A stretch of DNA of 64,000 bases from an uncultured Bacteroidota bacterium (GTDB lineage: Bacteria; Bacteroidota; Bacteroidia; Bacteroidales; 4484-276), in the NCBI GenBank assembly GCA_937950125.1, contig CALFEP010000305.1, forward strand, positions 978-64,977. The letters run 5' to 3'. The notes below the pieces were generated by a model that worked only from the letters and a program-made list of their open reading frames with translations, was not told where the DNA came from and did no database searches. Numbering within the stretch: the stretch's first letter is position 1; every line of letters begins with the position of its first letter. The position numbers and the translations under genes were made by a program. Positions 1 through 64,000 of the stretch are shown piece after piece.

Positions 1-816
1 CACGAAGGATTGATTGCCGGCATCAAAATGAATATCAGGGCGATACTTGTAGTAGTGGGTTTTTCGGCCATCAGTGTCGAATTAAGAAATCCGTTCATAA
101 AATCCGTTTTACAAAAGCGGGGTTTTTCGCAGTTGTATTCAGCGCTGGGGCTTGCTTTTTCGGCTTTGCCCTTCATCATCGGACAATATTCTAAGCCCGG
201 TCAGCTTTTACGAAAACCCGTGAAGTCGCTCAGCCAGGTTTTGCAAAACACCCATTTTCTGCTTGAATCATTCAGGAAACTTAGTTTAAAACCCCGGGTA
301 TTTATCATCACAGGCGAACGACATTCAGGGAAAACCACTTTTATTAGTAACCTTTCTGTGATTTTGAAGAATCAGGGAATGACAATGTCGGGGTTTGTTG
401 CCCCTGGCAAGTTTGAAAACAACCGGCGTTCGGAATTCAATATCAGAAATTTGAAAACCGGTGAGGAAAAACTCTTGTGCAGTGTTCACCTGTCAGGGGG
501 TGAGGTGATGGGCTCTTTCCGTTTCACAGCGGAGGGGCAGCATTTTGGAAGAAATATTTTATTGCCTGAAAACACCTCTGATACCGATATTGTGGTGATT
601 GACGAAATTGGACCACTCGAAATGAAAGGCCAGGGATGGGCTTCTTCCATCAATAAGTTGATGAACACACCTAGCTTGACCCACATTTGGGCAGTCAGAA
701 GACAGCTTGTTGACGAGGTGATTGCAAAATGGAGTCTGCATGATGTTACTGTATTGGAAATCAATGAACAACCTGCTGATTCAGTGGCTAAGCTTATTGT
801 GAAAAGCCTAAGGTAA
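1..816 (+). CDS. P-loop NTPase (DUF2478/THEP1-like) with a hydrophobic N-terminal region; 5' end runs off the window
   Basis: The frame is open from nt 1 (HEGLIAGIK...) and ends at TAA 814-816. It carries Walker A 'ITGERHSGKTTF' and Walker B-like 'IVVIDEIGPLE'. The TTG at nt 10 in the ORF track is probably not the true start. Confidence 0.55.
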   Translation, partial: HEGLIAGIKMNIRAILVVVGFSAISVELRNPFIKSVLQKRGFSQLYSALGLAFSALPFIIGQYSKPGQLLRKPVKSLSQVLQNTHFLLESFRKLSLKPRVFIITGERHSGKTTFISNLSVILKNQGMTMSGFVAPGKFENNRRSEFNIRNLKTGEEKLLCSVHLSGGEVMGSFRFTAEGQHFGRNILLPENTSDTDIVVIDEIGPLEMKGQGWASSINKLMNTPSLTHIWAVRRQLVDEVIAKWSLHDVTVLEINEQPADSVAKLIVKSLR

Positions 817-1166
817 CAACCTAAATAATACCGCATCAGTCATCAGTTTGGCGCCCTGAATATTGGGTTTGGCCATAAGGGCGAAAGTTGATCTCACCAT
901 CCAAAATCCTGAGATTAATAAAACACTTTCTAACATTTCTTTCCCGGAGGCCAATCAAATAAAGGTTTTTGGAAAATTCCAATATTTTTGAGGCCTGATT
1001 TTTTTGCCTGGACTATTTAAAGAATTTTGTGAATTACTGCCTGAATCAGGAAAGCGACTAAGCGATTTTTGGTTTCTTTTTCTGTCACTAAAATCTTAAG
1101 TTGCTATAACCTGGAGCAATACATTTTTTTTTGAATTGTCGGGATATGATTAATTCAAACATTAGC

Positions 1167-1175
1167 GGGGGGGGG
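1167..1175 (+). repeat. G9 homopolymer in the 5' leader of the acyltransferase gene
   Basis: The sequence reads 'attagcGGGGGGGGGcgaagcgttgcATG'. Nine consecutive G end 11 nt before the ATG at 1187, in otherwise AT-rich intergenic DNA. Confidence 0.9.
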
Positions 1176-1186
1176 CGAAGCGTTGC

Positions 1187-2176
1187 ATGAGAAAATTTGA
1201 ACTGATTGATTTCTTAAAGGGATTTTCAATTTTTACCATTATCATTTTTCATCTTTTGCAGGATGTGGCTGATTCAGGATTATTTGTTAACGCAATTTCT
1301 TTCGGTGGAACGGGTATTCATGCTTTTATTCTGCTCTCCGGGTTCAGTTTGTATTATTCTTACCTGAACAAGCCGTTAAGCTACATTCAGTTTCTTCAAA
1401 GGAGATTCGGCAAGATTTACCTGCCATACATCATTGTTGTGGCAATATCAGCGCTTTTGTCTTTTTGGCTGCCGCTTTACCAAAATACATGGTATTCTTT
1501 TCTGGGTCACGTTTTTATGTACAAAATGTTTGACGATTCAATCATCGTGACGTATGGCTATCATCTTTGGTTCATTTCTACGATCATTCAGTTTTACATT
1601 GTTTTTTTTCTGTTGATACGGTTGAAAAAATTGATGTCAGACTGGGCCTTTTTGGGGCTTGCCATTGTTGTGAGCATGAGTTGGATTTCTTACATTTTAA
1701 TAATTGATAAAACCGATTCGCTGGTATTGACCAGATCGATGCTGGAATACCTGTGGGAATTTGCGGCAGGTATGGTTTTGGCTGAAATTGTTTTCAAAGG
1801 GAAAAGCCTGCCCAGGTTAAATAATTTCTGGATAGCAATCATTGGTATTACCGGGTTGGCTTTGTATGCTTTTCTTGCCATCGAATTTAAAATGGCAGGA
1901 ATTTTAACCAACGATATTCCCGGATTAATCGGTTACGCTGCAATAGCTATTTTTATTTATAACCTGAAGATTGACAAGGTGAACCGTTTTTTTTTGTTTA
2001 CAGGCAAAATTTCATACTCCCTTTTTCTGGTGCATTCGTTTCTTGTGGTTATCACCCAATATGCTCATTATGAGGCAAGTTATCAATGCTGGATAGTTTC
2101 AATGATAATGGCTTTACCATTAACGTATTTGCTTGGATGGGGTTACTTCAAATTGTATCAGGCAATTTTGAAATGA
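1187..2176 (+). CDS. Acyltransferase family 3 (integral-membrane O-acyltransferase)
   Basis: The N-terminus 'MRKFELIDFLKGFSIFTIIIFHL' is typical of acyltransferase_3 proteins. About 10 hydrophobic segments are present, with ATG start and TGA stop. Confidence 0.8.
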   Translation: MRKFELIDFLKGFSIFTIIIFHLLQDVADSGLFVNAISFGGTGIHAFILLSGFSLYYSYLNKPLSYIQFLQRRFGKIYLPYIIVVAISALLSFWLPLYQNTWYSFLGHVFMYKMFDDSIIVTYGYHLWFISTIIQFYIVFFLLIRLKKLMSDWAFLGLAIVVSMSWISYILIIDKTDSLVLTRSMLEYLWEFAAGMVLAEIVFKGKSLPRLNNFWIAIIGITGLALYAFLAIEFKMAGILTNDIPGLIGYAAIAIFIYNLKIDKVNRFFLFTGKISYSLFLVHSFLVVITQYAHYEASYQCWIVSMIMALPLTYLLGWGYFKLYQAILK

Positions 2177-2262
2177 GTTTGACAGAAGCCGGAGAGTTCT
2201 GTTGGAATTGTGGTTTGTAAAAGTAAGGGAAAATTAGAAACAATGACTTAAAAATGAGCTGA

Positions 2263-3237
2263 TTACTTGTCCCTTTCGGTAGTGAATACCACCAATTGTT
2301 CGAGTGAATTCCGGAAAGCGCTTTCAGGAAAATCGTGTAAAAGGCTGATGGCCCGCTGCTGATATTCTTTCATTTTAGCTGTTGCATATTCAATACCTCC
2401 GCTCCGGTTAACTTCTTCAATCAGCGCTGCAACCCTGTCAGGATCGTTGTTGTGATTTTTTACCACATTAACAATCCTTCGTTTTTGCAGGTAGCCCGAA
2501 TTGTTGAGCATGTAAATGAGCGGCAGTGTCATTTTTTGTTCTTTGATGTCGATGCCGTTGGGCTTGCCAATGTTTTGGGTGTTTTGGTAATCAAAGAGGT
2601 CGTCGCGTATTTGAAAAGCAATGCCCACATATTCCCCAAAAAGGTGCATTTTTTTTATTACATCATCCGGAGCATTAACTGAGGCGGCGCCTGCAGCGCA
2701 GCAGGATGCAATCAGGGAAGCGGTTTTTTTACGGATAATTTCAAAATACACCGATTCCTCTATGTCGAGCCTTCTTGCTTTTTCTATTTGCAAAAGTTCG
2801 CCTTCGCTCATTTCGCGGGTAGCATCCGACACTATTTTCAACGCCCTGAATTCATTGTTGTCCAGTGCCAGCAGCAAACCCTGGGCAAGCAGATAATCGC
2901 CGATAAGTACGGCTATTTTGTTTTTCCACAAGGCATTGATCGAAAAAAATCCCCGCCTGATGTTTGAATCGTCAACAACGTCATCATGAACAAGGGTAGC
3001 TGTGTGCAGAATTTCGATCAGAGAGGCAGCCTTGTGTGTGGAGTCGTTGATTTGGCCGCAAATACCGGCAGAAAGAAAGACAAACATTGGGCGGATTTGT
3101 TTGCCCTTTCGCTTGATGATGTAGCGGGTTATTTTGTCGAGGAGTGGCACATTGCTTTTCATCGATAGTCTGAACTTTTCTTCAAACTCGGCGATGTGCT
3201 TTTCGATGGGAGCTTTTATTTGTTTAAGAATCGGCAT
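2263..3237 (-). CDS. ispB: Long-chain polyprenyl diphosphate synthase (octaprenyl-PP synthase-like)
   Basis: Both aspartate-rich motifs are present: 'LVHDDVVDD' (FARM) and 'FQIRDDLFDY' (SARM). Length is 324 aa. Confidence 0.88.
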   Translation of the reverse strand: MPILKQIKAPIEKHIAEFEEKFRLSMKSNVPLLDKITRYIIKRKGKQIRPMFVFLSAGICGQINDSTHKAASLIEILHTATLVHDDVVDDSNIRRGFFSINALWKNKIAVLIGDYLLAQGLLLALDNNEFRALKIVSDATREMSEGELLQIEKARRLDIEESVYFEIIRKKTASLIASCCAAGAASVNAPDDVIKKMHLFGEYVGIAFQIRDDLFDYQNTQNIGKPNGIDIKEQKMTLPLIYMLNNSGYLQKRRIVNVVKNHNNDPDRVAALIEEVNRSGGIEYATAKMKEYQQRAISLLHDFPESAFRNSLEQLVVFTTERDK

Positions 3238-3431
3238 AAAATCGTGCCAAAAGTAGTATTATTTTGGTTTCCTGACACAGGTGACCAATTTAACAGCCGA
3301 TCATGAAATTTCCTGTGGATTAATTCATTACCATCCGGGCCTTGCTTTAAACGCTGTGACTTGCCTGTAATAATGATGAAAATGACTGAAAACCTGAACC
3401 CGAAAGATTAGGATTTGACAAAAGCCAGGCC

Positions 3432-5228
3432 TTATCTGATAAGGGTACATTTTTTTATGTCAACATAATTTCCGGCCTTTAGCCTTAAAAAGTACAATCC
3501 TGGCTGTTCGTTTTCAACTGACCAGGACACCGTATAGCTTCCGGGGGTTTGTTCATTGTTTACCAGCGTCCTGATTGACCGCCCGGTAATGTCGGAGATG
3601 GTGAGTTCGATATGGCTTTTTTCAGGAATGGTGTAGCTGATGGTGGTTTGAACATTGAAAGGATTTGGGAAATTGTTTTCAAGAATAAATCCAGCAAAAG
3701 GTTCAATTTTACTGTTGGTTTGATGATCAATGCCCGAAGGTCCGCCGGCCCAGTAAATGTCGTCCAGGGCAAATTCGCAGGAAGCACCGTTAACTTCCAA
3801 AATTACAAATTCATAGCTCAACATGCGCAGATCGATCAACTCGCCCCTGATATCAGCCACCGGGATGGAGGCCTGACCCCAGTCGCCGTTCCTGACAAGG
3901 CCATAGGTGGTCTGGTTTGCCGGAAAATCAACATAATTCTGGTTGCCCCAGGCATCAATAATTCCAATTTTAAAACTCACATTGGCTGGAATTTTTATCA
4001 TAAACATGATACTTCCTTCGTCAAAATCGAAGAGGTTGACCGGCTGTATAGACATAATCCCTGCCCCAAACCAGCCCATTCCGGTTGTTGCCCACGATAT
4101 TCCGTTTTCACCTTCATAGGGTGGTATTGAACCATTGGCGAGTGTGCCTTCCCATACATAAATTTCGGAGCTGATTCCTGCCTGCAGCCCATAGTTGGTG
4201 GGCGTATTATCGGTGAATATTCCAAAGGTTCCAATTTCAGCCTGCGGGGGTCCAAGATGTACTTCACCCTGCCCATTCCATTTCGAAACCTTAATGTAGT
4301 CAACAAACATGTCGGCGGGGAAGGGCATCGAAACCGGCAGACCGCTGCCCGGGTTACCGAGTGAGTAAGCATCGGTAAATGTTCCACCTATGGCAAGATT
4401 GGCAATCAGGTAAAAAGGCTGCTGAAATTCGGCTGACACACTGTCGATTGGAAAAGGTTCGGTAAACAGGTCATATTCGGCGCCGTTGTCGATTACCGTG
4501 TACCGGATGTTGTTTTCGTCCCAGTACATCCGATAGATCAGGAATCTGTTGTTGAAAGGATTTGCGTAGTTGTAATACGGGCGGCAATACAAATCATCAG
4601 GGTCCCACGAAATGCTTGCAGCGCCTGAAGGGTTTTCGGGTGTTACGGCATCATCAGAATAAAAAATGGCGTTGGCGCTTACGGCCTGGTTGACGGTGGA
4701 GTTGTTTAAGCCATTTCCCCCGTTATGTTCGTCGTGCAAATCCCTGAACGCCTGTTTGCTGCCCATTTCCATCATGTCGAGTTCACCTTTTCGCGGCCAG
4801 TCGTAATTGGCATTTCCCAGGAGCCACAGGGCAGGCCATCCTCCAAGATTCAGATCGGGCACCAGCACCCGTGTTTCAATCAGCCCGTATTTTACGGTCA
4901 CTTTTGCTTTAGTACTTACCTTGCCCGAAGTGTAGTTCAGGGGGTTGCCCCACTGGTCAACAATGTCGGGTCCGGTTTCCTCTTTGGCAACCAAATGCAG
5001 TGCATTGTTGCCCGGCTCGCCGGGAATTTCATCAATGGTGACATTGTCGGGTTTATAGAATTCCAATTCGCCATTACCCCAGCCCCAGTAGCCATTTCCC
5101 ACGCTTGGCATCCAGTTGTCGAGGTTGTTGAAATCTTCCTGCCAGATTACCTCACCAACCTGACTATAACTGTATTTTGTCATTAAAACGACAAAAACGA
5201 TCATCAACACTTGTTTTATCTTTTTCAT
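3432..5228 (-). CDS. GH16 beta-glucanase (laminarinase-type) with a C-terminal beta-sandwich module and T9SS sorting domain
   Basis: It contains 'GWGNGELEFY' and the GH16 catalytic motif E-x-D-x-x-E ('GELDMMEMG'). The C-terminus 'FPNPFNVQTTISY...GLYFLRLKAGN' is a T9SS CTD. The start is trimmed from the TTG at 5249 to the ATG at 5228, giving signal peptide MKKIKQVLMIVFVVLMTKYSYS|Q. Confidence 0.9.
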   Translation of the reverse strand: MKKIKQVLMIVFVVLMTKYSYSQVGEVIWQEDFNNLDNWMPSVGNGYWGWGNGELEFYKPDNVTIDEIPGEPGNNALHLVAKEETGPDIVDQWGNPLNYTSGKVSTKAKVTVKYGLIETRVLVPDLNLGGWPALWLLGNANYDWPRKGELDMMEMGSKQAFRDLHDEHNGGNGLNNSTVNQAVSANAIFYSDDAVTPENPSGAASISWDPDDLYCRPYYNYANPFNNRFLIYRMYWDENNIRYTVIDNGAEYDLFTEPFPIDSVSAEFQQPFYLIANLAIGGTFTDAYSLGNPGSGLPVSMPFPADMFVDYIKVSKWNGQGEVHLGPPQAEIGTFGIFTDNTPTNYGLQAGISSEIYVWEGTLANGSIPPYEGENGISWATTGMGWFGAGIMSIQPVNLFDFDEGSIMFMIKIPANVSFKIGIIDAWGNQNYVDFPANQTTYGLVRNGDWGQASIPVADIRGELIDLRMLSYEFVILEVNGASCEFALDDIYWAGGPSGIDHQTNSKIEPFAGFILENNFPNPFNVQTTISYTIPEKSHIELTISDITGRSIRTLVNNEQTPGSYTVSWSVENEQPGLYFLRLKAGNYVDIKKCTLIR

Positions 5229-5419
5229 AAATGCTGGTATCTTTTTCAAAAGTCTTTAAAAATAGTTTTTTTCTGATTCAAAAAATTAATGAATATGCAC
5301 CAAATTGATTTTACCTGCTTTACCACATTTTGCCTGAATTTCAGGCTCCGGTGATTTGCTCTGTTTATCCCAGACTGAAAAAATGTATTATAACCAAAAC
5401 ATTATTAACATTTTAACCT

Positions 5420-5491
5420 TTCAAAAGTCAATAAAACAGGGGCATGTAACGAAACCATACCTGTTGTGCAGGTGAGGCGGTTACATACCCC
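5420..5491 (-). terminator. Long imperfect hairpin plus T-rich tail downstream of the 5514-8660 gene
   Basis: GGGGCATGTAAC (5439-5450) pairs with GTTACATACCCC (5480-5491) with one mismatch. An inner ACCTG/CAGGT stem is also present. On the minus strand the hairpin is followed by TGTTTTATTGACTTTTG. Confidence 0.45.
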
Positions 5492-5513
5492 TTAATCATT
5501 AAATATCAAAACG

Positions 5514-8500
5514 CTACTCAACCACCACTTTTTTGATAGCGGTAGTCACTGAATTTGAAATCCTTACCATGTAAACGCCCTTCGGCTGATTACTTAAATC
5601 AAGCTGTAATGAGCCTGAAATTTTAGAAGAATACACCAACTGTCCGTGCATGTTTGTAACGCTGAATGTGCAAGCGTCGGAAACGTCGGTGTTGATGGTA
5701 AACCTACCGTTGTTTGGATTTGGGAATATGGTGAAAGCAATCGTTTCGCCATAATTTATTCCGGTTGTTCCTTCTTTAAACTCACTGATTACCGAAAGTC
5801 CGTCTTTGGCAAACAACCCATTCCGGTCAGCAAAGCTTTGGTTAAAAACAGGAACGACTTCCGTTTCTTTACCATCTCTGAAAATCCTGAATGTCATCAT
5901 TTCGCCCTGGATAAGGCCATCTTTTGCTGCTGTTGTTATATCGTCACCATAAATCACCAGCGGCATAACAGCACCTTCATTATTTGCCGATATTCCGCAG
6001 CACAATCCCTGATTATCGAAAACACCAACGATGTCATTAGGCAAAACGGCCATACCCGACACAGAAATAATGTGCTGTTCGCCTGTTTTGTTTACGGCAT
6101 TCCATGATGGAACAAATGGATTGGCATGATTAAATCTTTTTGCTGGAGCTGATTTTGGAGGTACAAGACCAAAGTCAACAATGGTTGCATTTTTTACATT
6201 GATAAGATAGGCAAAGCCGGGATACATGGTTGTGAGCGCGCCGTTCACTCCCGGAACAATGCCTCCAGCCGGCCAGTAAACTTCACCGGTGGAAATATCA
6301 AACATAAAATTGATGTTATTTCCAAGCGGGAGGATAACATCCTCCAAACTTGCCGGTTCTTCGCTCAACACCGGGAGTAAGCTGGTGCCAGCACTGAGGG
6401 CAACGGTTCTGTTTTCAAGCGGCGTTCCTTCAAATTGAAAATCAACACCTGCGCTGAATTTTACCTTGTAACCCTGGTAAGTATCCCAGTTACCAATCGT
6501 ATTGATATTCTGACCCGGCCAGAATAGCCCGTTTTTACCCAACAGGATAATCATATCATCCAGGATTGGCGCAAAGAGTTCTTCCATCGAAATTTTTGCC
6601 ACCGGGTTGACGTTGCTCGAAATACCATTCCAACCGGCAGGGTATGTCGGGCATTCGTCACAACTGTTCCAGCAAACGGCTGGCAACACGGTGTTATCGA
6701 CGACTTCGAGAGACCTGTTGGTAAAACCTCCTAAGGTTACCGTGCATGGTTCTCCACCGGCAAATTCTTCCCAGATATCCCAGCCATTCAAGGTGAATTT
6801 ATACTGGTAAGACCCCTCGAGCAGTGGAAGGGTGATTTCGAATACACCATCCATGTCGTCGTCGGTAAGTATGTTGCAACTGCCACACCACCCGTTAAAG
6901 GTTCCGTTCAGGGTTACAATGGAGTAACCACCCTGGTATTGGTTCATGTCAACTTTAAATGTCACATCATAAATTGCCGGAGGTTCGCCGCACGGATCGC
7001 AGCTATTCCAGCATACTTCGGGCAATACGACGGATTCTGTCACCTGAAGGAATCGGTTGGTAAAGCCCCAGTTGGTTACTGTACAAGGTTCACCGCCAAC
7101 AAAGTTTTCCTGTACTGCCCAGTTGTCGATGGTGAATTTGTATTCATAGGCGCCTTCTGCCAACGGAAGTGTTATAGAATAAATCCCGTCGAGGTCAGGA
7201 TCGGTCATCAGGTTGCAATTGCCGCACCAGCCATTCATGGTTCCACTCACGTAAACATTTCCGAAAGCATTTAAATACTGGTTCATGTCAACGTTAAAGG
7301 TAACATCGGGCGGTATAAAAGTGCAGGTTTCGCAACTGTTCCAGCAAACAGCCGGTAAAACCATCGATCCGGTTACTTCAAGCGCCCTGTTGGTGTAGCC
7401 GCCATTGGTAACCGTACAGGGCTCACCTCCCTGAAACTGTTCCTGAACCGACCAGTTGTCAAGTGTAAATTTGTATTCATACGAGCCATCGGCTAATTCA
7501 AGGGTGGTTTCATAAATATCGTCCATTTCCGGATCAAGTAGCTGGTTTGCATCACCCGACCATCCATTAAAAGAACCGCTAACGTAAACATTCCCAAAAG
7601 AATTTCCATATTGCGACATGTCCACTTTAAAGGTTACTGTCGTTGAAGTGGATGGATTTTTCCAGAAATACCAGTTGTCAAAATAAACAGTACCATTCCC
7701 GTCAACCTTGAATTGGAAAACATCCGACAGATTTACCGGAGGGACAAAATGTGAAAGTGGGATATCGACACTTACCCAGGTTTCCTGAGTGATTGGAAGT
7801 GTATAGCTTGTTTCGGCGCCGGGGCTGATCAGGTAAAACTTCAGGCTGGTGGAGTTGGGTGTCCAGAAGTCAAGATGTATGTATTCATAGCCCGAAACAT
7901 TTTGGTTTGAAAACTGTGTTCCCTGATAATTGAGGTTTGCATACTTCAGGGTATTGTTACCAGCCGCTAGAAAATCAACCGTCACAGTAGTTGACTGTCC
8001 CCAGTTTGGGTTAAAATTGGTACCAGCCAGGTTGGGGTACACTTCGGTGTAGATGGAAAGTACATTTTCGGGAGCATGGCCCGGGACGGGCGGAACCGTT
8101 GTAGGTTCGGCCAAAGGAGGTGCGATAAATCCGTCAGGTACCTGAATGTTGTCAAAATAAATGACATTATCTCCCGGACGAGGATTAAAATCGAAATCGG
8201 GAATAATCACAATCCGGCTGTAGCTGTTTCCAACCGAACCTGAAAAATCGAAGGTAATCTCTTCCCATTGGTTGATTAATGTGTTGGCAACCTGAATTTC
8301 AACCCCTCCACTCATCCCTTCAAATTTCATCCCTACATTACTGATTTTCGATTTGTAAATCATGATTTTCACCAACTTGTTGGATTGGTCGAATACAAAC
8401 GCACCATCGCCGTCGGTAAAACATAAAGCCCAGGGTTGTCCATACTGCCTGACGGTGAACTTTGCCACCGAAGGTGTGGTGTTTATGCCGCCACTAACCG

Positions 8501-8660
8501 GGTTGGCAATAAATTCCAGCGGTGGATTATCTGCATTTTCAACCATACTCCACGACCAGTCGGCGCCCGTACCGGCGGGTTCAAAATCGATGGTGTGTGT
8601 AACTTGTGCCGTTATTGTGCCTGCAATAACCAGCATCAATACAAAGAAAAAATTTCTCAT
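5514..8660 (-). CDS. Modular secreted glycan-binding-type protein (no catalytic domain recognised) with T9SS CTD
   Basis: The signal peptide ends 'TITA|Q'. The N-terminal 'X1' and 'X2' modules resemble those of 12787-13842 closely (many identical positions by eye). Three tandem CBM20/48-like repeats follow ('VTFxVDM...FNGW...YEYKF...CWNSC'), then a 'GW/YWP-INT' double module, a 'GDxIGxF...YGDD' module and the CTD 'FPNPNNGRFTIN...GVYMVRI'. Confidence 0.75.
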   Translation of the reverse strand: MRNFFFVLMLVIAGTITAQVTHTIDFEPAGTGADWSWSMVENADNPPLEFIANPVSGGINTTPSVAKFTVRQYGQPWALCFTDGDGAFVFDQSNKLVKIMIYKSKISNVGMKFEGMSGGVEIQVANTLINQWEEITFDFSGSVGNSYSRIVIIPDFDFNPRPGDNVIYFDNIQVPDGFIAPPLAEPTTVPPVPGHAPENVLSIYTEVYPNLAGTNFNPNWGQSTTVTVDFLAAGNNTLKYANLNYQGTQFSNQNVSGYEYIHLDFWTPNSTSLKFYLISPGAETSYTLPITQETWVSVDIPLSHFVPPVNLSDVFQFKVDGNGTVYFDNWYFWKNPSTSTTVTFKVDMSQYGNSFGNVYVSGSFNGWSGDANQLLDPEMDDIYETTLELADGSYEYKFTLDNWSVQEQFQGGEPCTVTNGGYTNRALEVTGSMVLPAVCWNSCETCTFIPPDVTFNVDMNQYLNAFGNVYVSGTMNGWCGNCNLMTDPDLDGIYSITLPLAEGAYEYKFTIDNWAVQENFVGGEPCTVTNWGFTNRFLQVTESVVLPEVCWNSCDPCGEPPAIYDVTFKVDMNQYQGGYSIVTLNGTFNGWCGSCNILTDDDMDGVFEITLPLLEGSYQYKFTLNGWDIWEEFAGGEPCTVTLGGFTNRSLEVVDNTVLPAVCWNSCDECPTYPAGWNGISSNVNPVAKISMEELFAPILDDMIILLGKNGLFWPGQNINTIGNWDTYQGYKVKFSAGVDFQFEGTPLENRTVALSAGTSLLPVLSEEPASLEDVILPLGNNINFMFDISTGEVYWPAGGIVPGVNGALTTMYPGFAYLINVKNATIVDFGLVPPKSAPAKRFNHANPFVPSWNAVNKTGEQHIISVSGMAVLPNDIVGVFDNQGLCCGISANNEGAVMPLVIYGDDITTAAKDGLIQGEMMTFRIFRDGKETEVVPVFNQSFADRNGLFAKDGLSVISEFKEGTTGINYGETIAFTIFPNPNNGRFTINTDVSDACTFSVTNMHGQLVYSSKISGSLQLDLSNQPKGVYMVRISNSVTTAIKKVVVE
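6651..7640 (-). repeat. Three tandem intragenic repeats of about 105-113 aa (CBM20/48-like, Cys-containing)
   Basis: These are residues 341-446, 452-557 and 565-670 of the 1048-aa protein. Each shows the pattern VTF.VDM.QY...V.(V/L).G(S/T).NGW.G...(L/M).D...D.(I/V)(Y/F)..TL.L..G.Y.YKF...W...E.F.GGEPCTVT..G(Y/F)TNR.L.V....VLP.VCWNSC..C. Confidence 0.85.
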
Positions 8661-8775
8661 GAGTTTTAATTTTAGTTAATAAATAATGTTTAAAAATCAA
8701 TGTTTTAAAATGAAAACTATATTTTTTAATGTTAAGTGCCGGAGGATCGATCACACCCCAGGTACTTAAATCCGG

Positions 8776-9462
8776 TCAGTTTTTAACAGCTGTCTGAAAC
8801 ACCCTCACATAGTCGATTTCCATGCTTTGTGGAAAAATTGAGTTGTCAATTCCCTGTGCGCCACCCCATGATCCTCCTACGGCTACATTCAGGATGAAAA
8901 ATGCCGGCTGGTCGAACGGCCAGTTTTCAGGCGTTTTCACATCCGGAGAATACACATGAACGATGTTTTCGGGCGTGTCAACATAAAATGTTAATGAGTC
9001 AGATGTCCAATCCATGCCGTAAATATGAAAATCTTCCTCACAGGTTGTTACCACCATCGAGCTTCCACTACCGCCACCACCGTATCCTGATGGAGTATGA
9101 ACCGTTGAATACACTGTATTCGGGTTGTAACCCACGTATTCCATAATGTCCATTTCGCCGCAGGCTGGCCAGCCATTTGTCCAGAAATTCTGTCCCAGCA
9201 TCCAGATGGCCGGCCAGATACCTGTTCCTGATGGTAGTTTTGCTCTTATCTCCATTCTACCGTACTGAAACTCCTTTTTCCCTGCTGTAATGAGCCTGGA
9301 TGATGTGTAAGAACCGGGTTGGAAAAGATTATTGACCAATTCAGCAGTGATGATCAGCTTTCCATCCACAACTTCTGCGTTTTCGCCGTTGGTGTAATTC
9401 TGCAACTCACCGTTGCCCCAGCCGCCTGAACCCGTTTCAAAAGTCCAGACTTCCGGGTTCAC
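8776..9462 (-). CDS. GH16 catalytic domain fragment (segment 3 of 3 of the interrupted 8776-13842 frame)
   Basis: It contains 'GWGNGELQNYT' and the catalytic 'GEMDIMEY', and ends 'IDYVRVFQTAVKN' at a TGA. The ORF-track 'M' is a GTG. There is no signal peptide, and the first GH16 strand ('LIWSDEFD') lies upstream of the in-frame TGA at 9469-9471. Confidence 0.8.
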   Translation of the reverse strand: MNPEVWTFETGSGGWGNGELQNYTNGENAEVVDGKLIITAELVNNLFQPGSYTSSRLITAGKKEFQYGRMEIRAKLPSGTGIWPAIWMLGQNFWTNGWPACGEMDIMEYVGYNPNTVYSTVHTPSGYGGGGSGSSMVVTTCEEDFHIYGMDWTSDSLTFYVDTPENIVHVYSPDVKTPENWPFDQPAFFILNVAVGGSWGGAQGIDNSIFPQSMEIDYVRVFQTAVKN

Positions 9463-9468
9463 CGCACT

Positions 9469-9471
9469 TCA
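9469..9471 (-). other. In-frame TGA inside the GH16 domain, at the expected Gly position
   Basis: The minus strand reads TGG TCG GAT GAG TTT GAC TGA AGT GCG GTG AAC CCG GAA GTC TGG, which translates W S D E F D * S A V N P E V W. Confidence 0.95.
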
Positions 9472-12400
9472 GTCAAACTCATCCGACCAAATCAACTCAT
9501 AATTTCCTGAACATTCAGGATAAGTGAAAGTGACGCCTTCGTCAGTATAAATGAAGTAAGACTTGCCGGGTTTCAGTACCGGCAAGGTATTTATTTCTTT
9601 GCCAGGCCAGTAAATTCCGATACCGGCTACCTCTTTAACTGCAACAACCTGTGGTAATCCTCCGAACAAGACAGCCGTATTTATATCACAGCTTGTTGTT
9701 ACAGGCACCACCGACCATCCCGCCGGGAGTGTGATGGTGCGTGATGCAACCTCATAGCCTGCAAAGGGAATTTGTGCGCCATTAATCATTTTAATGACGT
9801 AGCCTTTTTGTGAATCCCAGTTACCAAGTGTGTTTATGCCTTGTGAAGGTTGATAAATTCCGTCATCGCCATAGATAATTTCGATATCATTGGCAAAATT
9901 CCCAAACAACTCCTCAATACTGGTATTTGCCGGGATGACAAAACTCGAGATACCACTCCAGCCGGTTTGTGGCGAAATCAGCTGCAGCTGTGGCATTTCT
10001 TCTTCGAGCAACACCAGGTCATCAAAATAAAACTGACCGGGAATGAGGTGATTTTCACCACCCATTTGAATCACAAGCTGGTCGTAATCATCCCGGTTGG
10101 CAACGCTGCCAAAATCGAAGGTTAATGTCTGCCATTGGTCAAACGTAGTTACGGTCTGAAGAATTTCGGTTTGCGTTGTCCATGCATTTGGCCCCAGCAG
10201 GCTGTTTTGCAGTTTGATGGCTGCTGTGGTGGTCAAAGCTCCCGAATAATCGTTAGAAGACGGGAAATAAACCCTCATTTCGAAAACATGACGGTTGGTA
10301 AGGTTCATGCGATGATCGAGAATATTTTGGGCATTGGTGTAAAGAAAACCTCCCGACCGGTTGTAGTCAGCCACATGGTTGCCTGGATTTACAGGATCAG
10401 CAACAATCGATAGATTAACCAGGTCGGGGCTGTCCTGAAATTTCCAGTCAGTAATAGTAGCAAACCCGTCGTTCTCAAAATTATCCTGAATATCGCTTTC
10501 AAGAAGTGGTTTGTAGAGCGGTTCACCATTTGGCTGTGGCCCTTTGATATCGTCAAAATAGAAAACATTGGGTGTGGTGCTTTCAAAATCGAAAAACAGG
10601 ATGATGTTGTCATAAATGTCTGATTCTTCACCCGAAAAATCGAAATTCAGGCTTTGCCAGGTATTTACCAGCGTAACATAGGCCGACCTTTGCGTGTTCT
10701 GAGCCGGGTTGAGCGTGCTTTCAAGTTTCAATAAAACTTCGCACGTTACCGGCGAATAGATCGAAAACTGGAAATAATGGTCCACAGCAAAATTTACTGT
10801 AGAGTCAACAATGGTGAAAATGTTGGAATATGGCTCGGCTGGCCGGGATAATCTGCCAACGTTGGCACTAGTATTTATCCCTGAAGGATTTGGATTGGCA
10901 ACCACTTCAGGCGCCACAGGCCAGCCCGAAAATTCAACATTGACATTTGCGTCAAAGTCAGTATAGATGAAAGAAGGCTCGACGAATTCCGATACCACAA
11001 TGTATTCTGTTTTAGTCAGTTCATCACTGGTGAAAGGGTTGGATGCTTTGAGCTTAACGGAGTAAACCCCAGGAGTTTCATAAACGAAAAGAGGATTTTT
11101 AACGCTTGAATCGATAATTCCATCGTTGTTGAAATCCCATTTCCATTGGGTTATGTTTCCAAGCGAAAGATCGGTAAACTGCACAGCCATGGGTGTAAAA
11201 CCATTTCGCGGGCTTGCTGTAAAATTGGTAAGAATGCCCGAAGTTGAAGGCAGCAGAATGAAATCGTCGAAATAAAACTGCCCCTGATCGTTGTGGTTTT
11301 CACCCCCCAATTGTACGATAACCTGGTCGTAATTAACACTATCGGTGGCTGAGGTAAAAACAAAATCCAGCGTCACCCACTGGTCAAACTGTGTTACTGT
11401 CTGTACAATTTCGGTTTGCGTTGTGTAAGCATTCGCTCCAAGCAGGCTGTTTTGCAGTTTTACAGCAGCTGTAGGTGAAAGCCCTTTGCTGTAATTGTTT
11501 GATGAGGGGAAGTAAACCTTCATCCTGAATTTGTTACGCTGGGTCAATTTCATCCGGTGATCGAGGATAAACTGGGCATTGGTGTACAGAAACCCTCCAG
11601 ACCTGGCATATTCAGCCACATGATTAACAGGGTTCGTGGGATCGCTGGTAATGGTCAGGTTTACAAGGTCAGGGCTGTCCTGGAAGCGCCAGTTTTCGAT
11701 GTTTCCAAAACCATCGTCTTCAAAATTGTCGTTAATATCCAATGCCAGATATGGTTTTGGCTCCTGAAGGGTCGAAAAAGTCACGCTCTGGCCAGCAACC
11801 GGATTTCCCCCCTGATAACGGATAACTCCATCGTTTAAAGCAAGATAATATGTCTGTTCGTATTGCAGGCCACCGGTTGGAATAATGGTGATGAGTGTTT
11901 TTTGAGCGTTAATTGTACCCGTAAATGGCACAGAAGCACCTCCGGAGTTGTCCAGTTTCAATGTTACAATGGACGGAATATCTCCATTTGTAATGGCGCT
12001 TCCGTTGGTCTTTTCAACAGGAATTGTGAAGTTGAAAGTGGGATTTGTTGCTAACGGAATGTTCACCGATCCATTGGCAGGAGTTATGGTGAGGCTCCCC
12101 GTTCCCGGGTATTTCCAGAAATACAGGTTATCAAACCAGATGTCGCCGTTTCCTTCAGTTTTAAACTGAAAAACCTGTGAAAGATTTACTGGTGGTGAAA
12201 AGTGCGATAGTGGAATGTCCACACTCACCCATTGCTCAGGCTGGATGGTAAAAACATATTCTTTTTCCAATGGTCCAGGGCTGATGAGGTAAATTCCAAG
12301 ATCAGTTGAATTGGATGTCCAGAAATCAACATGCAGGAAGTCGTAGTCAGAAACATTCTGGCTGGTGAATTCGGTTCCCTGATAATTCAGGTTCTGATAG

Positions 12401-12744
12401 CGGAGTGTATTATTTCCTGCTACCACATAATTTACAGTAACGATGGTTTGTTGACCCCACCAGGGGTTGAAGTTCGTACCGGCAAGGTTTGAATATTGGT
12501 CACTGTAAACCGAAATGACATCTTCCTCAGCATGGGTTGGAACTGGTGGAACGGTTGATGGTTCGGGGCTTGCCAACGAAAAATTCACACTGTAGGTCAG
12601 GGTGTTAATCCCGTTTTGAGCGGTAACCACAACATTGGTGGTTCCTGGCAGCGAAGCAGCATTGTTGACAACAAAACTTGCATTTGGATCATTTGTAACT
12701 GCAGTCACTACCGGTACGGTGGTCGTCCCATAAGGCAATTCCAC
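9469..12744 (-). CDS. Segment 2 of 3 of the interrupted frame: a multi-module glycan-binding region
   Basis: The frame is actually open from 12786. The ORF-track start at 12744 is a GTG lying mid-domain. There is no signal peptide. Module order is rest of the cadherin-like module, X2, an Ig-like (SbsA/Big_5-type 'TPANGS.N') module, A module, PKD ('WDFNNDG...YSVKL'), X3, A module, GW/YWP-INT double module, then the first GH16 strand. Confidence 0.7.
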   Translation of the reverse strand: MELPYGTTTVPVVTAVTNDPNASFVVNNAASLPGTTNVVVTAQNGINTLTYSVNFSLASPEPSTVPPVPTHAEEDVISVYSDQYSNLAGTNFNPWWGQQTIVTVNYVVAGNNTLRYQNLNYQGTEFTSQNVSDYDFLHVDFWTSNSTDLGIYLISPGPLEKEYVFTIQPEQWVSVDIPLSHFSPPVNLSQVFQFKTEGNGDIWFDNLYFWKYPGTGSLTITPANGSVNIPLATNPTFNFTIPVEKTNGSAITNGDIPSIVTLKLDNSGGASVPFTGTINAQKTLITIIPTGGLQYEQTYYLALNDGVIRYQGGNPVAGQSVTFSTLQEPKPYLALDINDNFEDDGFGNIENWRFQDSPDLVNLTITSDPTNPVNHVAEYARSGGFLYTNAQFILDHRMKLTQRNKFRMKVYFPSSNNYSKGLSPTAAVKLQNSLLGANAYTTQTEIVQTVTQFDQWVTLDFVFTSATDSVNYDQVIVQLGGENHNDQGQFYFDDFILLPSTSGILTNFTASPRNGFTPMAVQFTDLSLGNITQWKWDFNNDGIIDSSVKNPLFVYETPGVYSVKLKASNPFTSDELTKTEYIVVSEFVEPSFIYTDFDANVNVEFSGWPVAPEVVANPNPSGINTSANVGRLSRPAEPYSNIFTIVDSTVNFAVDHYFQFSIYSPVTCEVLLKLESTLNPAQNTQRSAYVTLVNTWQSLNFDFSGEESDIYDNIILFFDFESTTPNVFYFDDIKGPQPNGEPLYKPLLESDIQDNFENDGFATITDWKFQDSPDLVNLSIVADPVNPGNHVADYNRSGGFLYTNAQNILDHRMNLTNRHVFEMRVYFPSSNDYSGALTTTAAIKLQNSLLGPNAWTTQTEILQTVTTFDQWQTLTFDFGSVANRDDYDQLVIQMGGENHLIPGQFYFDDLVLLEEEMPQLQLISPQTGWSGISSFVIPANTSIEELFGNFANDIEIIYGDDGIYQPSQGINTLGNWDSQKGYVIKMINGAQIPFAGYEVASRTITLPAGWSVVPVTTSCDINTAVLFGGLPQVVAVKEVAGIGIYWPGKEINTLPVLKPGKSYFIYTDEGVTFTYPECSGNYELIWSDEFD

Positions 12745-12786
12745 ATCATAACTCAGATCGGTTGGAGAAAATCCCGGAATGGTTGT

Positions 12787-12789
12787 TCA
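12787..12789 (-). other. In-frame TGA inside a cadherin-like beta-sandwich module, at the expected Gly position
   Basis: The minus strand reads CTA AGC AAC CTC TTG GTT AAC TGA ACA ACC ATT CCG GGA TTT TCT CCA, which translates L S N L L V N * T T I P G F S P. Confidence 0.95.
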
Positions 12790-13842
12790 GTTAACCAAGA
12801 GGTTGCTTAGTGTCGCATCAGTTCCCTGAGCAACGGGATTTTTCCAGAAATACCAGTTATCGAAAAATACCGTACCATTTCCGGTAACCTTAAACTGGAA
12901 AACGTTGGCAAGATTAACCGGGGGAACATAGGCTGAAAGGGGTATATCCACGCTTACCCATGAATTGTGCACAACAGGCAGCGTGTAGGACGTTTCTGCG
13001 CCCGGACTGATCAGGTAAAACTTCAGGTCAGTGGAATTGGATGTCCAGAAATCAACATGCAAAAAGTCGAATAACGAAACATTCTGGTTCATGTACTCAG
13101 TGCCTTGGTAATTCAGGTTCTCGTATTTGAGGGTGGCATTTCCGGCAGCCATGTAATTTACAGTTACAGAAGTTGATTGTCCCCAGTTGGGTGTAAAATT
13201 AGTACCGGGCAGGTTGTTGTAAACTTCGGTATAAATTGAAATGACATTGGCCTGGAGGTGCGAAGGGATTGGAGGAACCGTTGTTGGCTCTGGCAATGGG
13301 GGCGCCACCGTGCCATCGGGTACCCTTAGGTTATCAAAATAAATGATTCTGTCCTGTGTTCGCGGATCAAAGGTAAAATCGGGAATGACGATCACCCTGC
13401 TGTAGGTTTTACCAATGGACGCAGTAAAATTGTACGTCAGTTCCTGCCATTGGTTGACCAAAGTATTGGCGACGGCTAATTCAACCGCAGGGCTTAATCC
13501 CTCGAACTTAATGGTTACGTTGCTGACCACCGGTTTGTAAACCATAATTTTTACGATGCAGTTTGACGCATCAAATGTAAATTCGCCATCATCGTCGGTA
13601 TAACATAACGCCCAGGGGGCCCCGTTTTGCCTGACAGTGAATTTTGCTGCTTTTAAACTTGTGTTTATGCCCCCGATGACCGGGTTGGAAACGAATTCAA
13701 GCGGAGGATTGTTTCCGTTTTCAACCACAACCCAGTCCCAATCTGCCCCTGTTCCGGCAGGTTCAAAATCGATGTTGTGCGTGCTTTGCGCCAAAACATT
13801 GATGGTGAACAACAATAATAATGCAGGTAAAATTTTTTTCAT
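12787..13842 (-). CDS. Segment 1 of 3 of the interrupted frame: signal peptide, X1, X2 and the start of a cadherin-like module
   Basis: It starts at an ATG with signal peptide 'MKKILPALLLLFTINVLA|Q'. X1 and X2 are paralogous to the N-terminus of 5514-8660. It ends '...GTDATLSNLLVN' at the TGA. Confidence 0.8.
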   Translation of the reverse strand: MKKILPALLLLFTINVLAQSTHNIDFEPAGTGADWDWVVVENGNNPPLEFVSNPVIGGINTSLKAAKFTVRQNGAPWALCYTDDDGEFTFDASNCIVKIMVYKPVVSNVTIKFEGLSPAVELAVANTLVNQWQELTYNFTASIGKTYSRVIVIPDFTFDPRTQDRIIYFDNLRVPDGTVAPPLPEPTTVPPIPSHLQANVISIYTEVYNNLPGTNFTPNWGQSTSVTVNYMAAGNATLKYENLNYQGTEYMNQNVSLFDFLHVDFWTSNSTDLKFYLISPGAETSYTLPVVHNSWVSVDIPLSAYVPPVNLANVFQFKVTGNGTVFFDNWYFWKNPVAQGTDATLSNLLVN

Positions 13843-13908
13843 GTGTATTTGTGTTAATGATTAAATATTTTGTCTTGCGTTTGTTTTAAAAAATAAGACA
13901 GGTAAGCT

Positions 13909-13950
13909 AAAAAAATGCCAGCCCGGCAATACGACAGTGTAGCCGGGCTG
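13909..13950 (-). terminator. Rho-independent terminator after the 13956-16964 gene
   Basis: A perfect 9-bp stem, CAGCCCGGC (13919-13927) with GCCGGGCTG (13942-13950), is followed on the minus strand by T7 (A7 at 13909-13915 on the plus strand). Confidence 0.7.
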
Positions 13951-13955
13951 ATCAT

Positions 13956-16900
13956 TTATTTACTAACCAAAACCTTTGTTATGAAATACTCACCATGAAA
14001 AGTGTAAGCAATTAAAGTGTAAATCCCAGCCGGTAAATACCCTACCGGGATTTGTTCAGGAATTTGCTGGATACGGACCATCTGTTGTCCGGTAGCATTG
14101 TAAATTTCGATGTAAGATAAATTTTGTGCTGAGGAAATCTGAAGCACATCTGACACCGGATTTGGATAAACAGTAAGTAAGTCTTTTGGTTTTTCCTGAA
14201 CCGAGATGGAGGTATCGAGCAACCGGATGTCATCAAAATAAAACTGTGCTGTTTCCCAATGGCCTTCTCCGCCAAGTTGAACCACCACCTGGTCGTAATT
14301 CATGCTATCGGCAGCCTGGCTGAAATCGAAGGTGATGGTTACCCACTGGTCGAACGTCTGGACGGTTTCTTTTACTTCTGTTTGTGTAGTCCAGGCATTA
14401 GGTCCCAAAAGACTGTTTTGCAGTTTGATGGAAGCCGTAGGCGTAAGCGATCCCGTGTAATTGTTGGTAGAAGGAAAATACACTTCCAGTTCAAACATGT
14501 TGCGCTGGTGAAGATCCATGCGGTGGTTCAGAACAAATTGGGCATTGGTCCATTCAAAATTTCCTGAACGGTTGTAATCGGCTACATGGTTTGAAGGATT
14601 TAACGGATCGGTGACGATGGTCAGCGGAACAAACTCCGGGTCCTGAAACAGCCATTCGCCGATCGTGCCCCATCCATTGTTCTCAAAATTGTCCTGAACA
14701 TCAAGGGCAAGATAGGGCTTTACGGTGTTATTTTCGGTGGTAAAGGTAATGCTCTGTCCAGCAATCAGGTCAGCATTCTGATACCTGATAACCTCATGAT
14801 TCAGTGCAACATAATATGTTTGGCCGTAACTCAGGTCGTCAACCGGATTAATGGTAATAACCGTTTTTTCGGCATTGATGGTTCCGTTAAAAGGTACCAA
14901 TGGTCCACCGGCATCCGACTCCCTGAAAGTTACAATTGCAGCAATATCGCTGTTGCTGATGGCATTTCCGTTGGCCATGGTAACCGGTACAGAAAAACTT
15001 AAGGTAGGATTTATCGTAATTTCTATATTATTTGCTCCATTGGATGGAAAAAATGTGAGTGTGCCGTTTCCTGAAGCACCCATCAATTCGATGTCATCAA
15101 AATAAAACTGTGCAGGTTCAAAATGGCCTTCGCCACCCAATTGAACCACCACCTGGTCGTAATTCATGCTGTCTGCAGCCTGGCTGAAATTAAAAGTCAG
15201 GGTAACCCACTGGTCAAAATTCTGAACTGTTTGGATTACTTCCGTTTGCGTTGTCCAGGCATTGGGGCCTAACAGGCTGTTTTGCAATTTGACAGAAGTT
15301 GTGGGAGTGAGTGAACCTGTGTAATTATTGGTTGAAGGAAAATATACCTTTAACTCGAATTCATTGCGTTGATGAAGGTCCATCCGGGGATTCAGAATAA
15401 ACTGGGCATTTGTCCATTCAAAGCTTCCTGAACGTTGGTAGTCAGCCACATGATTTGATGGATTAACAGGATCTGTAACTATGCTGAGCGGTACTAAATT
15501 TGGATCTTGGAAAAACCATTCTTCGATGGTGCCCCAGCCACTGTTTTCAAAATTGTCCTGAACATCAAGGGCAAGATAAGGTTTTTGATCGTTTTCGGTG
15601 GTAAAAGTAACATTTTGCCCTGGTATCAGGTCAGCATTTTCGTACCTGATCACCTCATTATTAAGAGCCAGATAATACACCTGACCAAAGAGCAGGTCAT
15701 CAACCGGATCGATGGTAATAATGGTTTTTTCGGCGTTGATGGTACCCGTAAAAGGAACCAGCGGACCTCCTGCATCCGATTCCCTGAAAGTGACAATTCC
15801 GGCAATATCGCTGTTGCTGATTGCATCTCCATTGGCCATTGTTACCGGAACCGAAAAACTTAATGAAGGGCTAACAGTAATTTCCACATTCGTTGATCCA
15901 TTGGCAGGTGTAAATGTGAGAGTTCCATTGCCGGATGCACCCATCAGTTGAAGGTCATCAAAGTAAAACTGCCCCGGCTCCCAGTGACCTTCGCCACCCA
16001 ACTGAATCACCACCTGGTCGTAAATTGTACAATCGGCAACTGCTGCAAAATCAAACGAAAGCGTCACCCACTGATCAAATGCTGAAACATTTACCAATCG
16101 TTCTGTTTGGGTAGTCCATGCATTTGGGCCAAGCAGGCTGTTTTGCAGTTTGATGGCTGTGGTGGGAGTGAGTGAACCTGTGTAATTGTTGGATGAAGGG
16201 AAAAATACCTTCATTTCGAAAAGATTACGCTGATGGAGGTCCATCCTGTGATCGAGGATGAACTGGGCGTTGGTGTACTGGAAACTTCCCGAACGGTTAT
16301 AATCGGCAACATGGTTTGATGCATTAACAGGATCGGTGGTTATTGTCAGAGGTACCAGGTTTGGGTCCTGAAAAAACCATTCTTCGATGGTTCCCCATCC
16401 ATTGTTTTCAAAATTGTCCTGTACATCCAGTGCCAGATAGGGTTTGGGGGGTACAGCGCCGGCATATTCAGGCCCGGTTACATCATCGAAATAAAAGGTA
16501 TTGGGCGTGGTTGTGGCAAAATCGAAGAAAACTACAATTTTATCGTACAATCCCGACTGCCCGCTACTGAAATTGTAACTCAACTGAACCCAGGTGTTGG
16601 GTGTCGTTATATTGGCGCTTATCTCGGTGAATATCCCACTGTTGGTTTTATCCTCGAGTTTGAACAACACCTGACAGGCAATTGGCGACCATGCCTTAAG
16701 CATAAAAACAGTGCCTGTTGAAAAGTCAATTTTTCCATCCAACAGACAGTAAACATGCGCCCATTGCTCACCCGACCTGTCCCATTGTGCAACACCTGCA
16801 CTGGTGTTAATTCCGGATGGATCGGGATTTGCAATTACAACTGGTGTGTTTGGCCATCCCAGGAATGGCTCGTTCTGATTTGCATCAAAATCATTGTACG

Positions 16901-16964
16901 TGTATTGTGCATTAAGGTTTGCCACCATAATCAACAGCGACAAAAAGAATAGAAATTGTTTCAT
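13956..16964 (-). CDS. Repetitive secreted glycan-binding-type protein: X3, then (A module - Ig-like) x2, then A module, then T9SS CTD
   Basis: The signal peptide ends 'NLNA|Q'. Three A modules of about 167 aa ('KPYLALDVQDNFEN.GWGTI.EW.FQDP...QLGGEGH....QFYFDD') alternate with two SbsA/Big_5-type Ig modules. The CTD is 'VYPNPVSDVLQIS...GIYTLIAY'. Confidence 0.75.
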   Translation of the reverse strand: MKQFLFFLSLLIMVANLNAQYTYNDFDANQNEPFLGWPNTPVVIANPDPSGINTSAGVAQWDRSGEQWAHVYCLLDGKIDFSTGTVFMLKAWSPIACQVLFKLEDKTNSGIFTEISANITTPNTWVQLSYNFSSGQSGLYDKIVVFFDFATTTPNTFYFDDVTGPEYAGAVPPKPYLALDVQDNFENNGWGTIEEWFFQDPNLVPLTITTDPVNASNHVADYNRSGSFQYTNAQFILDHRMDLHQRNLFEMKVFFPSSNNYTGSLTPTTAIKLQNSLLGPNAWTTQTERLVNVSAFDQWVTLSFDFAAVADCTIYDQVVIQLGGEGHWEPGQFYFDDLQLMGASGNGTLTFTPANGSTNVEITVSPSLSFSVPVTMANGDAISNSDIAGIVTFRESDAGGPLVPFTGTINAEKTIITIDPVDDLLFGQVYYLALNNEVIRYENADLIPGQNVTFTTENDQKPYLALDVQDNFENSGWGTIEEWFFQDPNLVPLSIVTDPVNPSNHVADYQRSGSFEWTNAQFILNPRMDLHQRNEFELKVYFPSTNNYTGSLTPTTSVKLQNSLLGPNAWTTQTEVIQTVQNFDQWVTLTFNFSQAADSMNYDQVVVQLGGEGHFEPAQFYFDDIELMGASGNGTLTFFPSNGANNIEITINPTLSFSVPVTMANGNAISNSDIAAIVTFRESDAGGPLVPFNGTINAEKTVITINPVDDLSYGQTYYVALNHEVIRYQNADLIAGQSITFTTENNTVKPYLALDVQDNFENNGWGTIGEWLFQDPEFVPLTIVTDPLNPSNHVADYNRSGNFEWTNAQFVLNHRMDLHQRNMFELEVYFPSTNNYTGSLTPTASIKLQNSLLGPNAWTTQTEVKETVQTFDQWVTITFDFSQAADSMNYDQVVVQLGGEGHWETAQFYFDDIRLLDTSISVQEKPKDLLTVYPNPVSDVLQISSAQNLSYIEIYNATGQQMVRIQQIPEQIPVGYLPAGIYTLIAYTFHGEYFITKVLVSK
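14220..16445 (-). repeat. Intragenic tandem duplication with a period of about 861 bp (2.6 units)
   Basis: A modules start at residues 174, 461 and 749. The antisense shadow ORFs 14851-15105 and 15712-15951 are near-identical and offset by 861 nt, which shows DNA-level conservation. Confidence 0.85.
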
Positions 16965-17087
16965 TTTGGTTACGTTTAATTATTATTTATTCTAAAATAT
17001 TTTATTTTGAAAAATCTATCCATTAAGTGTTAATAATCAAATAATTGCCTTTTTATTAACTGCTTTAAGCTTATTTTTTCCCCCAAC

Positions 17088-20000
17088 TTACTGCACGATC
17101 ATTTTACCTACCCTGATCTTGTTGTCATGGTTGGTAATCATGACGTAAATACCTTTTTTTAAATCACTTACATCAATTTTATCGCCTGACGAAACTGATT
17201 TTCTGAACAGTACGGTTTTTCCAAAGAAATCATACACAGTCAGTTCAGTTCCCGGGCTGATATTGAAGATAGCAAATTCATCTGTAACAGGATTCGGATA
17301 AAACAGCAAAGGCGAAGACAAAAATTCTTCTATTCCCGATTGAATACAGTTGCTCCCGACTTCGTAGGAAATATATTTTGTAACAGACATGCCTCCGGCA
17401 AATGCAAATTTGCAAGCATAGCTGATGGTTGCCCCAATGGTTTGACCTGTGAGTGTGTAAGTAAATAACCGACCGCTTACATGGGTCATCTGCACTTCTG
17501 TAAATGGATTTTGCTTCCATAGGTAGGCTACCACGCCAGATTTCTCGTCTAACAGTTCAAAAGTAACAATCACATTGGTTCCAACGGTTTCGTAAGACCA
17601 GTTGTAGCCATCGGTAAATGAACCCTGTGAAGCCTCTGTTGACGTTCCGTTACACAGCATCAGGGGTGAAACGGTTATCTGTATGGTTTGGGAAATGCCG
17701 GTAGCCCCTTCATTGTCAGTGGCTATAGCATCGATGTTGTAGATTCCTGGGATTGGATTCCATTCAATGGTGAAGGGTGCAGTGCTAACCGATTGAATCA
17801 GGGTGTCGTTTTTAAAAAATTCAACTTTCTGCACGGTTCCGTCAAAATCGCTGGCTATTGCTGAGAGCGTTATGGTGTTTCCTTGAGTAAAAGTTGCATT
17901 TTGGGTTGGTGCTATGAGCGCAACCACAGGTGGCGCATTCTGGAATGCAGTAACCATAACAAGTACCTCGTCGCTATCGCTGTGCAGGCCGGGATTGGTT
18001 GCTTTTAAACTGAAGCTGTACATGCCCTCCTCAAGCCCTGAAACGTAAGGATTAACTGCAGCCGGATTTGAAATGGCTGCCAGCGTCGGGCCATAATTTT
18101 GTGTCCATAAAAAGCTGAGTGGTTGTCCACCTGATTCGCTGCTTGCTGAGCCATCCAGTGTGGCTGAATTCAGCGGAAGAATAACCTTAAAATCTTCACC
18201 GGCATTGGCTGTCGGATAGGTAAAATTCAAATCACCTGTCCTGGTGAAGGTTAATTTTCCAAGATTAAATTCCCCGGCTGAAAATGCGATACGCAATACC
18301 TGCTGGCCGGGCGTGAGTGGCAGATTATTCACAGTTTTTGTAGCCCACACATCCCACCCTGAGGTGGTTGGAACAGAAATGGGATCGGAAATTGCCAGTC
18401 CGTCTGCCAACATTGTAAAAGGCCCTCCACCTGCTGTATTGTCTGAAGCATAGCGGAAAGCCAGCGAATAAAAACCTGACTGTGCAACATTTACAGTATA
18501 TTCTGTCCATTCTCCGGAGGCAATGTACTCAATGGTTGCACCTTCAACGGGATTAAGAAAAGCATCCACGGATTCATTGGTTCTGTAATCGCCTTTATTG
18601 TTGGCATCCGAATCAAAATAGGAAATATTCTGTCCTTTTCCCCCGATGTAAAAATCGTAGTTGCCTGCCTCAAGGGTTCCGGGTATCGTCAAAGCTCCAC
18701 CACCATAAGGATACTGGTCGCCAACCTGTACTTTAACAGTATTGGTGATGTTGAACCTGTCACCATCGAAAATTTTAGCATAAAAGCTGTGAATTCCAAA
18801 CTGCAGGTTTGTGGCATTGAAGGTAAAAGGCGGGGAGATGACAGTTCCCAGAGAAGTTGAACCATCCATAAACTCAACTTTCGTGGGTGAACCGGCAGTG
18901 ATATTCAAATTCAGATTTACATTTCCTCCAAGGAATGCCTGCCCGAACGGGGTGGATAAATCGCCGGTAACGCTACAATCAAGGCTGGTCACCATCTTCC
19001 CCGCAGGAACCTCAAGTTGATATCCATCGGAAAAGTTGACAGTGATGGGTTCATCAGCGTAATTGTTTGCCACATAGTTGGTAATGCCGTTGGAGTTAAA
19101 TGCCATTGCACCAGGGTAATCGCTGGTAATGTCAGGGTTAAATTGCCCCAGGGCATTCATGGCATGAATCCAGTGGTAGGTTTGCGCATCCGAAACGCCA
19201 AATTTCAATTCACGGTCAGGATACGAGTTATACATTCCGATTGCCTGCTCCGGATCGATGAACGAAAGAAATTTCCACCACTCGTCGAGCCATAGGTTGG
19301 GATTTGGATCATTGTTCAGAATACCCGTGTTGGCAGCCACTTCATTCCACAACTGTAGTGTATAATCTGCATCAATTGCAAGGTAGAATGAACCACCCTG
19401 GATGGGGTAAATTTCGATACCGTAAGAGGCGGCAATATCGCCGGTCCAAAAGGTCTGGTTATCGAAAGCATTTCCCCAAAGCCTCGAAATGAGCGAATAT
19501 TGCTGCGATGGAGGAAAATTCCGGTTGTGAATATCCAGATAATATTCTTCAATTCCTGTATATTCGGTGGTGTAAAGGTAAATACCCAGGTCGCGGATGG
19601 CATCATTGCCGGTAACAGCGCCCCATTGGATGAGTGCTGAACTAAACATCATGCTCTCGGAGCTTGATTCCTGATTGTTGCCGTTGGGATATCCTGCAAA
19701 CCCATCTGCCCAGCTATGCCCGGCGTATGGACTGAAATTTCTCAGGTAAGGAAACATCGGATCGTTGCGGTCATTTGAAGCAGCATCTCTCACAAGCAAA
19801 TTCACCATTCCTCCCCAGTTTTCAGCCCATCCCGGCTCATATTGTTCCACAAAGGCACATGCCTGAATAAAATATCCCCAGTGAAAGTGATGGTCGTTCA
19901 GATTTCCATCCTGACCATAACCGGCCGGATAACCAATCATCGACGACCAGCCTGAATTGTAATAAAAAAGGAATGCCACCTCTCCGGGTTCGGCTTTCAG

Positions 20001-21218
20001 CCAGTCTTCAAGACGGGTCTTAATGGTGTTTAATATCAGATTGCCTGATTCAACGTTGCCCATTAAATAGGCAATACGGCCGGTTTGCAGCAACTGGTTG
20101 AAGACCTGTCCTTCGTTATACGAGTCAGTCCAGTCAGCCATGACCGTATTTTCAAGATTTTCAATTTTTTCTGTCAGAGAAAAAGGCGAAAAGCCTTCAC
20201 TATAATAATCAACATAGGGAAGTGTCGGGAGCATTCCATGAAAAGTATTTTCCACACTAAAACTGTTGCCAGCCAACGTTTTCATTTCACCACGAATGAC
20301 CGCATAGCTGTATTTGTCAGGAACGGGTGAATCGTCAGCCAGATTTGCCCATTGGTGTGGCAACAGCCCCAGAAGCATCTGGGTTTTGTCCCCTTCTTTA
20401 ACTTCGGTTTCCACCAAAAAATCGGTTCTTAACACCGAGGTGATTTCGTCATAACTATATGATGCAGTAGTATTTACAGGGAAAACGTAAGCGTAATCTT
20501 TGTATTCCTCGGCCACTGCAGCCACATTTGAGGCTGTGAGCGGAATGAAACCCAGCGACCAGTAATTTTTTCCATTCAATGTTGACGTGTAAGTGTTTCC
20601 ACTTTGGTTCCAGGTGCTTCCCGTGGGCGCATACACCGCAAAATCAGCTCCGTTCCGAGCGTCGGTAACGATCAGCATTTCGCCGGAAATGGCAACCGTC
20701 CCCGAATTTACCTTGACCGACGCTACATCGTTTTGGTTTTTGGTGAAATAAAGAAATGGCATCCCCACACCCGATGTGGCCTGAAAATGGTGCAGTCCAT
20801 CGTTCCAGCTGAAAGTTGCTGTCCAGTCAGAGTAATCCGATATTGTGGTATTTCCGGCGTTCAACCCCGATACACCAACGACAACCGGCTGTATGTCGTC
20901 AATCGGGCCAAAAGGGATGTAAGTTACTACCAGCCCCTGATTGGTAGTTTTCATCGTAAACGGGTAATTGAAAAGATTGGAAGCCTGCCCGTTTTTCATC
21001 AGCGCCGACCACCAGTCGTTGGTTGGAACAGGCTTTCCTGAAGCATTCCCGCTAAGAAAAGGTGTGCCCGTTGGAAAAGTATTCCTGCCAGCAGGATCAA
21101 CACCGGGGAAAACCGTGGTGTAGGCGCCACTTCCAACCGGAACAAATTGAGAAAATCCATGCTGCACCATTACCATCAGCATCAGATTAATAATTAGTAC
21201 AGTAAGTTTCTTTGTCAT
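17088..21218 (-). CDS. GH81 endo-beta-1,3-glucanase with CBM6-like, PKD and Ig-like modules, a further beta-sandwich module and T9SS CTD
   Basis: GH81 signatures are 'PVPTNDWWSAL', 'LNDHHFHWGYFI' and 'NNQESSSESMMF'. A CBM6-like stretch reads 'GTLEAGNYDF...EWTEYTVNV...LRIAF'. The CTD is 'FYPNPVTDEFAIF...GIYVMITN'. The start is trimmed to the ATG at 21218, giving MTKKLTVLIINLMLMVMVQHGFS|Q. Confidence 0.85.
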   Translation of the reverse strand: MTKKLTVLIINLMLMVMVQHGFSQFVPVGSGAYTTVFPGVDPAGRNTFPTGTPFLSGNASGKPVPTNDWWSALMKNGQASNLFNYPFTMKTTNQGLVVTYIPFGPIDDIQPVVVGVSGLNAGNTTISDYSDWTATFSWNDGLHHFQATSGVGMPFLYFTKNQNDVASVKVNSGTVAISGEMLIVTDARNGADFAVYAPTGSTWNQSGNTYTSTLNGKNYWSLGFIPLTASNVAAVAEEYKDYAYVFPVNTTASYSYDEITSVLRTDFLVETEVKEGDKTQMLLGLLPHQWANLADDSPVPDKYSYAVIRGEMKTLAGNSFSVENTFHGMLPTLPYVDYYSEGFSPFSLTEKIENLENTVMADWTDSYNEGQVFNQLLQTGRIAYLMGNVESGNLILNTIKTRLEDWLKAEPGEVAFLFYYNSGWSSMIGYPAGYGQDGNLNDHHFHWGYFIQACAFVEQYEPGWAENWGGMVNLLVRDAASNDRNDPMFPYLRNFSPYAGHSWADGFAGYPNGNNQESSSESMMFSSALIQWGAVTGNDAIRDLGIYLYTTEYTGIEEYYLDIHNRNFPPSQQYSLISRLWGNAFDNQTFWTGDIAASYGIEIYPIQGGSFYLAIDADYTLQLWNEVAANTGILNNDPNPNLWLDEWWKFLSFIDPEQAIGMYNSYPDRELKFGVSDAQTYHWIHAMNALGQFNPDITSDYPGAMAFNSNGITNYVANNYADEPITVNFSDGYQLEVPAGKMVTSLDCSVTGDLSTPFGQAFLGGNVNLNLNITAGSPTKVEFMDGSTSLGTVISPPFTFNATNLQFGIHSFYAKIFDGDRFNITNTVKVQVGDQYPYGGGALTIPGTLEAGNYDFYIGGKGQNISYFDSDANNKGDYRTNESVDAFLNPVEGATIEYIASGEWTEYTVNVAQSGFYSLAFRYASDNTAGGGPFTMLADGLAISDPISVPTTSGWDVWATKTVNNLPLTPGQQVLRIAFSAGEFNLGKLTFTRTGDLNFTYPTANAGEDFKVILPLNSATLDGSASSESGGQPLSFLWTQNYGPTLAAISNPAAVNPYVSGLEEGMYSFSLKATNPGLHSDSDEVLVMVTAFQNAPPVVALIAPTQNATFTQGNTITLSAIASDFDGTVQKVEFFKNDTLIQSVSTAPFTIEWNPIPGIYNIDAIATDNEGATGISQTIQITVSPLMLCNGTSTEASQGSFTDGYNWSYETVGTNVIVTFELLDEKSGVVAYLWKQNPFTEVQMTHVSGRLFTYTLTGQTIGATISYACKFAFAGGMSVTKYISYEVGSNCIQSGIEEFLSSPLLFYPNPVTDEFAIFNISPGTELTVYDFFGKTVLFRKSVSSGDKIDVSDLKKGIYVMITNHDNKIRVGKMIVQ

Positions 21219-22395
21219 TTTGCTTCCTTTTTGAATAACCGAGGTGGTTTTGTCAAGAACATTTGATTTTGGCGAAATTATTATCAATGAATGCGTTATC
21301 CAAATTTTTTACCACAGCAAAATTTCATCATTACAGGTCGCCGATTACATCAATAATACATCATTCGATGTTGTAGCATTCATAAATAAAGCATTTCAGC
21401 ATTGATGGTGTTTAAAATTGGCTATCTCTACACATCACTTACAATGTGGTTAAACATTGTTTTGTGAAGCTTGTATAAAACATGGTGCAATAAAAATGGT
21501 AAGAATTTAATAATAAGAAAAATAGCTGAAGTGCCAATTCCCTTTCTGGCAAATCAAAAGTTGCCTGAATCACGGGGTTATTATTCAATTTACTGGTGAA
21601 AATCATCCATCATTCTAACCTGAATTTTCATAAATATCAGCCCATGGAACAAGAATAATACGTGTTCCGGACGAATTTTGCAAATAAGCAATGGTAAGGG
21701 CAAGTCCTGAAAATATCCCTGCTTTGCCGCCTGGCAGGCACGTTTCGTAATGTTTGTGAATAAATCAGGCGAAAGGGCATTTGATTATTATTTTGTAAAT
21801 TCAAACCGCCTGATCCGGTTATGATTTTCTGTGAGGTGAAAGAAGTGATTTACAGGATATGCTGTCGCAGTTGAGATTTCTCGGTTGCTTTGCCAAATAT
21901 TTCACTAACAAAAAGAAATGAATGTCAGCAAGAGGTGGATTCTACCCCCGCACGTCCCAAAAACCTGACTGCCTTCTCAACTTTGGCTGGCAGGCCGAAA
22001 GGAATCTGAAATTTCAGGGTAATGTCTTTTTCAACAGGTTAGGCGTTTTGAATTTGGTTTAAAAGATTGATGGCAATGCTGCTGCTTTCTTTCATTTTAA
22101 CGGCAGTTTTGTGTGTCCGTTGGTCCAGTTGGCGTAAGTTTTCGGTGGAGAGAATGGCAAACCTGTGTCGGGTTTGTTTGTTCTTTCGTTTTACGATATT
22201 GCAGATTATTTTGTCATGATGTTGCAATTGCATTTCATCCTGAGTCTTTACTTTGCTTCAAATTAGCGATGTACTTTCCGGTGAATGCTTTGATCCGTTC
22301 AGATTAGGCGAAAATCGTTTCAAAAAATCGCATTGTTTTGGTTTGTCAGCAATGGCGACCAGTTTAACATTCAGGGTGGAAAATTGTTTTTATTG

Positions 22396-22403
22396 TACTT
22401 TTG
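22396..22403 (+). promoter_or_regulatory. Candidate Bacteroidota -7 box (TAnnTTTG)
   Basis: TACTTTTG lies 22 nt upstream of the radical-SAM ATG at 22425. Confidence 0.35.
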
Positions 22404-22424
22404 AACGGTTAAATACGCCAATTT

Positions 22425-23204
22425 ATGTCAGGATTTTTGTTTAATGAAATGATTTTTGGACCCATACGCAGCAGGCGTTTGGGCAACTCGTTGGGAATTA
22501 ATTTATTGCCAACCGGCCATAAAATTTGTACTTTTAATTGTATTTATTGCGAGTGCGGATGGACTAAGGATGAACATGGTACTAAGCAGTCATTGCCGAT
22601 GCGCGGCGACCTACGACAGGCGCTCGAAACCAGGCTTATTCAACTGCAGGCAACATCCAATTTTCCCGATTCAATAACCTTTGCCGGAAATGGCGAACCA
22701 ACCATGCACCCTGAGTTTTCGGGTATTGTTGATGATACGGTTTCGCTAAGAAATAAATATTTTCCAAATGCAGAGATTACGGTGCTTTCCAATTCGAGCC
22801 TGATCGATAAACCCAGTGTTTTTCAGGCTTTGATGAAGGTTGACAACAACATTCTGAAACTGGATGCCGGCACGGAAGAAACATTCAGGCTGATCAACAA
22901 TCCGGGCTCGGATGCGCTTACGCTTGAAAAAATTGTTGGAAACCTTCGCAGGTTCAGGCAAAAAGTAATTATTCAAACATTGTTTGTAAGAGGTGAAATA
23001 AATGGCCAACAGGTTGACAACACCACCGAAGCTGAGGTAGAAGCCTGGCTTGGCCACATCAGCAACATCAGGCCACGGTATGTAATGCTTTACCCCATCG
23101 ACCGGGCCACGCCAGCTCCGGGACTGATAGCGGTGCCAAAGGAAGAGCTTTTCGAGATTGCCGAAAAACTTAAGAAAATCAGGGTCAGATCAAGTGTTTA
23201 TTAA
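22425..23204 (+). CDS. Radical SAM protein
   Basis: The CxxxCxxC cluster motif is 'CTFNCIYCEC', preceded by 'FGPIRSRRLGNSLGINL'. Confidence 0.8.
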   Translation: MSGFLFNEMIFGPIRSRRLGNSLGINLLPTGHKICTFNCIYCECGWTKDEHGTKQSLPMRGDLRQALETRLIQLQATSNFPDSITFAGNGEPTMHPEFSGIVDDTVSLRNKYFPNAEITVLSNSSLIDKPSVFQALMKVDNNILKLDAGTEETFRLINNPGSDALTLEKIVGNLRRFRQKVIIQTLFVRGEINGQQVDNTTEAEVEAWLGHISNIRPRYVMLYPIDRATPAPGLIAVPKEELFEIAEKLKKIRVRSSVY

Positions 23205-23218
23205 ACCATTCATACCTT

Positions 23219-23635
23219 TTGATACCCGTGAAAAACCTTTATGATTATCCGGTTAAGATTTTATTGGCTTTTGAGATGGCAATTTCGGGCGATAAAAATT
23301 TTTTTCAATGGTTGTTGGAAAACAATTTTCCTGAGCTGGCTGCCCTCTCCAACGCCATCAGGGGAAATACGGATGCCATAAACTGGCTGGTAAATCATGG
23401 TTACAGGCATTTTGCTGCTTTTGATGCAGCCTCGGTTGATGATGATAATGCCATGAAATGGCTTGAAAATCACAGCTACACTTTTCTTGCTACACTTGCC
23501 AAAGCCAGCCGCGGACAACAAAATTCTATTGATAAATTAAACCAGCTCGATCTGGAGATTTTTGTCAGGATAGCCCGCCGTATCAAAGAATTTTCCGATG
23601 GACAAACTTTTGATTATCACAAAATTCCTTTTTAA
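23219..23635 (+). CDS. Hypothetical protein with internal repeats of about 30 aa
   Basis: A repeated pattern '..(F/A)..WL.(E/N)(N/H)..........A.RG' is visible. The start is uncertain (TTG 23219, GTG 23228 or ATG 23276). No family was recognised. Confidence 0.45.
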   Translation: MIPVKNLYDYPVKILLAFEMAISGDKNFFQWLLENNFPELAALSNAIRGNTDAINWLVNHGYRHFAAFDAASVDDDNAMKWLENHSYTFLATLAKASRGQQNSIDKLNQLDLEIFVRIARRIKEFSDGQTFDYHKIPF

Positions 23636-23773
23636 ACCTGAAATTTAATTCATTTGCTAAAATGTGAAATGCCATCAAATTGCTGATGGTAAATCGAAAA
23701 ACAGATATGATTGACCAAAAAATGAAAACCTTCCGACAGGTTATTTTAACCTCCTTTAATTTAAATTGATGAA

Positions 23774-24832
23774 ATGATGAAAAATCCTTTAGACAAAAAA
23801 CAGCGGCTGATATTACCTGATATTCTGAAAGGAATTGCCGTTGTTCTGATGATTCAGGTTCACCTGATGGAAAATTTTGCTTCCCCGGAAGTTTACGCAA
23901 GCTGGCTGGGAAAAATTTCACTTTTTCTGGGTGGGCCGCCTGCCGCCCCTGTCTTTATGGCCTTGATGGGTTTTTTTATTGCATTTTCGGGTAAAAGCTT
24001 CAGGGTGAATATAACACGGGGCTTTAAACTTATTGTCCTGGGGATAGTGTTAAACATAGGATTAAACCTGCATCTGCTGATATTGATCATGAATGGAGCG
24101 GTTGACCATAATCCGTGGCACTATGTGTTTGGCGTTGACATTTTATTTGTAGCCGGGCTTAGCATCATCCTCATCACTTTGTTATCAAAAGTGCTGAAAG
24201 AAAACCTGGCGGGCTGGGCAGTAATGGTTTTGCTTTTTGCCTCCTTAAATCCCTGGTTACCGGTTTATTCTGGCCAAACCGAATGGATAAAATATGTTCA
24301 GGCATTTTTCTGGGGAAATTCCGGATGGTCGTATTTTCCAGTTTTTCCTTGGTTTGCCTATCCATTAACCGGGTACATTTTTTCGCTGTTGATGAAGAAA
24401 TACGAAATACACAAAATTTCGGAAACCAATAAGCTGTATGCCGCAGCTGCTGCTTTACTTGCCGTTGTGGTAACCTTCAGCTACGGATTTCAAACCACAA
24501 TTTTACTCACGGAATATTACCACCATGCTTTCACCTTCTTTTTGTGGACAATTGCATTTTTGCTGTGCTGGCTGATATTTGCCGATTTGTTGTTCAAAAA
24601 AGCAGAAAACCATTTTCTGGTCAAATACCTGGTGTGGACCGGAAAAAATGTAACCACTTTTTACGTCATTCAATGGTTGATCATTGGCAATGTGAGTACG
24701 TATCTTTTCCAAACACAACGTGCGTGGCAGTTTGTAATGTGGTTTCTTTTGATCCTCCTGACGGTAAGTGTATTTGTTTTACTTTTTAATAAATTGAAAG
24801 AGAAATTTATAACTAAAAAAAGCAATATTTAA
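23774..24832 (+). CDS. DUF1624 / heparan-alpha-glucosaminide N-acetyltransferase-like membrane protein
   Basis: The N-terminal 'RLILPDILKGIAVVLMIQVHL' is followed by about 10 TM segments. Confidence 0.6.
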   Translation: MMKNPLDKKQRLILPDILKGIAVVLMIQVHLMENFASPEVYASWLGKISLFLGGPPAAPVFMALMGFFIAFSGKSFRVNITRGFKLIVLGIVLNIGLNLHLLILIMNGAVDHNPWHYVFGVDILFVAGLSIILITLLSKVLKENLAGWAVMVLLFASLNPWLPVYSGQTEWIKYVQAFFWGNSGWSYFPVFPWFAYPLTGYIFSLLMKKYEIHKISETNKLYAAAAALLAVVVTFSYGFQTTILLTEYYHHAFTFFLWTIAFLLCWLIFADLLFKKAENHFLVKYLVWTGKNVTTFYVIQWLIIGNVSTYLFQTQRAWQFVMWFLLILLTVSVFVLLFNKLKEKFITKKSNI

Positions 24833-24834
24833 GG

Positions 24835-26979
24835 ATGAAAAACAGGATTTTATTTCTGATCAGCATTTGCTGGTTTCTTTGGGTCAATGATGCCGTGGCT
24901 CAGGAAAAACTTTTTAAAACCAGCGACCTTCTCAACCGGGAGCTTTATCCCGAAACTATGAATAACCTCGCCTGGCGGGGCGATTCAGATTTTTTTACCT
25001 ACCTGAAAAGCAATGCACTTATTCAGAAAAATGCTACTGATCCGGCGAAAGCTGATACCGTGCTCAAAATTTCAGATTTAAACCAAAAAATCAAAAACCT
25101 GCAGGAAGAGGAATTGATGAGGTTCCCCGGAATAACCTGGCTCGACACCCAACGGTTTTATTTTACGAATAAAAATGCAATTTATCTTTTCAACCTGACT
25201 GATTCGATGCTTAAAAAAGTGAATAGCTGGGATGAAAATGCTGATAATTTGAATATTGATGAAAAAAACCTGTCGGTAGCCTACACCATCGAAAGCAATT
25301 TGTTTGTGGCTGTTAATGGTCGTAAAATGCAGGTTTCTGATGTTGCCGGGAACAACATCTTGTATGGTCATGTTCCTTCGCGCAACGAATTTGGCATAAA
25401 TCAGGGAAGTTTTTGGTCGCCCGACGGAAAAGTGCTGGCTTTTTACCGGATCGATCAATCGGAAGTTGCTGATTATCCTTTGGTTGACATTTACAATCCC
25501 ATTGCGAGTGCCAGCCCCGAAAAATATCCCATGGCTGGTTCGAAGAGCCAGAAGGTGAGCCTCGGAATTTTCAATCCCGCCATGAATGAAATAACCTACC
25601 TTAAAATATCAGGTGGTGAAAACCAGTATCTGACTTCGATAACCTGGGGGCCCGACAGTGATGTGTTGTACGTTGGTGTTTTAAACCGTGGTCAGGATCA
25701 TTTAAAATTGAATAAATATGACGCCCGAACTGGTGATTTTATGAAAACACTGTTTGAAGAAACCAATCAACGGTACGTCGAACCCTTGCACAACCTGCAT
25801 TTTTCAAAGTCGAATCCCACTCAGTTTGTTTGGCAGAGCAGGCGCGATGGCTGGAACCATCTCTATCTTTACAATACCGACGGAAATTTGATACGACAGC
25901 TAACCAACGGTGAATGGGAAGTAACCAACCTTTTGGGTTTTGATGCTGACGGGAAGAAAGTACTTTTTGAAGCTACTGAAGTAAGTCCGCTGGAAAATCA
26001 TTTTTATGAAGCCGATGTTAAAAAAGGGCAAATTAAGCGATTAACAACTGCTGAAGGTGTTCATAGCATCATTCCGTCTGCAGGTAATAAATATTTTCTG
26101 GATGTTTTGAGCAGTGTGAAAATGGCACGTGGTTACTACCTTTTTAACCAGGAAGGAGAAATCATTTCATCTTTGCTCGAGGATGCAAATCCTTACGAAG
26201 GTTACAAAACCGGCGAAATGAATTTTATCACACTCAAAGCCGATGACGGTAAAACCGATTTGTATGCCCGTTTGATAAAACCCGTGGATTTCAATCCGTC
26301 TTTAAAATATCCGGCCATTGTTTATGTTTACGGTGGGCCGCATGCACAGCTGGTTGACAAATCGTGGACCGGAGGAGCAGGATTCTGGCTGAATTACCTC
26401 GCGCAACAGGGCTATGTGGTTTTTACACTCGACAACCGTGGTTCTGCAAACCGGGGTTTTGAATTCGAAAGAATCATCCATCGCCAATGCGGCGAAAAAG
26501 AAATGGCCGACCAGATGACTGGTGTGAAATACCTGAAATCGCTCAGTTTTGTTGACAGCACCAGGATAGGTGTGGATGGCTGGAGTTATGGCGGTTTTAT
26601 GACAATTTCACTTTTTCTCAGGCACCCGGGCGTCTTTAAAGCCGCGTGTGCCGGAGGCCCGGTAATCGACTGGAAATGGTACGAGGTGATGTACGGTGAG
26701 CGCTACATGGATACACCCATGGAGAATCCTGACGGATACCAAAAAGCCAGTCTGCTAAATTATGTGGATCAGCTTCAGGGCGACCTTTTGATTATTCACG
26801 GAACCAATGATCCGGTTGTGGTTTGGCAAAACAGCCTTACCTTCTTAGACGAATGTATCAATCAGGGCAAACAGGTGGATTATTTTGTGTATCCCGGCGC
26901 TGAACACAACATGCGTGGAAAAGCCAGGGTGCACCTTTTTGATAAAATTTCCGGCTTTTTTGAAGAAAACCTTAAATAG
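24835..26979 (+). CDS. Dipeptidyl-peptidase IV (S9B serine peptidase)
   Basis: The catalytic Ser motif is 'GWSYGGFMT'. The 'IHGTNDPVV' and 'GAEHNM' triad regions are present, along with an N-terminal beta-propeller region. The signal peptide ends 'DAVA|Q'. Confidence 0.9.
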   Translation: MKNRILFLISICWFLWVNDAVAQEKLFKTSDLLNRELYPETMNNLAWRGDSDFFTYLKSNALIQKNATDPAKADTVLKISDLNQKIKNLQEEELMRFPGITWLDTQRFYFTNKNAIYLFNLTDSMLKKVNSWDENADNLNIDEKNLSVAYTIESNLFVAVNGRKMQVSDVAGNNILYGHVPSRNEFGINQGSFWSPDGKVLAFYRIDQSEVADYPLVDIYNPIASASPEKYPMAGSKSQKVSLGIFNPAMNEITYLKISGGENQYLTSITWGPDSDVLYVGVLNRGQDHLKLNKYDARTGDFMKTLFEETNQRYVEPLHNLHFSKSNPTQFVWQSRRDGWNHLYLYNTDGNLIRQLTNGEWEVTNLLGFDADGKKVLFEATEVSPLENHFYEADVKKGQIKRLTTAEGVHSIIPSAGNKYFLDVLSSVKMARGYYLFNQEGEIISSLLEDANPYEGYKTGEMNFITLKADDGKTDLYARLIKPVDFNPSLKYPAIVYVYGGPHAQLVDKSWTGGAGFWLNYLAQQGYVVFTLDNRGSANRGFEFERIIHRQCGEKEMADQMTGVKYLKSLSFVDSTRIGVDGWSYGGFMTISLFLRHPGVFKAACAGGPVIDWKWYEVMYGERYMDTPMENPDGYQKASLLNYVDQLQGDLLIIHGTNDPVVVWQNSLTFLDECINQGKQVDYFVYPGAEHNMRGKARVHLFDKISGFFEENLK

Positions 26980-27000
26980 GATCCGGAATCCTGAACTCAA

Positions 27001-27040
27001 AAAAAAACCTCTGTACCATGATGGATACAGAGGTTTTTTT
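27001..27040. terminator. Bidirectional rho-independent terminator between convergent genes
   Basis: The structure is A7-CCTCTGTA(27008-27015)...TACAGAGG(27026-27033)-T7. Confidence 0.75.
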
Positions 27041-27054
27041 ACCTGAACTGATTT

Positions 27055-28680
27055 TTATTTTTTCAGATCATGATCAATCTCCACCTCGCCGGTGTTTTCA
27101 ATTTTGATACCCTCATTTTTGGTACATGAAGGATAGGTTATTGATGCCGAGGACGACATTTTTCCAAGATAAGCTTTTCCGGGCTCCAGTGTCTGAAGTG
27201 TATTGATATTTTGTGCCGGCCAGTAAAGCCCGGTTCCGGCAACTTCTTTGATGATCATTACTTTGTTGATCACCGGGTTAAAAACGTCGCTTACTGACAC
27301 TTCGCAGTTACTCAGTACCGGAAAAAGATTCCAGCCCGATACCAATGTAAGGTTGCGTGTTGAAGCAAGGCAACCGGGCACAGAAAAGGTAGCCGGATTG
27401 TTCATTTTTATTTCATAGCCTTTGGTCCGGCTCCACGAACCTATTGTGTTTGTGCCCAGGCTTGGATTGTATGTCCCTGTAAGGGTTTGCATAACTATCA
27501 CATTACTGACAATTGGGCTGAACAGGGTGTTGAGCGAAGTAACTGCCGGTGTTTGGTAACTCGATAAACCCGACCATCCGGCAGGTAACTCGATACGATG
27601 ATAGCAAAAACCCGACAGGCTGTCGATTGCCGATAACCCACCCGAAATCCATTTATCGGGTGCTACCGTGTTGGGGAGTGTACGGCGTGTAAAAGTCACG
27701 TAGTAGTCGTCGTCGGCATTGGGCCACGAATAGAACCTCCAGTTAATAACTTCGTTATAGCCAAATCCCTCTTTTTGTGTGGTATAGGTATCATCGCCCT
27801 GAAGCACAATCGGTGTATTTTTTTCGGGTGACCAAATTCCGTATCCGCCGCATTTCAGGTTTCCGTTTTCGTCGTAATAAAAACCACCAATCAGATCACC
27901 TAACTGCAGAGGAACTCCACAGATGTCGGGTTTTGAGGTATTCCACACCGAGATAGTCATGATTCCAAAATAGGGAGGTGGTTTTTCCCAGCCGGGTGGC
28001 GTGCCAAAATTGTAGTAATAAACCTTGTAATTTTGATTGAAATAGCTGGTAGTGATGTTGGTGTAGGTCTTTGTCAAAGGTGTTATGTAGTAATAATTGT
28101 TGCTGCTCGAAACATATTCAGGATCGAAAGTGCCGCTCCAGCAAGGCAAAAACTGCAACGAATATTCACCCAGTGCATTGGTTGTAACCTGAATCTTGCT
28201 GAGGGCGCCGTTTTTGGGCCTTAAAACGATGGTTTTATTGGCAAAAGGAGCACCGGTGACCGAATCGGTGAAAGTACCCGAAATGGTAAGCATCTGGCTG
28301 GCAATAAACGTGTAGTTCTGATTCACCGAATCGGATTTCAGGTTTGTGTAAGTACGCAATCCGGGTGTGAAAACGTATAAATCGCAGCAGTAGAAAGGAG
28401 TAACCGTTCCACTCCATGTCCTGATAACATCTTTGGTATAAAATCCTTCCGAATTGGTGGTTGCCGTTCCAAAATCGGGTACAAACGACAGGGTTACTCC
28501 CTGATAAGGTAAGGTGTCAGTGCCGTTAATAAAAAATACATAACCCGAGATTGTATGATTAATCCGCAGATTGGTGGAATCTTTTCGCCCGTCCGAATTA
28601 TCATTGCTGACGGTAACATTCTGTGCATTAAGTGTAATTACGAAAGCAACAGTAAACAACAACAGCAGTATTTTTTTCAT
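27055..28680 (-). CDS. Secreted protein of unknown function (paralog 'C'); no T9SS CTD
   Basis: The signal peptide ends 'TLNA|Q'. Two CarboxypepD_reg-like modules ('WSGTVTP', 'CWSGTFDPEY') are followed by a 'GDLIGGF...GDDTYT' module and a GW/YWP-INT double module. It ends 'ITYPSCTKNEGIKIENTGEVEIDHDLKK'. Confidence 0.7.
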   Translation of the reverse strand: MKKILLLLFTVAFVITLNAQNVTVSNDNSDGRKDSTNLRINHTISGYVFFINGTDTLPYQGVTLSFVPDFGTATTNSEGFYTKDVIRTWSGTVTPFYCCDLYVFTPGLRTYTNLKSDSVNQNYTFIASQMLTISGTFTDSVTGAPFANKTIVLRPKNGALSKIQVTTNALGEYSLQFLPCWSGTFDPEYVSSSNNYYYITPLTKTYTNITTSYFNQNYKVYYYNFGTPPGWEKPPPYFGIMTISVWNTSKPDICGVPLQLGDLIGGFYYDENGNLKCGGYGIWSPEKNTPIVLQGDDTYTTQKEGFGYNEVINWRFYSWPNADDDYYVTFTRRTLPNTVAPDKWISGGLSAIDSLSGFCYHRIELPAGWSGLSSYQTPAVTSLNTLFSPIVSNVIVMQTLTGTYNPSLGTNTIGSWSRTKGYEIKMNNPATFSVPGCLASTRNLTLVSGWNLFPVLSNCEVSVSDVFNPVINKVMIIKEVAGTGLYWPAQNINTLQTLEPGKAYLGKMSSSASITYPSCTKNEGIKIENTGEVEIDHDLKK

Positions 28681-28692
28681 GTCAGGGATGTT

Positions 28693-30960
28693 TTATTTGT
28701 TTAAAACCAGTTTTTCAATTTTCACGTAACCTGAATTTTCAATCTTTACCATGTAAATTCCACTGTGCAACCCTGAAAGATCTATTTCAGTCTGGTCAGC
28801 AATTAATCCATCAAATACTGATTTTCCAAACAAATCGGTAATGGTGAGATGATAGGTTGCCCCTGCATTGCCAGCGCTGAATTTTAGCGATTCTGAGGCC
28901 GGATTTGGATAAAAACTGACAAATTCGTTGTTCATTTCACCCGTGCCGGTTGAGGTAAGCTGCATTTCTTTAAACGCCGATAAACCATCGGTAACAAAAG
29001 TGCCATCGCAGGAAGGCAGCGAACAGTCGTATTCAGCCCAGACATCGTATTGTTTTTTGGTGGATGGCCGGTACAGCTTAAAGGTGAGCATTTCGCCATC
29101 GTAAAAACCTTCGGATTCATAAGTTAGATCATCGTCGCCGTAAATCGTGATCACAGCATTTCCAGTGGTATTTTCTATCATTGTAAGCCCTGCACAGGTA
29201 CCATCCTGCATAAAGGCGCCAATGTAATCGCCACTGTTCACCTGAGTGAGGCAACCTGCGGGAATGGCAATGTTGTGGGTGGCAGTGTTCACAACCGGGG
29301 TGTTCCAGGGAGTGAGGTTTGTTATTTCAGGAATTGGCTCATGATTTATTTTTTCGTTGCCCGAACATGCCGGATAGGTGATGGTTGCCGAAGAGGTCAT
29401 TTTGGCAAGATAGGCTTTTCCGGGTTGTAATATCTGCAGGGTGTTTATTCCCATTTCAGGCCAGAAAACACCTGGGCCGGCAACATCTTTAATGATGGTA
29501 ACCTTGCTGATGACCGATGAAGTGAAGACACTGGTAAGGTAAACGTTGCAGTTGACCAGCACCGGAAAAAGATTCCATCCCGAAGCAAGCGAAACCGAAT
29601 TGCTGGTTCCCGGGCATCCTTCTATCGGAAGTGTACGGGCGTTTGCCATCTTTATTTTGTAACCTTTTGTGCGGCTCCATGCCCAGGTTCCGGGAACACT
29701 TCCGCCCGGCCAGTAGGTTTGGGTGAGGTTTTGCAGAATAACCAGGTCGCTCGTTACAGGGCTGAAAAGATTGGCAGCCGTAATGTTTGAAACCCGTGTA
29801 ACCTGGTAGCTCGAAATGCTTCCCCATCCTGCCGGAATTTCCACTTTATGGTAAAGATACCCTGGCATGGTCTGGATGGCCGAAAGTGAACCAGGGCTCC
29901 ATTTACCATCGTAGTCCAATGGCTGACCACCGAGGTTGGTAAAGTAGGTGGGATATGCCGGGTAGGTTTCATCATTGTCCCATGAATAAAACCTCCAGTT
30001 AATCACTTCGTTTCCGTTAAAACCATCTTTTTCAGGAGTATAGGTATCGTTTCCTTTTAATACCACCGGGGTGTTTTTTTCGGGAGTCCACAACCCGTAA
30101 CCACCACATTTCAGTGAACCATCATCGCCAACATAAAAACCTCCAATAAGGTCGCCTAACTGCAAACCCGTAGTGCAAAAATTGGGATTGGAGGTTGTAA
30201 ATACTGATATTGTGTGAACACTGGGTGCATTTGGTGGGTATTCCCAACCCGGCGGTGTGCCATAATTAAAATAATAAACTTTAAAATCCTGATTTGTGTA
30301 ATTCTGTGATATGTTGTTGAAGGTTCTTGTAAAAGGAGTAATGAATAAATCGGTGCCATATTCCGGATCAAAAGTTCCGCTCCAGCAGGGTAAAAACTGT
30401 AATGAATACTGCCCCTGAGAATTGGTTGTGATTTGAATTTTCGGAATCTCGTTACCATTTTTATACCTCAGCACAATGGTTTTATTGGCTATTGGGTCGC
30501 CTGTGAGTGAATCGGTAAACGTGCCGGATATGGTAAACAATTGACTTGTTACAATGGTAAAATTCTGATTGCTTTGATTGGCGGTAACGCCGGTAAAAGT
30601 ACGGGTTGCAGGAGTGCTTGTAAAGGAATAGGACGAACAGGAATAAACCGGTGTTACAGTTCCACTCCATCCCGATTCAAGAGATAATGAGTACTTTCCA
30701 TAGGCATCGGTGTAAATAGTGGTGTCTTTAGGTAAAAATTTAACCGGATAACCCGCCCAGGCAGTCGAATTTCCATTGTAAGAAATATTAATATAGCCTG
30801 AAATGGTAATATTGGCTTTTGGGTTAATGGAGTCTCCTCGGGAAATAGCTGGCTCATTTTTGCTAAGTGCATCTTTTGCCAGTGTTTGTGAAAATACATT
30901 TGCGACGAAAATAGTACTGTTCAGCAAAAGGAACAGTAAGGTTGATATTATTGTCTTCAT
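28693..30960 (-). CDS. Secreted protein of unknown function (paralog 'D') with an extra module and T9SS CTD
   Basis: It has the same module order as 27055-28680, plus a second 'GDYIGAF...YGDDDLT' module and the CTD 'FYPNPASESLKFS...GIYMVKIEN'. The start is trimmed to the ATG at 30960, giving MKTIISTLLFLLLNSTIFVANVFS|Q. Only 12 nt separate it from the next gene. Confidence 0.7.
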   Translation of the reverse strand: MKTIISTLLFLLLNSTIFVANVFSQTLAKDALSKNEPAISRGDSINPKANITISGYINISYNGNSTAWAGYPVKFLPKDTTIYTDAYGKYSLSLESGWSGTVTPVYSCSSYSFTSTPATRTFTGVTANQSNQNFTIVTSQLFTISGTFTDSLTGDPIANKTIVLRYKNGNEIPKIQITTNSQGQYSLQFLPCWSGTFDPEYGTDLFITPFTRTFNNISQNYTNQDFKVYYFNYGTPPGWEYPPNAPSVHTISVFTTSNPNFCTTGLQLGDLIGGFYVGDDGSLKCGGYGLWTPEKNTPVVLKGNDTYTPEKDGFNGNEVINWRFYSWDNDETYPAYPTYFTNLGGQPLDYDGKWSPGSLSAIQTMPGYLYHKVEIPAGWGSISSYQVTRVSNITAANLFSPVTSDLVILQNLTQTYWPGGSVPGTWAWSRTKGYKIKMANARTLPIEGCPGTSNSVSLASGWNLFPVLVNCNVYLTSVFTSSVISKVTIIKDVAGPGVFWPEMGINTLQILQPGKAYLAKMTSSATITYPACSGNEKINHEPIPEITNLTPWNTPVVNTATHNIAIPAGCLTQVNSGDYIGAFMQDGTCAGLTMIENTTGNAVITIYGDDDLTYESEGFYDGEMLTFKLYRPSTKKQYDVWAEYDCSLPSCDGTFVTDGLSAFKEMQLTSTGTGEMNNEFVSFYPNPASESLKFSAGNAGATYHLTITDLFGKSVFDGLIADQTEIDLSGLHSGIYMVKIENSGYVKIEKLVLNK

Positions 30961-31082
30961 AGTTAATGGTTTAATTATTAACAAATTATCCTCTTTTTAA
31001 ATAAAAATCCCGCACAAATTTAGACACACTTTAATTAAAATCATAATTTTTTTCCACACAATTAAGAAGTACATCTGAAAAT

Positions 31083-31118
31083 AAAAAAAACCGGAGATCA
31101 GAAATCCCCGGTTTTTCA
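31083..31118 (-). terminator. Candidate terminator after the BNR-protein gene
   Basis: The structure is A8-CCGGAGA...TCCCCGG-T5, a 7-bp stem with one mismatch and U-runs available on both strands. Confidence 0.5.
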
Positions 31119-31139
31119 GTACAGACAGAGAATTCGAAA

Positions 31140-34100
31140 TTATTTCCGGATCACCATCTTTTTAATCAAATTAATATCATGACCCTTCAGGTTAAGGAAA
31201 TAAATGCCATCGGGTTGATTTTGAAGATTGACGTTCAATTCAGTGTTTTTGTCGATGGTCAATTGATTTGAAGTATAAACTTCTTTACCCAGGGCGTTAT
31301 AAATATTCAGATCAACTTTTTCGGCAGAAAAAGAGGTTAAAGTGATGGTAAACAAACCGCTGCCGGGGTTGGGGAATACCTGTACTGACCATTGGCCGCT
31401 GTTCTCTGAAATTCCGGTGCAATCGTCAAACTGAATGTTGATAGAATCGGTATTTTGGCAGTCTTCCGGGCTGGTAACCGTAACCCAGATATCAATATTT
31501 CCAATGCCAACTCCGGTGGTGTCCACCGCAATTGTCTGAGTAGTAGCCCCGGTTGACCACAAGTACTGTGCTCCTGGATTTCCGGCATCCAGCACCATGG
31601 TTTCGTTGGCACAAATGGTAACATCACTACCGAGTTCAACAACTGGCAATGCGTGGATAGCTACTTCGAGTGCATCCGACATCGCGCTTTGACCGCATAT
31701 ATTGACTCCTGCAACCATAACCGAGGCAGTTCCTGTAAATTCGTCATTCCAGGTTACTGTTGCGGTAAGTCCGGTACCTGCGATGGTTCCGGCATTGGCT
31801 GGCGTCAGCTGCCAGGCATAGGTGTTCGATCCGGCACTGCCATTGGTGCTGTAAACCGATTGATAAACACCCTGACAGTAGGCAGTTTCGCCCTGTGGGG
31901 CTGCTGGTTGTGCAGGAATATCCGAGACCACAACCGAGGCTTGTCCTGTAACAATGGTTTCGCCGTCGTTTACTTCACAGATGTAAGTTGTGGTAGCCGT
32001 TGGAGTTACATAAGGTTCGGGTGAGTTTGAGGTAAATCCGGCCGGGTCAGAAGTCCAGGAATAGGTGTAGCTTCCGCTGCCACCCTGTGCCATTGCCGAA
32101 AGCTGAGAGCCCGAGCCAATACAAATGTTGGCGGGATTAGCCACAACATTGAGTGCAAGCGGGAAAGAGCCTCCTACATTTAAGGTAATCGGAACATCAA
32201 CAACAGGCATATCCGGGTCGTTGCTTTCTACTTTCACGTTACCAAAATAGGTACCTTCTGTTAAATCCTGTGAATTGAAATTAACTTCAATGATGTCTGT
32301 ATTTCCGGGAGCAAGGGTATCGGTAACCCGTTCTACAAACAACCAACTGTTAACTTTAATGGTATAATCTTCAATTTCGCCATAAGTTGAACTACCGCAT
32401 GGCTCGGGTGCAGAGCTGTAAGTCATTCTAACCCTCATACGGTGTTCGCCACCAACAGTTCCCATTGGAACGGTTATGGTTCCTGTAAATGTTTGACCTT
32501 GTCCGCCAACGTTGGTAAGCTGGTATTGCTCGGTGCTGTTTTGGGCAAAAGTGAAGTCGTCGTTCCAGTCAACCCAAACATAAACAATATCGGAAGCCCA
32601 GGCATTTCCATTTTCAACAGTAATGCTTTCCGATTCACCAGCATTGATTTCTGTGTAAATGTTGGTGTAGTTGGCTACTCCGCCCTGCCATCCGCTTGAA
32701 TTGTTGATGGTTCCGCACTCTACATTGGCGATGAATTCGTCCTCAACACTGGTTGTTGCATCGCAGTAGTCTTTTCCACGGGTGGGTTCGGTTGATGATG
32801 ACACTTCGTAATACAGGTCTAACTGACCAACATTGGAAATATTGACGTAGTGGGTTGAAGTGGAGCCCAGGTCGATGTATTCGATGATTTCGTCGGGTTC
32901 GACGGCAACATGTGCGTCGCCCCACTGCAGTGTAAGGCTTGGTCCTGACGATTCACCTTCAGTGTGCATGGCTGTAACCTTGTATTTGAAAATGCCATAG
33001 GTCGGGAGGGTTTCTGAATAGAAAGGATCGGTAGTGGTAGCAACCTGGAAACCATCTCTGTAAATGATGAAATACTGGAAGGTAGCTACTGGTTCGAAAG
33101 ACCAGCCAAGGCTAACCTGTCCGGTTTCAAAGGTTACTGATCCCGTAAGGTCAGCAGGGCGGGGCAGGCTGTTGGTTTCGTAGGGTGAGGTGTAGGTCAT
33201 GGCTGTGCCGCTGCGGGTATCGGTCCAAACGGGATAAACTTTTCCACCGCGTGCTGAAATTCCCAGATAGTCGCCCATGTAGCTGCCGGCAAGACCTGGA
33301 ATTGGGGTTGGGGTAAAGTCAACATCACTTACGCGAAAATCTTCCCAGGTTTCGCCACCATCGAAAGAGTTGGCGCACCATACTTCGCATTTTGACGCTG
33401 TAGTATTGCGGTCGTCATAGAAAACAACGCTCAGCGCGCCGGTTTCGGGGTCGCAGGTTATCCATGGAAAATAATGAATGTTGCCTAAGCCGGAAGCATC
33501 CTGGTTTACTTTTATCGGATTCGACCAGGTTGTACCCTGGTTGCTCGACTTGATCATATAAATGTCGGTGTCGCTTCCTGTATTAATACCGGGAACACCA
33601 ATATTTGCCCAGACAACGTAAATAGTACCATCGCCACTGATATCGCAGGCTGATGACGGAAATGAATTAACGCGTTGGTTTTTGCCAACTCCGCTTGTTC
33701 TGACACCACGAATGTTGGAGCGAATGCGGGTGGCTGTTTCAAAAGTAGCGCCTCCATTTAACGAACGTGCAAAACCGATGGCTGTTTCATCGCTTGGCCA
33801 CGAATCGTAAATTGCCCAGGTACAATACACTTCGCCATTTGGGCCGGTTTGTATATTTACACCCTGATTGTGACTGCCAGCATTCACGGCTGAACTGATG
33901 TTCATGTGTGAGGAATACGTTAAACCATCGTTGGTTGAACGAACAAATTCGATTTCCGAATCATTTGCATTTCCAAAACCAGTCCAGGCTGAATAAACGT
34001 TTCCTTCGTAAGGGCTGGTTGGACTATTGTCAACCCACATGTGGTTCTTGTCCAGAATGTTCCAGCCGCCCGGAGGAGTACCACAAACTACAGATGTCCA

Positions 34101-34682
34101 GCTGGTACCATCATTTGAATAGGCAATACCCTGGCCTCCGTTGCTGTGAATAAAGCCAACATATTGCCGGCCTTCAAGGTTAATTCCGGTGGCAGGGTCG
34201 CCCGAATTGCTTCCTCCTGCGCCCTGAACCGTTCCGCCCCAGGTAAGTCCAAAATCATACGAAAAGAAATAATTGGCTCCGTAAAGGCTTCCAACAGGAT
34301 TTTGGGTCGAATTGTTCGATTGCAGCACGTGATCAGGATCGGTGGGGTCAACAAAAATTGAGTTTTCGCTTTGCGTCGAATTAACATTGGTTACCGGTAC
34401 ATCTGGTGAATCTTCGCGCCATACACTTTTGGCAGCGATTTTACTCCCTTTAAAAGTACCTAACGGAATATCAACTTTTGGAGCAACGCTAGCAAGTCCG
34501 AGTTCAGCGGCTTTGCGCCAGTAGCCCATGTTGTCAACACGGGTGTCGAGTACCTGGTATGGATTGTAAATACCATTGGGGTATAGCTTTTCGCGATACG
34601 ATTCCTTTTTTTGCTGCGAAAAAAGGCCTGTGGTTACAAACACCATAACCAGTGTTAAAAGTAAAGTTGAAACATTTTTCAT
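31140..34682 (-). CDS. BNR/Asp-box beta-propeller protein (sialidase-like fold) with FN3-like, GEVED and PKD-like modules and T9SS CTD
   Basis: Six Asp-box-like motifs are present: 'SYDFGLTW', 'SNDGTSW', 'STNDGLTY', 'SLNGGATF', 'SSNQGTTW' and 'SFDGGETW'. The GEVED signature is 'TYGEIEDYTIKV'. The CTD is 'VFPNPGSGLFTITL...GIYFLNL'. The signal peptide ends 'GLFS|Q'. Confidence 0.75.
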   Translation of the reverse strand: MKNVSTLLLTLVMVFVTTGLFSQQKKESYREKLYPNGIYNPYQVLDTRVDNMGYWRKAAELGLASVAPKVDIPLGTFKGSKIAAKSVWREDSPDVPVTNVNSTQSENSIFVDPTDPDHVLQSNNSTQNPVGSLYGANYFFSYDFGLTWGGTVQGAGGSNSGDPATGINLEGRQYVGFIHSNGGQGIAYSNDGTSWTSVVCGTPPGGWNILDKNHMWVDNSPTSPYEGNVYSAWTGFGNANDSEIEFVRSTNDGLTYSSHMNISSAVNAGSHNQGVNIQTGPNGEVYCTWAIYDSWPSDETAIGFARSLNGGATFETATRIRSNIRGVRTSGVGKNQRVNSFPSSACDISGDGTIYVVWANIGVPGINTGSDTDIYMIKSSNQGTTWSNPIKVNQDASGLGNIHYFPWITCDPETGALSVVFYDDRNTTASKCEVWCANSFDGGETWEDFRVSDVDFTPTPIPGLAGSYMGDYLGISARGGKVYPVWTDTRSGTAMTYTSPYETNSLPRPADLTGSVTFETGQVSLGWSFEPVATFQYFIIYRDGFQVATTTDPFYSETLPTYGIFKYKVTAMHTEGESSGPSLTLQWGDAHVAVEPDEIIEYIDLGSTSTHYVNISNVGQLDLYYEVSSSTEPTRGKDYCDATTSVEDEFIANVECGTINNSSGWQGGVANYTNIYTEINAGESESITVENGNAWASDIVYVWVDWNDDFTFAQNSTEQYQLTNVGGQGQTFTGTITVPMGTVGGEHRMRVRMTYSSAPEPCGSSTYGEIEDYTIKVNSWLFVERVTDTLAPGNTDIIEVNFNSQDLTEGTYFGNVKVESNDPDMPVVDVPITLNVGGSFPLALNVVANPANICIGSGSQLSAMAQGGSGSYTYSWTSDPAGFTSNSPEPYVTPTATTTYICEVNDGETIVTGQASVVVSDIPAQPAAPQGETAYCQGVYQSVYSTNGSAGSNTYAWQLTPANAGTIAGTGLTATVTWNDEFTGTASVMVAGVNICGQSAMSDALEVAIHALPVVELGSDVTICANETMVLDAGNPGAQYLWSTGATTQTIAVDTTGVGIGNIDIWVTVTSPEDCQNTDSINIQFDDCTGISENSGQWSVQVFPNPGSGLFTITLTSFSAEKVDLNIYNALGKEVYTSNQLTIDKNTELNVNLQNQPDGIYFLNLKGHDINLIKKMVIRK

Positions 34683-34755
34683 TCGTGTGATCTCCTTAGA
34701 AAAGATTTAATTTAATAATGATTTTATTGTAGAACATTTTAATATCAAGAAGTTG

Positions 34756-34763
34756 CAAAAGTA
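34756..34763 (-). promoter_or_regulatory. Candidate -7 box (TACTTTTG on the minus strand)
   Basis: It lies 74 nt upstream of the ATG at 34682. Confidence 0.3.
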
Positions 34764-34852
34764 AGCAAAAACATGTTGATGCTTTTTTTTGTAAAATAAT
34801 AATTGTTAAAAAAACAATGGAAATTGGTGATTATGTGTTTTTTAACAAAAAA

Positions 34853-37804
34853 TTAACGGTTTATTACAATTTTTTTGGTCGATGTTGCCCCGGGTGTTTT
34901 CAGTCGCACCAAATACATTCCATTTGTCAGAGGCGAAACATCAATGGATAACTCAGAGCCTGTTACATGTATCATTTTTCTGAAAATCGTCTCGCCGGGC
35001 ATATTTAATACCTCGATTTCAACGAATTCATGGTTTTCATTGTCGAAGCTGATGGTCAAAAAGTCGTTTACGGGATTGGGTGATAGTGTAAAGCCATAAT
35101 CCGACAAGTCGATTATTCCGGTACAATCATGTATTTCAACACTGAATGTTTCAGAAAGTGGGCCGTCGCCGCATTCATTTATCCCCATAACGGTAATGTC
35201 AGCTGAACCAAAATAAGCATCACTCCATACGATTTCAAGCATATTTTCCACTACCGTGATTGCTGAAAAAGCATTTTCGGGAGAAATTGCCCAGTCGTAT
35301 GACTGGGCAAAGGCAACAGCCGGGCAGGTGTAGGTTTCGGCACTTCCGGCACAAACTTCGGATTCGCCGGCGATGGCTGAAGGCTCACCGGGCAGTGGAT
35401 CGATTGTAAGCACCAAATCATCGCTGTCGGAGTTGCCGCTGTTGTCGGTGGCCGTGAGCGTCAAAACTGCCGAACCTGCTGTAATATCGCTGGTTCCGGG
35501 TGTGTAAACGGGATTGAGGATTGAAGGATTGTTAAAAAGACCGTCGCCAGAAGTTGACCAGATGACGGAAGTAAAATAGGTAGCGCTTCCGGCACACTGA
35601 AAGGTTTCATCCTCGCAAATTTCACCGTCCGAACCAGCCTGCGATGTAACGGTGGCTGAAGGTGGAAAAATGATATAATCGACCCACCCGCAGTCAGAAC
35701 CGCTCACAACATAAACGTCTTTTTCGTAAACCCATTTGTACGTATGATTTCCTGCAAAAACATCATAACTGACTTCCGTCCAGGCAACGTTGCCCGACCA
35801 TTGGTTTTTCAATTGGTTATCGATATAAAATTTCAGGTAATCGTAGTCCTGTTCCGACGAAACTTTTACATAGAACGAAATTGTTCCGGCGGTTGCCGCC
35901 TCTTTCGTTATCATCATCTGTGTTGTCTGGCTGTTGCCGATGTTGCCCGATTTTGCCGAATACTGTCCATCCCAGGCATTTGTTCCATCAATGGTCCAGT
36001 TAGCATTGCCACCAAAAGTCCAGCCTTGTCCAAAGGTTCCGGTTTCAAAACTGATTGCTGTGGATTCGGTTAATTCGAAGTCAACCACGGTATTGTTTTC
36101 ATTCACCTGAACTTCCTGAATCAGTGTAGCGTAATTCAGGGCAAACACCCTGAAGCTATAGGTGTTTTCGTAAATTTCGGGAATTACGTACTGACCGCTT
36201 CCGTTGGTGTACACCGGATCGATGGGGGTATTCAAAACCTGGATCATGGCTCCGCTGATCGGCTCACCCGAGTCGCTGTCGGTAACCGTTCCGCTAACAG
36301 CAATAATCTGGCTCTGCACAAGGGCAACATCAAGGGTGGTTTGCCCGGTGCTGTTGATGTTTACATTGTTAAAAGTCTGTGAGATGTAACCAAATTTCGA
36401 AAATGTCACCGTGTAATTTCCGTTTGGCAACAAGCGATAATAGGTTCCGAAATCTTCATCACTTTTGTAAGGTTCACGGTAAAGTCCTGTATTGTCGATA
36501 CCCTGAACATAAATTTCAGCAACCAAAGGGTCGCCTGAAGTGGCATTTGTTATATGCCCGGTGAGCGTGGCAGCATTCACCCTGTTCAGGAGAATCATGG
36601 CCGCCTGAAGGTTATCTTCACAAATCTGGTAAACCTCATTGGCCGGAGGAATAAACTCGGTGCCCAGTTCGATGGTATAACCGAAAATTCCGTGTTTACC
36701 GTAGGAATAATCATCGGTAACGCCCGAGCAGGGATACAACGCCCAACATGGTTGTGGTGTGTAATGGCCACCCGAAATTCCGGGAATTGAATTTCCCATG
36801 GCAGTTCCCAAAGCTTCCAGGGCAGTTACATCAGGAGCTACAGCACCATCCTGGTACCCGTAAGGCCATAAAACCAGTTCGCTGTAGGTGTGGTACGAAA
36901 TGCCGGCTACAAAATGGTGATTTGCCAGCAAATCCTTAATAGCCTGGGTTTCCGGTTCCGAAAAAGGCTCAGGACCACAGTATGTAATATCATTTGGATC
37001 GGTGGTGGTGCCAGTTCCTCCCCATTCCCACCCATAATTGCGGTTGAGGTCAACGCCGTCGGGATAATCCCAGCCTCCGGGGGTTAAATTTCCATTTCCG
37101 TCGTTATCGCGTATATTTTTACGCCAGTCGGTGTTGATCTGATCAAGAACTATTTCGTGGCCATCCGGATTTACTATAGGAACAAACCAGATTTCCTTTG
37201 AATTGATGTTGGCTGTTACTTCCGGATTGCTGCCATAATTGCTTACCAGGTAATTCAAAACATAAAATGCTACTTCGGTGCTGAGGGGTTCGCGGGCGTG
37301 ATGTGCTCCAAAGTAGTAAACAGATGGTTCATCTTCCTCAAGTTCAACATTATCCGAAACCTTCAATGCCCAGATATCGTGCTGATAGTTTGAATAATTT
37401 CCATAGCCTGAGCTGTAATAATTTTTTCCGCGACTGTTGCCTATATCGATTAGTTTGCAGAAAGATGGATGGGCAGCTGCAATGTTTTGAAGTTCAGTTA
37501 ATGCCTCTTCATAAGTGCGGTAGCCGTTGATATCGTCAACATTGCCCAGATTGGCAGCCATTTCGGCGATTGTTTTTACAATTTCAACAGAGTAACCCTG
37601 GTCGAGGATTTTTTGATATTCAGCATCTGTTACGACCAGATCGAGGAATTCACCTGGTTTGTAAGCGGCAACATCATAATTGGGTTGAGTAAATTTTTTG
37701 ACTGTAATTGGTTCGGGATTACTGAAACGAATGATGACTTTTTCTTGTGAAAACAAAGTGATTGCAAACAACATGGCAATCACAAACAATAAATTTTTTT
37801 TCAT
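34853..37804 (-). CDS. M14 zinc carboxypeptidase with CarboxypepD_reg, MAM-like and PKD-like modules and T9SS CTD
   Basis: M14 motifs are 'GAHHAREPLS' (HxxE), 'NPDGHE', 'DLNRNY' and 'SYHTYSE'. The CTD is 'LSPNPVNDFLTISF...GMYLVRL'. The start is trimmed to the ATG at 37804, giving MKKNLLFVIAMLFAITLFS|Q. Confidence 0.85.
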   Translation of the reverse strand: MKKNLLFVIAMLFAITLFSQEKVIIRFSNPEPITVKKFTQPNYDVAAYKPGEFLDLVVTDAEYQKILDQGYSVEIVKTIAEMAANLGNVDDINGYRTYEEALTELQNIAAAHPSFCKLIDIGNSRGKNYYSSGYGNYSNYQHDIWALKVSDNVELEEDEPSVYYFGAHHAREPLSTEVAFYVLNYLVSNYGSNPEVTANINSKEIWFVPIVNPDGHEIVLDQINTDWRKNIRDNDGNGNLTPGGWDYPDGVDLNRNYGWEWGGTGTTTDPNDITYCGPEPFSEPETQAIKDLLANHHFVAGISYHTYSELVLWPYGYQDGAVAPDVTALEALGTAMGNSIPGISGGHYTPQPCWALYPCSGVTDDYSYGKHGIFGYTIELGTEFIPPANEVYQICEDNLQAAMILLNRVNAATLTGHITNATSGDPLVAEIYVQGIDNTGLYREPYKSDEDFGTYYRLLPNGNYTVTFSKFGYISQTFNNVNINSTGQTTLDVALVQSQIIAVSGTVTDSDSGEPISGAMIQVLNTPIDPVYTNGSGQYVIPEIYENTYSFRVFALNYATLIQEVQVNENNTVVDFELTESTAISFETGTFGQGWTFGGNANWTIDGTNAWDGQYSAKSGNIGNSQTTQMMITKEAATAGTISFYVKVSSEQDYDYLKFYIDNQLKNQWSGNVAWTEVSYDVFAGNHTYKWVYEKDVYVVSGSDCGWVDYIIFPPSATVTSQAGSDGEICEDETFQCAGSATYFTSVIWSTSGDGLFNNPSILNPVYTPGTSDITAGSAVLTLTATDNSGNSDSDDLVLTIDPLPGEPSAIAGESEVCAGSAETYTCPAVAFAQSYDWAISPENAFSAITVVENMLEIVWSDAYFGSADITVMGINECGDGPLSETFSVEIHDCTGIIDLSDYGFTLSPNPVNDFLTISFDNENHEFVEIEVLNMPGETIFRKMIHVTGSELSIDVSPLTNGMYLVRLKTPGATSTKKIVINR

Positions 37805-37829
37805 CGTAAATGTGTTAAATATCTGATTT

Positions 37830-37882
37830 ATAATAGATAAAAGGGTAAAGTACAATCCGGTTGCACAGGAATGACTTTACCC
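37830..37882 (-). terminator. Candidate terminator after the 37907-41482 gene
   Basis: A 9-bp stem, GGGTAAAGT (37843-37851) with ACTTTACCC (37874-37882), is followed on the minus strand by TTTTAT. Confidence 0.45.
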
Positions 37883-37906
37883 AAAGACTCGTAATTGAGA
37901 AAAAGT

Positions 37907-40900
37907 TTACCGGCGAACAACAATTTTTTCAGTGATCAGTTGGTTTTCGCCTTCCAGTTTCAAGAAGTAAATACCGTCAGGTATTGCAGATAATTCAATT
38001 TTGAGGGGTGATTCAACCCCTGATTGTTCAAATATCTGATTAAAAACAATGACTCCTGTTGTTGCGGTTATGGTTACTTTTGAAATACAGACAGCTGCAT
38101 CATCAAAACTAATGGTGAATACACCTGTGGATGGATTTGGGAATACTTTTATGGCTGATTCCTCAGCAGGTTCATCCACACCAAGGCAGTCATCAACCAT
38201 GATATTCAGGGTTGGCGAAAATGGTCCTTCACCACAATCGTTCGCCGCTTTTACTTTCAAGGTTGCGTTACCAATGTAAGAATCACTCCAGGTGATGGTA
38301 CATTCGTTCCAGTTTGCCGTAACAACTCCGCTTGAATTGGGATCGAGGTACCAAAGGTACTCGGTTGCCTCGGGAATAGCTGGAATCTGGTACAAATGTG
38401 TTTCGCCCCAACAAACGGATTCAGCGCCGGTAATATTTACGGGAGCTAACGGTACAGGCACTACCACAATTTCCAATGCCCCCGACCAGTTGCTTTCGCC
38501 ACACAGATTTGAGGTTTTTACTTTAAGGGTGGCTGTACCCGAATACGTTGCTGACCAGTCAACAATTACAGATGGTCCATTTGGTGTGAGGGCTCCTGCC
38601 GAAACAGGTAAAATTTCCCATGTCCAACCTGTTGCGCCCACAGCATTGTTGGTGGTATAGGTGGAATTGGCGGCATTCTGGCAAAGTTCAGTGGGTCCGG
38701 TTGGAATTGCAGGCTGCTCAGGATCAGGATAAACAATAAGGTATTCCAGTTCCATGGCTGTATTTGAATTGGTTCCGTCAGAAACGGTCAGCGTAACACC
38801 ATACATTCCGGCATTGGCATAGGTTACCAAAGGATTCTCTTCGTTGGAAGTGGCGGGTGTTCCTCCCGGAAATTCCCACTCCCAGCTGGTGATGTTCCCA
38901 ACACTGTTATCGTAAAAATGCACCTGCCCGCCGTGGCATATTTGATTTACATCTGACGTAAATCCTGCCTGCAGAATATCGCCCTCAATCACTACTGTGT
39001 AATCTTCCACTTCGCCATATGTTGCCGATCCGCAGGGTGTTGGCGCTGAGCTGTAGGTCATGCGTGCCCGCAGGCGGTAATGTCCGGGATTGGTTCCCGC
39101 CGGTGCGGTGATGTTTCCCGTGAAGGTTTGTCCCTGGCCGCCAACATTGGTTAACTGGAAGGTTTCGTTGGACGGACTTCCGAGTTCAAAATCGTTGTTC
39201 CAGTCAACCCAGACATAAACAATGTCGGAAGCCCAGGCATTGCCGTTGGTGATGGTGATGGGAACGGCTACACCCGGTTCGAGGATGGTGGATAAATTGG
39301 TATAATTGCCAACGCCGCCCTGCCATCCGCTCGAATTGTTGATTGTGCCAAAGGAAACATTGGCAATGTATTCGTCTTCGGTGCCTGTCGAAGCAGAGCA
39401 ATAATCGGGGAAGGTAACATCAATCAGTTTTGTGGTCAAAGCCACATTCGTTCCCTGGTAGTCAAGTTGCAAGGTTGCCACATGCCCAGCCGGAGCGCCT
39501 GCCTGTGCCGAAACTGTATAGGTGGCAGTGGCGGAGGCGTTGATGTTGATGTTGCCAAATGTCTGAGGTTGAGTTGTGACCACGGTTACATAAGGATCGT
39601 TGCAGGTAAGTGTCCCAACAATGGCAAGGGCTGTTTCACTACCGGCATTTTTTAGGGTAATGATGTAATCGGCAGTTTCGCCAGGTTCCAGAATTCCGTT
39701 GTTATTACCATTCGAGTCGTCCACTTCAACGCTTTCCAGCAAAAGATAAGGGCCGGTTACAGCACTTAATGCCTGAATGGCATCCAGGTCGAAACCAGCA
39801 TCAGCAGCACTGGCATTTCCATCGCCATCATCTAAAATTTTGAAATAACGGGCTTCGGAGAGTGTGCAGTTTTCAAAACTAAATTCGGTTGAACCACTGC
39901 CCGTACCCATCGTGTACCATGGGCCATCCATGCTGGTTCCGGCGTAAAATGTATAGCCTTCGGCTGAGGCATCACCTTCAAAAACCATCAGGTCAGGTCC
40001 GGCGCCATCAAAAATTATATCCTTCATGTCAACGATAATCCAACCGCTTTTTCCAATCGAATAGTTGACGTTATCGGGTTGACCAATACAGGCCCATGTT
40101 GCGCCTTCATCGTTGGGGTTATTTCCTGGAATCTGGCTGGCGATAATCTTGTAAATACCCTGGTTGTCATCCTGTGTAAGCTGGAAATTGGTAACCGTGG
40201 CATTGTTGGCAGTAACCACTACGCCTGTAACCACCTTTGTCTGATAGCCGTTGGCTTTTACGGTAATGTTGTAGGTTCCGGGCAAAACATATTTGTGGTA
40301 ATCGCCCACTTCAACATCGGTATAGCAGGGAAAATAATTGTTAACGAAAACGGTAGCAGCAACAGGTTCGCCGGTGGTTTCATCGGTGACAGTACCGGCA
40401 AGGCCATAACCTGAATATTCCATCATTGCCAGCATTGCTGGTTTATTGTAGTTGTAGTAGAGCATGATTTGCGAAGCAGGCGGTTGTTTGCTCATCGAAA
40501 TTTCCATCGACCAGCTTACCGATCCCTGAATGCCGTATCCTGCATCTTTGGTGCTTCCGTTAATCGGGTACATCCCCGTGTAGCCCGGACCGTAAGGTAT
40601 GTTTGAATAGCCCGAAACATCAGCATATACACTTGCAAGTTGGTTTACATGTGCATGATCGGGCGACTGGCTGGCACGGTAGCTCCAGGGGTGCGAAATA
40701 AACTCGGTTCCGCTGTGGTATGAAGTATAAACCACAAAGGGAGTTTCCATTATGGCATTGCGCAAAATCCTTGTTTCCTGCTGCGACCATGAGCCAACGC
40801 TTTCCTGGTCCCACATGTAGCCGCAATCGCGGTTAAGGTCTTCGCCATTGTTGTTGTAACGGGTCATATTTACCCTACCGTCAGGATTCACCATCAGGTA

Positions 40901-41482
40901 AAGCCAGGTTTCACGCCCGTTTACCAGGTTGGTGATTTGCGTATTGCTTCCATATCCCAGGCATAAATCACGGGCAAAGCGGATCAGGTTTTCAGGGCCT
41001 CCGATTTCATCTCCGTGAATACCTCCGTCGAAAAACAATTCTGGTTCATTTTCATCTGTCATAACATTGTCGCTGATTTTCAGCGCTGCAAGTTGCCGTC
41101 CCCCTAATGATGTTCCATACACAACCTTCTTGCAAATGGAAGGGAAATTTTCAGCAAGGCTGTCGGCAAGGTTGATAATTTCCTGGTAACTGTGGTAAGC
41201 GTCATCTTTTTCCCAGAAATCTGCAAAATGTCCGTTCAGATCATCAATCTGAATGGAATAATCCAATCCGGTGGCTTCAATTTTCCGGAGTTCATCAGGC
41301 GTAACATACATGGTAGCATAAGCAGAATAGATGTCCCCGTTCAGCTTGAGGGATGCGAGTTTTTGAGCGTCCTGGGTTGAGTTAATTGTTACTTTCACTT
41401 CCATTTCGCCCTGGCGCCAACCCTGGGCAAACGAAGCAGTAAGCATAGTTAAGGTAAGCAATGTGAGTAAAAGCTTTCTCAT
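37907..41482 (-). CDS. M14 zinc carboxypeptidase with CarboxypepD_reg, GEVED, PKD and PKD-like modules and T9SS CTD
   Basis: M14 motifs are 'GGIHGDEIGG' (HxxE), 'NPDGRV', 'DLNRD' and 'SYHSGTE'. The GEVED signature is 'TYGEVEDYTVVI'. The CTD is 'VFPNPSTGVFTISF...GIYFLKL'. The start is trimmed to the ATG at 41482, giving MRKLLLTLLTLTMLTASFA|Q. Confidence 0.85.
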   Translation of the reverse strand: MRKLLLTLLTLTMLTASFAQGWRQGEMEVKVTINSTQDAQKLASLKLNGDIYSAYATMYVTPDELRKIEATGLDYSIQIDDLNGHFADFWEKDDAYHSYQEIINLADSLAENFPSICKKVVYGTSLGGRQLAALKISDNVMTDENEPELFFDGGIHGDEIGGPENLIRFARDLCLGYGSNTQITNLVNGRETWLYLMVNPDGRVNMTRYNNNGEDLNRDCGYMWDQESVGSWSQQETRILRNAIMETPFVVYTSYHSGTEFISHPWSYRASQSPDHAHVNQLASVYADVSGYSNIPYGPGYTGMYPINGSTKDAGYGIQGSVSWSMEISMSKQPPASQIMLYYNYNKPAMLAMMEYSGYGLAGTVTDETTGEPVAATVFVNNYFPCYTDVEVGDYHKYVLPGTYNITVKANGYQTKVVTGVVVTANNATVTNFQLTQDDNQGIYKIIASQIPGNNPNDEGATWACIGQPDNVNYSIGKSGWIIVDMKDIIFDGAGPDLMVFEGDASAEGYTFYAGTSMDGPWYTMGTGSGSTEFSFENCTLSEARYFKILDDGDGNASAADAGFDLDAIQALSAVTGPYLLLESVEVDDSNGNNNGILEPGETADYIITLKNAGSETALAIVGTLTCNDPYVTVVTTQPQTFGNININASATATYTVSAQAGAPAGHVATLQLDYQGTNVALTTKLIDVTFPDYCSASTGTEDEYIANVSFGTINNSSGWQGGVGNYTNLSTILEPGVAVPITITNGNAWASDIVYVWVDWNNDFELGSPSNETFQLTNVGGQGQTFTGNITAPAGTNPGHYRLRARMTYSSAPTPCGSATYGEVEDYTVVIEGDILQAGFTSDVNQICHGGQVHFYDNSVGNITSWEWEFPGGTPATSNEENPLVTYANAGMYGVTLTVSDGTNSNTAMELEYLIVYPDPEQPAIPTGPTELCQNAANSTYTTNNAVGATGWTWEILPVSAGALTPNGPSVIVDWSATYSGTATLKVKTSNLCGESNWSGALEIVVVPVPLAPVNITGAESVCWGETHLYQIPAIPEATEYLWYLDPNSSGVVTANWNECTITWSDSYIGNATLKVKAANDCGEGPFSPTLNIMVDDCLGVDEPAEESAIKVFPNPSTGVFTISFDDAAVCISKVTITATTGVIVFNQIFEQSGVESPLKIELSAIPDGIYFLKLEGENQLITEKIVVRR

Positions 41483-41598
41483 TGTAGAAGTGTTTAAGTT
41501 AGTATAAAAATGAAAATAAATTTTTGTTGACATTGTAAGAATCAAATTCCTGATAATCAATATTTTTAATTATCCGGCAATTCAAATTTTAAAAAGGG

Positions 41599-41606
41599 CA
41601 AAAATA
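41599..41606 (-). promoter_or_regulatory. Candidate -7 box (TATTTTTG on the minus strand)
   Basis: It lies 117 nt upstream of the ATG at 41482. Confidence 0.25.
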
Positions 41607-41690
41607 GTTTTTTTCCTGAAAATCACCACCCAAAATCAAAGTAGAAATCAGATCATTGGGAAGCATGTTTTATTTAATTGTGCGACGACA

Positions 41691-44600
41691 TTACTTTAGG
41701 GGTACCTTGAGCACGTTGGTGGTAATTTTGTTGTACAACTCGTGAGGTTTGAAGGGTTTGGCAATAAAATCGTTCATGCCCGATGAGAAAACCTTTTCTT
41801 TTTCCTGAACAAGCGCCGCTGCAGTAAGTGCAATGATGGGGATATGGGCGTCAACCTTCCTGATTTCGATGGTTGCACCATAGCCATCAACTTCGGGAAG
41901 GTGCAAATCCATCAAAACCAGATGGTATTTTCCGGGAGTGAACATGTTTATGGCTTCTCGGCCATCTTTGGCAACATCTACCTCAAGGTCCCATTTTTCG
42001 AGTATCTGCTTGGCTATTTTAATATTGATGAGATTGTCTTCGACAAGCAGTATTTTGTAGCCTTTCAGGCTTGGGAAAACCACGCCTTCAGTCTCGACTT
42101 TTTTTACCACCTTTGGTTTGTCGCTGACATCAAAAATCAACCGGAACGAAAATTCTGATCCAACGCCAACCTTGCTTTTCACCTGAATGCGGCTGCCCAT
42201 GAGTTCCAGCAGTTTTTTGGTTATGGCAAGCCCAAGTCCGGTTCCTCCGAATTTACGCGTAGTGTCGGAACTTGCCTGGCTGAATGACTCGAATATATGC
42301 TCAAGCTTTTCAGGCGAAATGCCTATTCCGGTATCTTTCACCCTAAAGGTAACTTCAATCTGATTGCCAGGTCGCAGCCGCTTTGAAAGGATGATCAGCA
42401 CTTCGCCTTTTTCAGTGAATTTTATCGAGTTGCCCACCAGGTTGGTCAATACCTGTGAGGTGCGGGTTGGGTCACCCACCAGCACATCGGGAATATTGTC
42501 CTCAAAAACAACATCAATGGTAATTCCTTTTTCTTTTGCCGATGGTTCAAATCCCATTTTGATGTTTTTAACCACTTCTTTCAGGTCAAATTCAATGCGT
42601 TCCAGATCAATTTTACCGGCATCGATTTTATTGAAATCTAAAATATCGTTGATCAGAGAAAGGAGGTTGTGCGCCGAAAACTTCAAGGTGTTGAGGTTGT
42701 CAAGCTGTTCGGGTTTTGGATTTTCCATCAGTAAAATGTTAATCATCCCGATAACCCCGTTCATAGGCGTTCTTATTTCGTGCGACATGGTGGAAAGAAA
42801 CTCGGCCTTGGCTTTCGACGACCGTTCGGCTTCGTCTTTTGCAATGATCAGCTGGGTGTTTTTGGCTTCAATTTCGATGGTTTTCTTTTCCAGCTCTTTT
42901 GTGCGTTCGGATACCTGACGGTTGAGCTTTACTTTTTCGGCTTCAAGCCGCTGGCTTCGCCATTTGGCAAAAAGATAGATAAATAAGGCCATTAATGCAG
43001 CAAAAATTGTCCACGCCCACCAGGTGAGGTACCAAACAGTGTAAATGGTGAACGAATATTCCATCGGATCGCTCCAGAGGTAATTGCCCCGTTGTTTGGC
43101 TTTAACAAGAAAACTGTATTTCCCGGCGTCAAAATCGGTGTAAATCACCTCATTTTTGCCTTTTGTGTACTGCCACTCGTCGTTCTTACCTGTCATTTTT
43201 ACCATGTAATCAATGCCTTCGGTAGGATATTCGGGCGAAATGAAACTAAAACCCAGGTAAGCAAAATTGTCGAACTGTCGTTTGTTGATGTTTTTTACAG
43301 GAACTCCTTTTTCGCTGATTGCAAGCAGTCGGGGATCAGAAGTTTTTGATGGCTTTAATTTGTTGTTGGTATAGGAAATTCCCAGCAGGGTACCTGCCCA
43401 AATCCTGTTTTGAGCGTCGGTAACAATGTTGCGAAAGTTAACCGTTTTTGAGGGTAAACCTTCAAAATGGTCAAAAATCATGATGTTGGTACCATCGTAT
43501 TTTACAGCGCCAATGCTGGTGGCAAGCCACAAATTGTCGTTTTTGTCAATGGTTATTCCCTTGATGTCGTCATCGGTCAGATTTTCCAAATCAGCGCGCT
43601 CAATTTCGTTTCCCCTTACCTGAAGCAGTCCATGGTTGGTTGCCAGCCACATTATTCCGCTTTTGTCGAAACCCAGGTCATTCACCATAAAATTTCCATC
43701 AATTTCGAACGGCAGCGGTTTGCTGATATTAACAATTTTGTCCTGATCGATGTTGAAGTAATACAGGTAATTGTCATCTCCGGAAGCCCCCAAAAAGATG
43801 TATGAATAGGGTGAATTTTTCGTGAAATTTACTCTTGAATGCAAACCATCGTTTTCAGCAAAGACACGAATCTGATTGTCGGGGCTAATTCTGATAATTC
43901 CGGTTAATCCGTCCTGACAAATCCAAATGTTACCCTGTTCATCCTTGTTGATATTGTAAATAGCCGAACCATACCCATTCAGGTTGACAGTGCGCACCAC
44001 TGAGCCGTTTTGTACAAGACGCAGAACACCCTGATTATCCGAAATCCAGACTGAATTATTATCAGGATAAACCTGAAGCATCAAACTTCCCGGCGATTCG
44101 TAAACAATGGATGGGGTTAAGGTGTACTCATCAATTTTCATCACCTTATTTCCATTCGAAAAATAAATGTTGTGGTTGTCAACATCATAGCGGACATCAT
44201 GGATGTAACTCCGGGATATTTGGTTGAAAGGGGCTGAAAACATTTTTTCCTTCAGCGAAAAAATCCCGTTATCAGTAGCCAACAGCAAGTTTTTCTGGTG
44301 ACTGACAATCTGGTTAACAGCTCCGGTGATGGTTACCTGATCAACTTTTTGAAAAGCATATTCATTTCCTTGTCTTTTGCCAAGCCAAAGTCCCTGCGAC
44401 CAACAGCCAACGTAAAAACTGCTGTCGGGGTTGGCCAGAAAACATGATGCATCAATGCCAGTATTTATTACCCTGAAGTTGCCTATAGTTGCATTTTCAA
44501 AAATTTCAAATTCGATGAGCTGATCATTTGCTCCCAATAGAATTTTGTTGTTTGCCATGGGCAAAACAGCACTGATGTTTCTCAGGCTGAAATTGTTATC

Positions 44601-45242
44601 AATTTGTCTGAAGGAATTGTTTACCGGGTTGAAATGATAAAAATTTCCGGTTTGAGATACTGCTATCAGGTGGTTTCCTTTAAAAGGGAAGAAAGAAAAA
44701 GAACGGACATAACTTTGGGGAGTGTTTTCGTCACCCAGATAATACTTGTTTACCTGATCTGCATTATAACGGTACACAGAGTTCATATCCGAGAACCAGA
44801 CATTTCGGTTTTGATCTTCAAAAAAGCCCTTTGGAAAAGCAACCACGCTGTCGCTGGATTTAGCAGCACCTGAAAGGATATTTTTTATTTTGGCCGAGTT
44901 CAAATCGTATAAAATCTGGTCGAAGCCCATGTCAGAATTTACGAAAAGCTCACCATTGCGGTTGCAGTAAACCGATTTGATGTATTTTGAAGCGATCAGG
45001 TGTGAATAATCGATGAATTCCTGTCCGTTGTACCTCAACAAACCCCCGTCAGTACCAATCCACATGAATCCTGTTGAGTCGAATGCTATCGACTTTACAA
45101 TCTCGTTAAGCAGTCCGTTATCCTGGGTGTACATCTTCACACCAAAATCCTGAGGACAGGTTTTCACTGACAACAATGCCGTAAATACAACTGATGTGGC
45201 TATGTAAACAAACCGCCTGATAACTGACATGAAATAAACCAT
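41691..45242 (-). CDS. Hybrid sensor histidine kinase/response regulator with a periplasmic two-component propeller (Reg_prop/Y_Y_Y) sensor; no DNA-binding domain
   Basis: The HisKA motif is 'FLSTMSHEIRTPMNGVIG'. HATPase_c shows 'KFGGTGLGLAI'. The C-terminal REC domain reads 'ILLVEDNLIN...LVLMDLHLPEVDG...KPF'. A long N-terminal beta-propeller-type repeat region and one TM ('WAWTIFAALMALFIYLF') precede these. The start is uncertain (ATG 45242 or 45230); the 45350 TTG in the ORF track is unlikely. Confidence 0.85.
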   Translation of the reverse strand: MVYFMSVIRRFVYIATSVVFTALLSVKTCPQDFGVKMYTQDNGLLNEIVKSIAFDSTGFMWIGTDGGLLRYNGQEFIDYSHLIASKYIKSVYCNRNGELFVNSDMGFDQILYDLNSAKIKNILSGAAKSSDSVVAFPKGFFEDQNRNVWFSDMNSVYRYNADQVNKYYLGDENTPQSYVRSFSFFPFKGNHLIAVSQTGNFYHFNPVNNSFRQIDNNFSLRNISAVLPMANNKILLGANDQLIEFEIFENATIGNFRVINTGIDASCFLANPDSSFYVGCWSQGLWLGKRQGNEYAFQKVDQVTITGAVNQIVSHQKNLLLATDNGIFSLKEKMFSAPFNQISRSYIHDVRYDVDNHNIYFSNGNKVMKIDEYTLTPSIVYESPGSLMLQVYPDNNSVWISDNQGVLRLVQNGSVVRTVNLNGYGSAIYNINKDEQGNIWICQDGLTGIIRISPDNQIRVFAENDGLHSRVNFTKNSPYSYIFLGASGDDNYLYYFNIDQDKIVNISKPLPFEIDGNFMVNDLGFDKSGIMWLATNHGLLQVRGNEIERADLENLTDDDIKGITIDKNDNLWLATSIGAVKYDGTNIMIFDHFEGLPSKTVNFRNIVTDAQNRIWAGTLLGISYTNNKLKPSKTSDPRLLAISEKGVPVKNINKRQFDNFAYLGFSFISPEYPTEGIDYMVKMTGKNDEWQYTKGKNEVIYTDFDAGKYSFLVKAKQRGNYLWSDPMEYSFTIYTVWYLTWWAWTIFAALMALFIYLFAKWRSQRLEAEKVKLNRQVSERTKELEKKTIEIEAKNTQLIIAKDEAERSSKAKAEFLSTMSHEIRTPMNGVIGMINILLMENPKPEQLDNLNTLKFSAHNLLSLINDILDFNKIDAGKIDLERIEFDLKEVVKNIKMGFEPSAKEKGITIDVVFEDNIPDVLVGDPTRTSQVLTNLVGNSIKFTEKGEVLIILSKRLRPGNQIEVTFRVKDTGIGISPEKLEHIFESFSQASSDTTRKFGGTGLGLAITKKLLELMGSRIQVKSKVGVGSEFSFRLIFDVSDKPKVVKKVETEGVVFPSLKGYKILLVEDNLINIKIAKQILEKWDLEVDVAKDGREAINMFTPGKYHLVLMDLHLPEVDGYGATIEIRKVDAHIPIIALTAAALVQEKEKVFSSGMNDFIAKPFKPHELYNKITTNVLKVPLK

Positions 45243-45350
45243 GTTTTGTGTTTTTTCTAAAGGGCCTTTCGGCTTTCCTTCAATAGAACAAAGGAAAACT
45301 AAAACCTCATGAGATTTTGCAAAGTTCATGAGTTTTTTTAATAACTTCAA

Positions 45351-45390
45351 AAAAAATACCGGTTATGAAGCCCGGTACCTTTTTTTTATT
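45351..45390 (-). terminator. Rho-independent terminator after the glutamine synthetase gene
   Basis: The structure is A-run, TACCGG (45357-45362), loop, CCGGTA (45372-45377), then CC-T8. T-runs are available on both strands. Confidence 0.6.
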
Positions 45391-45416
45391 TTGCAAGAAT
45401 CACTAAAAAAGATGTT

Positions 45417-46919
45417 TCAACCACAATGGAAGTATGTTTTAACAAGCGCCATAATAGCTTCGTTGTTACTTCCCAAATCCTGACGCAGCGTTTTGTCGTC
45501 GAATTTTTTAAGTTTTTTTATAATATTGTTAATCACGCCTTCAGGGAAAATTCCCCCGTTGGTAAAAACATGTGCCATATTTTGGAGACAATCAGCCGAC
45601 TCCCAACACGAAAGAGGTAATTTTTTAAGTGCGGTTACTTTTTCCTGGTGGTCATCATGGAAAATATTTACGTCAACATAGGTTCGTTCAGCGTATTCAA
45701 GGCTGTCCTCCATGGTCAGTCCATGCAAAGCAGCCACAGTCAGGCCGGCTAACAGGAGATAAATATCGGCTGAACCATCAGGGCTTCGAAATTCAACGGT
45801 TTGCCGTTCATCAAATTCACTTTCCGACTGTTGCTGACTGGGATTGGCATCAAGGTACATGTTTTTGTTTCCGGTCCAGCCCAGCGGAACCCTTACCAGA
45901 ACCGACCTGTTGCGGTCGCCCCAGCAGATATTGGTTGGGGCCTCCTGGTGTGGAACAAGCCTGTAATAGGAAGTAGGAATGGTGTTCCCAAAGGCAGTAA
46001 GCGAAGAAGCAAGGTCGAGGTAGCCCGAAATGGCTTTTTTGGCAATATCACTCAGCACGCCGTTTTCAATCATCATATTCCGGCCATCTTTAACCAGTTT
46101 GGTGTGAATGTGCATGCCACTTCCGGCTTTTCCCACAGTAATTTTTGGGGCAAAAGTAATGGTCAATCCATGTTTGTAGGCCAGTGTCCGCAGTATCCAT
46201 TTGGCGATTAGCAGTTGGTCAGCAGCCTCTTCGAGTGGCGAGGGCGAAAACTCAAGTTCGTTTTGTTCGTATTCGATGTTGCCAACACTAAAGTTTCCCA
46301 CCTCGCTGTGGCCATATTTCAGATTTCCGCCAGCCTGGGCAATGGCAAGCATGGCTTCACGCCTGAACTGTTCCCATTTTGCAAAAGGCGATGACTCGTG
46401 ATAACCCTTTTGGTCAGGGGTTTGATAAAGCTCCTGTTTTTCGCTGATGATATAAAACTCAAGTTCGCCCATCACATGAAACGAAAGCCCGGTTTTTTCC
46501 TGCAAACGCCGGTGAGCCTTTTTCAGGATGTATTCAGGGGCGCTTTCGAGCGGATTGCCGTCTTTATCGTAATATGAACACAAAATATCGATGGAAGGAA
46601 TTTCGCTGAAGGGATTCAGAAAAGCTGTCCTGTAACGCGGAATAACGTAAAGATCGCTCGAACCGGCTTCGATGTGCGAAAACAAGCTTGACCCGTCAAC
46701 CCGCTCACCCATCGTAAGGATGTCTTCGAGATGACGCCGGCTGTTGATGACAAAGCTTAATGTTTTCAGCCTTCCGTCTTCTCCGGCATACCTGAAATTT
46801 ATCATTTCGATATTGTGATCTTCGATGTACAAAATCAAATCTTCCCGTGTGAAAAATTCGGGCGATTTGTTCAGATATTGAACCAATGGGTTCGGATTCA
46901 TCAAAATTTTATTCTTCAT
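45417..46919 (-). CDS. glnA: Glutamine synthetase (500-aa form)
   Basis: GS catalytic-domain motifs are 'GKAGSGMHIHTKL' and 'RNRSVLVRVP'. A beta-grasp N-terminal region is present. The TGA stop is followed by a terminator. Confidence 0.8.
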   Translation of the reverse strand: MKNKILMNPNPLVQYLNKSPEFFTREDLILYIEDHNIEMINFRYAGEDGRLKTLSFVINSRRHLEDILTMGERVDGSSLFSHIEAGSSDLYVIPRYRTAFLNPFSEIPSIDILCSYYDKDGNPLESAPEYILKKAHRRLQEKTGLSFHVMGELEFYIISEKQELYQTPDQKGYHESSPFAKWEQFRREAMLAIAQAGGNLKYGHSEVGNFSVGNIEYEQNELEFSPSPLEEAADQLLIAKWILRTLAYKHGLTITFAPKITVGKAGSGMHIHTKLVKDGRNMMIENGVLSDIAKKAISGYLDLASSLTAFGNTIPTSYYRLVPHQEAPTNICWGDRNRSVLVRVPLGWTGNKNMYLDANPSQQQSESEFDERQTVEFRSPDGSADIYLLLAGLTVAALHGLTMEDSLEYAERTYVDVNIFHDDHQEKVTALKKLPLSCWESADCLQNMAHVFTNGGIFPEGVINNIIKKLKKFDDKTLRQDLGSNNEAIMALVKTYFHCG

Positions 46920-46958
46920 ACCTGGTTAATTACGTCAATTCGTTAAAAAAAAGGGGCG

Positions 46959-46966
46959 CAAACATA
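46959..46966 (-). promoter_or_regulatory. Candidate -7 box (TATGTTTG on the minus strand)
   Basis: It lies 40 nt upstream of the glnA ATG at 46919. Confidence 0.3.
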
Positions 46967-47113
46967 GGCATTCTTTTTCAGAGAAAACGGCTTTTGTTAT
47001 CAAAATCACAGTACATTTCTTAACACATTTTTTTTAAGCGTCAATAGCACTAAAAAGGAGAAATTTGTTGACTGCAGGCACTAAAAAAACTGATTGCTGT
47101 AAATTAAATTTTT

Positions 47114-47121
47114 TAGTTTTG
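47114..47121 (+). promoter_or_regulatory. Candidate -7 box (TAGTTTTG)
   Basis: It lies 56 nt upstream of the iorA ATG at 47177. Confidence 0.3.
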
Positions 47122-47176
47122 CCCGTGTTAGAATCGTAACAGAACTGTTAATATCAATAATACAATACGAATAAAA

Positions 47177-48790
47177 ATGCAGAAATTATTATTGCTGGGT
47201 GATGAGGCAATAGCGCAGGCAGCCATCGATGCCGGATTGACAGGAATTTTTGCCTACCCCGGAACGCCATCAACCGAAATTACCGAATACGTTCAACACT
47301 CGAAACAGGCAGCCCAAAAGAAAATAAGAGCAGCCTGGTCAGCCAACGAAAAAACAGCCATGGAAGCAGCGTTGGGAGTTTCTTATGTTGGAAAGCGGGC
47401 GATGGTTTGTATGAAACACGTCGGATTAAATGTAGCCGCCGATGCTTTCATCAATGCAGGTATGACCGGCGCAAACGGTGGACTGATTGTTGTTTCGGCT
47501 GATGATCCGTCGATGCATTCATCACAAAATGAGCAGGATAGCCGTTTCTACGGAAAATTTGCCATGATTCCCACCCTGGAACCTTCAAATCAACAGGAAG
47601 CCTACGACATGGTGTATTATGGTTACGAACTTTCCGAAAAACTTGGAACCCCGGTTCTGATGCGGATTACCACCCGGCTTGCCCACTCGAGGGCTGCCGT
47701 GGCTCGCCGTCCCGAACTTCCACAGAATGAATTAAGGCTTCCGTCCGATTTGAAACAATTCATCCTCTTGCCTGCCATTGCACGTAAAAGATACAAGGGT
47801 TTGATTGCGAAACAGGACATTTTTATCGATGAAGCCGTGAAATCGGGATTCAACAAATATCTTGAAGGTTCCGACCATTCGCTGGGAATTATCGCCTGTG
47901 GCATTGCCTATAATTATCTGATGGAAAATTTTCAGGAAACTGAAATTCCCTACCCTGTTCTTAAAATTACCCAGTATCCTGTTCCCAGAAATTTACTGGA
48001 AAGAATGGTGAATGAGTGTGACCAAATTCTTGTTCTCGAGGAGGGTTACCCGATAATCGAAGAACTTTTAAGGGGATTTCTGATGAAATGCCTCAAGATA
48101 AAAGGACGGCTCGATGGTACCATTCAGCGCGATGGCGAGTTGAATCCCACAAAAGTTGCACAGGCTTTGGGAATGGAAGTTACACCTGGCGCCGAAATTC
48201 CCTCAATCGTGGCCGGCAGACCACCCTCACTCTGTGTGGGATGTTCGCACCGCGACGCTTACAATGCACTCAATGAGGCACTTGCTGAATATTCAAAGGG
48301 CAGGGTTTTTTCTGATATCGGTTGTTACACACTGGGCGCCCTGGCGCCTTTTGATGCCATAAATACCTGCGTTGACATGGGTGCATCCATTACGATGGCA
48401 AAAGGAGCTGCCGAAGCAGGACTTGTGCCTGCAGTGGCAGTCATTGGCGATTCCACTTTTACCCATTCGGGAATTACCGGTCTGCTCGACGCAGTGAACG
48501 ACAATACACCCATTACTGTGATTATTGCCGATAATGCAACCACCGGAATGACAGGCGGACAAACTTCATCGGCAACCGGAAAAATTGAAGCCATTTGTCG
48601 TGGTGTTGGCGTAGAAGAAGAACACATCAGGGTGATTAAACCCCTGAAAAAGCATCACGAAGAAAATGTTAAAGTCATCCTCGATGAATTGAATTATCAT
48701 GGAGTTTCGGTGATAATTCCACGACGCGAGTGTATTCAGACCCTGAACAAAAGAATGCGCGAAAAAGCCAAAACAACACAAAGCGAATAA
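47177..48790 (+). CDS. iorA: Indolepyruvate:ferredoxin oxidoreductase, alpha subunit (TPP-dependent)
   Basis: The N-terminus 'LLLGDEAIAQAAIDAGL...YPGTPSTEI' and the TPP-binding region 'GDSTFTHSGITGL' are present, together with 'CVGCSH'. It is followed by iorB. Confidence 0.85.
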   Translation: MQKLLLLGDEAIAQAAIDAGLTGIFAYPGTPSTEITEYVQHSKQAAQKKIRAAWSANEKTAMEAALGVSYVGKRAMVCMKHVGLNVAADAFINAGMTGANGGLIVVSADDPSMHSSQNEQDSRFYGKFAMIPTLEPSNQQEAYDMVYYGYELSEKLGTPVLMRITTRLAHSRAAVARRPELPQNELRLPSDLKQFILLPAIARKRYKGLIAKQDIFIDEAVKSGFNKYLEGSDHSLGIIACGIAYNYLMENFQETEIPYPVLKITQYPVPRNLLERMVNECDQILVLEEGYPIIEELLRGFLMKCLKIKGRLDGTIQRDGELNPTKVAQALGMEVTPGAEIPSIVAGRPPSLCVGCSHRDAYNALNEALAEYSKGRVFSDIGCYTLGALAPFDAINTCVDMGASITMAKGAAEAGLVPAVAVIGDSTFTHSGITGLLDAVNDNTPITVIIADNATTGMTGGQTSSATGKIEAICRGVGVEEEHIRVIKPLKKHHEENVKVILDELNYHGVSVIIPRRECIQTLNKRMREKAKTTQSE

Positions 48791-48811
48791 TTTTTACAAA
48801 ATACAGGAATC

Positions 48812-49399
48812 ATGAAAAAAGATATCATTCTGGGCGGAGTAGGAGGGCAGGGAATCCTTTCGATAGCAGCCATAATTGGGCTTGCAGCCGTAGAAGCCGG
48901 TCTGTTTCTGAAACAGGCCGAAGTTCACGGGATGAGCCAGCGTGGCGGCGACGTTCAGTCGAATTTAAGATTGTCGGACAAAATTATTTATTCCGACCTG
49001 ATCCCAATTGGTAAAGCCGATATGATCATAGCGGTTGAACCCATGGAATCGTTGCGCTACCTGCCCATGCTTGCACCCGATGGCTGGCTGATAACCAACA
49101 CACAAACTTTTGTCAATATTCCCAATTATCCTGACAAAGATGTGCTGATGGCCGAAATTGGAAAAGTAAAACACCACATTGCCATCGATGCTGACAAAAT
49201 TGCCAAAGACATGGGTACACTAAAATCGGCCAACATGGTTGTGCTTGGAGCCGCCAGTCCGTTTCTCGACCTGAGTTACGAATTGTTGGAAAAAGCAATC
49301 GGTATGTTGTTTGGCCGCAAAGGCGAAAATGTGGTTGCCGTCAACCTTCAGGCCATGAACGCAGGACGTGATTTTGCATTAAATGCTTTAAAATCCTGA
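48812..49399 (+). CDS. iorB: Indolepyruvate:ferredoxin oxidoreductase, beta subunit
   Basis: It contains 'ILGGVGGQGILSIA...HGMSQRGG', is 195 aa long and lies immediately downstream of iorA. Confidence 0.85.
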   Translation: MKKDIILGGVGGQGILSIAAIIGLAAVEAGLFLKQAEVHGMSQRGGDVQSNLRLSDKIIYSDLIPIGKADMIIAVEPMESLRYLPMLAPDGWLITNTQTFVNIPNYPDKDVLMAEIGKVKHHIAIDADKIAKDMGTLKSANMVVLGAASPFLDLSYELLEKAIGMLFGRKGENVVAVNLQAMNAGRDFALNALKS

Positions 49400-49425
49400 T
49401 TGCTAAATACTCATCAATACCAAGA

Positions 49426-49449
49426 GGCGGGCAATTCCCGCCTTTTTTG
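49426..49449 (+). terminator. Rho-independent terminator after iorB
   Basis: The structure is GGCGGG (49426-49431), loop caatt, CCCGCC (49437-49442), then T6. Confidence 0.75.
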
Positions 49450-49603
49450 TGTCACAACAGCATTCAAATTGAATAGAAATATTAAACTGTTTCTTACAGA
49501 TTTCACATCAGAACCTGTTTGGATGCCTTGAATACAAGGAAAAAGAGGTTTTAGTTTTATCTCAACCGGAAGTGGTGAGGCATTAAACCAAAGACATAAT
49601 TTT

Positions 49604-49611
49604 TATTTTTG
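49604..49611 (+). promoter_or_regulatory. Candidate -7 box (TATTTTTG)
   Basis: It lies 13 nt upstream of the ATG at 49624. Confidence 0.3.
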
Positions 49612-49623
49612 CCCAAAAAAAGT

Positions 49624-49962
49624 ATGAGGAACCTGGTTAAAAATTTTCTTCCAACAGCTTTTATCACCATTGCCTTTGTGCTGGTTTCAGCTGCTTATGA
49701 GCCACCGCTTCAGCCGGTCAGGGCCGATAATGCTGATTCGGCAAATATTGCCATTGCAGAGTTTACTGTTCTGGGAATGGATTCGTCAACAGTTGGTTGG
49801 GTACAGGAAAGACTCGATACTGTTGAAGGCATTCATTTTAATTTTGCCTGTTGGGCTGATACAATTATTTTCATCGAATACGACAGTTTAAAAACCGATA
49901 AGGAAAAACTAATGGGTGTTATAAAAAAACTTGGATATCAGCCGAAACCCAAATATCATTAA
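49624..49962 (+). CDS. Small membrane-anchored protein with a degenerate HMA-like (ferredoxin-fold) domain lacking CxxC
   Basis: An N-terminal TM 'TAFITIAFVLVSAA' is followed by 'AEFTVLGMDSSTVGWVQERLDTVEGI...IIFIEYD...KLGYQP', which resembles an HMA domain but has no metal-binding cysteines. The start is moved from the TTG at 49609 to the ATG at 49624. Confidence 0.4.
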   Translation: MRNLVKNFLPTAFITIAFVLVSAAYEPPLQPVRADNADSANIAIAEFTVLGMDSSTVGWVQERLDTVEGIHFNFACWADTIIFIEYDSLKTDKEKLMGVIKKLGYQPKPKYH

Positions 49963-50003
49963 CCCTTTTAGCCTCAACTAAACATTTCATAGACTCACGA
50001 TTA

Positions 50004-51257
50004 ATGATTGCCAACTTAAAAAAGATAATTTTCATTCTGTCGGTTTTAATAGTAATTACAGCCATTGGCCTTATCTATTATCTTTTGACAAATGAAAAAC
50101 CTGAGCCCCCGCCGGTAGAACCGCCGGAGCCAAAAATGTTGTACGGAATAAACATCGACTCGCTGGATGTAATCAACGAGACGGTTCAAAAGAATCAAAA
50201 TCTTTCTGGTATTTTAACCCTTTATGGTGTTGATATGGTTACAATAGACCAGTTGGCAAAGCAGGCAAAGCAGGTTTTTGATGTGAGGAAAATACGGTTT
50301 GGGAACAAATATTCCATTTTTGTTGACAGAACTCCACAGCGAAAAGCACAGTATTTTATCTATGAAATTTCATCGGTTGATTATGTGGTTTTTGAATTAG
50401 GAAGCGATTTGAAGGCCCGCCGTGAGCAAAAAGAAGTTAAACTTACGGTTGATACAGCCATTGGCGTCATCAGAACATCACTTTGGGATGCCATGATCGA
50501 AAACCACAACGACCCGAATCTGGCCAACGACCTGTCAGAAATTTATGCCTGGACCATCGATTTCTTTGGCATTCAAAAAGGTGATAATTACAAGGTCATT
50601 TATGAAAGCTTGTGGGTGGAAGGCAAAAGAATTGGGATTGGCAAAATATTGGCAGCCAATTTTAATCATTACAATGTTGATTATAACGCATTTTATTTTG
50701 TTCAGGATTTGAAGGGCGATTATTTTGACGAAAAAGCCAACAGCCTTCGCAGGGCATTTTTAAAGGCTCCGTTAAAATTCAAGCGGATCAGTTCTCATTT
50801 TTCGCACAGCCGCATGCACCCGGTGCTTAAATACCGGCGTCCACACCTGGGAGTTGATTACGCCGCCGACGTCGGCACGCCGGTTGTTACCATTGGCGAC
50901 GGCACAGTTATCAGCGCCGACTGGAGTGGTGGAGGTGGGCGAACCGTTAAAATAAAGCACAACGGAACTTATTCGACCACCTACATGCACCTCTCAAAAT
51001 ACGGGGAAGGAATAAGAGCCGGAGCACGCGTGAGGCAGGGTCAGGTAGTTGGTTACGTGGGTAGTTCGGGGCTTTCGACAGGCCCACACCTCGATTTCCG
51101 GTTTTACAAAAACGGCCAGCCCATCGATCCTCTGAAAGTCGAATCACCGCCGGCTGAGCCAGTTAAAACTGAAAACCTACAAAATTTTATACTTGAAAAA
51201 GATAAATGGTTGCGTTTGTTGAAACGCATCAGGATTCCCGGAATAGAAACAGTTTGA
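50004..51257 (+). CDS. M23 family metalloendopeptidase (peptidoglycan hydrolase type), membrane anchored
   Basis: Motifs are 'HLGVDYAADVGTPV' (HxxxD), 'YMHLS' and 'GLSTGPHLDFRF' (HxH region). An N-terminal TM is present. Confidence 0.85.
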   Translation: MIANLKKIIFILSVLIVITAIGLIYYLLTNEKPEPPPVEPPEPKMLYGINIDSLDVINETVQKNQNLSGILTLYGVDMVTIDQLAKQAKQVFDVRKIRFGNKYSIFVDRTPQRKAQYFIYEISSVDYVVFELGSDLKARREQKEVKLTVDTAIGVIRTSLWDAMIENHNDPNLANDLSEIYAWTIDFFGIQKGDNYKVIYESLWVEGKRIGIGKILAANFNHYNVDYNAFYFVQDLKGDYFDEKANSLRRAFLKAPLKFKRISSHFSHSRMHPVLKYRRPHLGVDYAADVGTPVVTIGDGTVISADWSGGGGRTVKIKHNGTYSTTYMHLSKYGEGIRAGARVRQGQVVGYVGSSGLSTGPHLDFRFYKNGQPIDPLKVESPPAEPVKTENLQNFILEKDKWLRLLKRIRIPGIETV

Positions 51258-51286
51258 TGTTCAGTGGTGCAATTCCATTTACATTT

Positions 51287-51391
51287 TTAGTTACTAAATT
51301 GTTAGTTACTAAATTGTAAGTTACAAAGTTGTAAGTTACAAAAATGTAAGTTACAAAGTTGTAAGTTACAAAGTTGTAAGTTGATAAAATC
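51287..51391. repeat. Seven tandem copies of a 15-bp unit (TAAGTTACAAAGTTG consensus)
   Basis: Units start at 51287, 51302, 51317, 51332, 51347, 51362 and 51377 (the last is degenerate). Adjacent units create the palindrome TTACAA-AG-TTGTAA. Confidence 0.95.
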
Positions 51392-51495
51392 AGGCATTGG
51401 TTAACAAAGAAATTATTGAAATACAGGGAGATAAAATCGATTTTATCGATCCGATGTTTAAATTCTGGCTAAAAAAATTCTATTTTAAACTATGA
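51391..51495 (+). pseudogene. Possible 3' remnant of a DUF234-type AAA ATPase gene
   Basis: The short open frame 'QALVNKEIIEIQGDKIDFIDPMFKFWLKKFYFKL*' resembles the C-terminal winged-helix end of DUF234 ATPases ('...Y.i.D.ff.FWf'). It has no start codon and is preceded by a stop and the repeat array. Confidence 0.3.
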
Positions 51496-51525
51496 TTCTC
51501 TATCAAAAAATGTTGGTTAATCAGT

Positions 51526-52137
51526 TTACGCATCAGCTTTTTTCATCTCTTCTTCCAGTGCAAGCTGCATTTGGCTGATATTGTGTCGTTTGCCCTGCTC
51601 CAGAATTGTACGGCCATAGTCGGTATGAAACTCGTGATCTCTGAAAAATGAAAGTGTAATGTTTATGTATTTCGTCATGGTTGAATGTCGGCCATGAAAA
51701 GCGGCCAGTTCATTCCAGAAATTATGTGCATTTTCCATAAAATCGGGCTGCGAAACGTTGTAAAGGTCGGCATCGCACAAAATGGAAGATAACTCATCGG
51801 TAGGCTTCTGAGGTACGCGGGTCGCTTCGATGCACCTTTCCACCTGTGCAATAAAATCATCCACACATCCTTTTTCAGTGAGAAAATGGCGGGCTTCATT
51901 TTTACTAAGGTCTTCGTGGTTTATTTTGTTTTCGAGATAACCCACATCGTGGAACCAGGCTGCTACCAACAAGGCATCCTCCCGACTGCCATTAACGCCA
52001 CACTTTGCGGCAATGGTCTTTGCCGCATTCACCACATAACGGGTATGACCCAGGTTGTGGTAAAATAGTTTTCCATCAGTTTTTTGTTCAAAAAGACGGG
52101 TCACATGTTTTTCGACTGCCTGAAGGATGTCTTTCAT
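51526..52137 (-). CDS. HD-domain metal-dependent phosphohydrolase
   Basis: It contains 'YHNLGHTRYV' and 'AAWFHDVGY' (the H...HD motif). Confidence 0.75.
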   Translation of the reverse strand: MKDILQAVEKHVTRLFEQKTDGKLFYHNLGHTRYVVNAAKTIAAKCGVNGSREDALLVAAWFHDVGYLENKINHEDLSKNEARHFLTEKGCVDDFIAQVERCIEATRVPQKPTDELSSILCDADLYNVSQPDFMENAHNFWNELAAFHGRHSTMTKYINITLSFFRDHEFHTDYGRTILEQGKRHNISQMQLALEEEMKKADA

Positions 52138-52208
52138 TCGTTTGATTTAAAAGTATGTGGATTGGGGATAAATTCTCATTGAAATATTCTTTTTCAACAA
52201 CAGTTGTG

Positions 52209-53600
52209 TTAATCGACAACTTTTTGAATGGTGATATTATGTTTTTTCAGCCTGTGTTTCAGCGAATCCCGCGAAACTCCCAATAAATCGCAGGCGCGCA
52301 TCTGGTTGCCGCCGGTTTCGCGGAGGGCGTCTTCAATCAGTATTTTTTCCCATTCGTCAAGGTTGAGGGTGATGCGCTGTGGCCTTTTTTCTTCTTTGTG
52401 ATGATCTTCAAATTTGATGGAAAAGTCCTCTGCAGTAAGTTTTTTGCCATCCGACAAAATCAGTGCACGCTCCACCATGTTGCGCAGTTCGCGCACATTT
52501 CCGGGGAAATTGTAATTTTTTAACTGGATGATCAGGTTTTTATCGATTTCCGGGGCTGGTCTTTTCTTTTTTGAACACAGGTCGGCCACGAAATGCTTGA
52601 GCAATGGCTCTATGTCTTCGGGGCGCTCGCGCAAGGGAGGGATATTAATAATAAAGGTGTTGATCCGGTGGTAAAGGTCGAGTCTGAATTTTTCGGCCTG
52701 GATTAGTTTTTCGATGTTTTTGTTGGTTGCTGAAATGATTCGCAAATCAACAGCAATTTCTTTTCCGCTCCCGATACGGGTTATTTTGCGCTCTTCCATG
52801 GCACGCAGCAATTTCGCCTGCAGCGAAAAAGGCATATCGGCTATTTCGTCAAGGAAAAGGGTGCCGCCATTGGCAAGTTCAAAAAATCCCTTTTTATCCT
52901 CTTTTGCATCGGTAAACGAACCTTTCATGTGGCCAAAGAACTCGCTTTCGATGAGTGTATCAGGAATAGCAGTGCTGTTTACAGGAACAAAAACCTGTTT
53001 TTTCCGTTCGCTGGCATAATGGATAATACGGGCAATGATTTCTTTTCCGGTTCCGTTCTCGCCGGTAATCAGCACGCTGGCATCCTTGTCGTGGGCAACG
53101 CGCATCGCCATTTCAACCACTTTTTTTATAACCGGGCTGGTGCCTATAAAATCGCGTTCCACCATTGTTTCCAACTCACGCGAAATGAGTGATTTCTGGT
53201 TCTCGACCGATTGCAGTTTATTCAGCAGTTGTACGTATTTGCCGGTTCGCTCGATGCTGAAAAGTATTTCGGTAAAATTAAAAGGCTTTCGCACAAAATC
53301 GAAGGCTCCCTGACGCTGGGCTTCAATCACAATATCAATGTCTTCCTGGCCGCTTACCATAATTACGGCAGTGTCGGGGTGGTTGGTTTTGATGCGTTTC
53401 AGAATTTCGATGCCGTTCAAATCGTGCGGAAGCATGAAATCGAGCAGCACAATGTCGATTTGGTTTTTATCTAATATCTGAAAGGCAGTGCGGGAATCGT
53501 TTGCCTCGAAAACTATGAAATTGTTTTTGGTCAGATGACGATTCATCCTTTCGGTAATTTTTTGTTCATCGTCAACCACCAGTACTTTAAGTGATTCCAT
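52209..53600 (-). CDS. Sigma-54-dependent response regulator (NtrC family: REC, AAA+, Fis-type HTH)
   Basis: The REC domain reads 'VLVVDDE...VLLDFMLP'. Walker A is 'GENGTGKE'. 'ESEFFGHMKGSFTDA' (GAFTGA-like) and 'GNVRELRN' are present, with a C-terminal HTH 'ACDLLGVSRDSLKHRLKK'. Confidence 0.9.
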   Translation of the reverse strand: MESLKVLVVDDEQKITERMNRHLTKNNFIVFEANDSRTAFQILDKNQIDIVLLDFMLPHDLNGIEILKRIKTNHPDTAVIMVSGQEDIDIVIEAQRQGAFDFVRKPFNFTEILFSIERTGKYVQLLNKLQSVENQKSLISRELETMVERDFIGTSPVIKKVVEMAMRVAHDKDASVLITGENGTGKEIIARIIHYASERKKQVFVPVNSTAIPDTLIESEFFGHMKGSFTDAKEDKKGFFELANGGTLFLDEIADMPFSLQAKLLRAMEERKITRIGSGKEIAVDLRIISATNKNIEKLIQAEKFRLDLYHRINTFIINIPPLRERPEDIEPLLKHFVADLCSKKKRPAPEIDKNLIIQLKNYNFPGNVRELRNMVERALILSDGKKLTAEDFSIKFEDHHKEEKRPQRITLNLDEWEKILIEDALRETGGNQMRACDLLGVSRDSLKHRLKKHNITIQKVVD

Positions 53601-53641
53601 AATGTTAGGTTTGAGTGGTTTAAAATTATCCTTTGTGTTGG

Positions 53642-55171
53642 TTATTCATCCGGATTTTCGGTAAACGCCGGCTTAATGGTGATTCCGTCATATTTTTTCT
53701 CGATGCCATTTTCGTAAGTTATCACCAGAAACAGCAGCCCGTTGGCATCGTATTTTTTCCAATCACCTTCCTTAATGCCCATCCTGTAATAATTTTCGTC
53801 TTTTACAGTTCCGTTTTCATAATAATAAATGTGCTTTCCGTTGGGGAAATCATCCACAAATTCACCTTCAAATTTCAGCACCTCGCCATCAAAATATTTC
53901 CATACTCCGTTGCGCATTCCGTACGAAAAGTTACCCTCTTCGCGGTGGGTGCCATCCCTGAAAATCCACGGACCATCTTCCATGCCTTCAATAAACTCGC
54001 CTTCGGAAATCATTTCGCCTGCTTCGGTAAATTCGGTCATCAAACCGTCGGCAAGTCCTTTAAGGTAGTTTTCTTCGCGCAGCATGTTTCCCGAGGGGTA
54101 GAACCATGTCCATTTTCCTGTAAGTTTCCCTTCGCTGGTGTATTTTCCGGTTTGTTCGAGTTTTCCGTTGGGGTGGTAATATTTCCATTCTCCGGTTTTC
54201 ACGCCATTCGTGTAGGTTCCCTCAGCCTTTAGTTGTCCGTTGGGATACAATTCTTTCCAGGGGCCATCATTCTTGCCATCTTCTTTCACAACACCTTCAG
54301 CAACTTTTATCCCTTTGTCGAACATTTCGCACGATTTTATGGTTCCATCCTCGTTGTATTGGCGTTTTACCCCTTGTTCAATTCCGTTTTTGAATGTTTG
54401 CACCAGTCGCAGTGTGCCGTCGGGGAAATATTCCTTAACTACTTCCAGTTTAATCAGTTCCGCCGGCGTATCAACCTTTTCGCCGTTCTGCCATTTGGTG
54501 GTCGAAAGCAGTCTTCCTTTTTCGTCATAATCTTTGAAATAGCCGTCTTTCAAATCGTTCAAAAACCGTCCTTCGGTTTTTATTAGGCCATTGTCGTGAA
54601 AAAACTTCCAGTTGCCCTGTTTCCTGCCTTCGCTGTCGAGGCGGTTTATGCGTTCGCGGCTTACGATGTAGCCTTTTTTATAAACCACCAGCAGTGTAAC
54701 ACGCCCGTCTTCACCAAATTCTTTCGAAAGACCTTCTTCGAGTCCGTTTACAAAATTTACTGTTTTAAAAACATTGCCGTTCTTATAATAATATGTTGTA
54801 AGCCCTTGTTTTACATCATTTTCAAAGTTTTCCGAAATTACTTCATCGTCCCGGTAAGTAATGCGTTCGCCATGTTTTTTTCCTTCTTTGTAGTTGATAA
54901 TCAACACGAGTTTTCCCGATTCATCAAAAAACTTCCAGGTGCTGTCAAGCAGAAAATTTTTACGGTTTCCTTCCGATTTCAGCAGGCCTGTTTCATAATA
55001 GGTACGCCAGTAGCCATCAGGCTTACCTTTGCGCATTGGGCCTTCGCTCGATTTTGCACCATTTTCGTAATAATAAATGGTGTTGGGAGGGTTGGTTTCG
55101 TTTTGCGCCGTGGCATAAAAAACCTTTAAAATCAAGAGAATAAGTATAAAAGATATGGTTTTTATTTTCAT
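53642..55171 (-). CDS. MORN-repeat variant (YwqK-like) secreted protein
   Basis: There are roughly 18-20 repeats of the type 'YYENG......G....G...G.W..Y..NG'. The signal peptide ends 'FYATA|Q'. Confidence 0.8.
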   Translation of the reverse strand: MKIKTISFILILLILKVFYATAQNETNPPNTIYYYENGAKSSEGPMRKGKPDGYWRTYYETGLLKSEGNRKNFLLDSTWKFFDESGKLVLIINYKEGKKHGERITYRDDEVISENFENDVKQGLTTYYYKNGNVFKTVNFVNGLEEGLSKEFGEDGRVTLLVVYKKGYIVSRERINRLDSEGRKQGNWKFFHDNGLIKTEGRFLNDLKDGYFKDYDEKGRLLSTTKWQNGEKVDTPAELIKLEVVKEYFPDGTLRLVQTFKNGIEQGVKRQYNEDGTIKSCEMFDKGIKVAEGVVKEDGKNDGPWKELYPNGQLKAEGTYTNGVKTGEWKYYHPNGKLEQTGKYTSEGKLTGKWTWFYPSGNMLREENYLKGLADGLMTEFTEAGEMISEGEFIEGMEDGPWIFRDGTHREEGNFSYGMRNGVWKYFDGEVLKFEGEFVDDFPNGKHIYYYENGTVKDENYYRMGIKEGDWKKYDANGLLFLVITYENGIEKKYDGITIKPAFTENPDE

Positions 55172-55352
55172 CGTTTCCCAAAAATTCTCAAATTAAACGA
55201 AGTCTGGTTTTCAATATTTTGCCTAAAAATGGGCTGTAACTGTATGTTTTTTTTAATGAGCTAAAGTAATTTAAATTTTGAAGACAAATCATTGTTCAGC
55301 TTGTTGAAGTGACGAATGAATTCCGCCTTTGGCCGATTGCCGTCAACTTTTC

Positions 55353-55360
55353 TATCTTTG
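55353..55360 (+). promoter_or_regulatory. Candidate -7 box (TATCTTTG)
   Basis: It lies 19 nt upstream of the ATG at 55379, which supports the shorter nitroreductase start. Confidence 0.35.
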
Positions 55361-55378
55361 CCAAAAAAAATTGAAAAT

Positions 55379-55978
55379 ATGATATCCAAGGAAGCCAACA
55401 CCCGGGTTGACATTCATCAAATACTGAAAAAAAGGTGGAGCCCCCGTGCTTTTTCTGACCAACCCGTTGAGAAGGAAAAACTGGAACGGATTTTTGAAGC
55501 CGCGCGCTGGTCGCCATCGGCAAGCAACGAGCAACCCTGGTATTTCATCCTGGGGCAAAAAGGCGATAAAACCTTCGATAAGATTTTTGATACACTGGTT
55601 GAATTCAATCAGTTGTGGGTAAAAACAGCTCCGGTTGCTGTGGTTACCGTGGGGCGTATTCATTTGCTGAAAAGTGGGAAACCCAATCCGTGGTATCGCT
55701 ACGATGTAGGGCAATCGGTTGCGCACCTTACTTTTCAGGCAGCACACGAAGGGTTGTGGGTGCACCAGATGGGGGGTTTTGATGAGAACAAGGCAAAGGA
55801 ACTTTTTTCCATTCCCGAAGGATTTGAAGCAGTAACTGCATTTGTAGTCGGATACATGGGCGATTACACCGTGTTGCATCCAAACCAGCAAAAGCTTGAA
55901 TTGGCGCCCCGTGAACGTAAACCTGTTTCTGATTTCCTGTTTTCCAATACTTTTGGCGAAAAATCGGATTTAATTTAA
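55379..55978 (+). CDS. Nitroreductase family protein
   Basis: It contains 'RWSPRAFSDQPV...AARWSPSASNEQPWYFIL'. The start is moved from 55316 to the ATG at 55379. Confidence 0.8.
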   Translation: MISKEANTRVDIHQILKKRWSPRAFSDQPVEKEKLERIFEAARWSPSASNEQPWYFILGQKGDKTFDKIFDTLVEFNQLWVKTAPVAVVTVGRIHLLKSGKPNPWYRYDVGQSVAHLTFQAAHEGLWVHQMGGFDENKAKELFSIPEGFEAVTAFVVGYMGDYTVLHPNQQKLELAPRERKPVSDFLFSNTFGEKSDLI

Positions 55979-55984
55979 TTGAAG

Positions 55985-57025
55985 ATGAAAGTAAGAGGGA
56001 TGTTTTTTGATAAAATCGCCATGGGTTCCAAAATCCTTGGGGTTTTTCTGGTATTGCTGCACGTGTTGTTTTTGGCGTCATGTGGAAACCAAAGCAATGG
56101 AAAAAAAATCGAAACTACCGCCATCAAATCGAAAGCTGAAATTAAGGTACCAGATTTCAATGCCGATTCAGCTTACTGGTTTGTGAGCCGGCAACTGGAA
56201 TTTGGTCCGCGCGTACCTGGCTCAACAGCGCACCAGGAATGTGCCCGCTGGCTCGAAAGTACCCTGAAAAGATTTTCCCCGCAGGTGATGGTTCAGCCGT
56301 TTAAAACCCGTATTTACGACAACCGGATTTTTGATGGTCAGAACATTATTGCTGCCTTTAACCCCGAGATCAAGAGCAGAATATTCCTTTCGGCGCATTG
56401 GGATTCGCGCCCTTATGCCGACCATGACCCCGATCCGGCCAATCACCAGAAACCCATCGATGGCGCCAACGACGGCGCCAGTGGAGTAGGAGTGCTGCTC
56501 GAAATTGCCCGTCAGCTGAGCCTGGCAAAGCCGTCCATTGGTGTTGACATTATCCTTTTCGACCTCGAAGATTATGGCCCACCACAGGACAAACAAACCC
56601 AAGCCACCGAAACCTGGGGGCTTGGCTCGCAATATTGGGCGCGAAACCTGCATGTGCCGGCATACTCGCCACGATTCGGGATATTGCTGGATATGGTGGG
56701 TGCACCCGATGCAGTTTTTCCAGTTGAAGGTTTTTCGGCATATTATGCCGAACATGTGGTGAAAAAGGTGTGGAAAGTTGCTGAAACACTGGGGTATGGT
56801 GACATTTTTGTTGATACCGACGGCGGATACATCACCGACGACCATTATTTTATCAACCAGATTGCCCAAATTCCAACTATCGATATCATTCATCTTGACC
56901 ATGAATCCGTTAACGGTACTTTTTACGATCACTGGCACACCGTGAACGACAATCTTTCACAAATCGACCGGGAAACCCTTGGCATAGTTGGCCAGGTAGT
57001 GCTTACAGTGGTTTTTTGGGAATAG
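55985..57025 (+). CDS. Glutaminyl-peptide cyclotransferase (M28-fold, mammalian-type QC), lipoprotein
   Basis: A lipobox 'LFLASC' is present. Motifs are 'SAHWDSRPYAD', 'DGANDGASGVGVLLEIARQL', 'IILFDLEDYG', 'GILLDMVG' and 'DHWHTVNDN'. Confidence 0.72.
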   Translation: MKVRGMFFDKIAMGSKILGVFLVLLHVLFLASCGNQSNGKKIETTAIKSKAEIKVPDFNADSAYWFVSRQLEFGPRVPGSTAHQECARWLESTLKRFSPQVMVQPFKTRIYDNRIFDGQNIIAAFNPEIKSRIFLSAHWDSRPYADHDPDPANHQKPIDGANDGASGVGVLLEIARQLSLAKPSIGVDIILFDLEDYGPPQDKQTQATETWGLGSQYWARNLHVPAYSPRFGILLDMVGAPDAVFPVEGFSAYYAEHVVKKVWKVAETLGYGDIFVDTDGGYITDDHYFINQIAQIPTIDIIHLDHESVNGTFYDHWHTVNDNLSQIDRETLGIVGQVVLTVVFWE

Positions 57026-57194
57026 AATTTCAACCACGGGAAATTCAGAATTATGACAATGGAACTGTTGGCTGTCCTGGCCTTTTAATGTTTTGAGATC
57101 ATTGTCATCATTCACTCGCTAAACAGTTTTCAGTTGCCACATTCGATTTCTTCGTTTGGCAGAAATTTCATGACTTTTCAAATAAGATCAGGAT

Positions 57195-57247
57195 AAAAAA
57201 AAGCCACGAAAACAGTTTTTCTTCTTGTTTTCGTGGCCGTTTTGTTT
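57195..57247. terminator. Bidirectional rho-independent terminator between convergent genes
   Basis: The structure is A8-GCCACGAAAACA (57203-57214)...TGTTTTCGTGGC (57226-57237)-CGTTTTGTTT, a perfect 12-bp stem. Confidence 0.8.
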
Positions 57248-57266
57248 ATACCAAAAAATCCTGATC

Positions 57267-60200
57267 TCAGAATTTTTCGATCTGCAGGTTCATTTCTGTT
57301 TCAATTTTGGTTGCCAGTTCGTTTTGCTTGTTGCGTTTTGCAAGCATTGCAAGCTGCTGTAGTACAGCAAATGAGCGTTCGATTTCCTGCTGGTAATATT
57401 TTTTAAAATAATCGTTGAGTTTGCCATAATAGTCCAGATCAGCAACGAAATTATTAAAAAGTATTTCGGTTACCTGGTTCGCTTTTTCAGGCGCTTTGGC
57501 ATCATAATATGCTTCAACCATCGGCATTACGTACATGTCGTAAGGAATTTTGCTGTTAGGGAAAAATTCCTGACATTTATCCAATACTTTAGCGGCTGAG
57601 TCGAGGCGGTTAAGATCGATCAAAGCATTGGCAAGCCTGAAATAATCCTGTTTTGGCATTACCGAGTTGCGGCGGCTTTCGGGATCGATGTAAATGCCGG
57701 GCTTGTTCAGGTTTCCCCATTTTGCCTTGTTAACAAGCAAATCGTACGATTCTTCGGGATTTATCCCACCCAAACCTTCGAGGTAGTGTTCGGCCCTGAC
57801 CGGCAAAAAACGGTAAACAATGCCTTCGAGATGACAATATTTTGCAACATCAAGCACATTTTCGACTGCCGAAGGGCTTGCAAAATAAATCGGACGCTCC
57901 CAATTATTGGAAGCAATCAGATCAAGAAGCATCAGATCATTTTTGTAGAGGTAGTTTTGTTTGACTTTCCACTGGATTTCAGGCACAATTTTATCCTGCA
58001 TATCCTTTGGAACGAGATTATTTCTTATAAGATGATCTCGGTCGATGGTCAGTTTTAAGTCTTTTGTTGGAGCATAATTTACGGAGGTACCGTCCTGCAG
58101 CGGCAATTTTGTGCGCGAATCATTATTGGCAATAAAATCAATCACCTCTTTAAGTTCAGCCGTTCCCTTCATTCTGTCGATAAATGGCACATAATTGTTC
58201 GATCCTTTATCATAATCGGCGTAGGAAATGGTTAGCGAGAGGGGGTCGGAGTTGTAAATTTTCCGCATCATCTGATGGATGTACCACTCGCCCGATGCCA
58301 GCATGTAGTTGACTACCCTTACGTCGGTTCTGATGCCTTCCACTTCCTGCAGGTACCAAAGCGGGAAAGTGTCGTTGTCGCCATTGGTAAAAAGGATTGC
58401 GTTGGGAGCGCACGATTCGAGGTAGTTTTGGGCAAAATCGCGGGCAGCATATTTTCCGGAGCGGTTATGATCGTCCCAGCCTTCAGTTGCCATAATTCCC
58501 GGGACAACGATTAAGGTCAAACCAGTTACAAGCCCTGCCGTCAATGTTGGATTGAGGTATTTTTTGATGAATGAGTATAAAGCCAGAACACCAAAACCAA
58601 TCCAGAAGGCAAAAGCATAAGTGGAACCGGCATAGGCATAATCCCTTTCCCGGGGCTGATAAGGGTATTGGTTCAGGTAAATAATGATGGCGAGGCCAGT
58701 CATCAGGAACAGGAGGCCTACCACGATGGTGTTTTTATAATCTCTGTTCAGATGGAAAAATAGTCCGGCAAGTCCCAACAATAATGGCAGGAGGAAGAAT
58801 TTGTTATTGCCGGGATTTTGCATGCTTGGTGGCAGATCGGTTTGTTTTCCCACCCGCTTGGCATCAAGCCCATCAAATCCGGTAATCCAGTTTGCGTTTT
58901 CAACCTCGCCGTGTCCCTGAATGTCGTTCTGACGGCCAGCAAAATTCCACATAAAATAGCGGAAGTACATAAATCCGACCTGATACCTGAAAAAGTAAGT
59001 CAGGTTTTCGCCAAATGTAGGTTTTTGGATGGTTTCGGTGGTTCCGTCGGGTTTGGTGTGTTTGAGTGAAATCCCTTTAACATTGCCCCAACGTTTGTAT
59101 TCGCGTATGTGCAGCGATTTCTGGTTGCTCCACATACGCGGGAAAATGGTGGTAAAATCTTTATCGTAGATGGGTATTGTACCTTTGCGGTCGTCAACAA
59201 CAACATATTTACCAACTTTATCATCACGCAGGTAAACCGGGTTTCCATCGCCATAATCCTCTACAGGCGAGTTGTAATACTGTCCGTAAAAAATAGGCCA
59301 GTCACCATATTGCTCCCGGTTGAGGTACGACAGAAGGCTAACTGCGTTGTTGGGGCTGTTTTCGTTTATGGGCGTATTTGTATTTGCCCTGATGACGATG
59401 ATAAGAAATGAGGAGTAACCTATCAGAATAAAAGTAAGGCTCAGGATTACGTGGTTGAGATGTGCCCGCTCGTATCTGTATTTGTAAATTAAAAATCCTG
59501 AAATAGCCCCGATAAGGAAACGAATCATGAAGTTGCCAAAGGAGGAGCTTTCGGTAAGTATCAGCAGGAACAACACTCCGGCAAGGATGAGCGCAATTTT
59601 TGAGACCAGCGGATTACTTTCAACGGTTGCTCTTATAGCAAAGAAAATAAGAGTTATCAGCAGAAGGGCAAGGAAAATGGTTCCTGAGTTGAAAGGCAGT
59701 CCAACTGAATTTACCAGCAAAAGCTCGGTATGTGCAAACAGACTCACGATTTCGGGAATGATTCCATACATAATAAAGGCAAGGATGAAAAGTGAAATTC
59801 CACCGGCCATCAACATGCCTTTTCCTGTAGGTTTGTATTTTTTAAAGTAATAAACAAACGTAATAGCGGGAATAGCCAGCAGGTTCAACATGTGAACACC
59901 AACTGATAAACCGACGAGGTAAGCAATCAAAATCAGCCATTTGGCCGAGTGTTTCTCATCGGCTACCTCTTCCCAACGAAGAATTGCCCAAAAAACAACC
60001 GCAGTAAAAAACGACGACATGGCGTAAACCTCACCCTCGACCGCCGAAAACCAGAAAGAATCGCTGACCGTGTAAGCCAATGCGCCAACAATTCCACTTC
60101 CCAAAACTGCTATCATTCCGGCAGTTCCATTTTCATCATCAAATTTTATCAGTTTGCGTGCAAGAATGGTGATGCTCCAGAAAAGGAATAATACAGTGAA

Positions 60201-60464
60201 ACTGCTCGAGAGTGCCGACATCACATTGATCATCAGTGCTACATTGGCAACGTCGCCAAAAGCAAACAGCGAAAAAATTCTTCCGACCAGTTGGAAAAAA
60301 GGTGCTCCCGGAGGATGACCAACCTGGAGTTTATAGGCGGTAGCTATGTATTCGCCACAATCCCACCAGCTTGCAGTAGGCTCAATTGTAAGGAAATAAA
60401 CGATTGTTGCAACTAACCAAACAACCCATCCCGTAATGTTGTTAAGTTTTTTGAAATCTTTCAT
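57267..60464 (-). CDS. DUF2723 (TMEM260-like) polytopic membrane glycosyltransferase-fold protein with a C-terminal helical-repeat domain
   Basis: The N-terminus 'LTIEPTASWWDCGEYIATAYKLQVGHPPGAPFFQL' is characteristic of DUF2723. More than 10 TM segments are present. Length is 1065 aa. Confidence 0.78.
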   Translation of the reverse strand: MKDFKKLNNITGWVVWLVATIVYFLTIEPTASWWDCGEYIATAYKLQVGHPPGAPFFQLVGRIFSLFAFGDVANVALMINVMSALSSSFTVLFLFWSITILARKLIKFDDENGTAGMIAVLGSGIVGALAYTVSDSFWFSAVEGEVYAMSSFFTAVVFWAILRWEEVADEKHSAKWLILIAYLVGLSVGVHMLNLLAIPAITFVYYFKKYKPTGKGMLMAGGISLFILAFIMYGIIPEIVSLFAHTELLLVNSVGLPFNSGTIFLALLLITLIFFAIRATVESNPLVSKIALILAGVLFLLILTESSSFGNFMIRFLIGAISGFLIYKYRYERAHLNHVILSLTFILIGYSSFLIIVIRANTNTPINENSPNNAVSLLSYLNREQYGDWPIFYGQYYNSPVEDYGDGNPVYLRDDKVGKYVVVDDRKGTIPIYDKDFTTIFPRMWSNQKSLHIREYKRWGNVKGISLKHTKPDGTTETIQKPTFGENLTYFFRYQVGFMYFRYFMWNFAGRQNDIQGHGEVENANWITGFDGLDAKRVGKQTDLPPSMQNPGNNKFFLLPLLLGLAGLFFHLNRDYKNTIVVGLLFLMTGLAIIIYLNQYPYQPRERDYAYAGSTYAFAFWIGFGVLALYSFIKKYLNPTLTAGLVTGLTLIVVPGIMATEGWDDHNRSGKYAARDFAQNYLESCAPNAILFTNGDNDTFPLWYLQEVEGIRTDVRVVNYMLASGEWYIHQMMRKIYNSDPLSLTISYADYDKGSNNYVPFIDRMKGTAELKEVIDFIANNDSRTKLPLQDGTSVNYAPTKDLKLTIDRDHLIRNNLVPKDMQDKIVPEIQWKVKQNYLYKNDLMLLDLIASNNWERPIYFASPSAVENVLDVAKYCHLEGIVYRFLPVRAEHYLEGLGGINPEESYDLLVNKAKWGNLNKPGIYIDPESRRNSVMPKQDYFRLANALIDLNRLDSAAKVLDKCQEFFPNSKIPYDMYVMPMVEAYYDAKAPEKANQVTEILFNNFVADLDYYGKLNDYFKKYYQQEIERSFAVLQQLAMLAKRNKQNELATKIETEMNLQIEKF

Positions 60465-60752
60465 GCATCAAATATTTTGATTCTCAATTTGTTTAAAATG
60501 CGTGGCGAAAGTAAGCATTTTAGTTGATTCAATGTTCCGTTCAATGGATGAGTTCGGTCTAAAAAGATCAAATTTTAGATTTCTCAACAAAACCTTTATT
60601 AAGCATGCTGAAGTAACACGGAACCTTATGACTGCACAATATTATGAAAACCAATAAATTATCATTTTATAAAATTAATACAACTCTCTATGGCCGACAG
60701 GTTTTACTGGTGAAAAATTAGTTTTTCAAATGATCTCATTGATGTAATTTAT

Positions 60753-60760
60753 TAGCTTTG
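60753..60760 (+). promoter_or_regulatory. Candidate -7 box (TAGCTTTG)
   Basis: It lies 31 nt upstream of the agmatinase ATG at 60791. Confidence 0.35.
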
Positions 60761-60790
60761 CAGATGTTTGAAAATTAACAAGCTTTTTAC

Positions 60791-61654
60791 ATGACATCAG
60801 AACTTAATTATGGCGGCCTTGATGCCGGATATACTAAACTGGAAAAGGCCAGAATAGTTGTGCTTCCTGTGCCTTACGATGAAACAAGCACCTGGGGAAA
60901 AGGAGCCGACCTTGGTCCCGAGGCAATACTTGAAGCCTCTGCCAATATGGAGCTTTACGATATTGAAACCGATTCGGAAGTTTACCGTTTAGGGATTTTC
61001 ACTTCTGATCCGATATTAGAAAAATCATCACCTGAAGCCATGGTGAATGCAGTTCAACAACAAACTGCTGAATTCTTGAAGATGAATAAATTCGTGGTTG
61101 GTTTGGGCGGTGAACATTCTGTGACCCCTGGTTTTGTAAGGGCTTTTTTTGAATTTTTCCCTGATATGTGCGTGCTTCAGCTGGATGCTCATACCGACCT
61201 GCGACCCGAATACAACGGAACACCCTACAACCATGCCTGCGCCATGTCGCGTGTACGCGAACTTTGCCCGGTAATTCAGGTTGGAATCAGAAGCATGGAC
61301 AGCATCGAAAAACCGTTCCTTGTCAGAGAAAACCTTTTCCTTGCAGAAGATATTTTTGACAATGATTCCTGGATGGATAAGGCAATAGGAAGGCTCAGTA
61401 AAAACGTTTTTATCACCATCGATCTGGATGTTTTCGATCCCTCCATCATGCCTTCGACAGGTACCCCTGAACCTGGAGGATTGCTGTGGTATCAGGTAAT
61501 CAGGTTCCTGAAAAAAGTGAATGCAAGCAGAAATATTATTGGCTTTGATGTGGTGGAACTTGCCCCCGTTGAAAATGAAAAGTCATCCGATTTTCTGGCA
61601 TCAAAACTCGTCTATAAAATTCTCTCTTACAAATTTCAAAAATCAGAAAACTAA
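60791..61654 (+). CDS. speB: Agmatinase (arginase/ureohydrolase family)
   Basis: Mn-binding motifs are 'GGEHSVT', 'LDAHTDL' and 'TIDLDVFDPS'. Confidence 0.85.
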   Translation: MTSELNYGGLDAGYTKLEKARIVVLPVPYDETSTWGKGADLGPEAILEASANMELYDIETDSEVYRLGIFTSDPILEKSSPEAMVNAVQQQTAEFLKMNKFVVGLGGEHSVTPGFVRAFFEFFPDMCVLQLDAHTDLRPEYNGTPYNHACAMSRVRELCPVIQVGIRSMDSIEKPFLVRENLFLAEDIFDNDSWMDKAIGRLSKNVFITIDLDVFDPSIMPSTGTPEPGGLLWYQVIRFLKKVNASRNIIGFDVVELAPVENEKSSDFLASKLVYKILSYKFQKSEN

Positions 61655-61678
61655 AGCAATAACATAAACAAATTGAAA

Positions 61679-62698
61679 ATGAGTAAAAAAGAGCTGCTGA
61701 AAGAAACCATTGAGCACATCAATATTGCCTCTTTCGATTCGACACCCATCATCGATTCGATGCGCAAAATGTCGTTCACTTCACGTGATACGGCCAGCGC
61801 CGCCGACATTCTGCAAAAGATGATCAATGACAAGGATTGCACCATCTGGCTCACCCTTGCCGGAAGCACCAGCGCAGGCGGTTGCATGCAGGTGTACGTT
61901 GACATGATAAAATACAACATGATCGATGCAGTGGTTGCTACGGGCGCCTCCATTGTTGACATGGATTTTTTTGAAGCGCTTGGATTCAAGCACTATCGAG
62001 GTACACCGTGGGTTGACGATAAACAATTGCGTTCGCAGTACATCGACCGGATTTACGACACGTTTATTGACGAAGAAGAATTGCAGGCGTGTGATGAAGC
62101 CACAAAAATTATTGCCGACGGCCTCGACCCTCGCCCGTATTCATCCCGCGAATTTATTCGCGAAATGGGGCGTTACCTTACCAAGCACGCCGTGAAAAAA
62201 GATTCGCTGGTTCAAACCGCCTTCGAACACAATGTTCCCATTTTCTGTCCTGCTTTTTCCGACAGCAGCGCCGGTTTTGGTCTGGTAAAACACCAGTGGG
62301 AGCGTCCCGAAAAGCATGTTTCGATCGATTCGGTAAAGGATTTCCTGGAACTTACAAAAATCAAAATGGCTGCTGGCGCCAGTGGTTTGTTTATGATAGG
62401 AGGGGGGGTGCCAAAGAATTTTGCACAGGACACTGTGGTTTGTGCTGAAATTCTGGGAAAAGATGTCCCAATGCACCAATACGCTGTTCAGATTACGGTG
62501 GCTGATGTTCGCGACGGCGCCTGTTCAAGTTCAACACTCAAGGAAGCCTCATCGTGGGGGAAGGTTGACACAGTTTACGAACAGATGGTTTACGCCGAAG
62601 CTACCTCTGTTCTTCCTTTGATTATCAGTTACGCTTACCACAAAGGCGACTGGAAAAACAGGAAAAAGTATGCGTGGGCTAAGTTGTTCGACAAATAA
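61679..62698 (+). CDS. Deoxyhypusine synthase family protein (DHS-like aminobutyl transferase)
   Basis: DHS-type motifs are 'LTLAGSTSAGG', 'VATGASIVD' and 'MIGGGVPKNF'. The start is moved from the TTG at 61673 to the ATG at 61679. Confidence 0.82.
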   Translation: MSKKELLKETIEHINIASFDSTPIIDSMRKMSFTSRDTASAADILQKMINDKDCTIWLTLAGSTSAGGCMQVYVDMIKYNMIDAVVATGASIVDMDFFEALGFKHYRGTPWVDDKQLRSQYIDRIYDTFIDEEELQACDEATKIIADGLDPRPYSSREFIREMGRYLTKHAVKKDSLVQTAFEHNVPIFCPAFSDSSAGFGLVKHQWERPEKHVSIDSVKDFLELTKIKMAAGASGLFMIGGGVPKNFAQDTVVCAEILGKDVPMHQYAVQITVADVRDGACSSSTLKEASSWGKVDTVYEQMVYAEATSVLPLIISYAYHKGDWKNRKKYAWAKLFDK

Positions 62699-62716
62699 AA
62701 ATAATCAATCATGAAA

Positions 62717-62755
62717 AAGGCTGCTAAACAATGTTTTGCAGCCTTTTCAATTTTA
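62717..62755 (+). terminator. Rho-independent terminator after the DHS-like gene
   Basis: AAGGCTGC (62717-62724) pairs with GCAGCCTT (62738-62745), followed by TTCAATTTT. Confidence 0.6.
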
Positions 62756-62904
62756 TAAATGCTGGTTTTTCTTTTTTAATCTGTCACCCAATTTTTCCAT
62801 TCCCAAAGTCTCATGATTTCAATTGCCTCAAATTTTCAATTTTCTCCTGCCAAGGCGGGATTTCGGCTAATGCCTCAACATTCCAATCTTCAACATTACA
62901 ACCC

Positions 62905-63507
62905 CTACTGAGCCGTTTTCACAATCTTCTCCATCGGAAGTGTGTCGAGCATTTGGGTAATTTCTGTTTCGCCTGAAATTCCTGATGAATTGAAGGTTAA
63001 CAGCGAAGAACCGAACGGGAGTTGCATTTGGTAAGAAACAATTCCCTGATCATCGGTGCTTTTGTTAAGCAGCGCTTTGTAACCGCCAATTTTTATGCGT
63101 TTCTGGTTTGGATCGCCAGTCATAAAAGTTGGAAGGGCAAGCAGCGCATTAATTCCAGAAACAAGCGGTGAATCGCTGATAATCTGCAGCGAGCCTGTGC
63201 AGTTTTCACCCGAATATTCACGGCTTACAAACAGCCCGGCGTAGCCTGCACTCATTCCGGTAGAGTTGTCGCTGGTTTCAACTTTTTTCATTTTTCCCAT
63301 TTCATCAGGCAAAAAACCAAGAATTTCTTCGCCAATGGCCTGATTTATTGCCTGCAAAGCCTGTTGAAGTGCAAATCGGGCATTTTCAAGGTCGCCTGAA
63401 CGGTAAGAGGCAGAGGCTTCATCCAGTTTTGATTTTACATCCTGAGCCTGTATTTGAATGCCGGAAAATAAGATTACCAGCAAAAATAGTGTCATTAATC
63501 TTTTCAT
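62905..63507 (-). CDS. Hypothetical secreted protein
   Basis: The signal peptide is 'MKRLMTLFLLVILFSGIQIQA|Q'. It is paralogous to the upstream partial gene. Its ATG overlaps that gene's TGA (ATGA). Confidence 0.55.
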   Translation of the reverse strand: MKRLMTLFLLVILFSGIQIQAQDVKSKLDEASASYRSGDLENARFALQQALQAINQAIGEEILGFLPDEMGKMKKVETSDNSTGMSAGYAGLFVSREYSGENCTGSLQIISDSPLVSGINALLALPTFMTGDPNQKRIKIGGYKALLNKSTDDQGIVSYQMQLPFGSSLLTFNSSGISGETEITQMLDTLPMEKIVKTAQ

Positions 63508-64000
63508 TGTTCGCCTAATTGTGTTTTAATTTTTTCGATATCAATATTTTCTGCTGCTTTCATCAGTTGGGTTTCGTTTTCGAAGTTCACCCCATCCATT
63601 ACCAGGATTGACGATTGGCCAAAAGGTACGCTAAGTGTATATCCTGAATATTCATCGTATTCAATTACAGCGCGATAACCTTTAAACTTAGTCTGCTTGT
63701 GATTTTGATCGGTAGTTGTTGCGTAAGTACCGGCAGTAAGATACAAACTGGCTGCTGATAAAAGTCCGGCATCATTGCCGATGGTTACCCTGAATTCCTG
63801 GTCATTTTTTTGATAAACCCTTTCGATGACCAGGCCCACAAAACCAATCCCTGTGCTTGTCACTTTATCCAGATCCTTTGCAAAATCAAGTCCTTCAATA
63901 CTTTCGGGAAGTCCTTTCAAAACTTCTTTTCCAATTTCGAGTTCTATTCCCAGGATTGCCTGTCTGACCGAAAAGCGTGCATCGCCGTACTTTTTATCGT
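63504..64000 (-). CDS. Hypothetical protein, paralog of 62905-63507; 5' end runs off the window
   Basis: The frame stays open to nt 64000 ('...YGDARFSVRQAILGIELEIGKEVLKGLPESIEGLDF...'). This aligns with 'SGDLENARFALQQALQAINQAIGEEILGFLPDEMGKM' of the neighbour. The ORF-track 'M' at 63920 is a TTG inside the gene. Confidence 0.55.
   Translation of the reverse strand, partial: DKKYGDARFSVRQAILGIELEIGKEVLKGLPESIEGLDFAKDLDKVTSTGIGFVGLVIERVYQKNDQEFRVTIGNDAGLLSAASLYLTAGTYATTTDQNHKQTKFKGYRAVIEYDEYSGYTLSVPFGQSSILVMDGVNFENETQLMKAAENIDIEKIKTQLGEQ

Follow-up and report, generated by a model that had tools for sequence, protein, structure and literature searches.

In-frame UGA codons in a family of Bacteroidota GH16 genes: candidate programmed stop-codon readthrough

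Gene Organization at the Locus

The window, i.e., the whole stretch of 64,000 nucleotides analysed here, carries a long modular gene on its minus strand. It runs from 13842 to 8776 as one frame with 1,688 sense positions and is broken solely by two internal TGAs. An earlier note on this DNA had described such a continuous frame of 1,688 codons with TGAs at 12787-12789 and 9469-9471, and our translation confirmed it: minus-strand 8776-13842 gave 1,689 codons, the stops being the TGA at codon 352, the TGA at codon 1458 and the terminal TGA. The features are as follows.

8776..13842, minus strand: whole putatively recoded gene, with two internal UGAs and a terminal UGA
13786..13842, minus strand: N-terminal signal peptide MKKILPALLLLFTINVLAQ, read from the translation
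12787..12789, minus strand: in-frame UGA no. 1 (site 1), codon 352, GTT AAC TGA ACA ACC
12553..12807, minus strand: Cadherin-like beta-sandwich module containing UGA no. 1 (PF12733)
9511..9966, minus strand: domain X, ~152 aa, immediately N-terminal of GH16
9469..9471, minus strand: in-frame UGA no. 2 (site 2), codon 1458, TTT GAC TGA AGT GCG
8779..9504, minus strand: predicted GH16 laminarinase-type catalytic module, motif GEMDIME (PF00722, 80 bits)
9417..9457, minus strand: strong hairpin, 14 nt past UGA no. 2, in an 81-nt fold
8776..8778, minus strand: terminal stop, AAA AAC TGA CCG

The modules follow each other in the order signal peptide, CBM-like, Cadherin-like, Big_5, CBM_4_9, PKD, domain X and GH16, and the signal peptide is the frame's sole export signal. 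Both internal TGAs fell within domains, as the earlier note had proposed. UGA no. 1, which was confined to the window's lineage, lies near the start of the Cadherin-like module (24.5 bits against a cut-off of 24.2 for PF12733) at the column of a Gly. UGA no. 2 occupies the Gly column that follows LIWSDEFD, the first strand of GH16, and splits the module into this strand upstream and the remainder downstream. The assignment to GH16 is supported by the PF00722 match, the ExDxxE motif (as GEMDIME) and the similarity to solved laminarinases: the PDB matches included 5wut (E = 4e-71), 3azx and 3iln (both E = 1e-64), and the alignment with 5wut, 4dfs, 3azx and 3iln begins at the strand preceding UGA no. 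2. Domain X gave no match in Pfam, NCBIfam or PDB fold comparisons; in many other proteins it forms the extreme C-terminus or sits before a T9SS sorting domain. Past the terminal stop of the window gene a T9SS sorting domain was absent in every frame continuation, and the C-terminal sorting domain PF18962 was carried by neighbouring genes, not by the GH16 gene. Gene callers cut the window gene into "proteins" of 351, 1,091 and 228 aa.

Distribution and Conservation of the In-Frame TGAs

In the window population, 14 contigs belonging to about ten assemblies carried both TGAs (99.5-99.98% identity), and in-frame TGAs were also present in ten other lineages from unrelated studies. A base-calling or assembly artefact, one of the readings put forward earlier, was rejected on this evidence. 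The column of site 1 was Gly in 11 of the 12 aligned copies within L006-L012 and also in P0242, P0250, P0256, P0312 and P0360, while that of site 2 was Gly in nine GH16 homologues. The proposal that the missing residue is a conserved Gly held for the usual residue, but both columns vary and can also hold Glu, Ser, Gln or Asp. No Cys stood at the UGA columns among the homologues examined (Gly, Trp, Glu, Ser, Gln, Asp).

In-frame TGA was absent from some 20 further long genes of the window. We scanned the window and 64 loci (~700 kb) for pairs of open segments, each 150 codons or longer, linked by one TGA, and outside the GH16 gene family only two cases, both probably spurious, were returned. 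Within the window and these 64 loci, the junction effect is specific to this gene family. Two in-frame TGAs in one gene exceed chance, as had been argued. TGA terminates 4 of the 25 ordinary long ORFs in the window, which together with the TGA-free interiors of the ~20 long genes led us to reject a genome-wide reassignment of UGA (codes 4 and 25). No tRNA gene was found within the window or in 19 loci.

In this gene family, an in-frame UGA is present in at least eleven lineages that are deeply diverged. Comparison of orthologues, another check suggested beforehand, gave TGA at the Gly column of site 2 in the window lineage, L018, L022-L024 and L076, but TGA at site 1 in the window lineage only. 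In seven further lineages (L025-L028, L066, L067 and L078) the Gly column held GGA, GGG or GAA, and one TGA each stood eight codons past it, at a conserved Trp column. L022 and L076 had complete frames of 1,686 and 1,559 codons without any other internal stop, and the 5'-truncated fragment of L018 (703 codons) had no further internal stop either. Complete frames free of other stops and frameshifts were seen in L022, L025, L026, L028 and L076 (1,559 to ~1,880 codons), and across the 11 lineages no such lesion was found besides the in-frame TGAs. In a neighbour-joining tree, the Trp-column TGAs were split between two clades (bootstrap 99 and 100), and the stop-less L065 nested beside L078 (bootstrap 85). 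In-frame UGA occupies three different codons over the family, namely site 1, the Gly column of site 2 and the Trp column, and this distribution indicates that the stop position turns over and has been placed repeatedly at these codons. In L019-L021, the reading frame of a related gene changes within the PKD module, so that this gene looks broken.

Selection and Nucleotide Context Around the Stops

Synonymous divergence among the window lineage, L018 and L022 was saturated (pS 0.74-0.88; L076 was left out of this comparison), and the GH16 part after the site-2 stop gave pN/pS of 0.15-0.19 in these lineages. Between L025 and L027, pN/pS downstream of the stop was 0.14 at pS 0.475, with zero indels. 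Over every pair with an in-frame TGA in both copies, downstream pN/pS ranged from 0.14 to 0.22 at pS 0.48-0.79, and the downstream alignment had at most one gap column per 220 codons. Directly past the stop, the stretch TFETGxxGWGNGELQNYT was conserved with changes at third positions only, and strain SNPs of the window population comprised 25 synonymous and 6 non-synonymous ones. These substitution patterns indicate that the site-2 TGA predates synonymous saturation, i.e., that it is ancient, and that both flanks of the stop are under purifying selection in one frame.

The base at +4 was A at all 12 in-frame TGAs, and the consensus read AAC-UGA-ACU with synonymous bias to either side of the stop. 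At -1, the Asn codon was AAC in 10 of 11 cases (background 0.42, P 0.001), and at +1 the Thr codon was ACT in 8 of 9 (background 0.25, P 9e-5), both values assuming independence of the lineages, which holds only in part. Furthermore, the Ser after the Gly column was encoded by AGT where that column was TGA and by TCN where it was a sense codon. The shared context AC-TGA-A in the earlier note was nearly right, but L022 has AAT-TGA-A. The terminal stop of the window gene is also AAC-TGA, followed by C, so AAC-UGA alone is insufficient as a signal. UGA followed by A is especially open to misreading by tRNA-Trp (PMC5289835, citing Engelberg-Kulka 1981), and the competition between Trp-tRNA and RF2 sets the level of readthrough and responds to carbon metabolism (PMC10570021). 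In the literature we found no description of the extended consensus AAC-UGA-ACU and no earlier report of this case.

These data bear on whether the gene has simply lost its function, either as a pseudogene, by repeated knock-out at a mutational hotspot or through sequencing or assembly error. Nonsense codons within domains are a classical mark of pseudogenes, and the broken appearance of the related L019-L021 gene would agree with decay. However, identical TGAs recur across independent assemblies and studies, the five complete frames are otherwise intact, and synonymous sites are saturated yet downstream pN/pS stays at the low values given above. Of the 618 ways in which one step could create a nonsense codon in the gene, 480 lead to TAA or TAG, but TGA alone was seen; in addition, every observed stop sits in a context that just 12 of the 618 can reach. 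L025 and L027 share their TGA at pS 0.48, which argues against very recent independent mutations. We consider loss of function highly improbable. A pseudogene was rejected given the lack of further lesions in 11 lineages and the SNP ratio, and the very recent double-nonsense pseudogene of the earlier note is refuted by the age of the site-2 TGA and by the purifying selection on its flanks.

RNA Structure, Recoding Factors and Restart Codons

A strong hairpin followed the UGA at window site 2 only (9417..9457; 81-nt fold, -31.8 kcal/mol, z = -3.4), and there was none in L018, in L022 or at site 1. For the Trp-column group the alifold consensus was just -3.2 kcal/mol and covariation was absent, and an Rfam search gave no match. 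Since no conserved stimulatory RNA structure accompanies the stops, readthrough efficiency may be basal only. A selenoprotein gene was rejected, there being neither a conserved SECIS-like hairpin nor a Cys at these columns in the homologues examined.

A dedicated recoding apparatus could take one of three forms: a suppressor resembling tRNA-Gly(UCA), a modified tRNA-Trp whose 4-bp anticodon stem makes decoding efficient, or selenocysteine insertion. Gly columns account for two of the three stop positions, GGA is one step from TGA, and the short conserved context could serve as a recognition signal. There is also precedent: decoding of UGA as Gly occurs in Patescibacteria, and 4-bp anticodon-stem variants of tRNA-Trp(CCA) read UGA in bacteria (PMC13092985). 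However, TGA ends ordinary genes on the same contigs and other genes there lack in-frame TGA; a strong general suppressor would be costly, and the window and the 19 loci searched contain no tRNA gene. Moreover, seven lineages place the stop at a Trp column, so Gly is not the common denominator; the Gly suppression suggested earlier finds no support, and it is the context AAC-UGA-A that is shared instead. Against selenocysteine stand the missing conserved hairpin after UGA, the empty Rfam search and the absence of Cys from the homologue columns. In our opinion, a dedicated apparatus is improbable.

Called ORFs of 224-228 aa begin 3-5 codons past the Gly-column stop, at GTG in the window and at ATG in L018 and L022. 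They would fit an arrangement in which UGA is an efficient ordinary stop and GH16 is made separately by termination-reinitiation or translational coupling, the locus then being an operon of two or three genes that descends from a fused ancestor. Bacteroidota are generally independent of Shine-Dalgarno sites, which leaves room for reinitiation. However, no conserved restart codon was found after the stops. L076 and the seven Trp-column lineages either lacked an ATG or had the closest one at a distance of 22-82 codons; for the Trp-column lineages and site 1, the first ATG lay +41 to +82 codons downstream or was missing, with none within 100 codons after site 1. Between the stop and any start, the encoded residues are conserved, and separate synthesis would strand the first GH16 strand, part of the crystallised fold, on the upstream protein. 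A restarted GH16 would also lack a signal peptide, though it is a laminarinase of the extracellular type, and the synonymous bias round the stop would have no role. Separate synthesis thus has little probability, and the sequences make reinitiation in place of readthrough unlikely.

Discussion

Our results suggest that the in-frame UGAs are probably functional leaky stops, i.e., a case of programmed stop-codon readthrough; among the three readings in the earlier note, programmed UGA readthrough with nested products is the best supported. The stop is conserved in orthologues, the frame beyond it is under constraint, and the context is of the leaky type. Most ribosomes would terminate at UGA shortly after domain X and release a product of ~1,457 aa, predicted to be a secreted, non-catalytic multi-CBM glycan-binding protein, with an additional 351-aa product from UGA no. 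1 in the window lineage. Some ribosomes would instead read the UGA of AAC-UGA-A(CU) with a near-cognate tRNA and stay in frame, adding the GH16 endo-beta-1,3-glucanase module as a minor fused isoform. The decoding tRNA would most likely be tRNA-Trp(CCA), known to read UGA before A, and at the Trp-column site it would restore the conserved Trp. From sequence we infer the occurrence of readthrough, its efficiency, the inserted residue and the purpose of two isoforms. It counts against tRNA-Trp that the Gly-column sites, occupied by Gly in most homologues, would receive Trp, although Glu, Gln, Asp and Ser in relatives suggest that these columns may tolerate substitution. In the window lineage, ribosomes would have to pass two UGAs whose readthrough efficiencies multiply, so that very little full-length protein might be made.

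A stronger version of readthrough, which we regard as rather unlikely, is that AAC-UGA-ACU is a true recoding signal decoded efficiently by a specific tRNA or factor, perhaps under physiological control, and re-created by evolution at three codons as a switch setting the ratio of glycan binder to enzyme-fused form. Such control might, for example, be coupled to carbon supply through the balance of tRNA-Trp and RF2.

The closest known cases are RNA phage Qbeta, in which UGA readthrough extends the coat protein to A1 with Trp inserted by normal tRNA-Trp, and the leaky UGA-A of E. coli (Engelberg-Kulka 1981, as cited in PMC5289835). As in the GH16 genes, an in-frame UGA stands before an A; as proposed for these genes, translation goes on in the zero frame, giving a main short product and a less abundant one extended at the C-terminus, and needs no elaborate RNA structure. 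Unlike Qbeta, the present gene is a bacterial chromosomal one for a secreted carbohydrate-active enzyme; unlike both, its extension is a whole catalytic domain with the stop inside that domain, and the stop has moved among three codons in evolution. Eukaryotic readthrough genes (Drosophila, Anopheles; mammalian MDH1, LDHB and VDR, with UGA-CUA) are recognized by the same signs, namely a conserved stop, in-frame constraint and a short context. However, the apparatus here is bacterial (RF2, not eRF1) and the context differs, and the eukaryotic stop precedes a short extension or targeting signal whereas here it interrupts a domain. Codes 25 (UGA = Gly; Gracilibacteria, Absconditabacteria/SR1) and 4 (UGA = Trp) likewise place UGA where relatives have Gly or Trp, but here there is no genome-wide reassignment and TGA serves as terminator. 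Bacterial selenoprotein genes, with UGA and a SECIS hairpin, also conserve an in-frame UGA; unlike them, this family lacks a conserved hairpin, has Gly or Trp rather than Cys in homologues and shifts its stop. The Drosophila sechellia Ir75a gene is reportedly a pseudo-pseudogene, which still gives protein in spite of a premature stop. Pseudo-pseudogenes are also known from Salmonella (PMC9122581). Like such genes, the GH16 gene is one that annotation splits or takes for a pseudogene, yet full-length protein is probably still made from it by recoding. In contrast to these, the stop in the GH16 family is conserved over deep divergence and has a selected context, which suggests that the stop itself is functional and not a tolerated recent lesion.

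For viruses and eukaryotes there is ample documentation of programmed stop-codon readthrough. To our knowledge, conserved readthrough in bacterial chromosomal genes is almost absent, selenocysteine aside. The GH16 family would be a natural, conserved and context-defined case that spans at least eleven lineages, has three independent stop positions and includes a closely related stop-less control (L065), and this makes how and why bacteria tune UGA termination directly testable. With respect to carbohydrate degradation, one gene could supply a glycan binder without catalytic function as well as a version of it fused to the enzyme, in a ratio either fixed or regulated. Since gene callers split such genes into two or three "proteins", databases misrepresent them. 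If AAC-UGA-ACU does act as a switch, the family would represent a class of bacterial cellular genes with conserved programmed readthrough, systematically fragmented by annotation pipelines.

The GH16 Gene and the Position of Its Stops

Translation of the minus strand from 13842 to 8776 gave one 1,689-codon frame, in which the only stops were TGA at codon 352 (12787-12789, site 1), TGA at codon 1458 (9469-9471, site 2) and the terminal TGA. The modules assigned with Pfam, and the domain directly before GH16 (domain X), were as follows:

Residues 585-691, minus strand, Big_5 (Pfam)
Residues 703-837, minus strand, CBM_4_9 (Pfam)
Residues 881-949, minus strand, PKD (Pfam)
Residues about 1293-1444 (9511-9966), minus strand, domain X, ~152 aa, also in loci L029-L064 and proteins P0376-P0523
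Residues 1489-1678, minus strand, GH16 (Pfam)

The module around site 1 was Cadherin-like with a score barely over the threshold, and the alignment of solved laminarinases began at the 'LIWSDEF' strand, upstream of site 2; both stops therefore lie within domains, as the earlier note had claimed. Among relatives, Gly was the most frequent residue at both stop columns, and Glu, Ser, Gln and Asp were likewise present. The recurrent state other than TGA or Gly was GAA (Glu), seen at the GH16-start Gly column in L025, L027 and L067 and at the site-1 column in L022; GAA is one step from GGA and two steps from TGA. The terminal stop of the gene (8776-8784, minus strand) read AAA AAC TGA CCG, with AAC preceding and C following the TGA, whereas most orthologues ended in TAA. 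The closest named relatives were the 'Bacteroidetes bacterium bin.444' MAG (73% identity) and a 'Bacteroidales bacterium' MAG (69%).

Conservation of the In-Frame TGA Codons

In assemblies of the window's population, the 351-aa fragment was found on 11 contigs and the 228-aa fragment on 14, from ERZ724078, ERZ724080, ERZ724085-87, SRR3330204, SRR3330208, SRR3330209, SRR3330211 and SRR3330212, at up to 25x coverage. Both TGAs were kept in all five contigs compared base by base (99.5-99.98% identity to the window), and the distinct strain SNPs numbered 31, 25 synonymous and 6 non-synonymous. A base-calling or assembly artefact, proposed earlier, was ruled out by the presence of the TGAs on 14 contigs and in many independent studies. 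In L004, one of these population loci, a single-base deletion and a single-base insertion separated by 3 nt (gene positions 2673 and 2676; window about 11167-11170) brought the frame back within one codon; such compensating indels are consistent with selection keeping the frame between the two UGAs.

Among more distant loci, L018 was reached from P0017, a 78%-identical GH16 fragment, L022-24 from a member of its cluster, and L076 from a search of representatives. Each had one in-frame TGA, exactly at the site-2 column, and no other defect. The frames of L022 (1,686 codons) and L076 (1,559 codons) were complete, and L018 was a 703-codon fragment with its 5' end cut off. Substitution rates were compared among the window, L018 and L022, leaving out L076: at 63-69% overall identity, pS was 0.74-0.88, so that synonymous sites were saturated, and pN/pS was ~0.30 before the stop and 0.15-0.19 after it. 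Judged from these comparisons, the site-2 UGA is ancient and the gene is not a pseudogene; the suggestion of a recent double-nonsense pseudogene failed on the TGA shared at saturated pS and on the constraint downstream. When codons were recorded at both sites in orthologues, the site-1 column was GAA in L022, which indicates that the window's lineage acquired site 1 later.

No TGA junction was found in the Bacteroidales gene L015 (49% identity, matching residues 1-1683, with no match to the site-2 region) or in L014 and L016, which matched residues 8-1294 only, upstream of site 2. Separately, a multi-module relative of the gene (P0216 plus P0123) was split within its PKD module in L019 (3780-4020), L020 and L021 by a TAA and a frame change, common to three independent assemblies (JGI 3300000230, GCA_974329915.1 and GCA_020719205.1); it may represent a pseudogene or a further case of recoding.

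Scanning metagenomes with the domain that precedes GH16, together with three further look-ups, revealed seven more lineages (L025, L026, L027, L028, L066, L067 and L078) in which the Gly column was GGA, GGG or GAA. In each, a lone TGA followed eight codons after this column, where '...N-W-TFETG' has its conserved Trp, and its context was invariably AAC TGA ACT TT(C/T) GAA. The closest pair, L025 and L027, differed by a pS of 0.475, with a downstream pN/pS of 0.14 and no indels. L065, close to L078, had sense codons at the two columns (GGA and TGG) and lacked any stop. In a neighbour-joining tree, the Trp-column stops fell in two separate clades (bootstrap 99 and 100) and L065 grouped with L078 (bootstrap 85), so that the stop must have been gained, shifted or lost independently several times. 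Further lineages are shown by representative proteins whose ends coincide with the Gly column (P0376, P0377, P0407) or with the Trp column (P0381).

Nucleotide Context and Genetic Code

The +4 base was A in 12 of 12 in-frame TGAs. The -1 Asn codon was AAC in 10/11 cases against a background of 0.42 in these genes (P 0.001), and the +1 Thr codon was ACT in 8/9 against 0.25 (P 9e-5); these P values overstate the independence of the lineages, though synonymous divergence between them is large. Over all sites, the -1 codon was AAC in ten cases, GAC in one and AAT in one. The Ser following the Gly column was AGT where the column was TGA and TCN where it was a sense codon. Among the 618 one-step nonsense mutations possible in the window's gene, 480 would give TAA or TAG and only 12 [AG]A[CT]-TGA-A, the class to which all observed stops belonged. 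The pattern argues that the nucleotide context around the in-frame TGAs is selected.

A genome-wide change of code was ruled out, since TGA was used as a terminator (TAA 18, TAG 3 and TGA 4 in 25 ordinary window ORFs of at least 250 aa) and in-frame TGA was absent from the ~20 other long genes of the window (G+C 43.8%). In a scan of the window and 64 fetched loci (~700 kb) for a lone TGA flanked on either side by an open segment of 150 codons or more, such junctions occurred in this gene family only, apart from two probably spurious cases. No suppressor tRNA was found near the gene in the window or 19 loci. The string AACTGAAC matched five times in the window versus 2.3 expected, and the other four matches, with frames checked by hand, were not in the frame of any gene. 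A TGA at 60468, just 5' of the ATG of the gene at 57267-60464, falls in a leader that looks non-coding and was discarded as irrelevant.

Proposed Mechanism of UGA Decoding

Folding at four sites showed structure at window site 2 only, where a hairpin (9417-9457, minus strand) begins 14 nt 3' of the UGA. The 81-nt fold reached -31.8 kcal/mol (z = -3.4; 0/200 shuffles as stable), and folding did not recover it at site 1, in L018 or in L022. Of all the stops, site 2 also departs furthest from the consensus context (GAC-UGA-AGU). The hairpin might stimulate readthrough in this lineage specifically, or it might have arisen by chance. For five Trp-column lineages, alifold gave -3.2 kcal/mol without covariation, and an Rfam scan returned no family, only a chance snoRNA-like match (E = 0.32). 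With no hairpin conserved 3' of the stops and no Rfam family, a SECIS or other RNA element was rejected, and selenocysteine is unlikely because homologues have Gly or Trp. Ribosome hopping was rejected from the sequence itself: if the ribosome left one AAC of AAC-UGA-AC and landed on the following one, the frame would move by +2, whereas the conserved protein stays in frame 0.

Reinitiation after the UGA would yield a separate GH16 protein, but no restart codon was conserved: in the Trp-column lineages and after site 1, the first ATG lay +41 to +82 codons away or was absent. Moreover, the residues directly after the stop were conserved, with changes at third positions only, the strand preceding the stop is part of the GH16 fold, and a restarted GH16 would have no signal peptide. 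Taken together, the lack of a conserved hairpin, Rfam family or restart codon, the Gly and Trp columns and the conserved flanks are best fitted by plain in-frame readthrough of UGA, for which all evidence is comparative sequence analysis. Of the readings in the earlier note, readthrough was the best supported; Gly as the common residue was not supported, given the seven lineages that stop at the Trp column.

In E. coli, tRNA-Trp is particularly liable to misread a UGA that is followed by A, according to the statement in PMC5289835 that cites Engelberg-Kulka 1981. Trp-tRNA and RF2 compete to set the level of readthrough, which changes with carbon metabolism (PMC10570021), and tRNA-Trp(CCA) variants able to read UGA occur in bacteria (PMC13092985). 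Misreading by tRNA-Trp at the Trp column would restore the conserved Trp; at the Gly columns, the putative inserted residue would be Trp, in positions that accept Glu, Gln, Asp or Ser in relatives.

Domain X and the Proposed Products of the Gene

The GH16 gene lies within a beta-glucan degradation cluster (3432-21287, minus strand). Its neighbours, a 1,399-aa GH81, a CBM_4_9/Big_5 protein, a CBM48-like protein and an SKN1/GH16-like protein, all carry a T9SS sorting domain (PF18962), and the GH16 gene is the only one without it. Gene order in the cluster was partly conserved in L018, L022 and L076.

The stop lay 13-21 codons past the last conserved Cys of domain X, which has the pattern GWSGISS...YWP...PGKxYY...FPxC with two conserved Cys, was represented by 3,398 clusters and had no match in Pfam or NCBIfam. 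Its AlphaFold model was confident (pLDDT 92.7), apart from the low-confidence 'SGNYELIWSDEFD' tail; no fold neighbour was found in the PDB (best E = 0.78), and the fold gave no functional clue. In many other large secreted proteins, such as a C25 peptidase and a multihaem cytochrome, domain X forms the extreme C-terminus; in others it lies just before a T9SS sorting domain. It may be an undescribed C-terminal module.

By analogy, the GH16 gene would work like Qbeta-type UGA readthrough and the conserved eukaryotic readthrough genes; it failed the defining tests of selenoprotein genes, of genetic codes 4 and 25 and of pseudogenes. Full-text literature searches returned no description of this GH16 gene family, nor any account of conserved readthrough from Bacteroidota. 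We rated the gene as a candidate case, in a bacterial cellular gene, of UGA readthrough that is conserved and defined by its context. Because domain X is often C-terminal elsewhere, termination at the UGA would give a protein ending after it, much like the paralogues, and readthrough would append the GH16 enzyme. The UGA is a putative means of splitting the catalytic domain from its binding modules.

Follow-up and report, generated by a model that had tools for sequence, protein, structure and literature searches.

In Porphyromonas gingivalis it is established that the T9SS exports proteins bearing a C-terminal sorting domain (CTD) and that a lipopolysaccharide anchor takes the place of this CTD, and canonical cargo such as RgpB of that organism is built from functional domains, an Ig-like domain and a type A CTD. 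C-terminal domains that occur lineage-wide on unrelated secreted enzymes have proved to be sorting signals, the CHU_C or type B CTD being an example. In the window analysed here, a stretch of 64,000 nucleotides from an uncultured Bacteroidota bacterium, the products of gene D and of a gene at 5514-8660 likewise end in a type A CTD, as do 65 other proteins of the genome, and a predicted beta-sandwich module (M2) sits directly before the CTD, which is the position of the Ig-like domain in RgpB. Unlike RgpB-like cargo these proteins carry an extra predicted alpha/beta module (M1) of ~155 aa before the sandwich at a fixed spacing, no curated model matches M1 or M2, and about a third of M1 proteins have no CTD, M1 alone forming their extreme C-terminus.

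Genes C and D had been described as a tandem paralog pair and this is indeed the case: they lie 12 nt apart, are 51% identical and are collinear across the whole of C (BLASTP E = 0), beyond which D has another M2 and then a Por_Secre_tail domain. M2b and the CTD are absent from C, which has no Por_Secre_tail match in Pfam or NCBIfam. Translations and alignments recovered all eight module copies of the preliminary description, four of M1 and four of M2, where it had placed them (Table 1). Both modules are recurrent, as it proposed, with similarity between copies far above chance; the M1 of D and that of the 5514-8660 protein are 30% identical (E 2e-24), the two M2 copies of D match each other at E 7e-10, and three of the four M1 copies in the window have the ending 'TYP.C(S/T)(G/K)N'. 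The 5514-8660 protein consists of three CBM48/AMPK-CBM repeats followed by M1, M2 and CTD. The interrupted GH16 gene has an in-frame TGA stop 13 residues past its M1, which is among the few copies with a catalytic domain downstream; since a catalytic GH16 domain can follow M1, the module is not a tail in the strict sense.

Table 1. Positions of genes C and D, their parts and the other module copies in the window
Feature	Position (strand)	Description	Basis
Gene D, whole	28693..30960 (-), alternative upper coordinate 30984	signal peptide (Sec), 2 prealbumin-like (CarboxypepD_reg-like) repeats, M2a, M1, M2b, T9SS type A CTD	translation, Pfam and NCBIfam
D signal peptide	30886..30960 (-)	MKTIISTLLFLLLNSTIFVANVFS, then Q (+1 = Gln); SPase I type	sequence and heuristic signal-peptide scan
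D CarboxypepD_reg-like beta-sandwich	30376..30534 (-)	N-terminal repeat 2 of 2; residues 151-203	PF13620, E 1.1e-7
D M2a	29857..30255 (-)	longer 'PPGWEyP...KCGG' subtype of M2	alignments; HMM match 171 bits
D M1	29365..29841 (-)	alpha/beta, internally duplicated, predicted Cys-Cys staple	alignments, AF2, half homology, Cys covariation
D M2b	28954..29310 (-)	predicted beta-sandwich immediately before CTD	alignment; AF2 pLDDT 96.8
D T9SS type A C-terminal sorting domain	28705..28911 (-)	residues 692-760	PF18962 E 1.6e-12 (48 bits, Pfam cut-off 27), TIGR04183 E 1.8e-11
Gene C, whole	27055..28680 (-)	D-like part order through M1, then 22-aa tail	
C M2a	27607..27999 (-)		alignment; HMM match 160.7 bits
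C M1	27124..27591 (-)	sister of D M1 in paralog tree, SH-aLRT 97	alignment
M1 of 5514-8660 protein	6168..6641 (-)		alignment, translation
M2b of 5514-8660 protein	5775..6107 (-)		alignment, HMM
T9SS CTD of 5514-8660 protein	5520..5729 (-)	residues 978-1047	PF18962 E 6.9e-14 (52.3 bits, Pfam cut-off 27)
M1 of interrupted gene	9511..9969 (-)	directly N-terminal to GH16 domain	translation

The pair closes a block of peptidase genes that runs from a sensor kinase through two M14 carboxypeptidases and a GEVED/PKD protein to D and C. In the protein database D is a 755-aa protein, with orthologs in other metagenomes that are 83-89% identical across the M1 region. A D-like gene followed by a C-like gene is found in synteny on two other metagenome contigs, the CTD-less C orthologs being conserved and adjoining D-like genes, and this synteny together with a C ortholog of 75% identity end to end indicates that the lack of a CTD has been maintained. 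With little cargo of its own, D represents the anchored type (M2-M1-M2-CTD), and C (M2-M1) is the conserved counterpart of D that has no CTD.

Neither module had been assigned to a described family, which still holds true against Pfam, NCBIfam and PDB sequence profiles. Searches of Pfam and NCBIfam with three full-length proteins (E <= 1) returned nothing matching M1 or M2, and when 62 M1 and 53 M2 sequences were scanned singly against the same collections only scattered noise was obtained, with no confident Pfam match covering either module. Structure prediction and Foldseek revealed no neighbour for M1 in the PDB or BFVD, and only weak beta-sandwich matches for M2. The T9SS CTDs were considered and rejected as relatives: the type A models (PF18962, TIGR04183) and the NCBIfam type B and type C models (TIGR04131, NF033708) match neither module, hhalign of M1, its halves and M2 against an alignment of 320 CTDs from the genome gave probabilities <1%, and M1 is predicted to be alpha/beta and not a seven-stranded beta-sandwich. 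Given confident AF2 models, these database blanks and the 11,587 cluster representatives that the M1 profile recovered from 1.84 billion proteins (E <= 1e-3), M1 and M2 are genuine extracytoplasmic protein domains that are unnamed in Pfam and NCBIfam.

The AF2 model of M1 (pLDDT 96.0, pTM 0.90) predicts an alpha/beta domain of two homologous halves. That M1 consists of two similar halves had been noticed by eye, and hhalign of half 1 against half 2 bears it out (probability 99.15%, E 3.8e-19, 72 columns); the module originated when an alpha/beta unit of ~75 aa was duplicated. Cys96 and Cys156 are both present in 40 copies and both missing from 60, with a single one in 2 (Fisher p = 2e-26), and this covariation points to a disulfide that probably joins the middle of the second half to the last residues of M1 in ~40% of copies. 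Some 18 positions of M1 are conserved among paralogs that are only 30-40% identical, and conserved aromatics are many (W6, Y/W-P, W89, W127, Y144). M2, of ~115-130 aa, is modelled as a generic beta-sandwich (D M2b, pTM 0.89) and belongs to the general sandwich class. Its motif set is W4, H14, GD.IG.F, C41 and GDD..T..DG..GE, with a conserved acidic cluster (GD..., GDD..T..DG..GE). An unpaired Cys41 is found in 94% of copies; conservation is 92% for His14 and 85-87% for Asp30, Asp61 and Asp62. The residues substituting for the Cys are Val, Leu, Ile or Asn, and a Rhodothermus-like copy also has no Cys there.

When the four copies of each module in the window were used to build HMMs, searches with these turned up about 100 more copies in the rest of the genome (E 1e-20 to 1e-54). 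There are 86 ORFs with M2 and 114 with M1, each of the latter having exactly one M1 and never a tandem. The commonest order is cargo, M1, a linker of ~20 aa, M2, ~7 aa and T9SS type A CTD, and this cassette of fixed spacing ends 67 ORFs. In 39 ORFs M1 is the last recognised module and there is no CTD, with the stop at most 4 residues away in 33 of them; the stops (23 TAA, 9 TAG, 5 TGA) are real, since they are clean and the sequence beyond them is non-coding. Both the scale, 114 M1 proteins, and the class that ends in M1 without a T9SS signal were invisible from the single window. A heuristic scan gave SPase I signal peptides for 31 of 34 M1-terminal and 45 of 62 M1-M2-CTD ORFs, many of those without one being cut at contig ends, and the signal peptides together with the co-occurrence of Cys96 and Cys156 indicate an extracytoplasmic location. 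In the M1 tree the two architectures are interspersed, requiring 19 changes of which at least 4 are forced by well-supported branches; this interspersion, and the sister relationship of the M1 copies of C and D, argue that one M1 family serves both architectures.

Across the genome the module-bearing proteins include C25, C1, M14 and M28 peptidases, nucleases, multihaem cytochromes, GH9, GH16, LRR and starch-binding proteins. The cargo of M1-terminal proteins comprises Peptidase_C25 with propeptide, M14, multihaem cytochromes, Exo_endo_phos, LTD, pectate-lyase-like, BNR, PKD, CUB, MAM and BACON domains, that of M1-M2-CTD proteins GH9, LRR, Peptidase_C1 and BACON, and that in other organisms M28, CBM20/48, cohesin and dockerin; there are also minimal conserved proteins of signal peptide, 45 aa, M1, M2 and CTD. 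As the attached enzymes and other proteins are of such unrelated kinds the modules are cargo-agnostic, and M1-M2 is a fixed, cargo-independent tail. The distribution and neighbourhood profiling that had been suggested finds peptidase genes beside C and D and the modules throughout the lineage. Both are present in all 22 sampled genomes of the family, with 30 to over 100 copies each and strongly correlated counts (r = 0.98 across 18 of the 22), and carriers are named Lentimicrobiaceae or Bacteroidales MAGs. In the uncultured family Lentimicrobiaceae each genome has about 100 secreted proteins that carry the modules as their standard tail. A single-copy cassette of M1, degenerate M2 and CTD occurs in a 64% GC genome from a different Bacteroidota class, and with the 22 family genomes this shows the modules to be an old lineage trait.

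From architecture alone, our tentative preference is that M1 and M2 are display or tethering modules and not substrate-specific binders. Their anatomy, with one M1 per protein, 67 cassette ends and 39 ORFs in which M1 comes last, is typical of modules for sorting or anchoring, and holding at the surface is more likely than the binding of one sugar because the host enzymes are of unrelated kinds. Of the two functions first guessed for the modules, surface display thus fits the anatomy, the single near-C-terminal M1 and the cassette; glycan binding is not supported, the link to GH16 being incidental, C and D lying in a peptidase block and the cargo being unrelated genome-wide. Under the display reading CTD-bearing proteins would be exported by the T9SS and their CTD exchanged for a lipopolysaccharide anchor, which would leave M2 and M1 beside the membrane, where M1 could act as a docking unit for an envelope component or for the M1 or M2 of anchored paralogs; such docking would also keep CTD-less M1-terminal enzymes, C for example, at the surface. 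Genomic context does not indicate the docking partner, as only ~8 of ~38 M1-terminal genes adjoin a CTD-bearing family member and no gene family lies within 4 kb of more than 2 of 34 M1-terminal genes, except that secreted multi-domain (M1/M2/CTD-bearing) proteins do recur. M1-M2-CTD proteins already have a covalent T9SS anchor, next to which a second tether looks redundant, and this counts against display. Furthermore, the M1-terminal proteins may simply be periplasmic.

It would seem rather unlikely that M1 (perhaps M2 too) serves as a carbohydrate-binding module with a single shared ligand, such as a polymer of particulate substrate or peptidoglycan, which would target many kinds of enzyme to the same material. 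LysM is a broad-ligand module attached to diverse enzymes in just this way, and the presence of the modules in GH16, GH9 and CBM48 proteins, the many conserved aromatics of M1 and the sandwich of M2, whose acidic cluster resembles a Ca2+ site as in many CBMs, would all suit such a role. However, Pfam CBM models match none of the 115 module sequences and Foldseek against the PDB returns no CBM for M1 or M2 at E < 0.1, M1 is single and C-terminal where CBM48 and PKD form tandem arrays in the same proteins, and the modules are also found on multihaem cytochromes and LRR proteins and in minimal proteins that carry no cargo.

That M1 is instead an outer-membrane export or sorting signal, either an unrecognised T9SS C-terminal class or a tag for another route, we regard as distinctly unlikely, even though it would account for the ~35 typical surface enzymes per genome that end in M1 and not in a CTD. 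M1 is the extreme C-terminus, with clean stops, in 33-39 ORFs, its cargo (gingipain-like C25 with propeptide, PKD, CUB, MAM, BACON) normally bears T9SS CTDs in other Bacteroidota, an M1-terminal protein is also found in a genome of a different class, and CHU_C provides a precedent. Against this, M1 is internal in 67 proteins, before M2 and a canonical type A CTD where it would be redundant, it can stand before a GH16 domain, it has neither profile similarity to the CTDs of its own genome (hhalign probability <1%) nor their beta-sandwich, and there is no PorP/SprF-like gene or other dedicated partner beside M1-terminal genes.

The fixed geometry of the cassette and the likeness of M2 to generic Ig-like sandwiches could also suggest inert spacers, or a stalk holding cargo off the membrane, that expanded by recombinational copying of the cassette. 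This is quite improbable, for PKD, fn3 and Big spacers usually occur in variable tandem numbers and M1 is strictly single, some 18 of its positions are held among divergent paralogs, there is nothing to space at the extreme C-terminus of 33-39 proteins, and the minimal proteins with only 45 aa before M1 are conserved. Lastly, a catalytic or self-processing M2, with Cys41, His14 and an Asp as a Cys-His-Asp centre or an N-to-S acyl shift, is hardly credible despite the conservation of these residues and the unpaired Cys in an extracellular domain, because the substitutes of that Cys are those expected of a buried structural residue rather than of a nucleophile, the Rhodothermus-like copy does without it, and M2 is a plain predicted beta-sandwich without similarity to peptidases.

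Outside the secretion signals the best local Foldseek matches to an M1 half are RCK_C/TrkA_C domains (MthK 1lnq, BusR 7b5u; 62-71 columns, rmsd 3.6-5.3 A), with a similar beta-alpha-beta-beta...'PG.aY' hairpin pattern. These are not significant (E 1.4-3.6, probability <=0.25, target-normalised TM <=0.41), Pfam TrkA_C does not match, and we reject the relationship; RCK_C domains sense ligands in the cytoplasm, whereas M1 is a secreted module that probably contains a disulfide. M2 is all-beta in its model, with 7-8 strands, like the Ig-like, FlgD-type and GH2 Ig-like sandwiches of the E-set, and its top weak matches are beta-glucuronidase (8dhv), FlgD (3osv), the PapC C-terminal domain (3l48) and CnaB domains (best E 0.07, probability up to 0.89, TM-scores 0.30-0.40). 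M2 differs in having its own motif set and no match to Pfam E-set models. The type B (CHU_C/TIGR04131) and type C (NF033708) CTDs resemble M1 as lineage-expanded C-terminal domains of unrelated secreted Bacteroidota proteins, but M1 is alpha/beta by prediction, twice as long, unmatched by their HMMs and without an adjacent PorP/SprF-like gene.

The last comparison is with the dockerins and cohesins of cellulosomes. In sequence and fold M1 and M2 resemble neither dockerin, which is an EF-hand pair, nor cohesin: the Pfam models Dockerin_1 (PF00404) and Cohesin (PF00963) match neither module, cohesin and dockerin structures give no significant Foldseek score, and M1 and M2 are mostly in the same polypeptide. 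The likeness is drawn from architecture: M1 is a small, internally duplicated module that occurs once per protein and C-terminally on unrelated enzymes, a beta-sandwich module is found in the anchor-bearing proteins, and Pfam cohesin and dockerin domains co-occur with M1 proteins outside Lentimicrobiaceae.

M1, a module of about 155 residues, and M2, of about 115-130, are two uncurated domain families that form accessory tail modules of T9SS cargo. The four copies of each that were named in the preliminary description align as it claimed, and pairwise BLASTP is significant even for the most divergent of them (M1 of gene D against M1 of the 5514-8660 protein, E 2e-24; M2a against M2b of gene D, E 7e-10), and the two similar halves it saw in M1 are indeed homologous (hhalign probability 99.15%, E 3.8e-19). 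It was also right that neither module belongs to a described family, as Pfam-A and NCBIfam gave no match over M1 or M2 at E <= 1 when full proteins were searched, and neither database, in the versions used (Pfam 2025, NCBIfam June 2026), has a model of either. Scanning 62 M1 and 53 M2 sequences singly returned only scattered lone matches, nearly all with E > 0.01, profile searches of PDB sequences with four M1/M2 alignments gave noise only (E >= 0.58), and literature searches that paired T9SS with Lentimicrobiaceae or Lentimicrobium, or dealt with cargo without a C-terminal sorting domain (CTD), turned up no description of M1 or M2. That M1 or M2 are themselves divergent T9SS CTDs is ruled out (hhalign probability < 1%).

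When six-frame ORFs of the whole 5.8-Mb assembly were searched with paralog HMMs, M1 was identified in 114 ORFs, with exactly one copy in each, M2 as 95 domains in 86 ORFs, and the type A CTD in 316 ORFs by iterated HMM, at least 150 of which lie above the Pfam cut-off. The ending M1-M2-CTD is found in 67 ORFs with a fixed geometry, the median gaps being 20 aa between M1 and M2 and 7 aa between M2 and CTD, and the stop coming a median of 220 aa after M1 ends. M1 is the last recognised module in 39 ORFs, here termed M1-terminal, and in 33 of these the stop comes no more than 4 residues past the domain ('...FPxC[E/D/K]', then stop). Read-through or frameshift into M2-CTD is ruled out for these ORFs by their stop codons (23 TAA, 9 TAG and 5 TGA), 32 of 37 being TAA or TAG. 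Furthermore, in-frame sequence past the stops does not extend the protein, usually containing several stops, the GH16 gene excepted; no M2-CTD ORF was found downstream in other frames. No dedicated partner gene was found beside M1-terminal genes. The excepted M1-GH16 gene is broken by a TGA 13 residues past M1, inside the motif 'LIWSDEFD(stop)', after which the frame runs cleanly through a full GH16 domain. The signal peptides of the M1-terminal and M1-M2-CTD classes are alike, with SPase I cleavage, Gln at +1 and no lipobox; that M1-terminal proteins are surface lipoproteins is ruled out by these SPase I signals, the Ala/Ser-Gln sites and the lack of a lipobox Cys.

Genes C and D are, as had been described, tandem paralogs 12 nt apart, with 51% identity and collinearity across the whole of C, beyond which D continues with another copy of M2 and a type A CTD (PF18962 E 1.6e-12; TIGR04183 E 1.8e-11). 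Pfam matches nothing in the pair but the CTD of D and, weakly, a CarboxypepD_reg sandwich towards the N-terminus, and neither protein has a catalytic domain. They are the end of a co-directional block that encodes a propeller sensor kinase and, with CTDs, two M14 carboxypeptidases and one GEVED/PKD protein. The carboxypeptidase genes, which lie upstream of D, have CarboxypepD_reg, PKD_6 and GEVED modules in common with the genes next to them; both finish with a type A CTD but have neither M1 nor M2, and the M1-M2-CTD cassette is therefore optional even inside one operon-like block. Given this peptidase setting and the lack of a catalytic domain in C and D, the association with GH16 noted in the preliminary description is incidental.

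The M1 domains of C and D are sisters in the M1 tree (SH-aLRT 97), and a D-like gene with a CTD followed by a C-like gene without one is found in synteny on two other metagenome contigs. Since in addition an ortholog of C (P0159) retains 75% identity over its full length, short tail included, the CTD-less state is old and maintained. The 22-aa C-terminal tail of C, NEGIKIENTGEVEIDHDLKK, has a weak match (7/13 residues, E 0.35) to the last strands of D's CTD (VKIENSGYVKIEKLVLNK) and could be what is left of a deleted CTD. The tail, which is also similar to the M1-M2 linker of D, is without motifs B and D (GxY) of short CTDs (PMC11969387). The C ortholog and a convergent DPP-IV (S9) gene are separated by an HTH/HipA-type toxin-antitoxin module on two related contigs, unlike in the window, where C and the DPP-IV gene directly adjoin.

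Locations of the features discussed (C-numbered contigs belong to this genome, L-numbered contigs to other genomes, in which proteins have P-numbers)
Feature	Location	Strand	Remarks
Gene C	window 27055-28680	-	541 aa; ORF translation
Gene D	window 28693-30984, ATG start at 30960	-	ORF translation
C-terminal tail of gene C	window 27058-27123		
Stretch beside gene C compared with L114 and L115	window 26980-27054		
Two M14 carboxypeptidase genes	window 34853-41560		
M1-GH16 gene	window 8776-12744	-	
TGA within M1-GH16 gene	window 9469-9471	-	
HTH/HipA-type module	L114:10791-11911; L115:2596-3716		
Minimal paralogs	C67:12520-13899; C25:48441-49817; C314:7937-9334; C173:16572-17942; C16:10578-11987		
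M1 proteins, CxxCH just past signal peptide	L111:6646-8364; C88:10688-14974		first is P0162
M1 protein, CxxCH further in	L107:3270-6761		P0168
GT1 glycosyltransferase	L107:1901-3076		
UDP-GlcNAc 2-epimerase and Glycos_transf_4 genes	L109:2425-3618, 9764-10915		

M1 and M2 are cargo-agnostic. The M1-terminal proteins sampled include two gingipain-like Peptidase_C25 proteins with propeptide, two M14 carboxypeptidases, two multihaem cytochromes (MtrC/MtrF-like), Exo_endo_phos nucleases, LTD and one pectate-lyase-like protein, as well as BNR, PKD, CUB, MAM and BACON; the M1-M2-CTD proteins sampled include GH9, LRR, Peptidase_C1 with a lectin-like domain and BACON, and in several of them the CTD is the only Pfam domain. 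In other metagenomes the companions of M1 are M28 peptidase, CBM20/48 arrays, a cohesin-like domain and dockerin-ended PKD arrays. Minimal proteins also occur, five paralogs of ~460 aa consisting of a signal peptide, ~45 aa, M1, M2 and CTD. Their ~45-aa segment is conserved ('GGYY.GENL.LSWTLGEP..ETF.....LTQGFQQP'), and M1- or M2-bearing ORFs of like size recur in related genomes. In two M1 proteins a CxxCH haem-c motif is found just past the signal peptide ('GGKTGS.GD...CTQCH'), and in a third it lies further in ('ACADCH'), within a large N-terminal region without a Pfam match. Together with the MtrC/MtrF-like M1-terminal proteins, these motifs suggest that the M1 tail is shared by a set of surface cytochromes.

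AlphaFold2, run on alignments built from this genome's own paralogs, models M1 (pLDDT 96.0, pTM 0.90) as an alpha/beta domain, each half of which comprises some six strands and a short helical stretch. Foldseek found no structural neighbour for it in the PDB (best E 0.5, TM < 0.3) or BFVD (best E 0.07), with TM <= 0.32 over both searches, and the sole local likeness, to RCK_C/TrkA_C-like domains over ~65 residues, was not significant. M1 is possibly a new fold and merits a crystal structure. The M2 model (pLDDT 96.8, pTM 0.89) is an all-beta sandwich that matches only generic Ig-like, FlgD, GH2-Ig, PapC-CTD and CnaB-type structures in the PDB (best E 0.07, TM 0.3-0.4). In M1 the cysteines of profile columns 96 and 156 are both present in 40 copies, both absent from 60 and single in 2 (Fisher p = 2e-26), a co-occurrence best explained by a putative disulfide that links the beginning of the second half to the final residues, which is consistent with an oxidising, extracytoplasmic location; as a marker of architecture class the pair is ruled out, there being no correlation. 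M2 has a single unpaired Cys in 94% of copies, replaced elsewhere by Val, Leu, Ile or Asn, and the hydrophobic replacements suggest a buried structural residue and not a nucleophile. Also conserved in M2 are His14 (92%), Asp30, Asp61, Asp62 and Thr65, and the acidic cluster may be a Ca2+ site.

The M1-terminal and M1-M2-CTD states are intermixed in an ML tree built from 102 M1 domains: 19 state changes are needed, with well-supported branches forcing at least 4, and shuffled states need a mean of 28; a separate M1-terminal subfamily is ruled out by this intermixing. The Lentimicrobiaceae, represented by metagenome-assembled genomes from many metagenomes, have both modules in all 22 genomes sampled, with 33 to more than 92 copies of M1 and 30 to more than 108 of M2, and across 18 of the genomes the two counts are closely correlated (r = 0.98). 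Among the other 18 families of the order M1 was found in five (1-5 copies) and M2 in two (3 and 12 copies), and M1 is present in 30 of 300 other Bacteroidota genomes, mostly in 1-2 copies and nearly all of other classes. In a complete genome of 64% GC, a protein of 1163 aa combines a CxxCH motif with M1 ('LEAGWNLVS...'), M2 in degenerate form and a CTD, and another Bacteroidota genome from outside the family encodes a 1300-aa M1-terminal protein, and thus the cassette and both architectures predate the expansion in Lentimicrobiaceae. In two distant Bacteroidota genomes a single-copy M1 gene adjoins envelope-glycan genes (a GT1 glycosyltransferase in one, a UDP-GlcNAc 2-epimerase and a WecA/MraY-like Glycos_transf_4 in the other), two cases that may be chance.

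In a global search the M1 profile matched 11,587 cluster representatives at E <= 1e-3, of which 1,277 remain at E <= 1e-30. The annotation gap is a domain in more than 11,000 protein clusters for which there is no Pfam or NCBIfam model, and it covers about one fifth of T9SS cargo across a bacterial family; defining both families would improve the annotation of thousands of proteins that are now "hypothetical" or only "T9SS sorting domain-containing".

The best reading of function, which we favour tentatively, is that M1 and M2 form a cargo-independent cassette for surface display or tethering. M1 is single in each protein, C-terminal, cargo-independent and lineage-expanded, as is characteristic of modules for sorting, anchoring or docking (T9SS CTDs, dockerins and SLH domains, for example). 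Export and covalent anchoring would fall to the T9SS CTD, for which both roles are established in P. gingivalis; this would leave M2 and M1 beside the membrane, and M1 as a docking unit could also hold CTD-less proteins such as C. It would seem rather unlikely that M1, perhaps with M2, is instead a CBM for a common ligand, as substrate-binding modules and spacers usually occur in variable tandem arrays; CBM48 and PKD do so in these same M1 proteins, unlike the single, C-terminal and cargo-independent M1. In each genome M1 takes the place of a sorting domain at the end of about 35 typical surface enzymes, and either the M1-terminal proteins are not on the surface or Bacteroidota can display or export proteins without a CTD, an alternative that is directly testable; that M1 would itself be a new export signal we regard as distinctly improbable. 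More doubtful again is an inert stalk, for which the usual variable array of spacers would be expected and not one M1 per protein. A catalytic M2 (Cys/His/Asp) is scarcely credible with its Cys swapped for hydrophobic residues.

M1 and M2 could also each be one half of an undescribed Bacteroidota surface-assembly system in which M1 would be a new-fold dockerin-like or sorting tag and M2 a cohesin-like receptor beside the T9SS anchor, and we consider this quite unlikely. Were it true, some 35 enzymes per cell that lack a CTD, gingipain-like proteases, nucleases and outer-surface cytochromes among them, would be displayed by docking onto ~65 T9SS-anchored proteins, a multi-enzyme coat or lattice could form, and the C-D pair would serve as dedicated adaptors. 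The short and long CTDs described from Prevotella intermedia in 2025 indicate that T9SS signals are more variable than had been assumed (PMC11969387); M1 and the tail of C differ from these CTDs in being without their motifs B, D and E.
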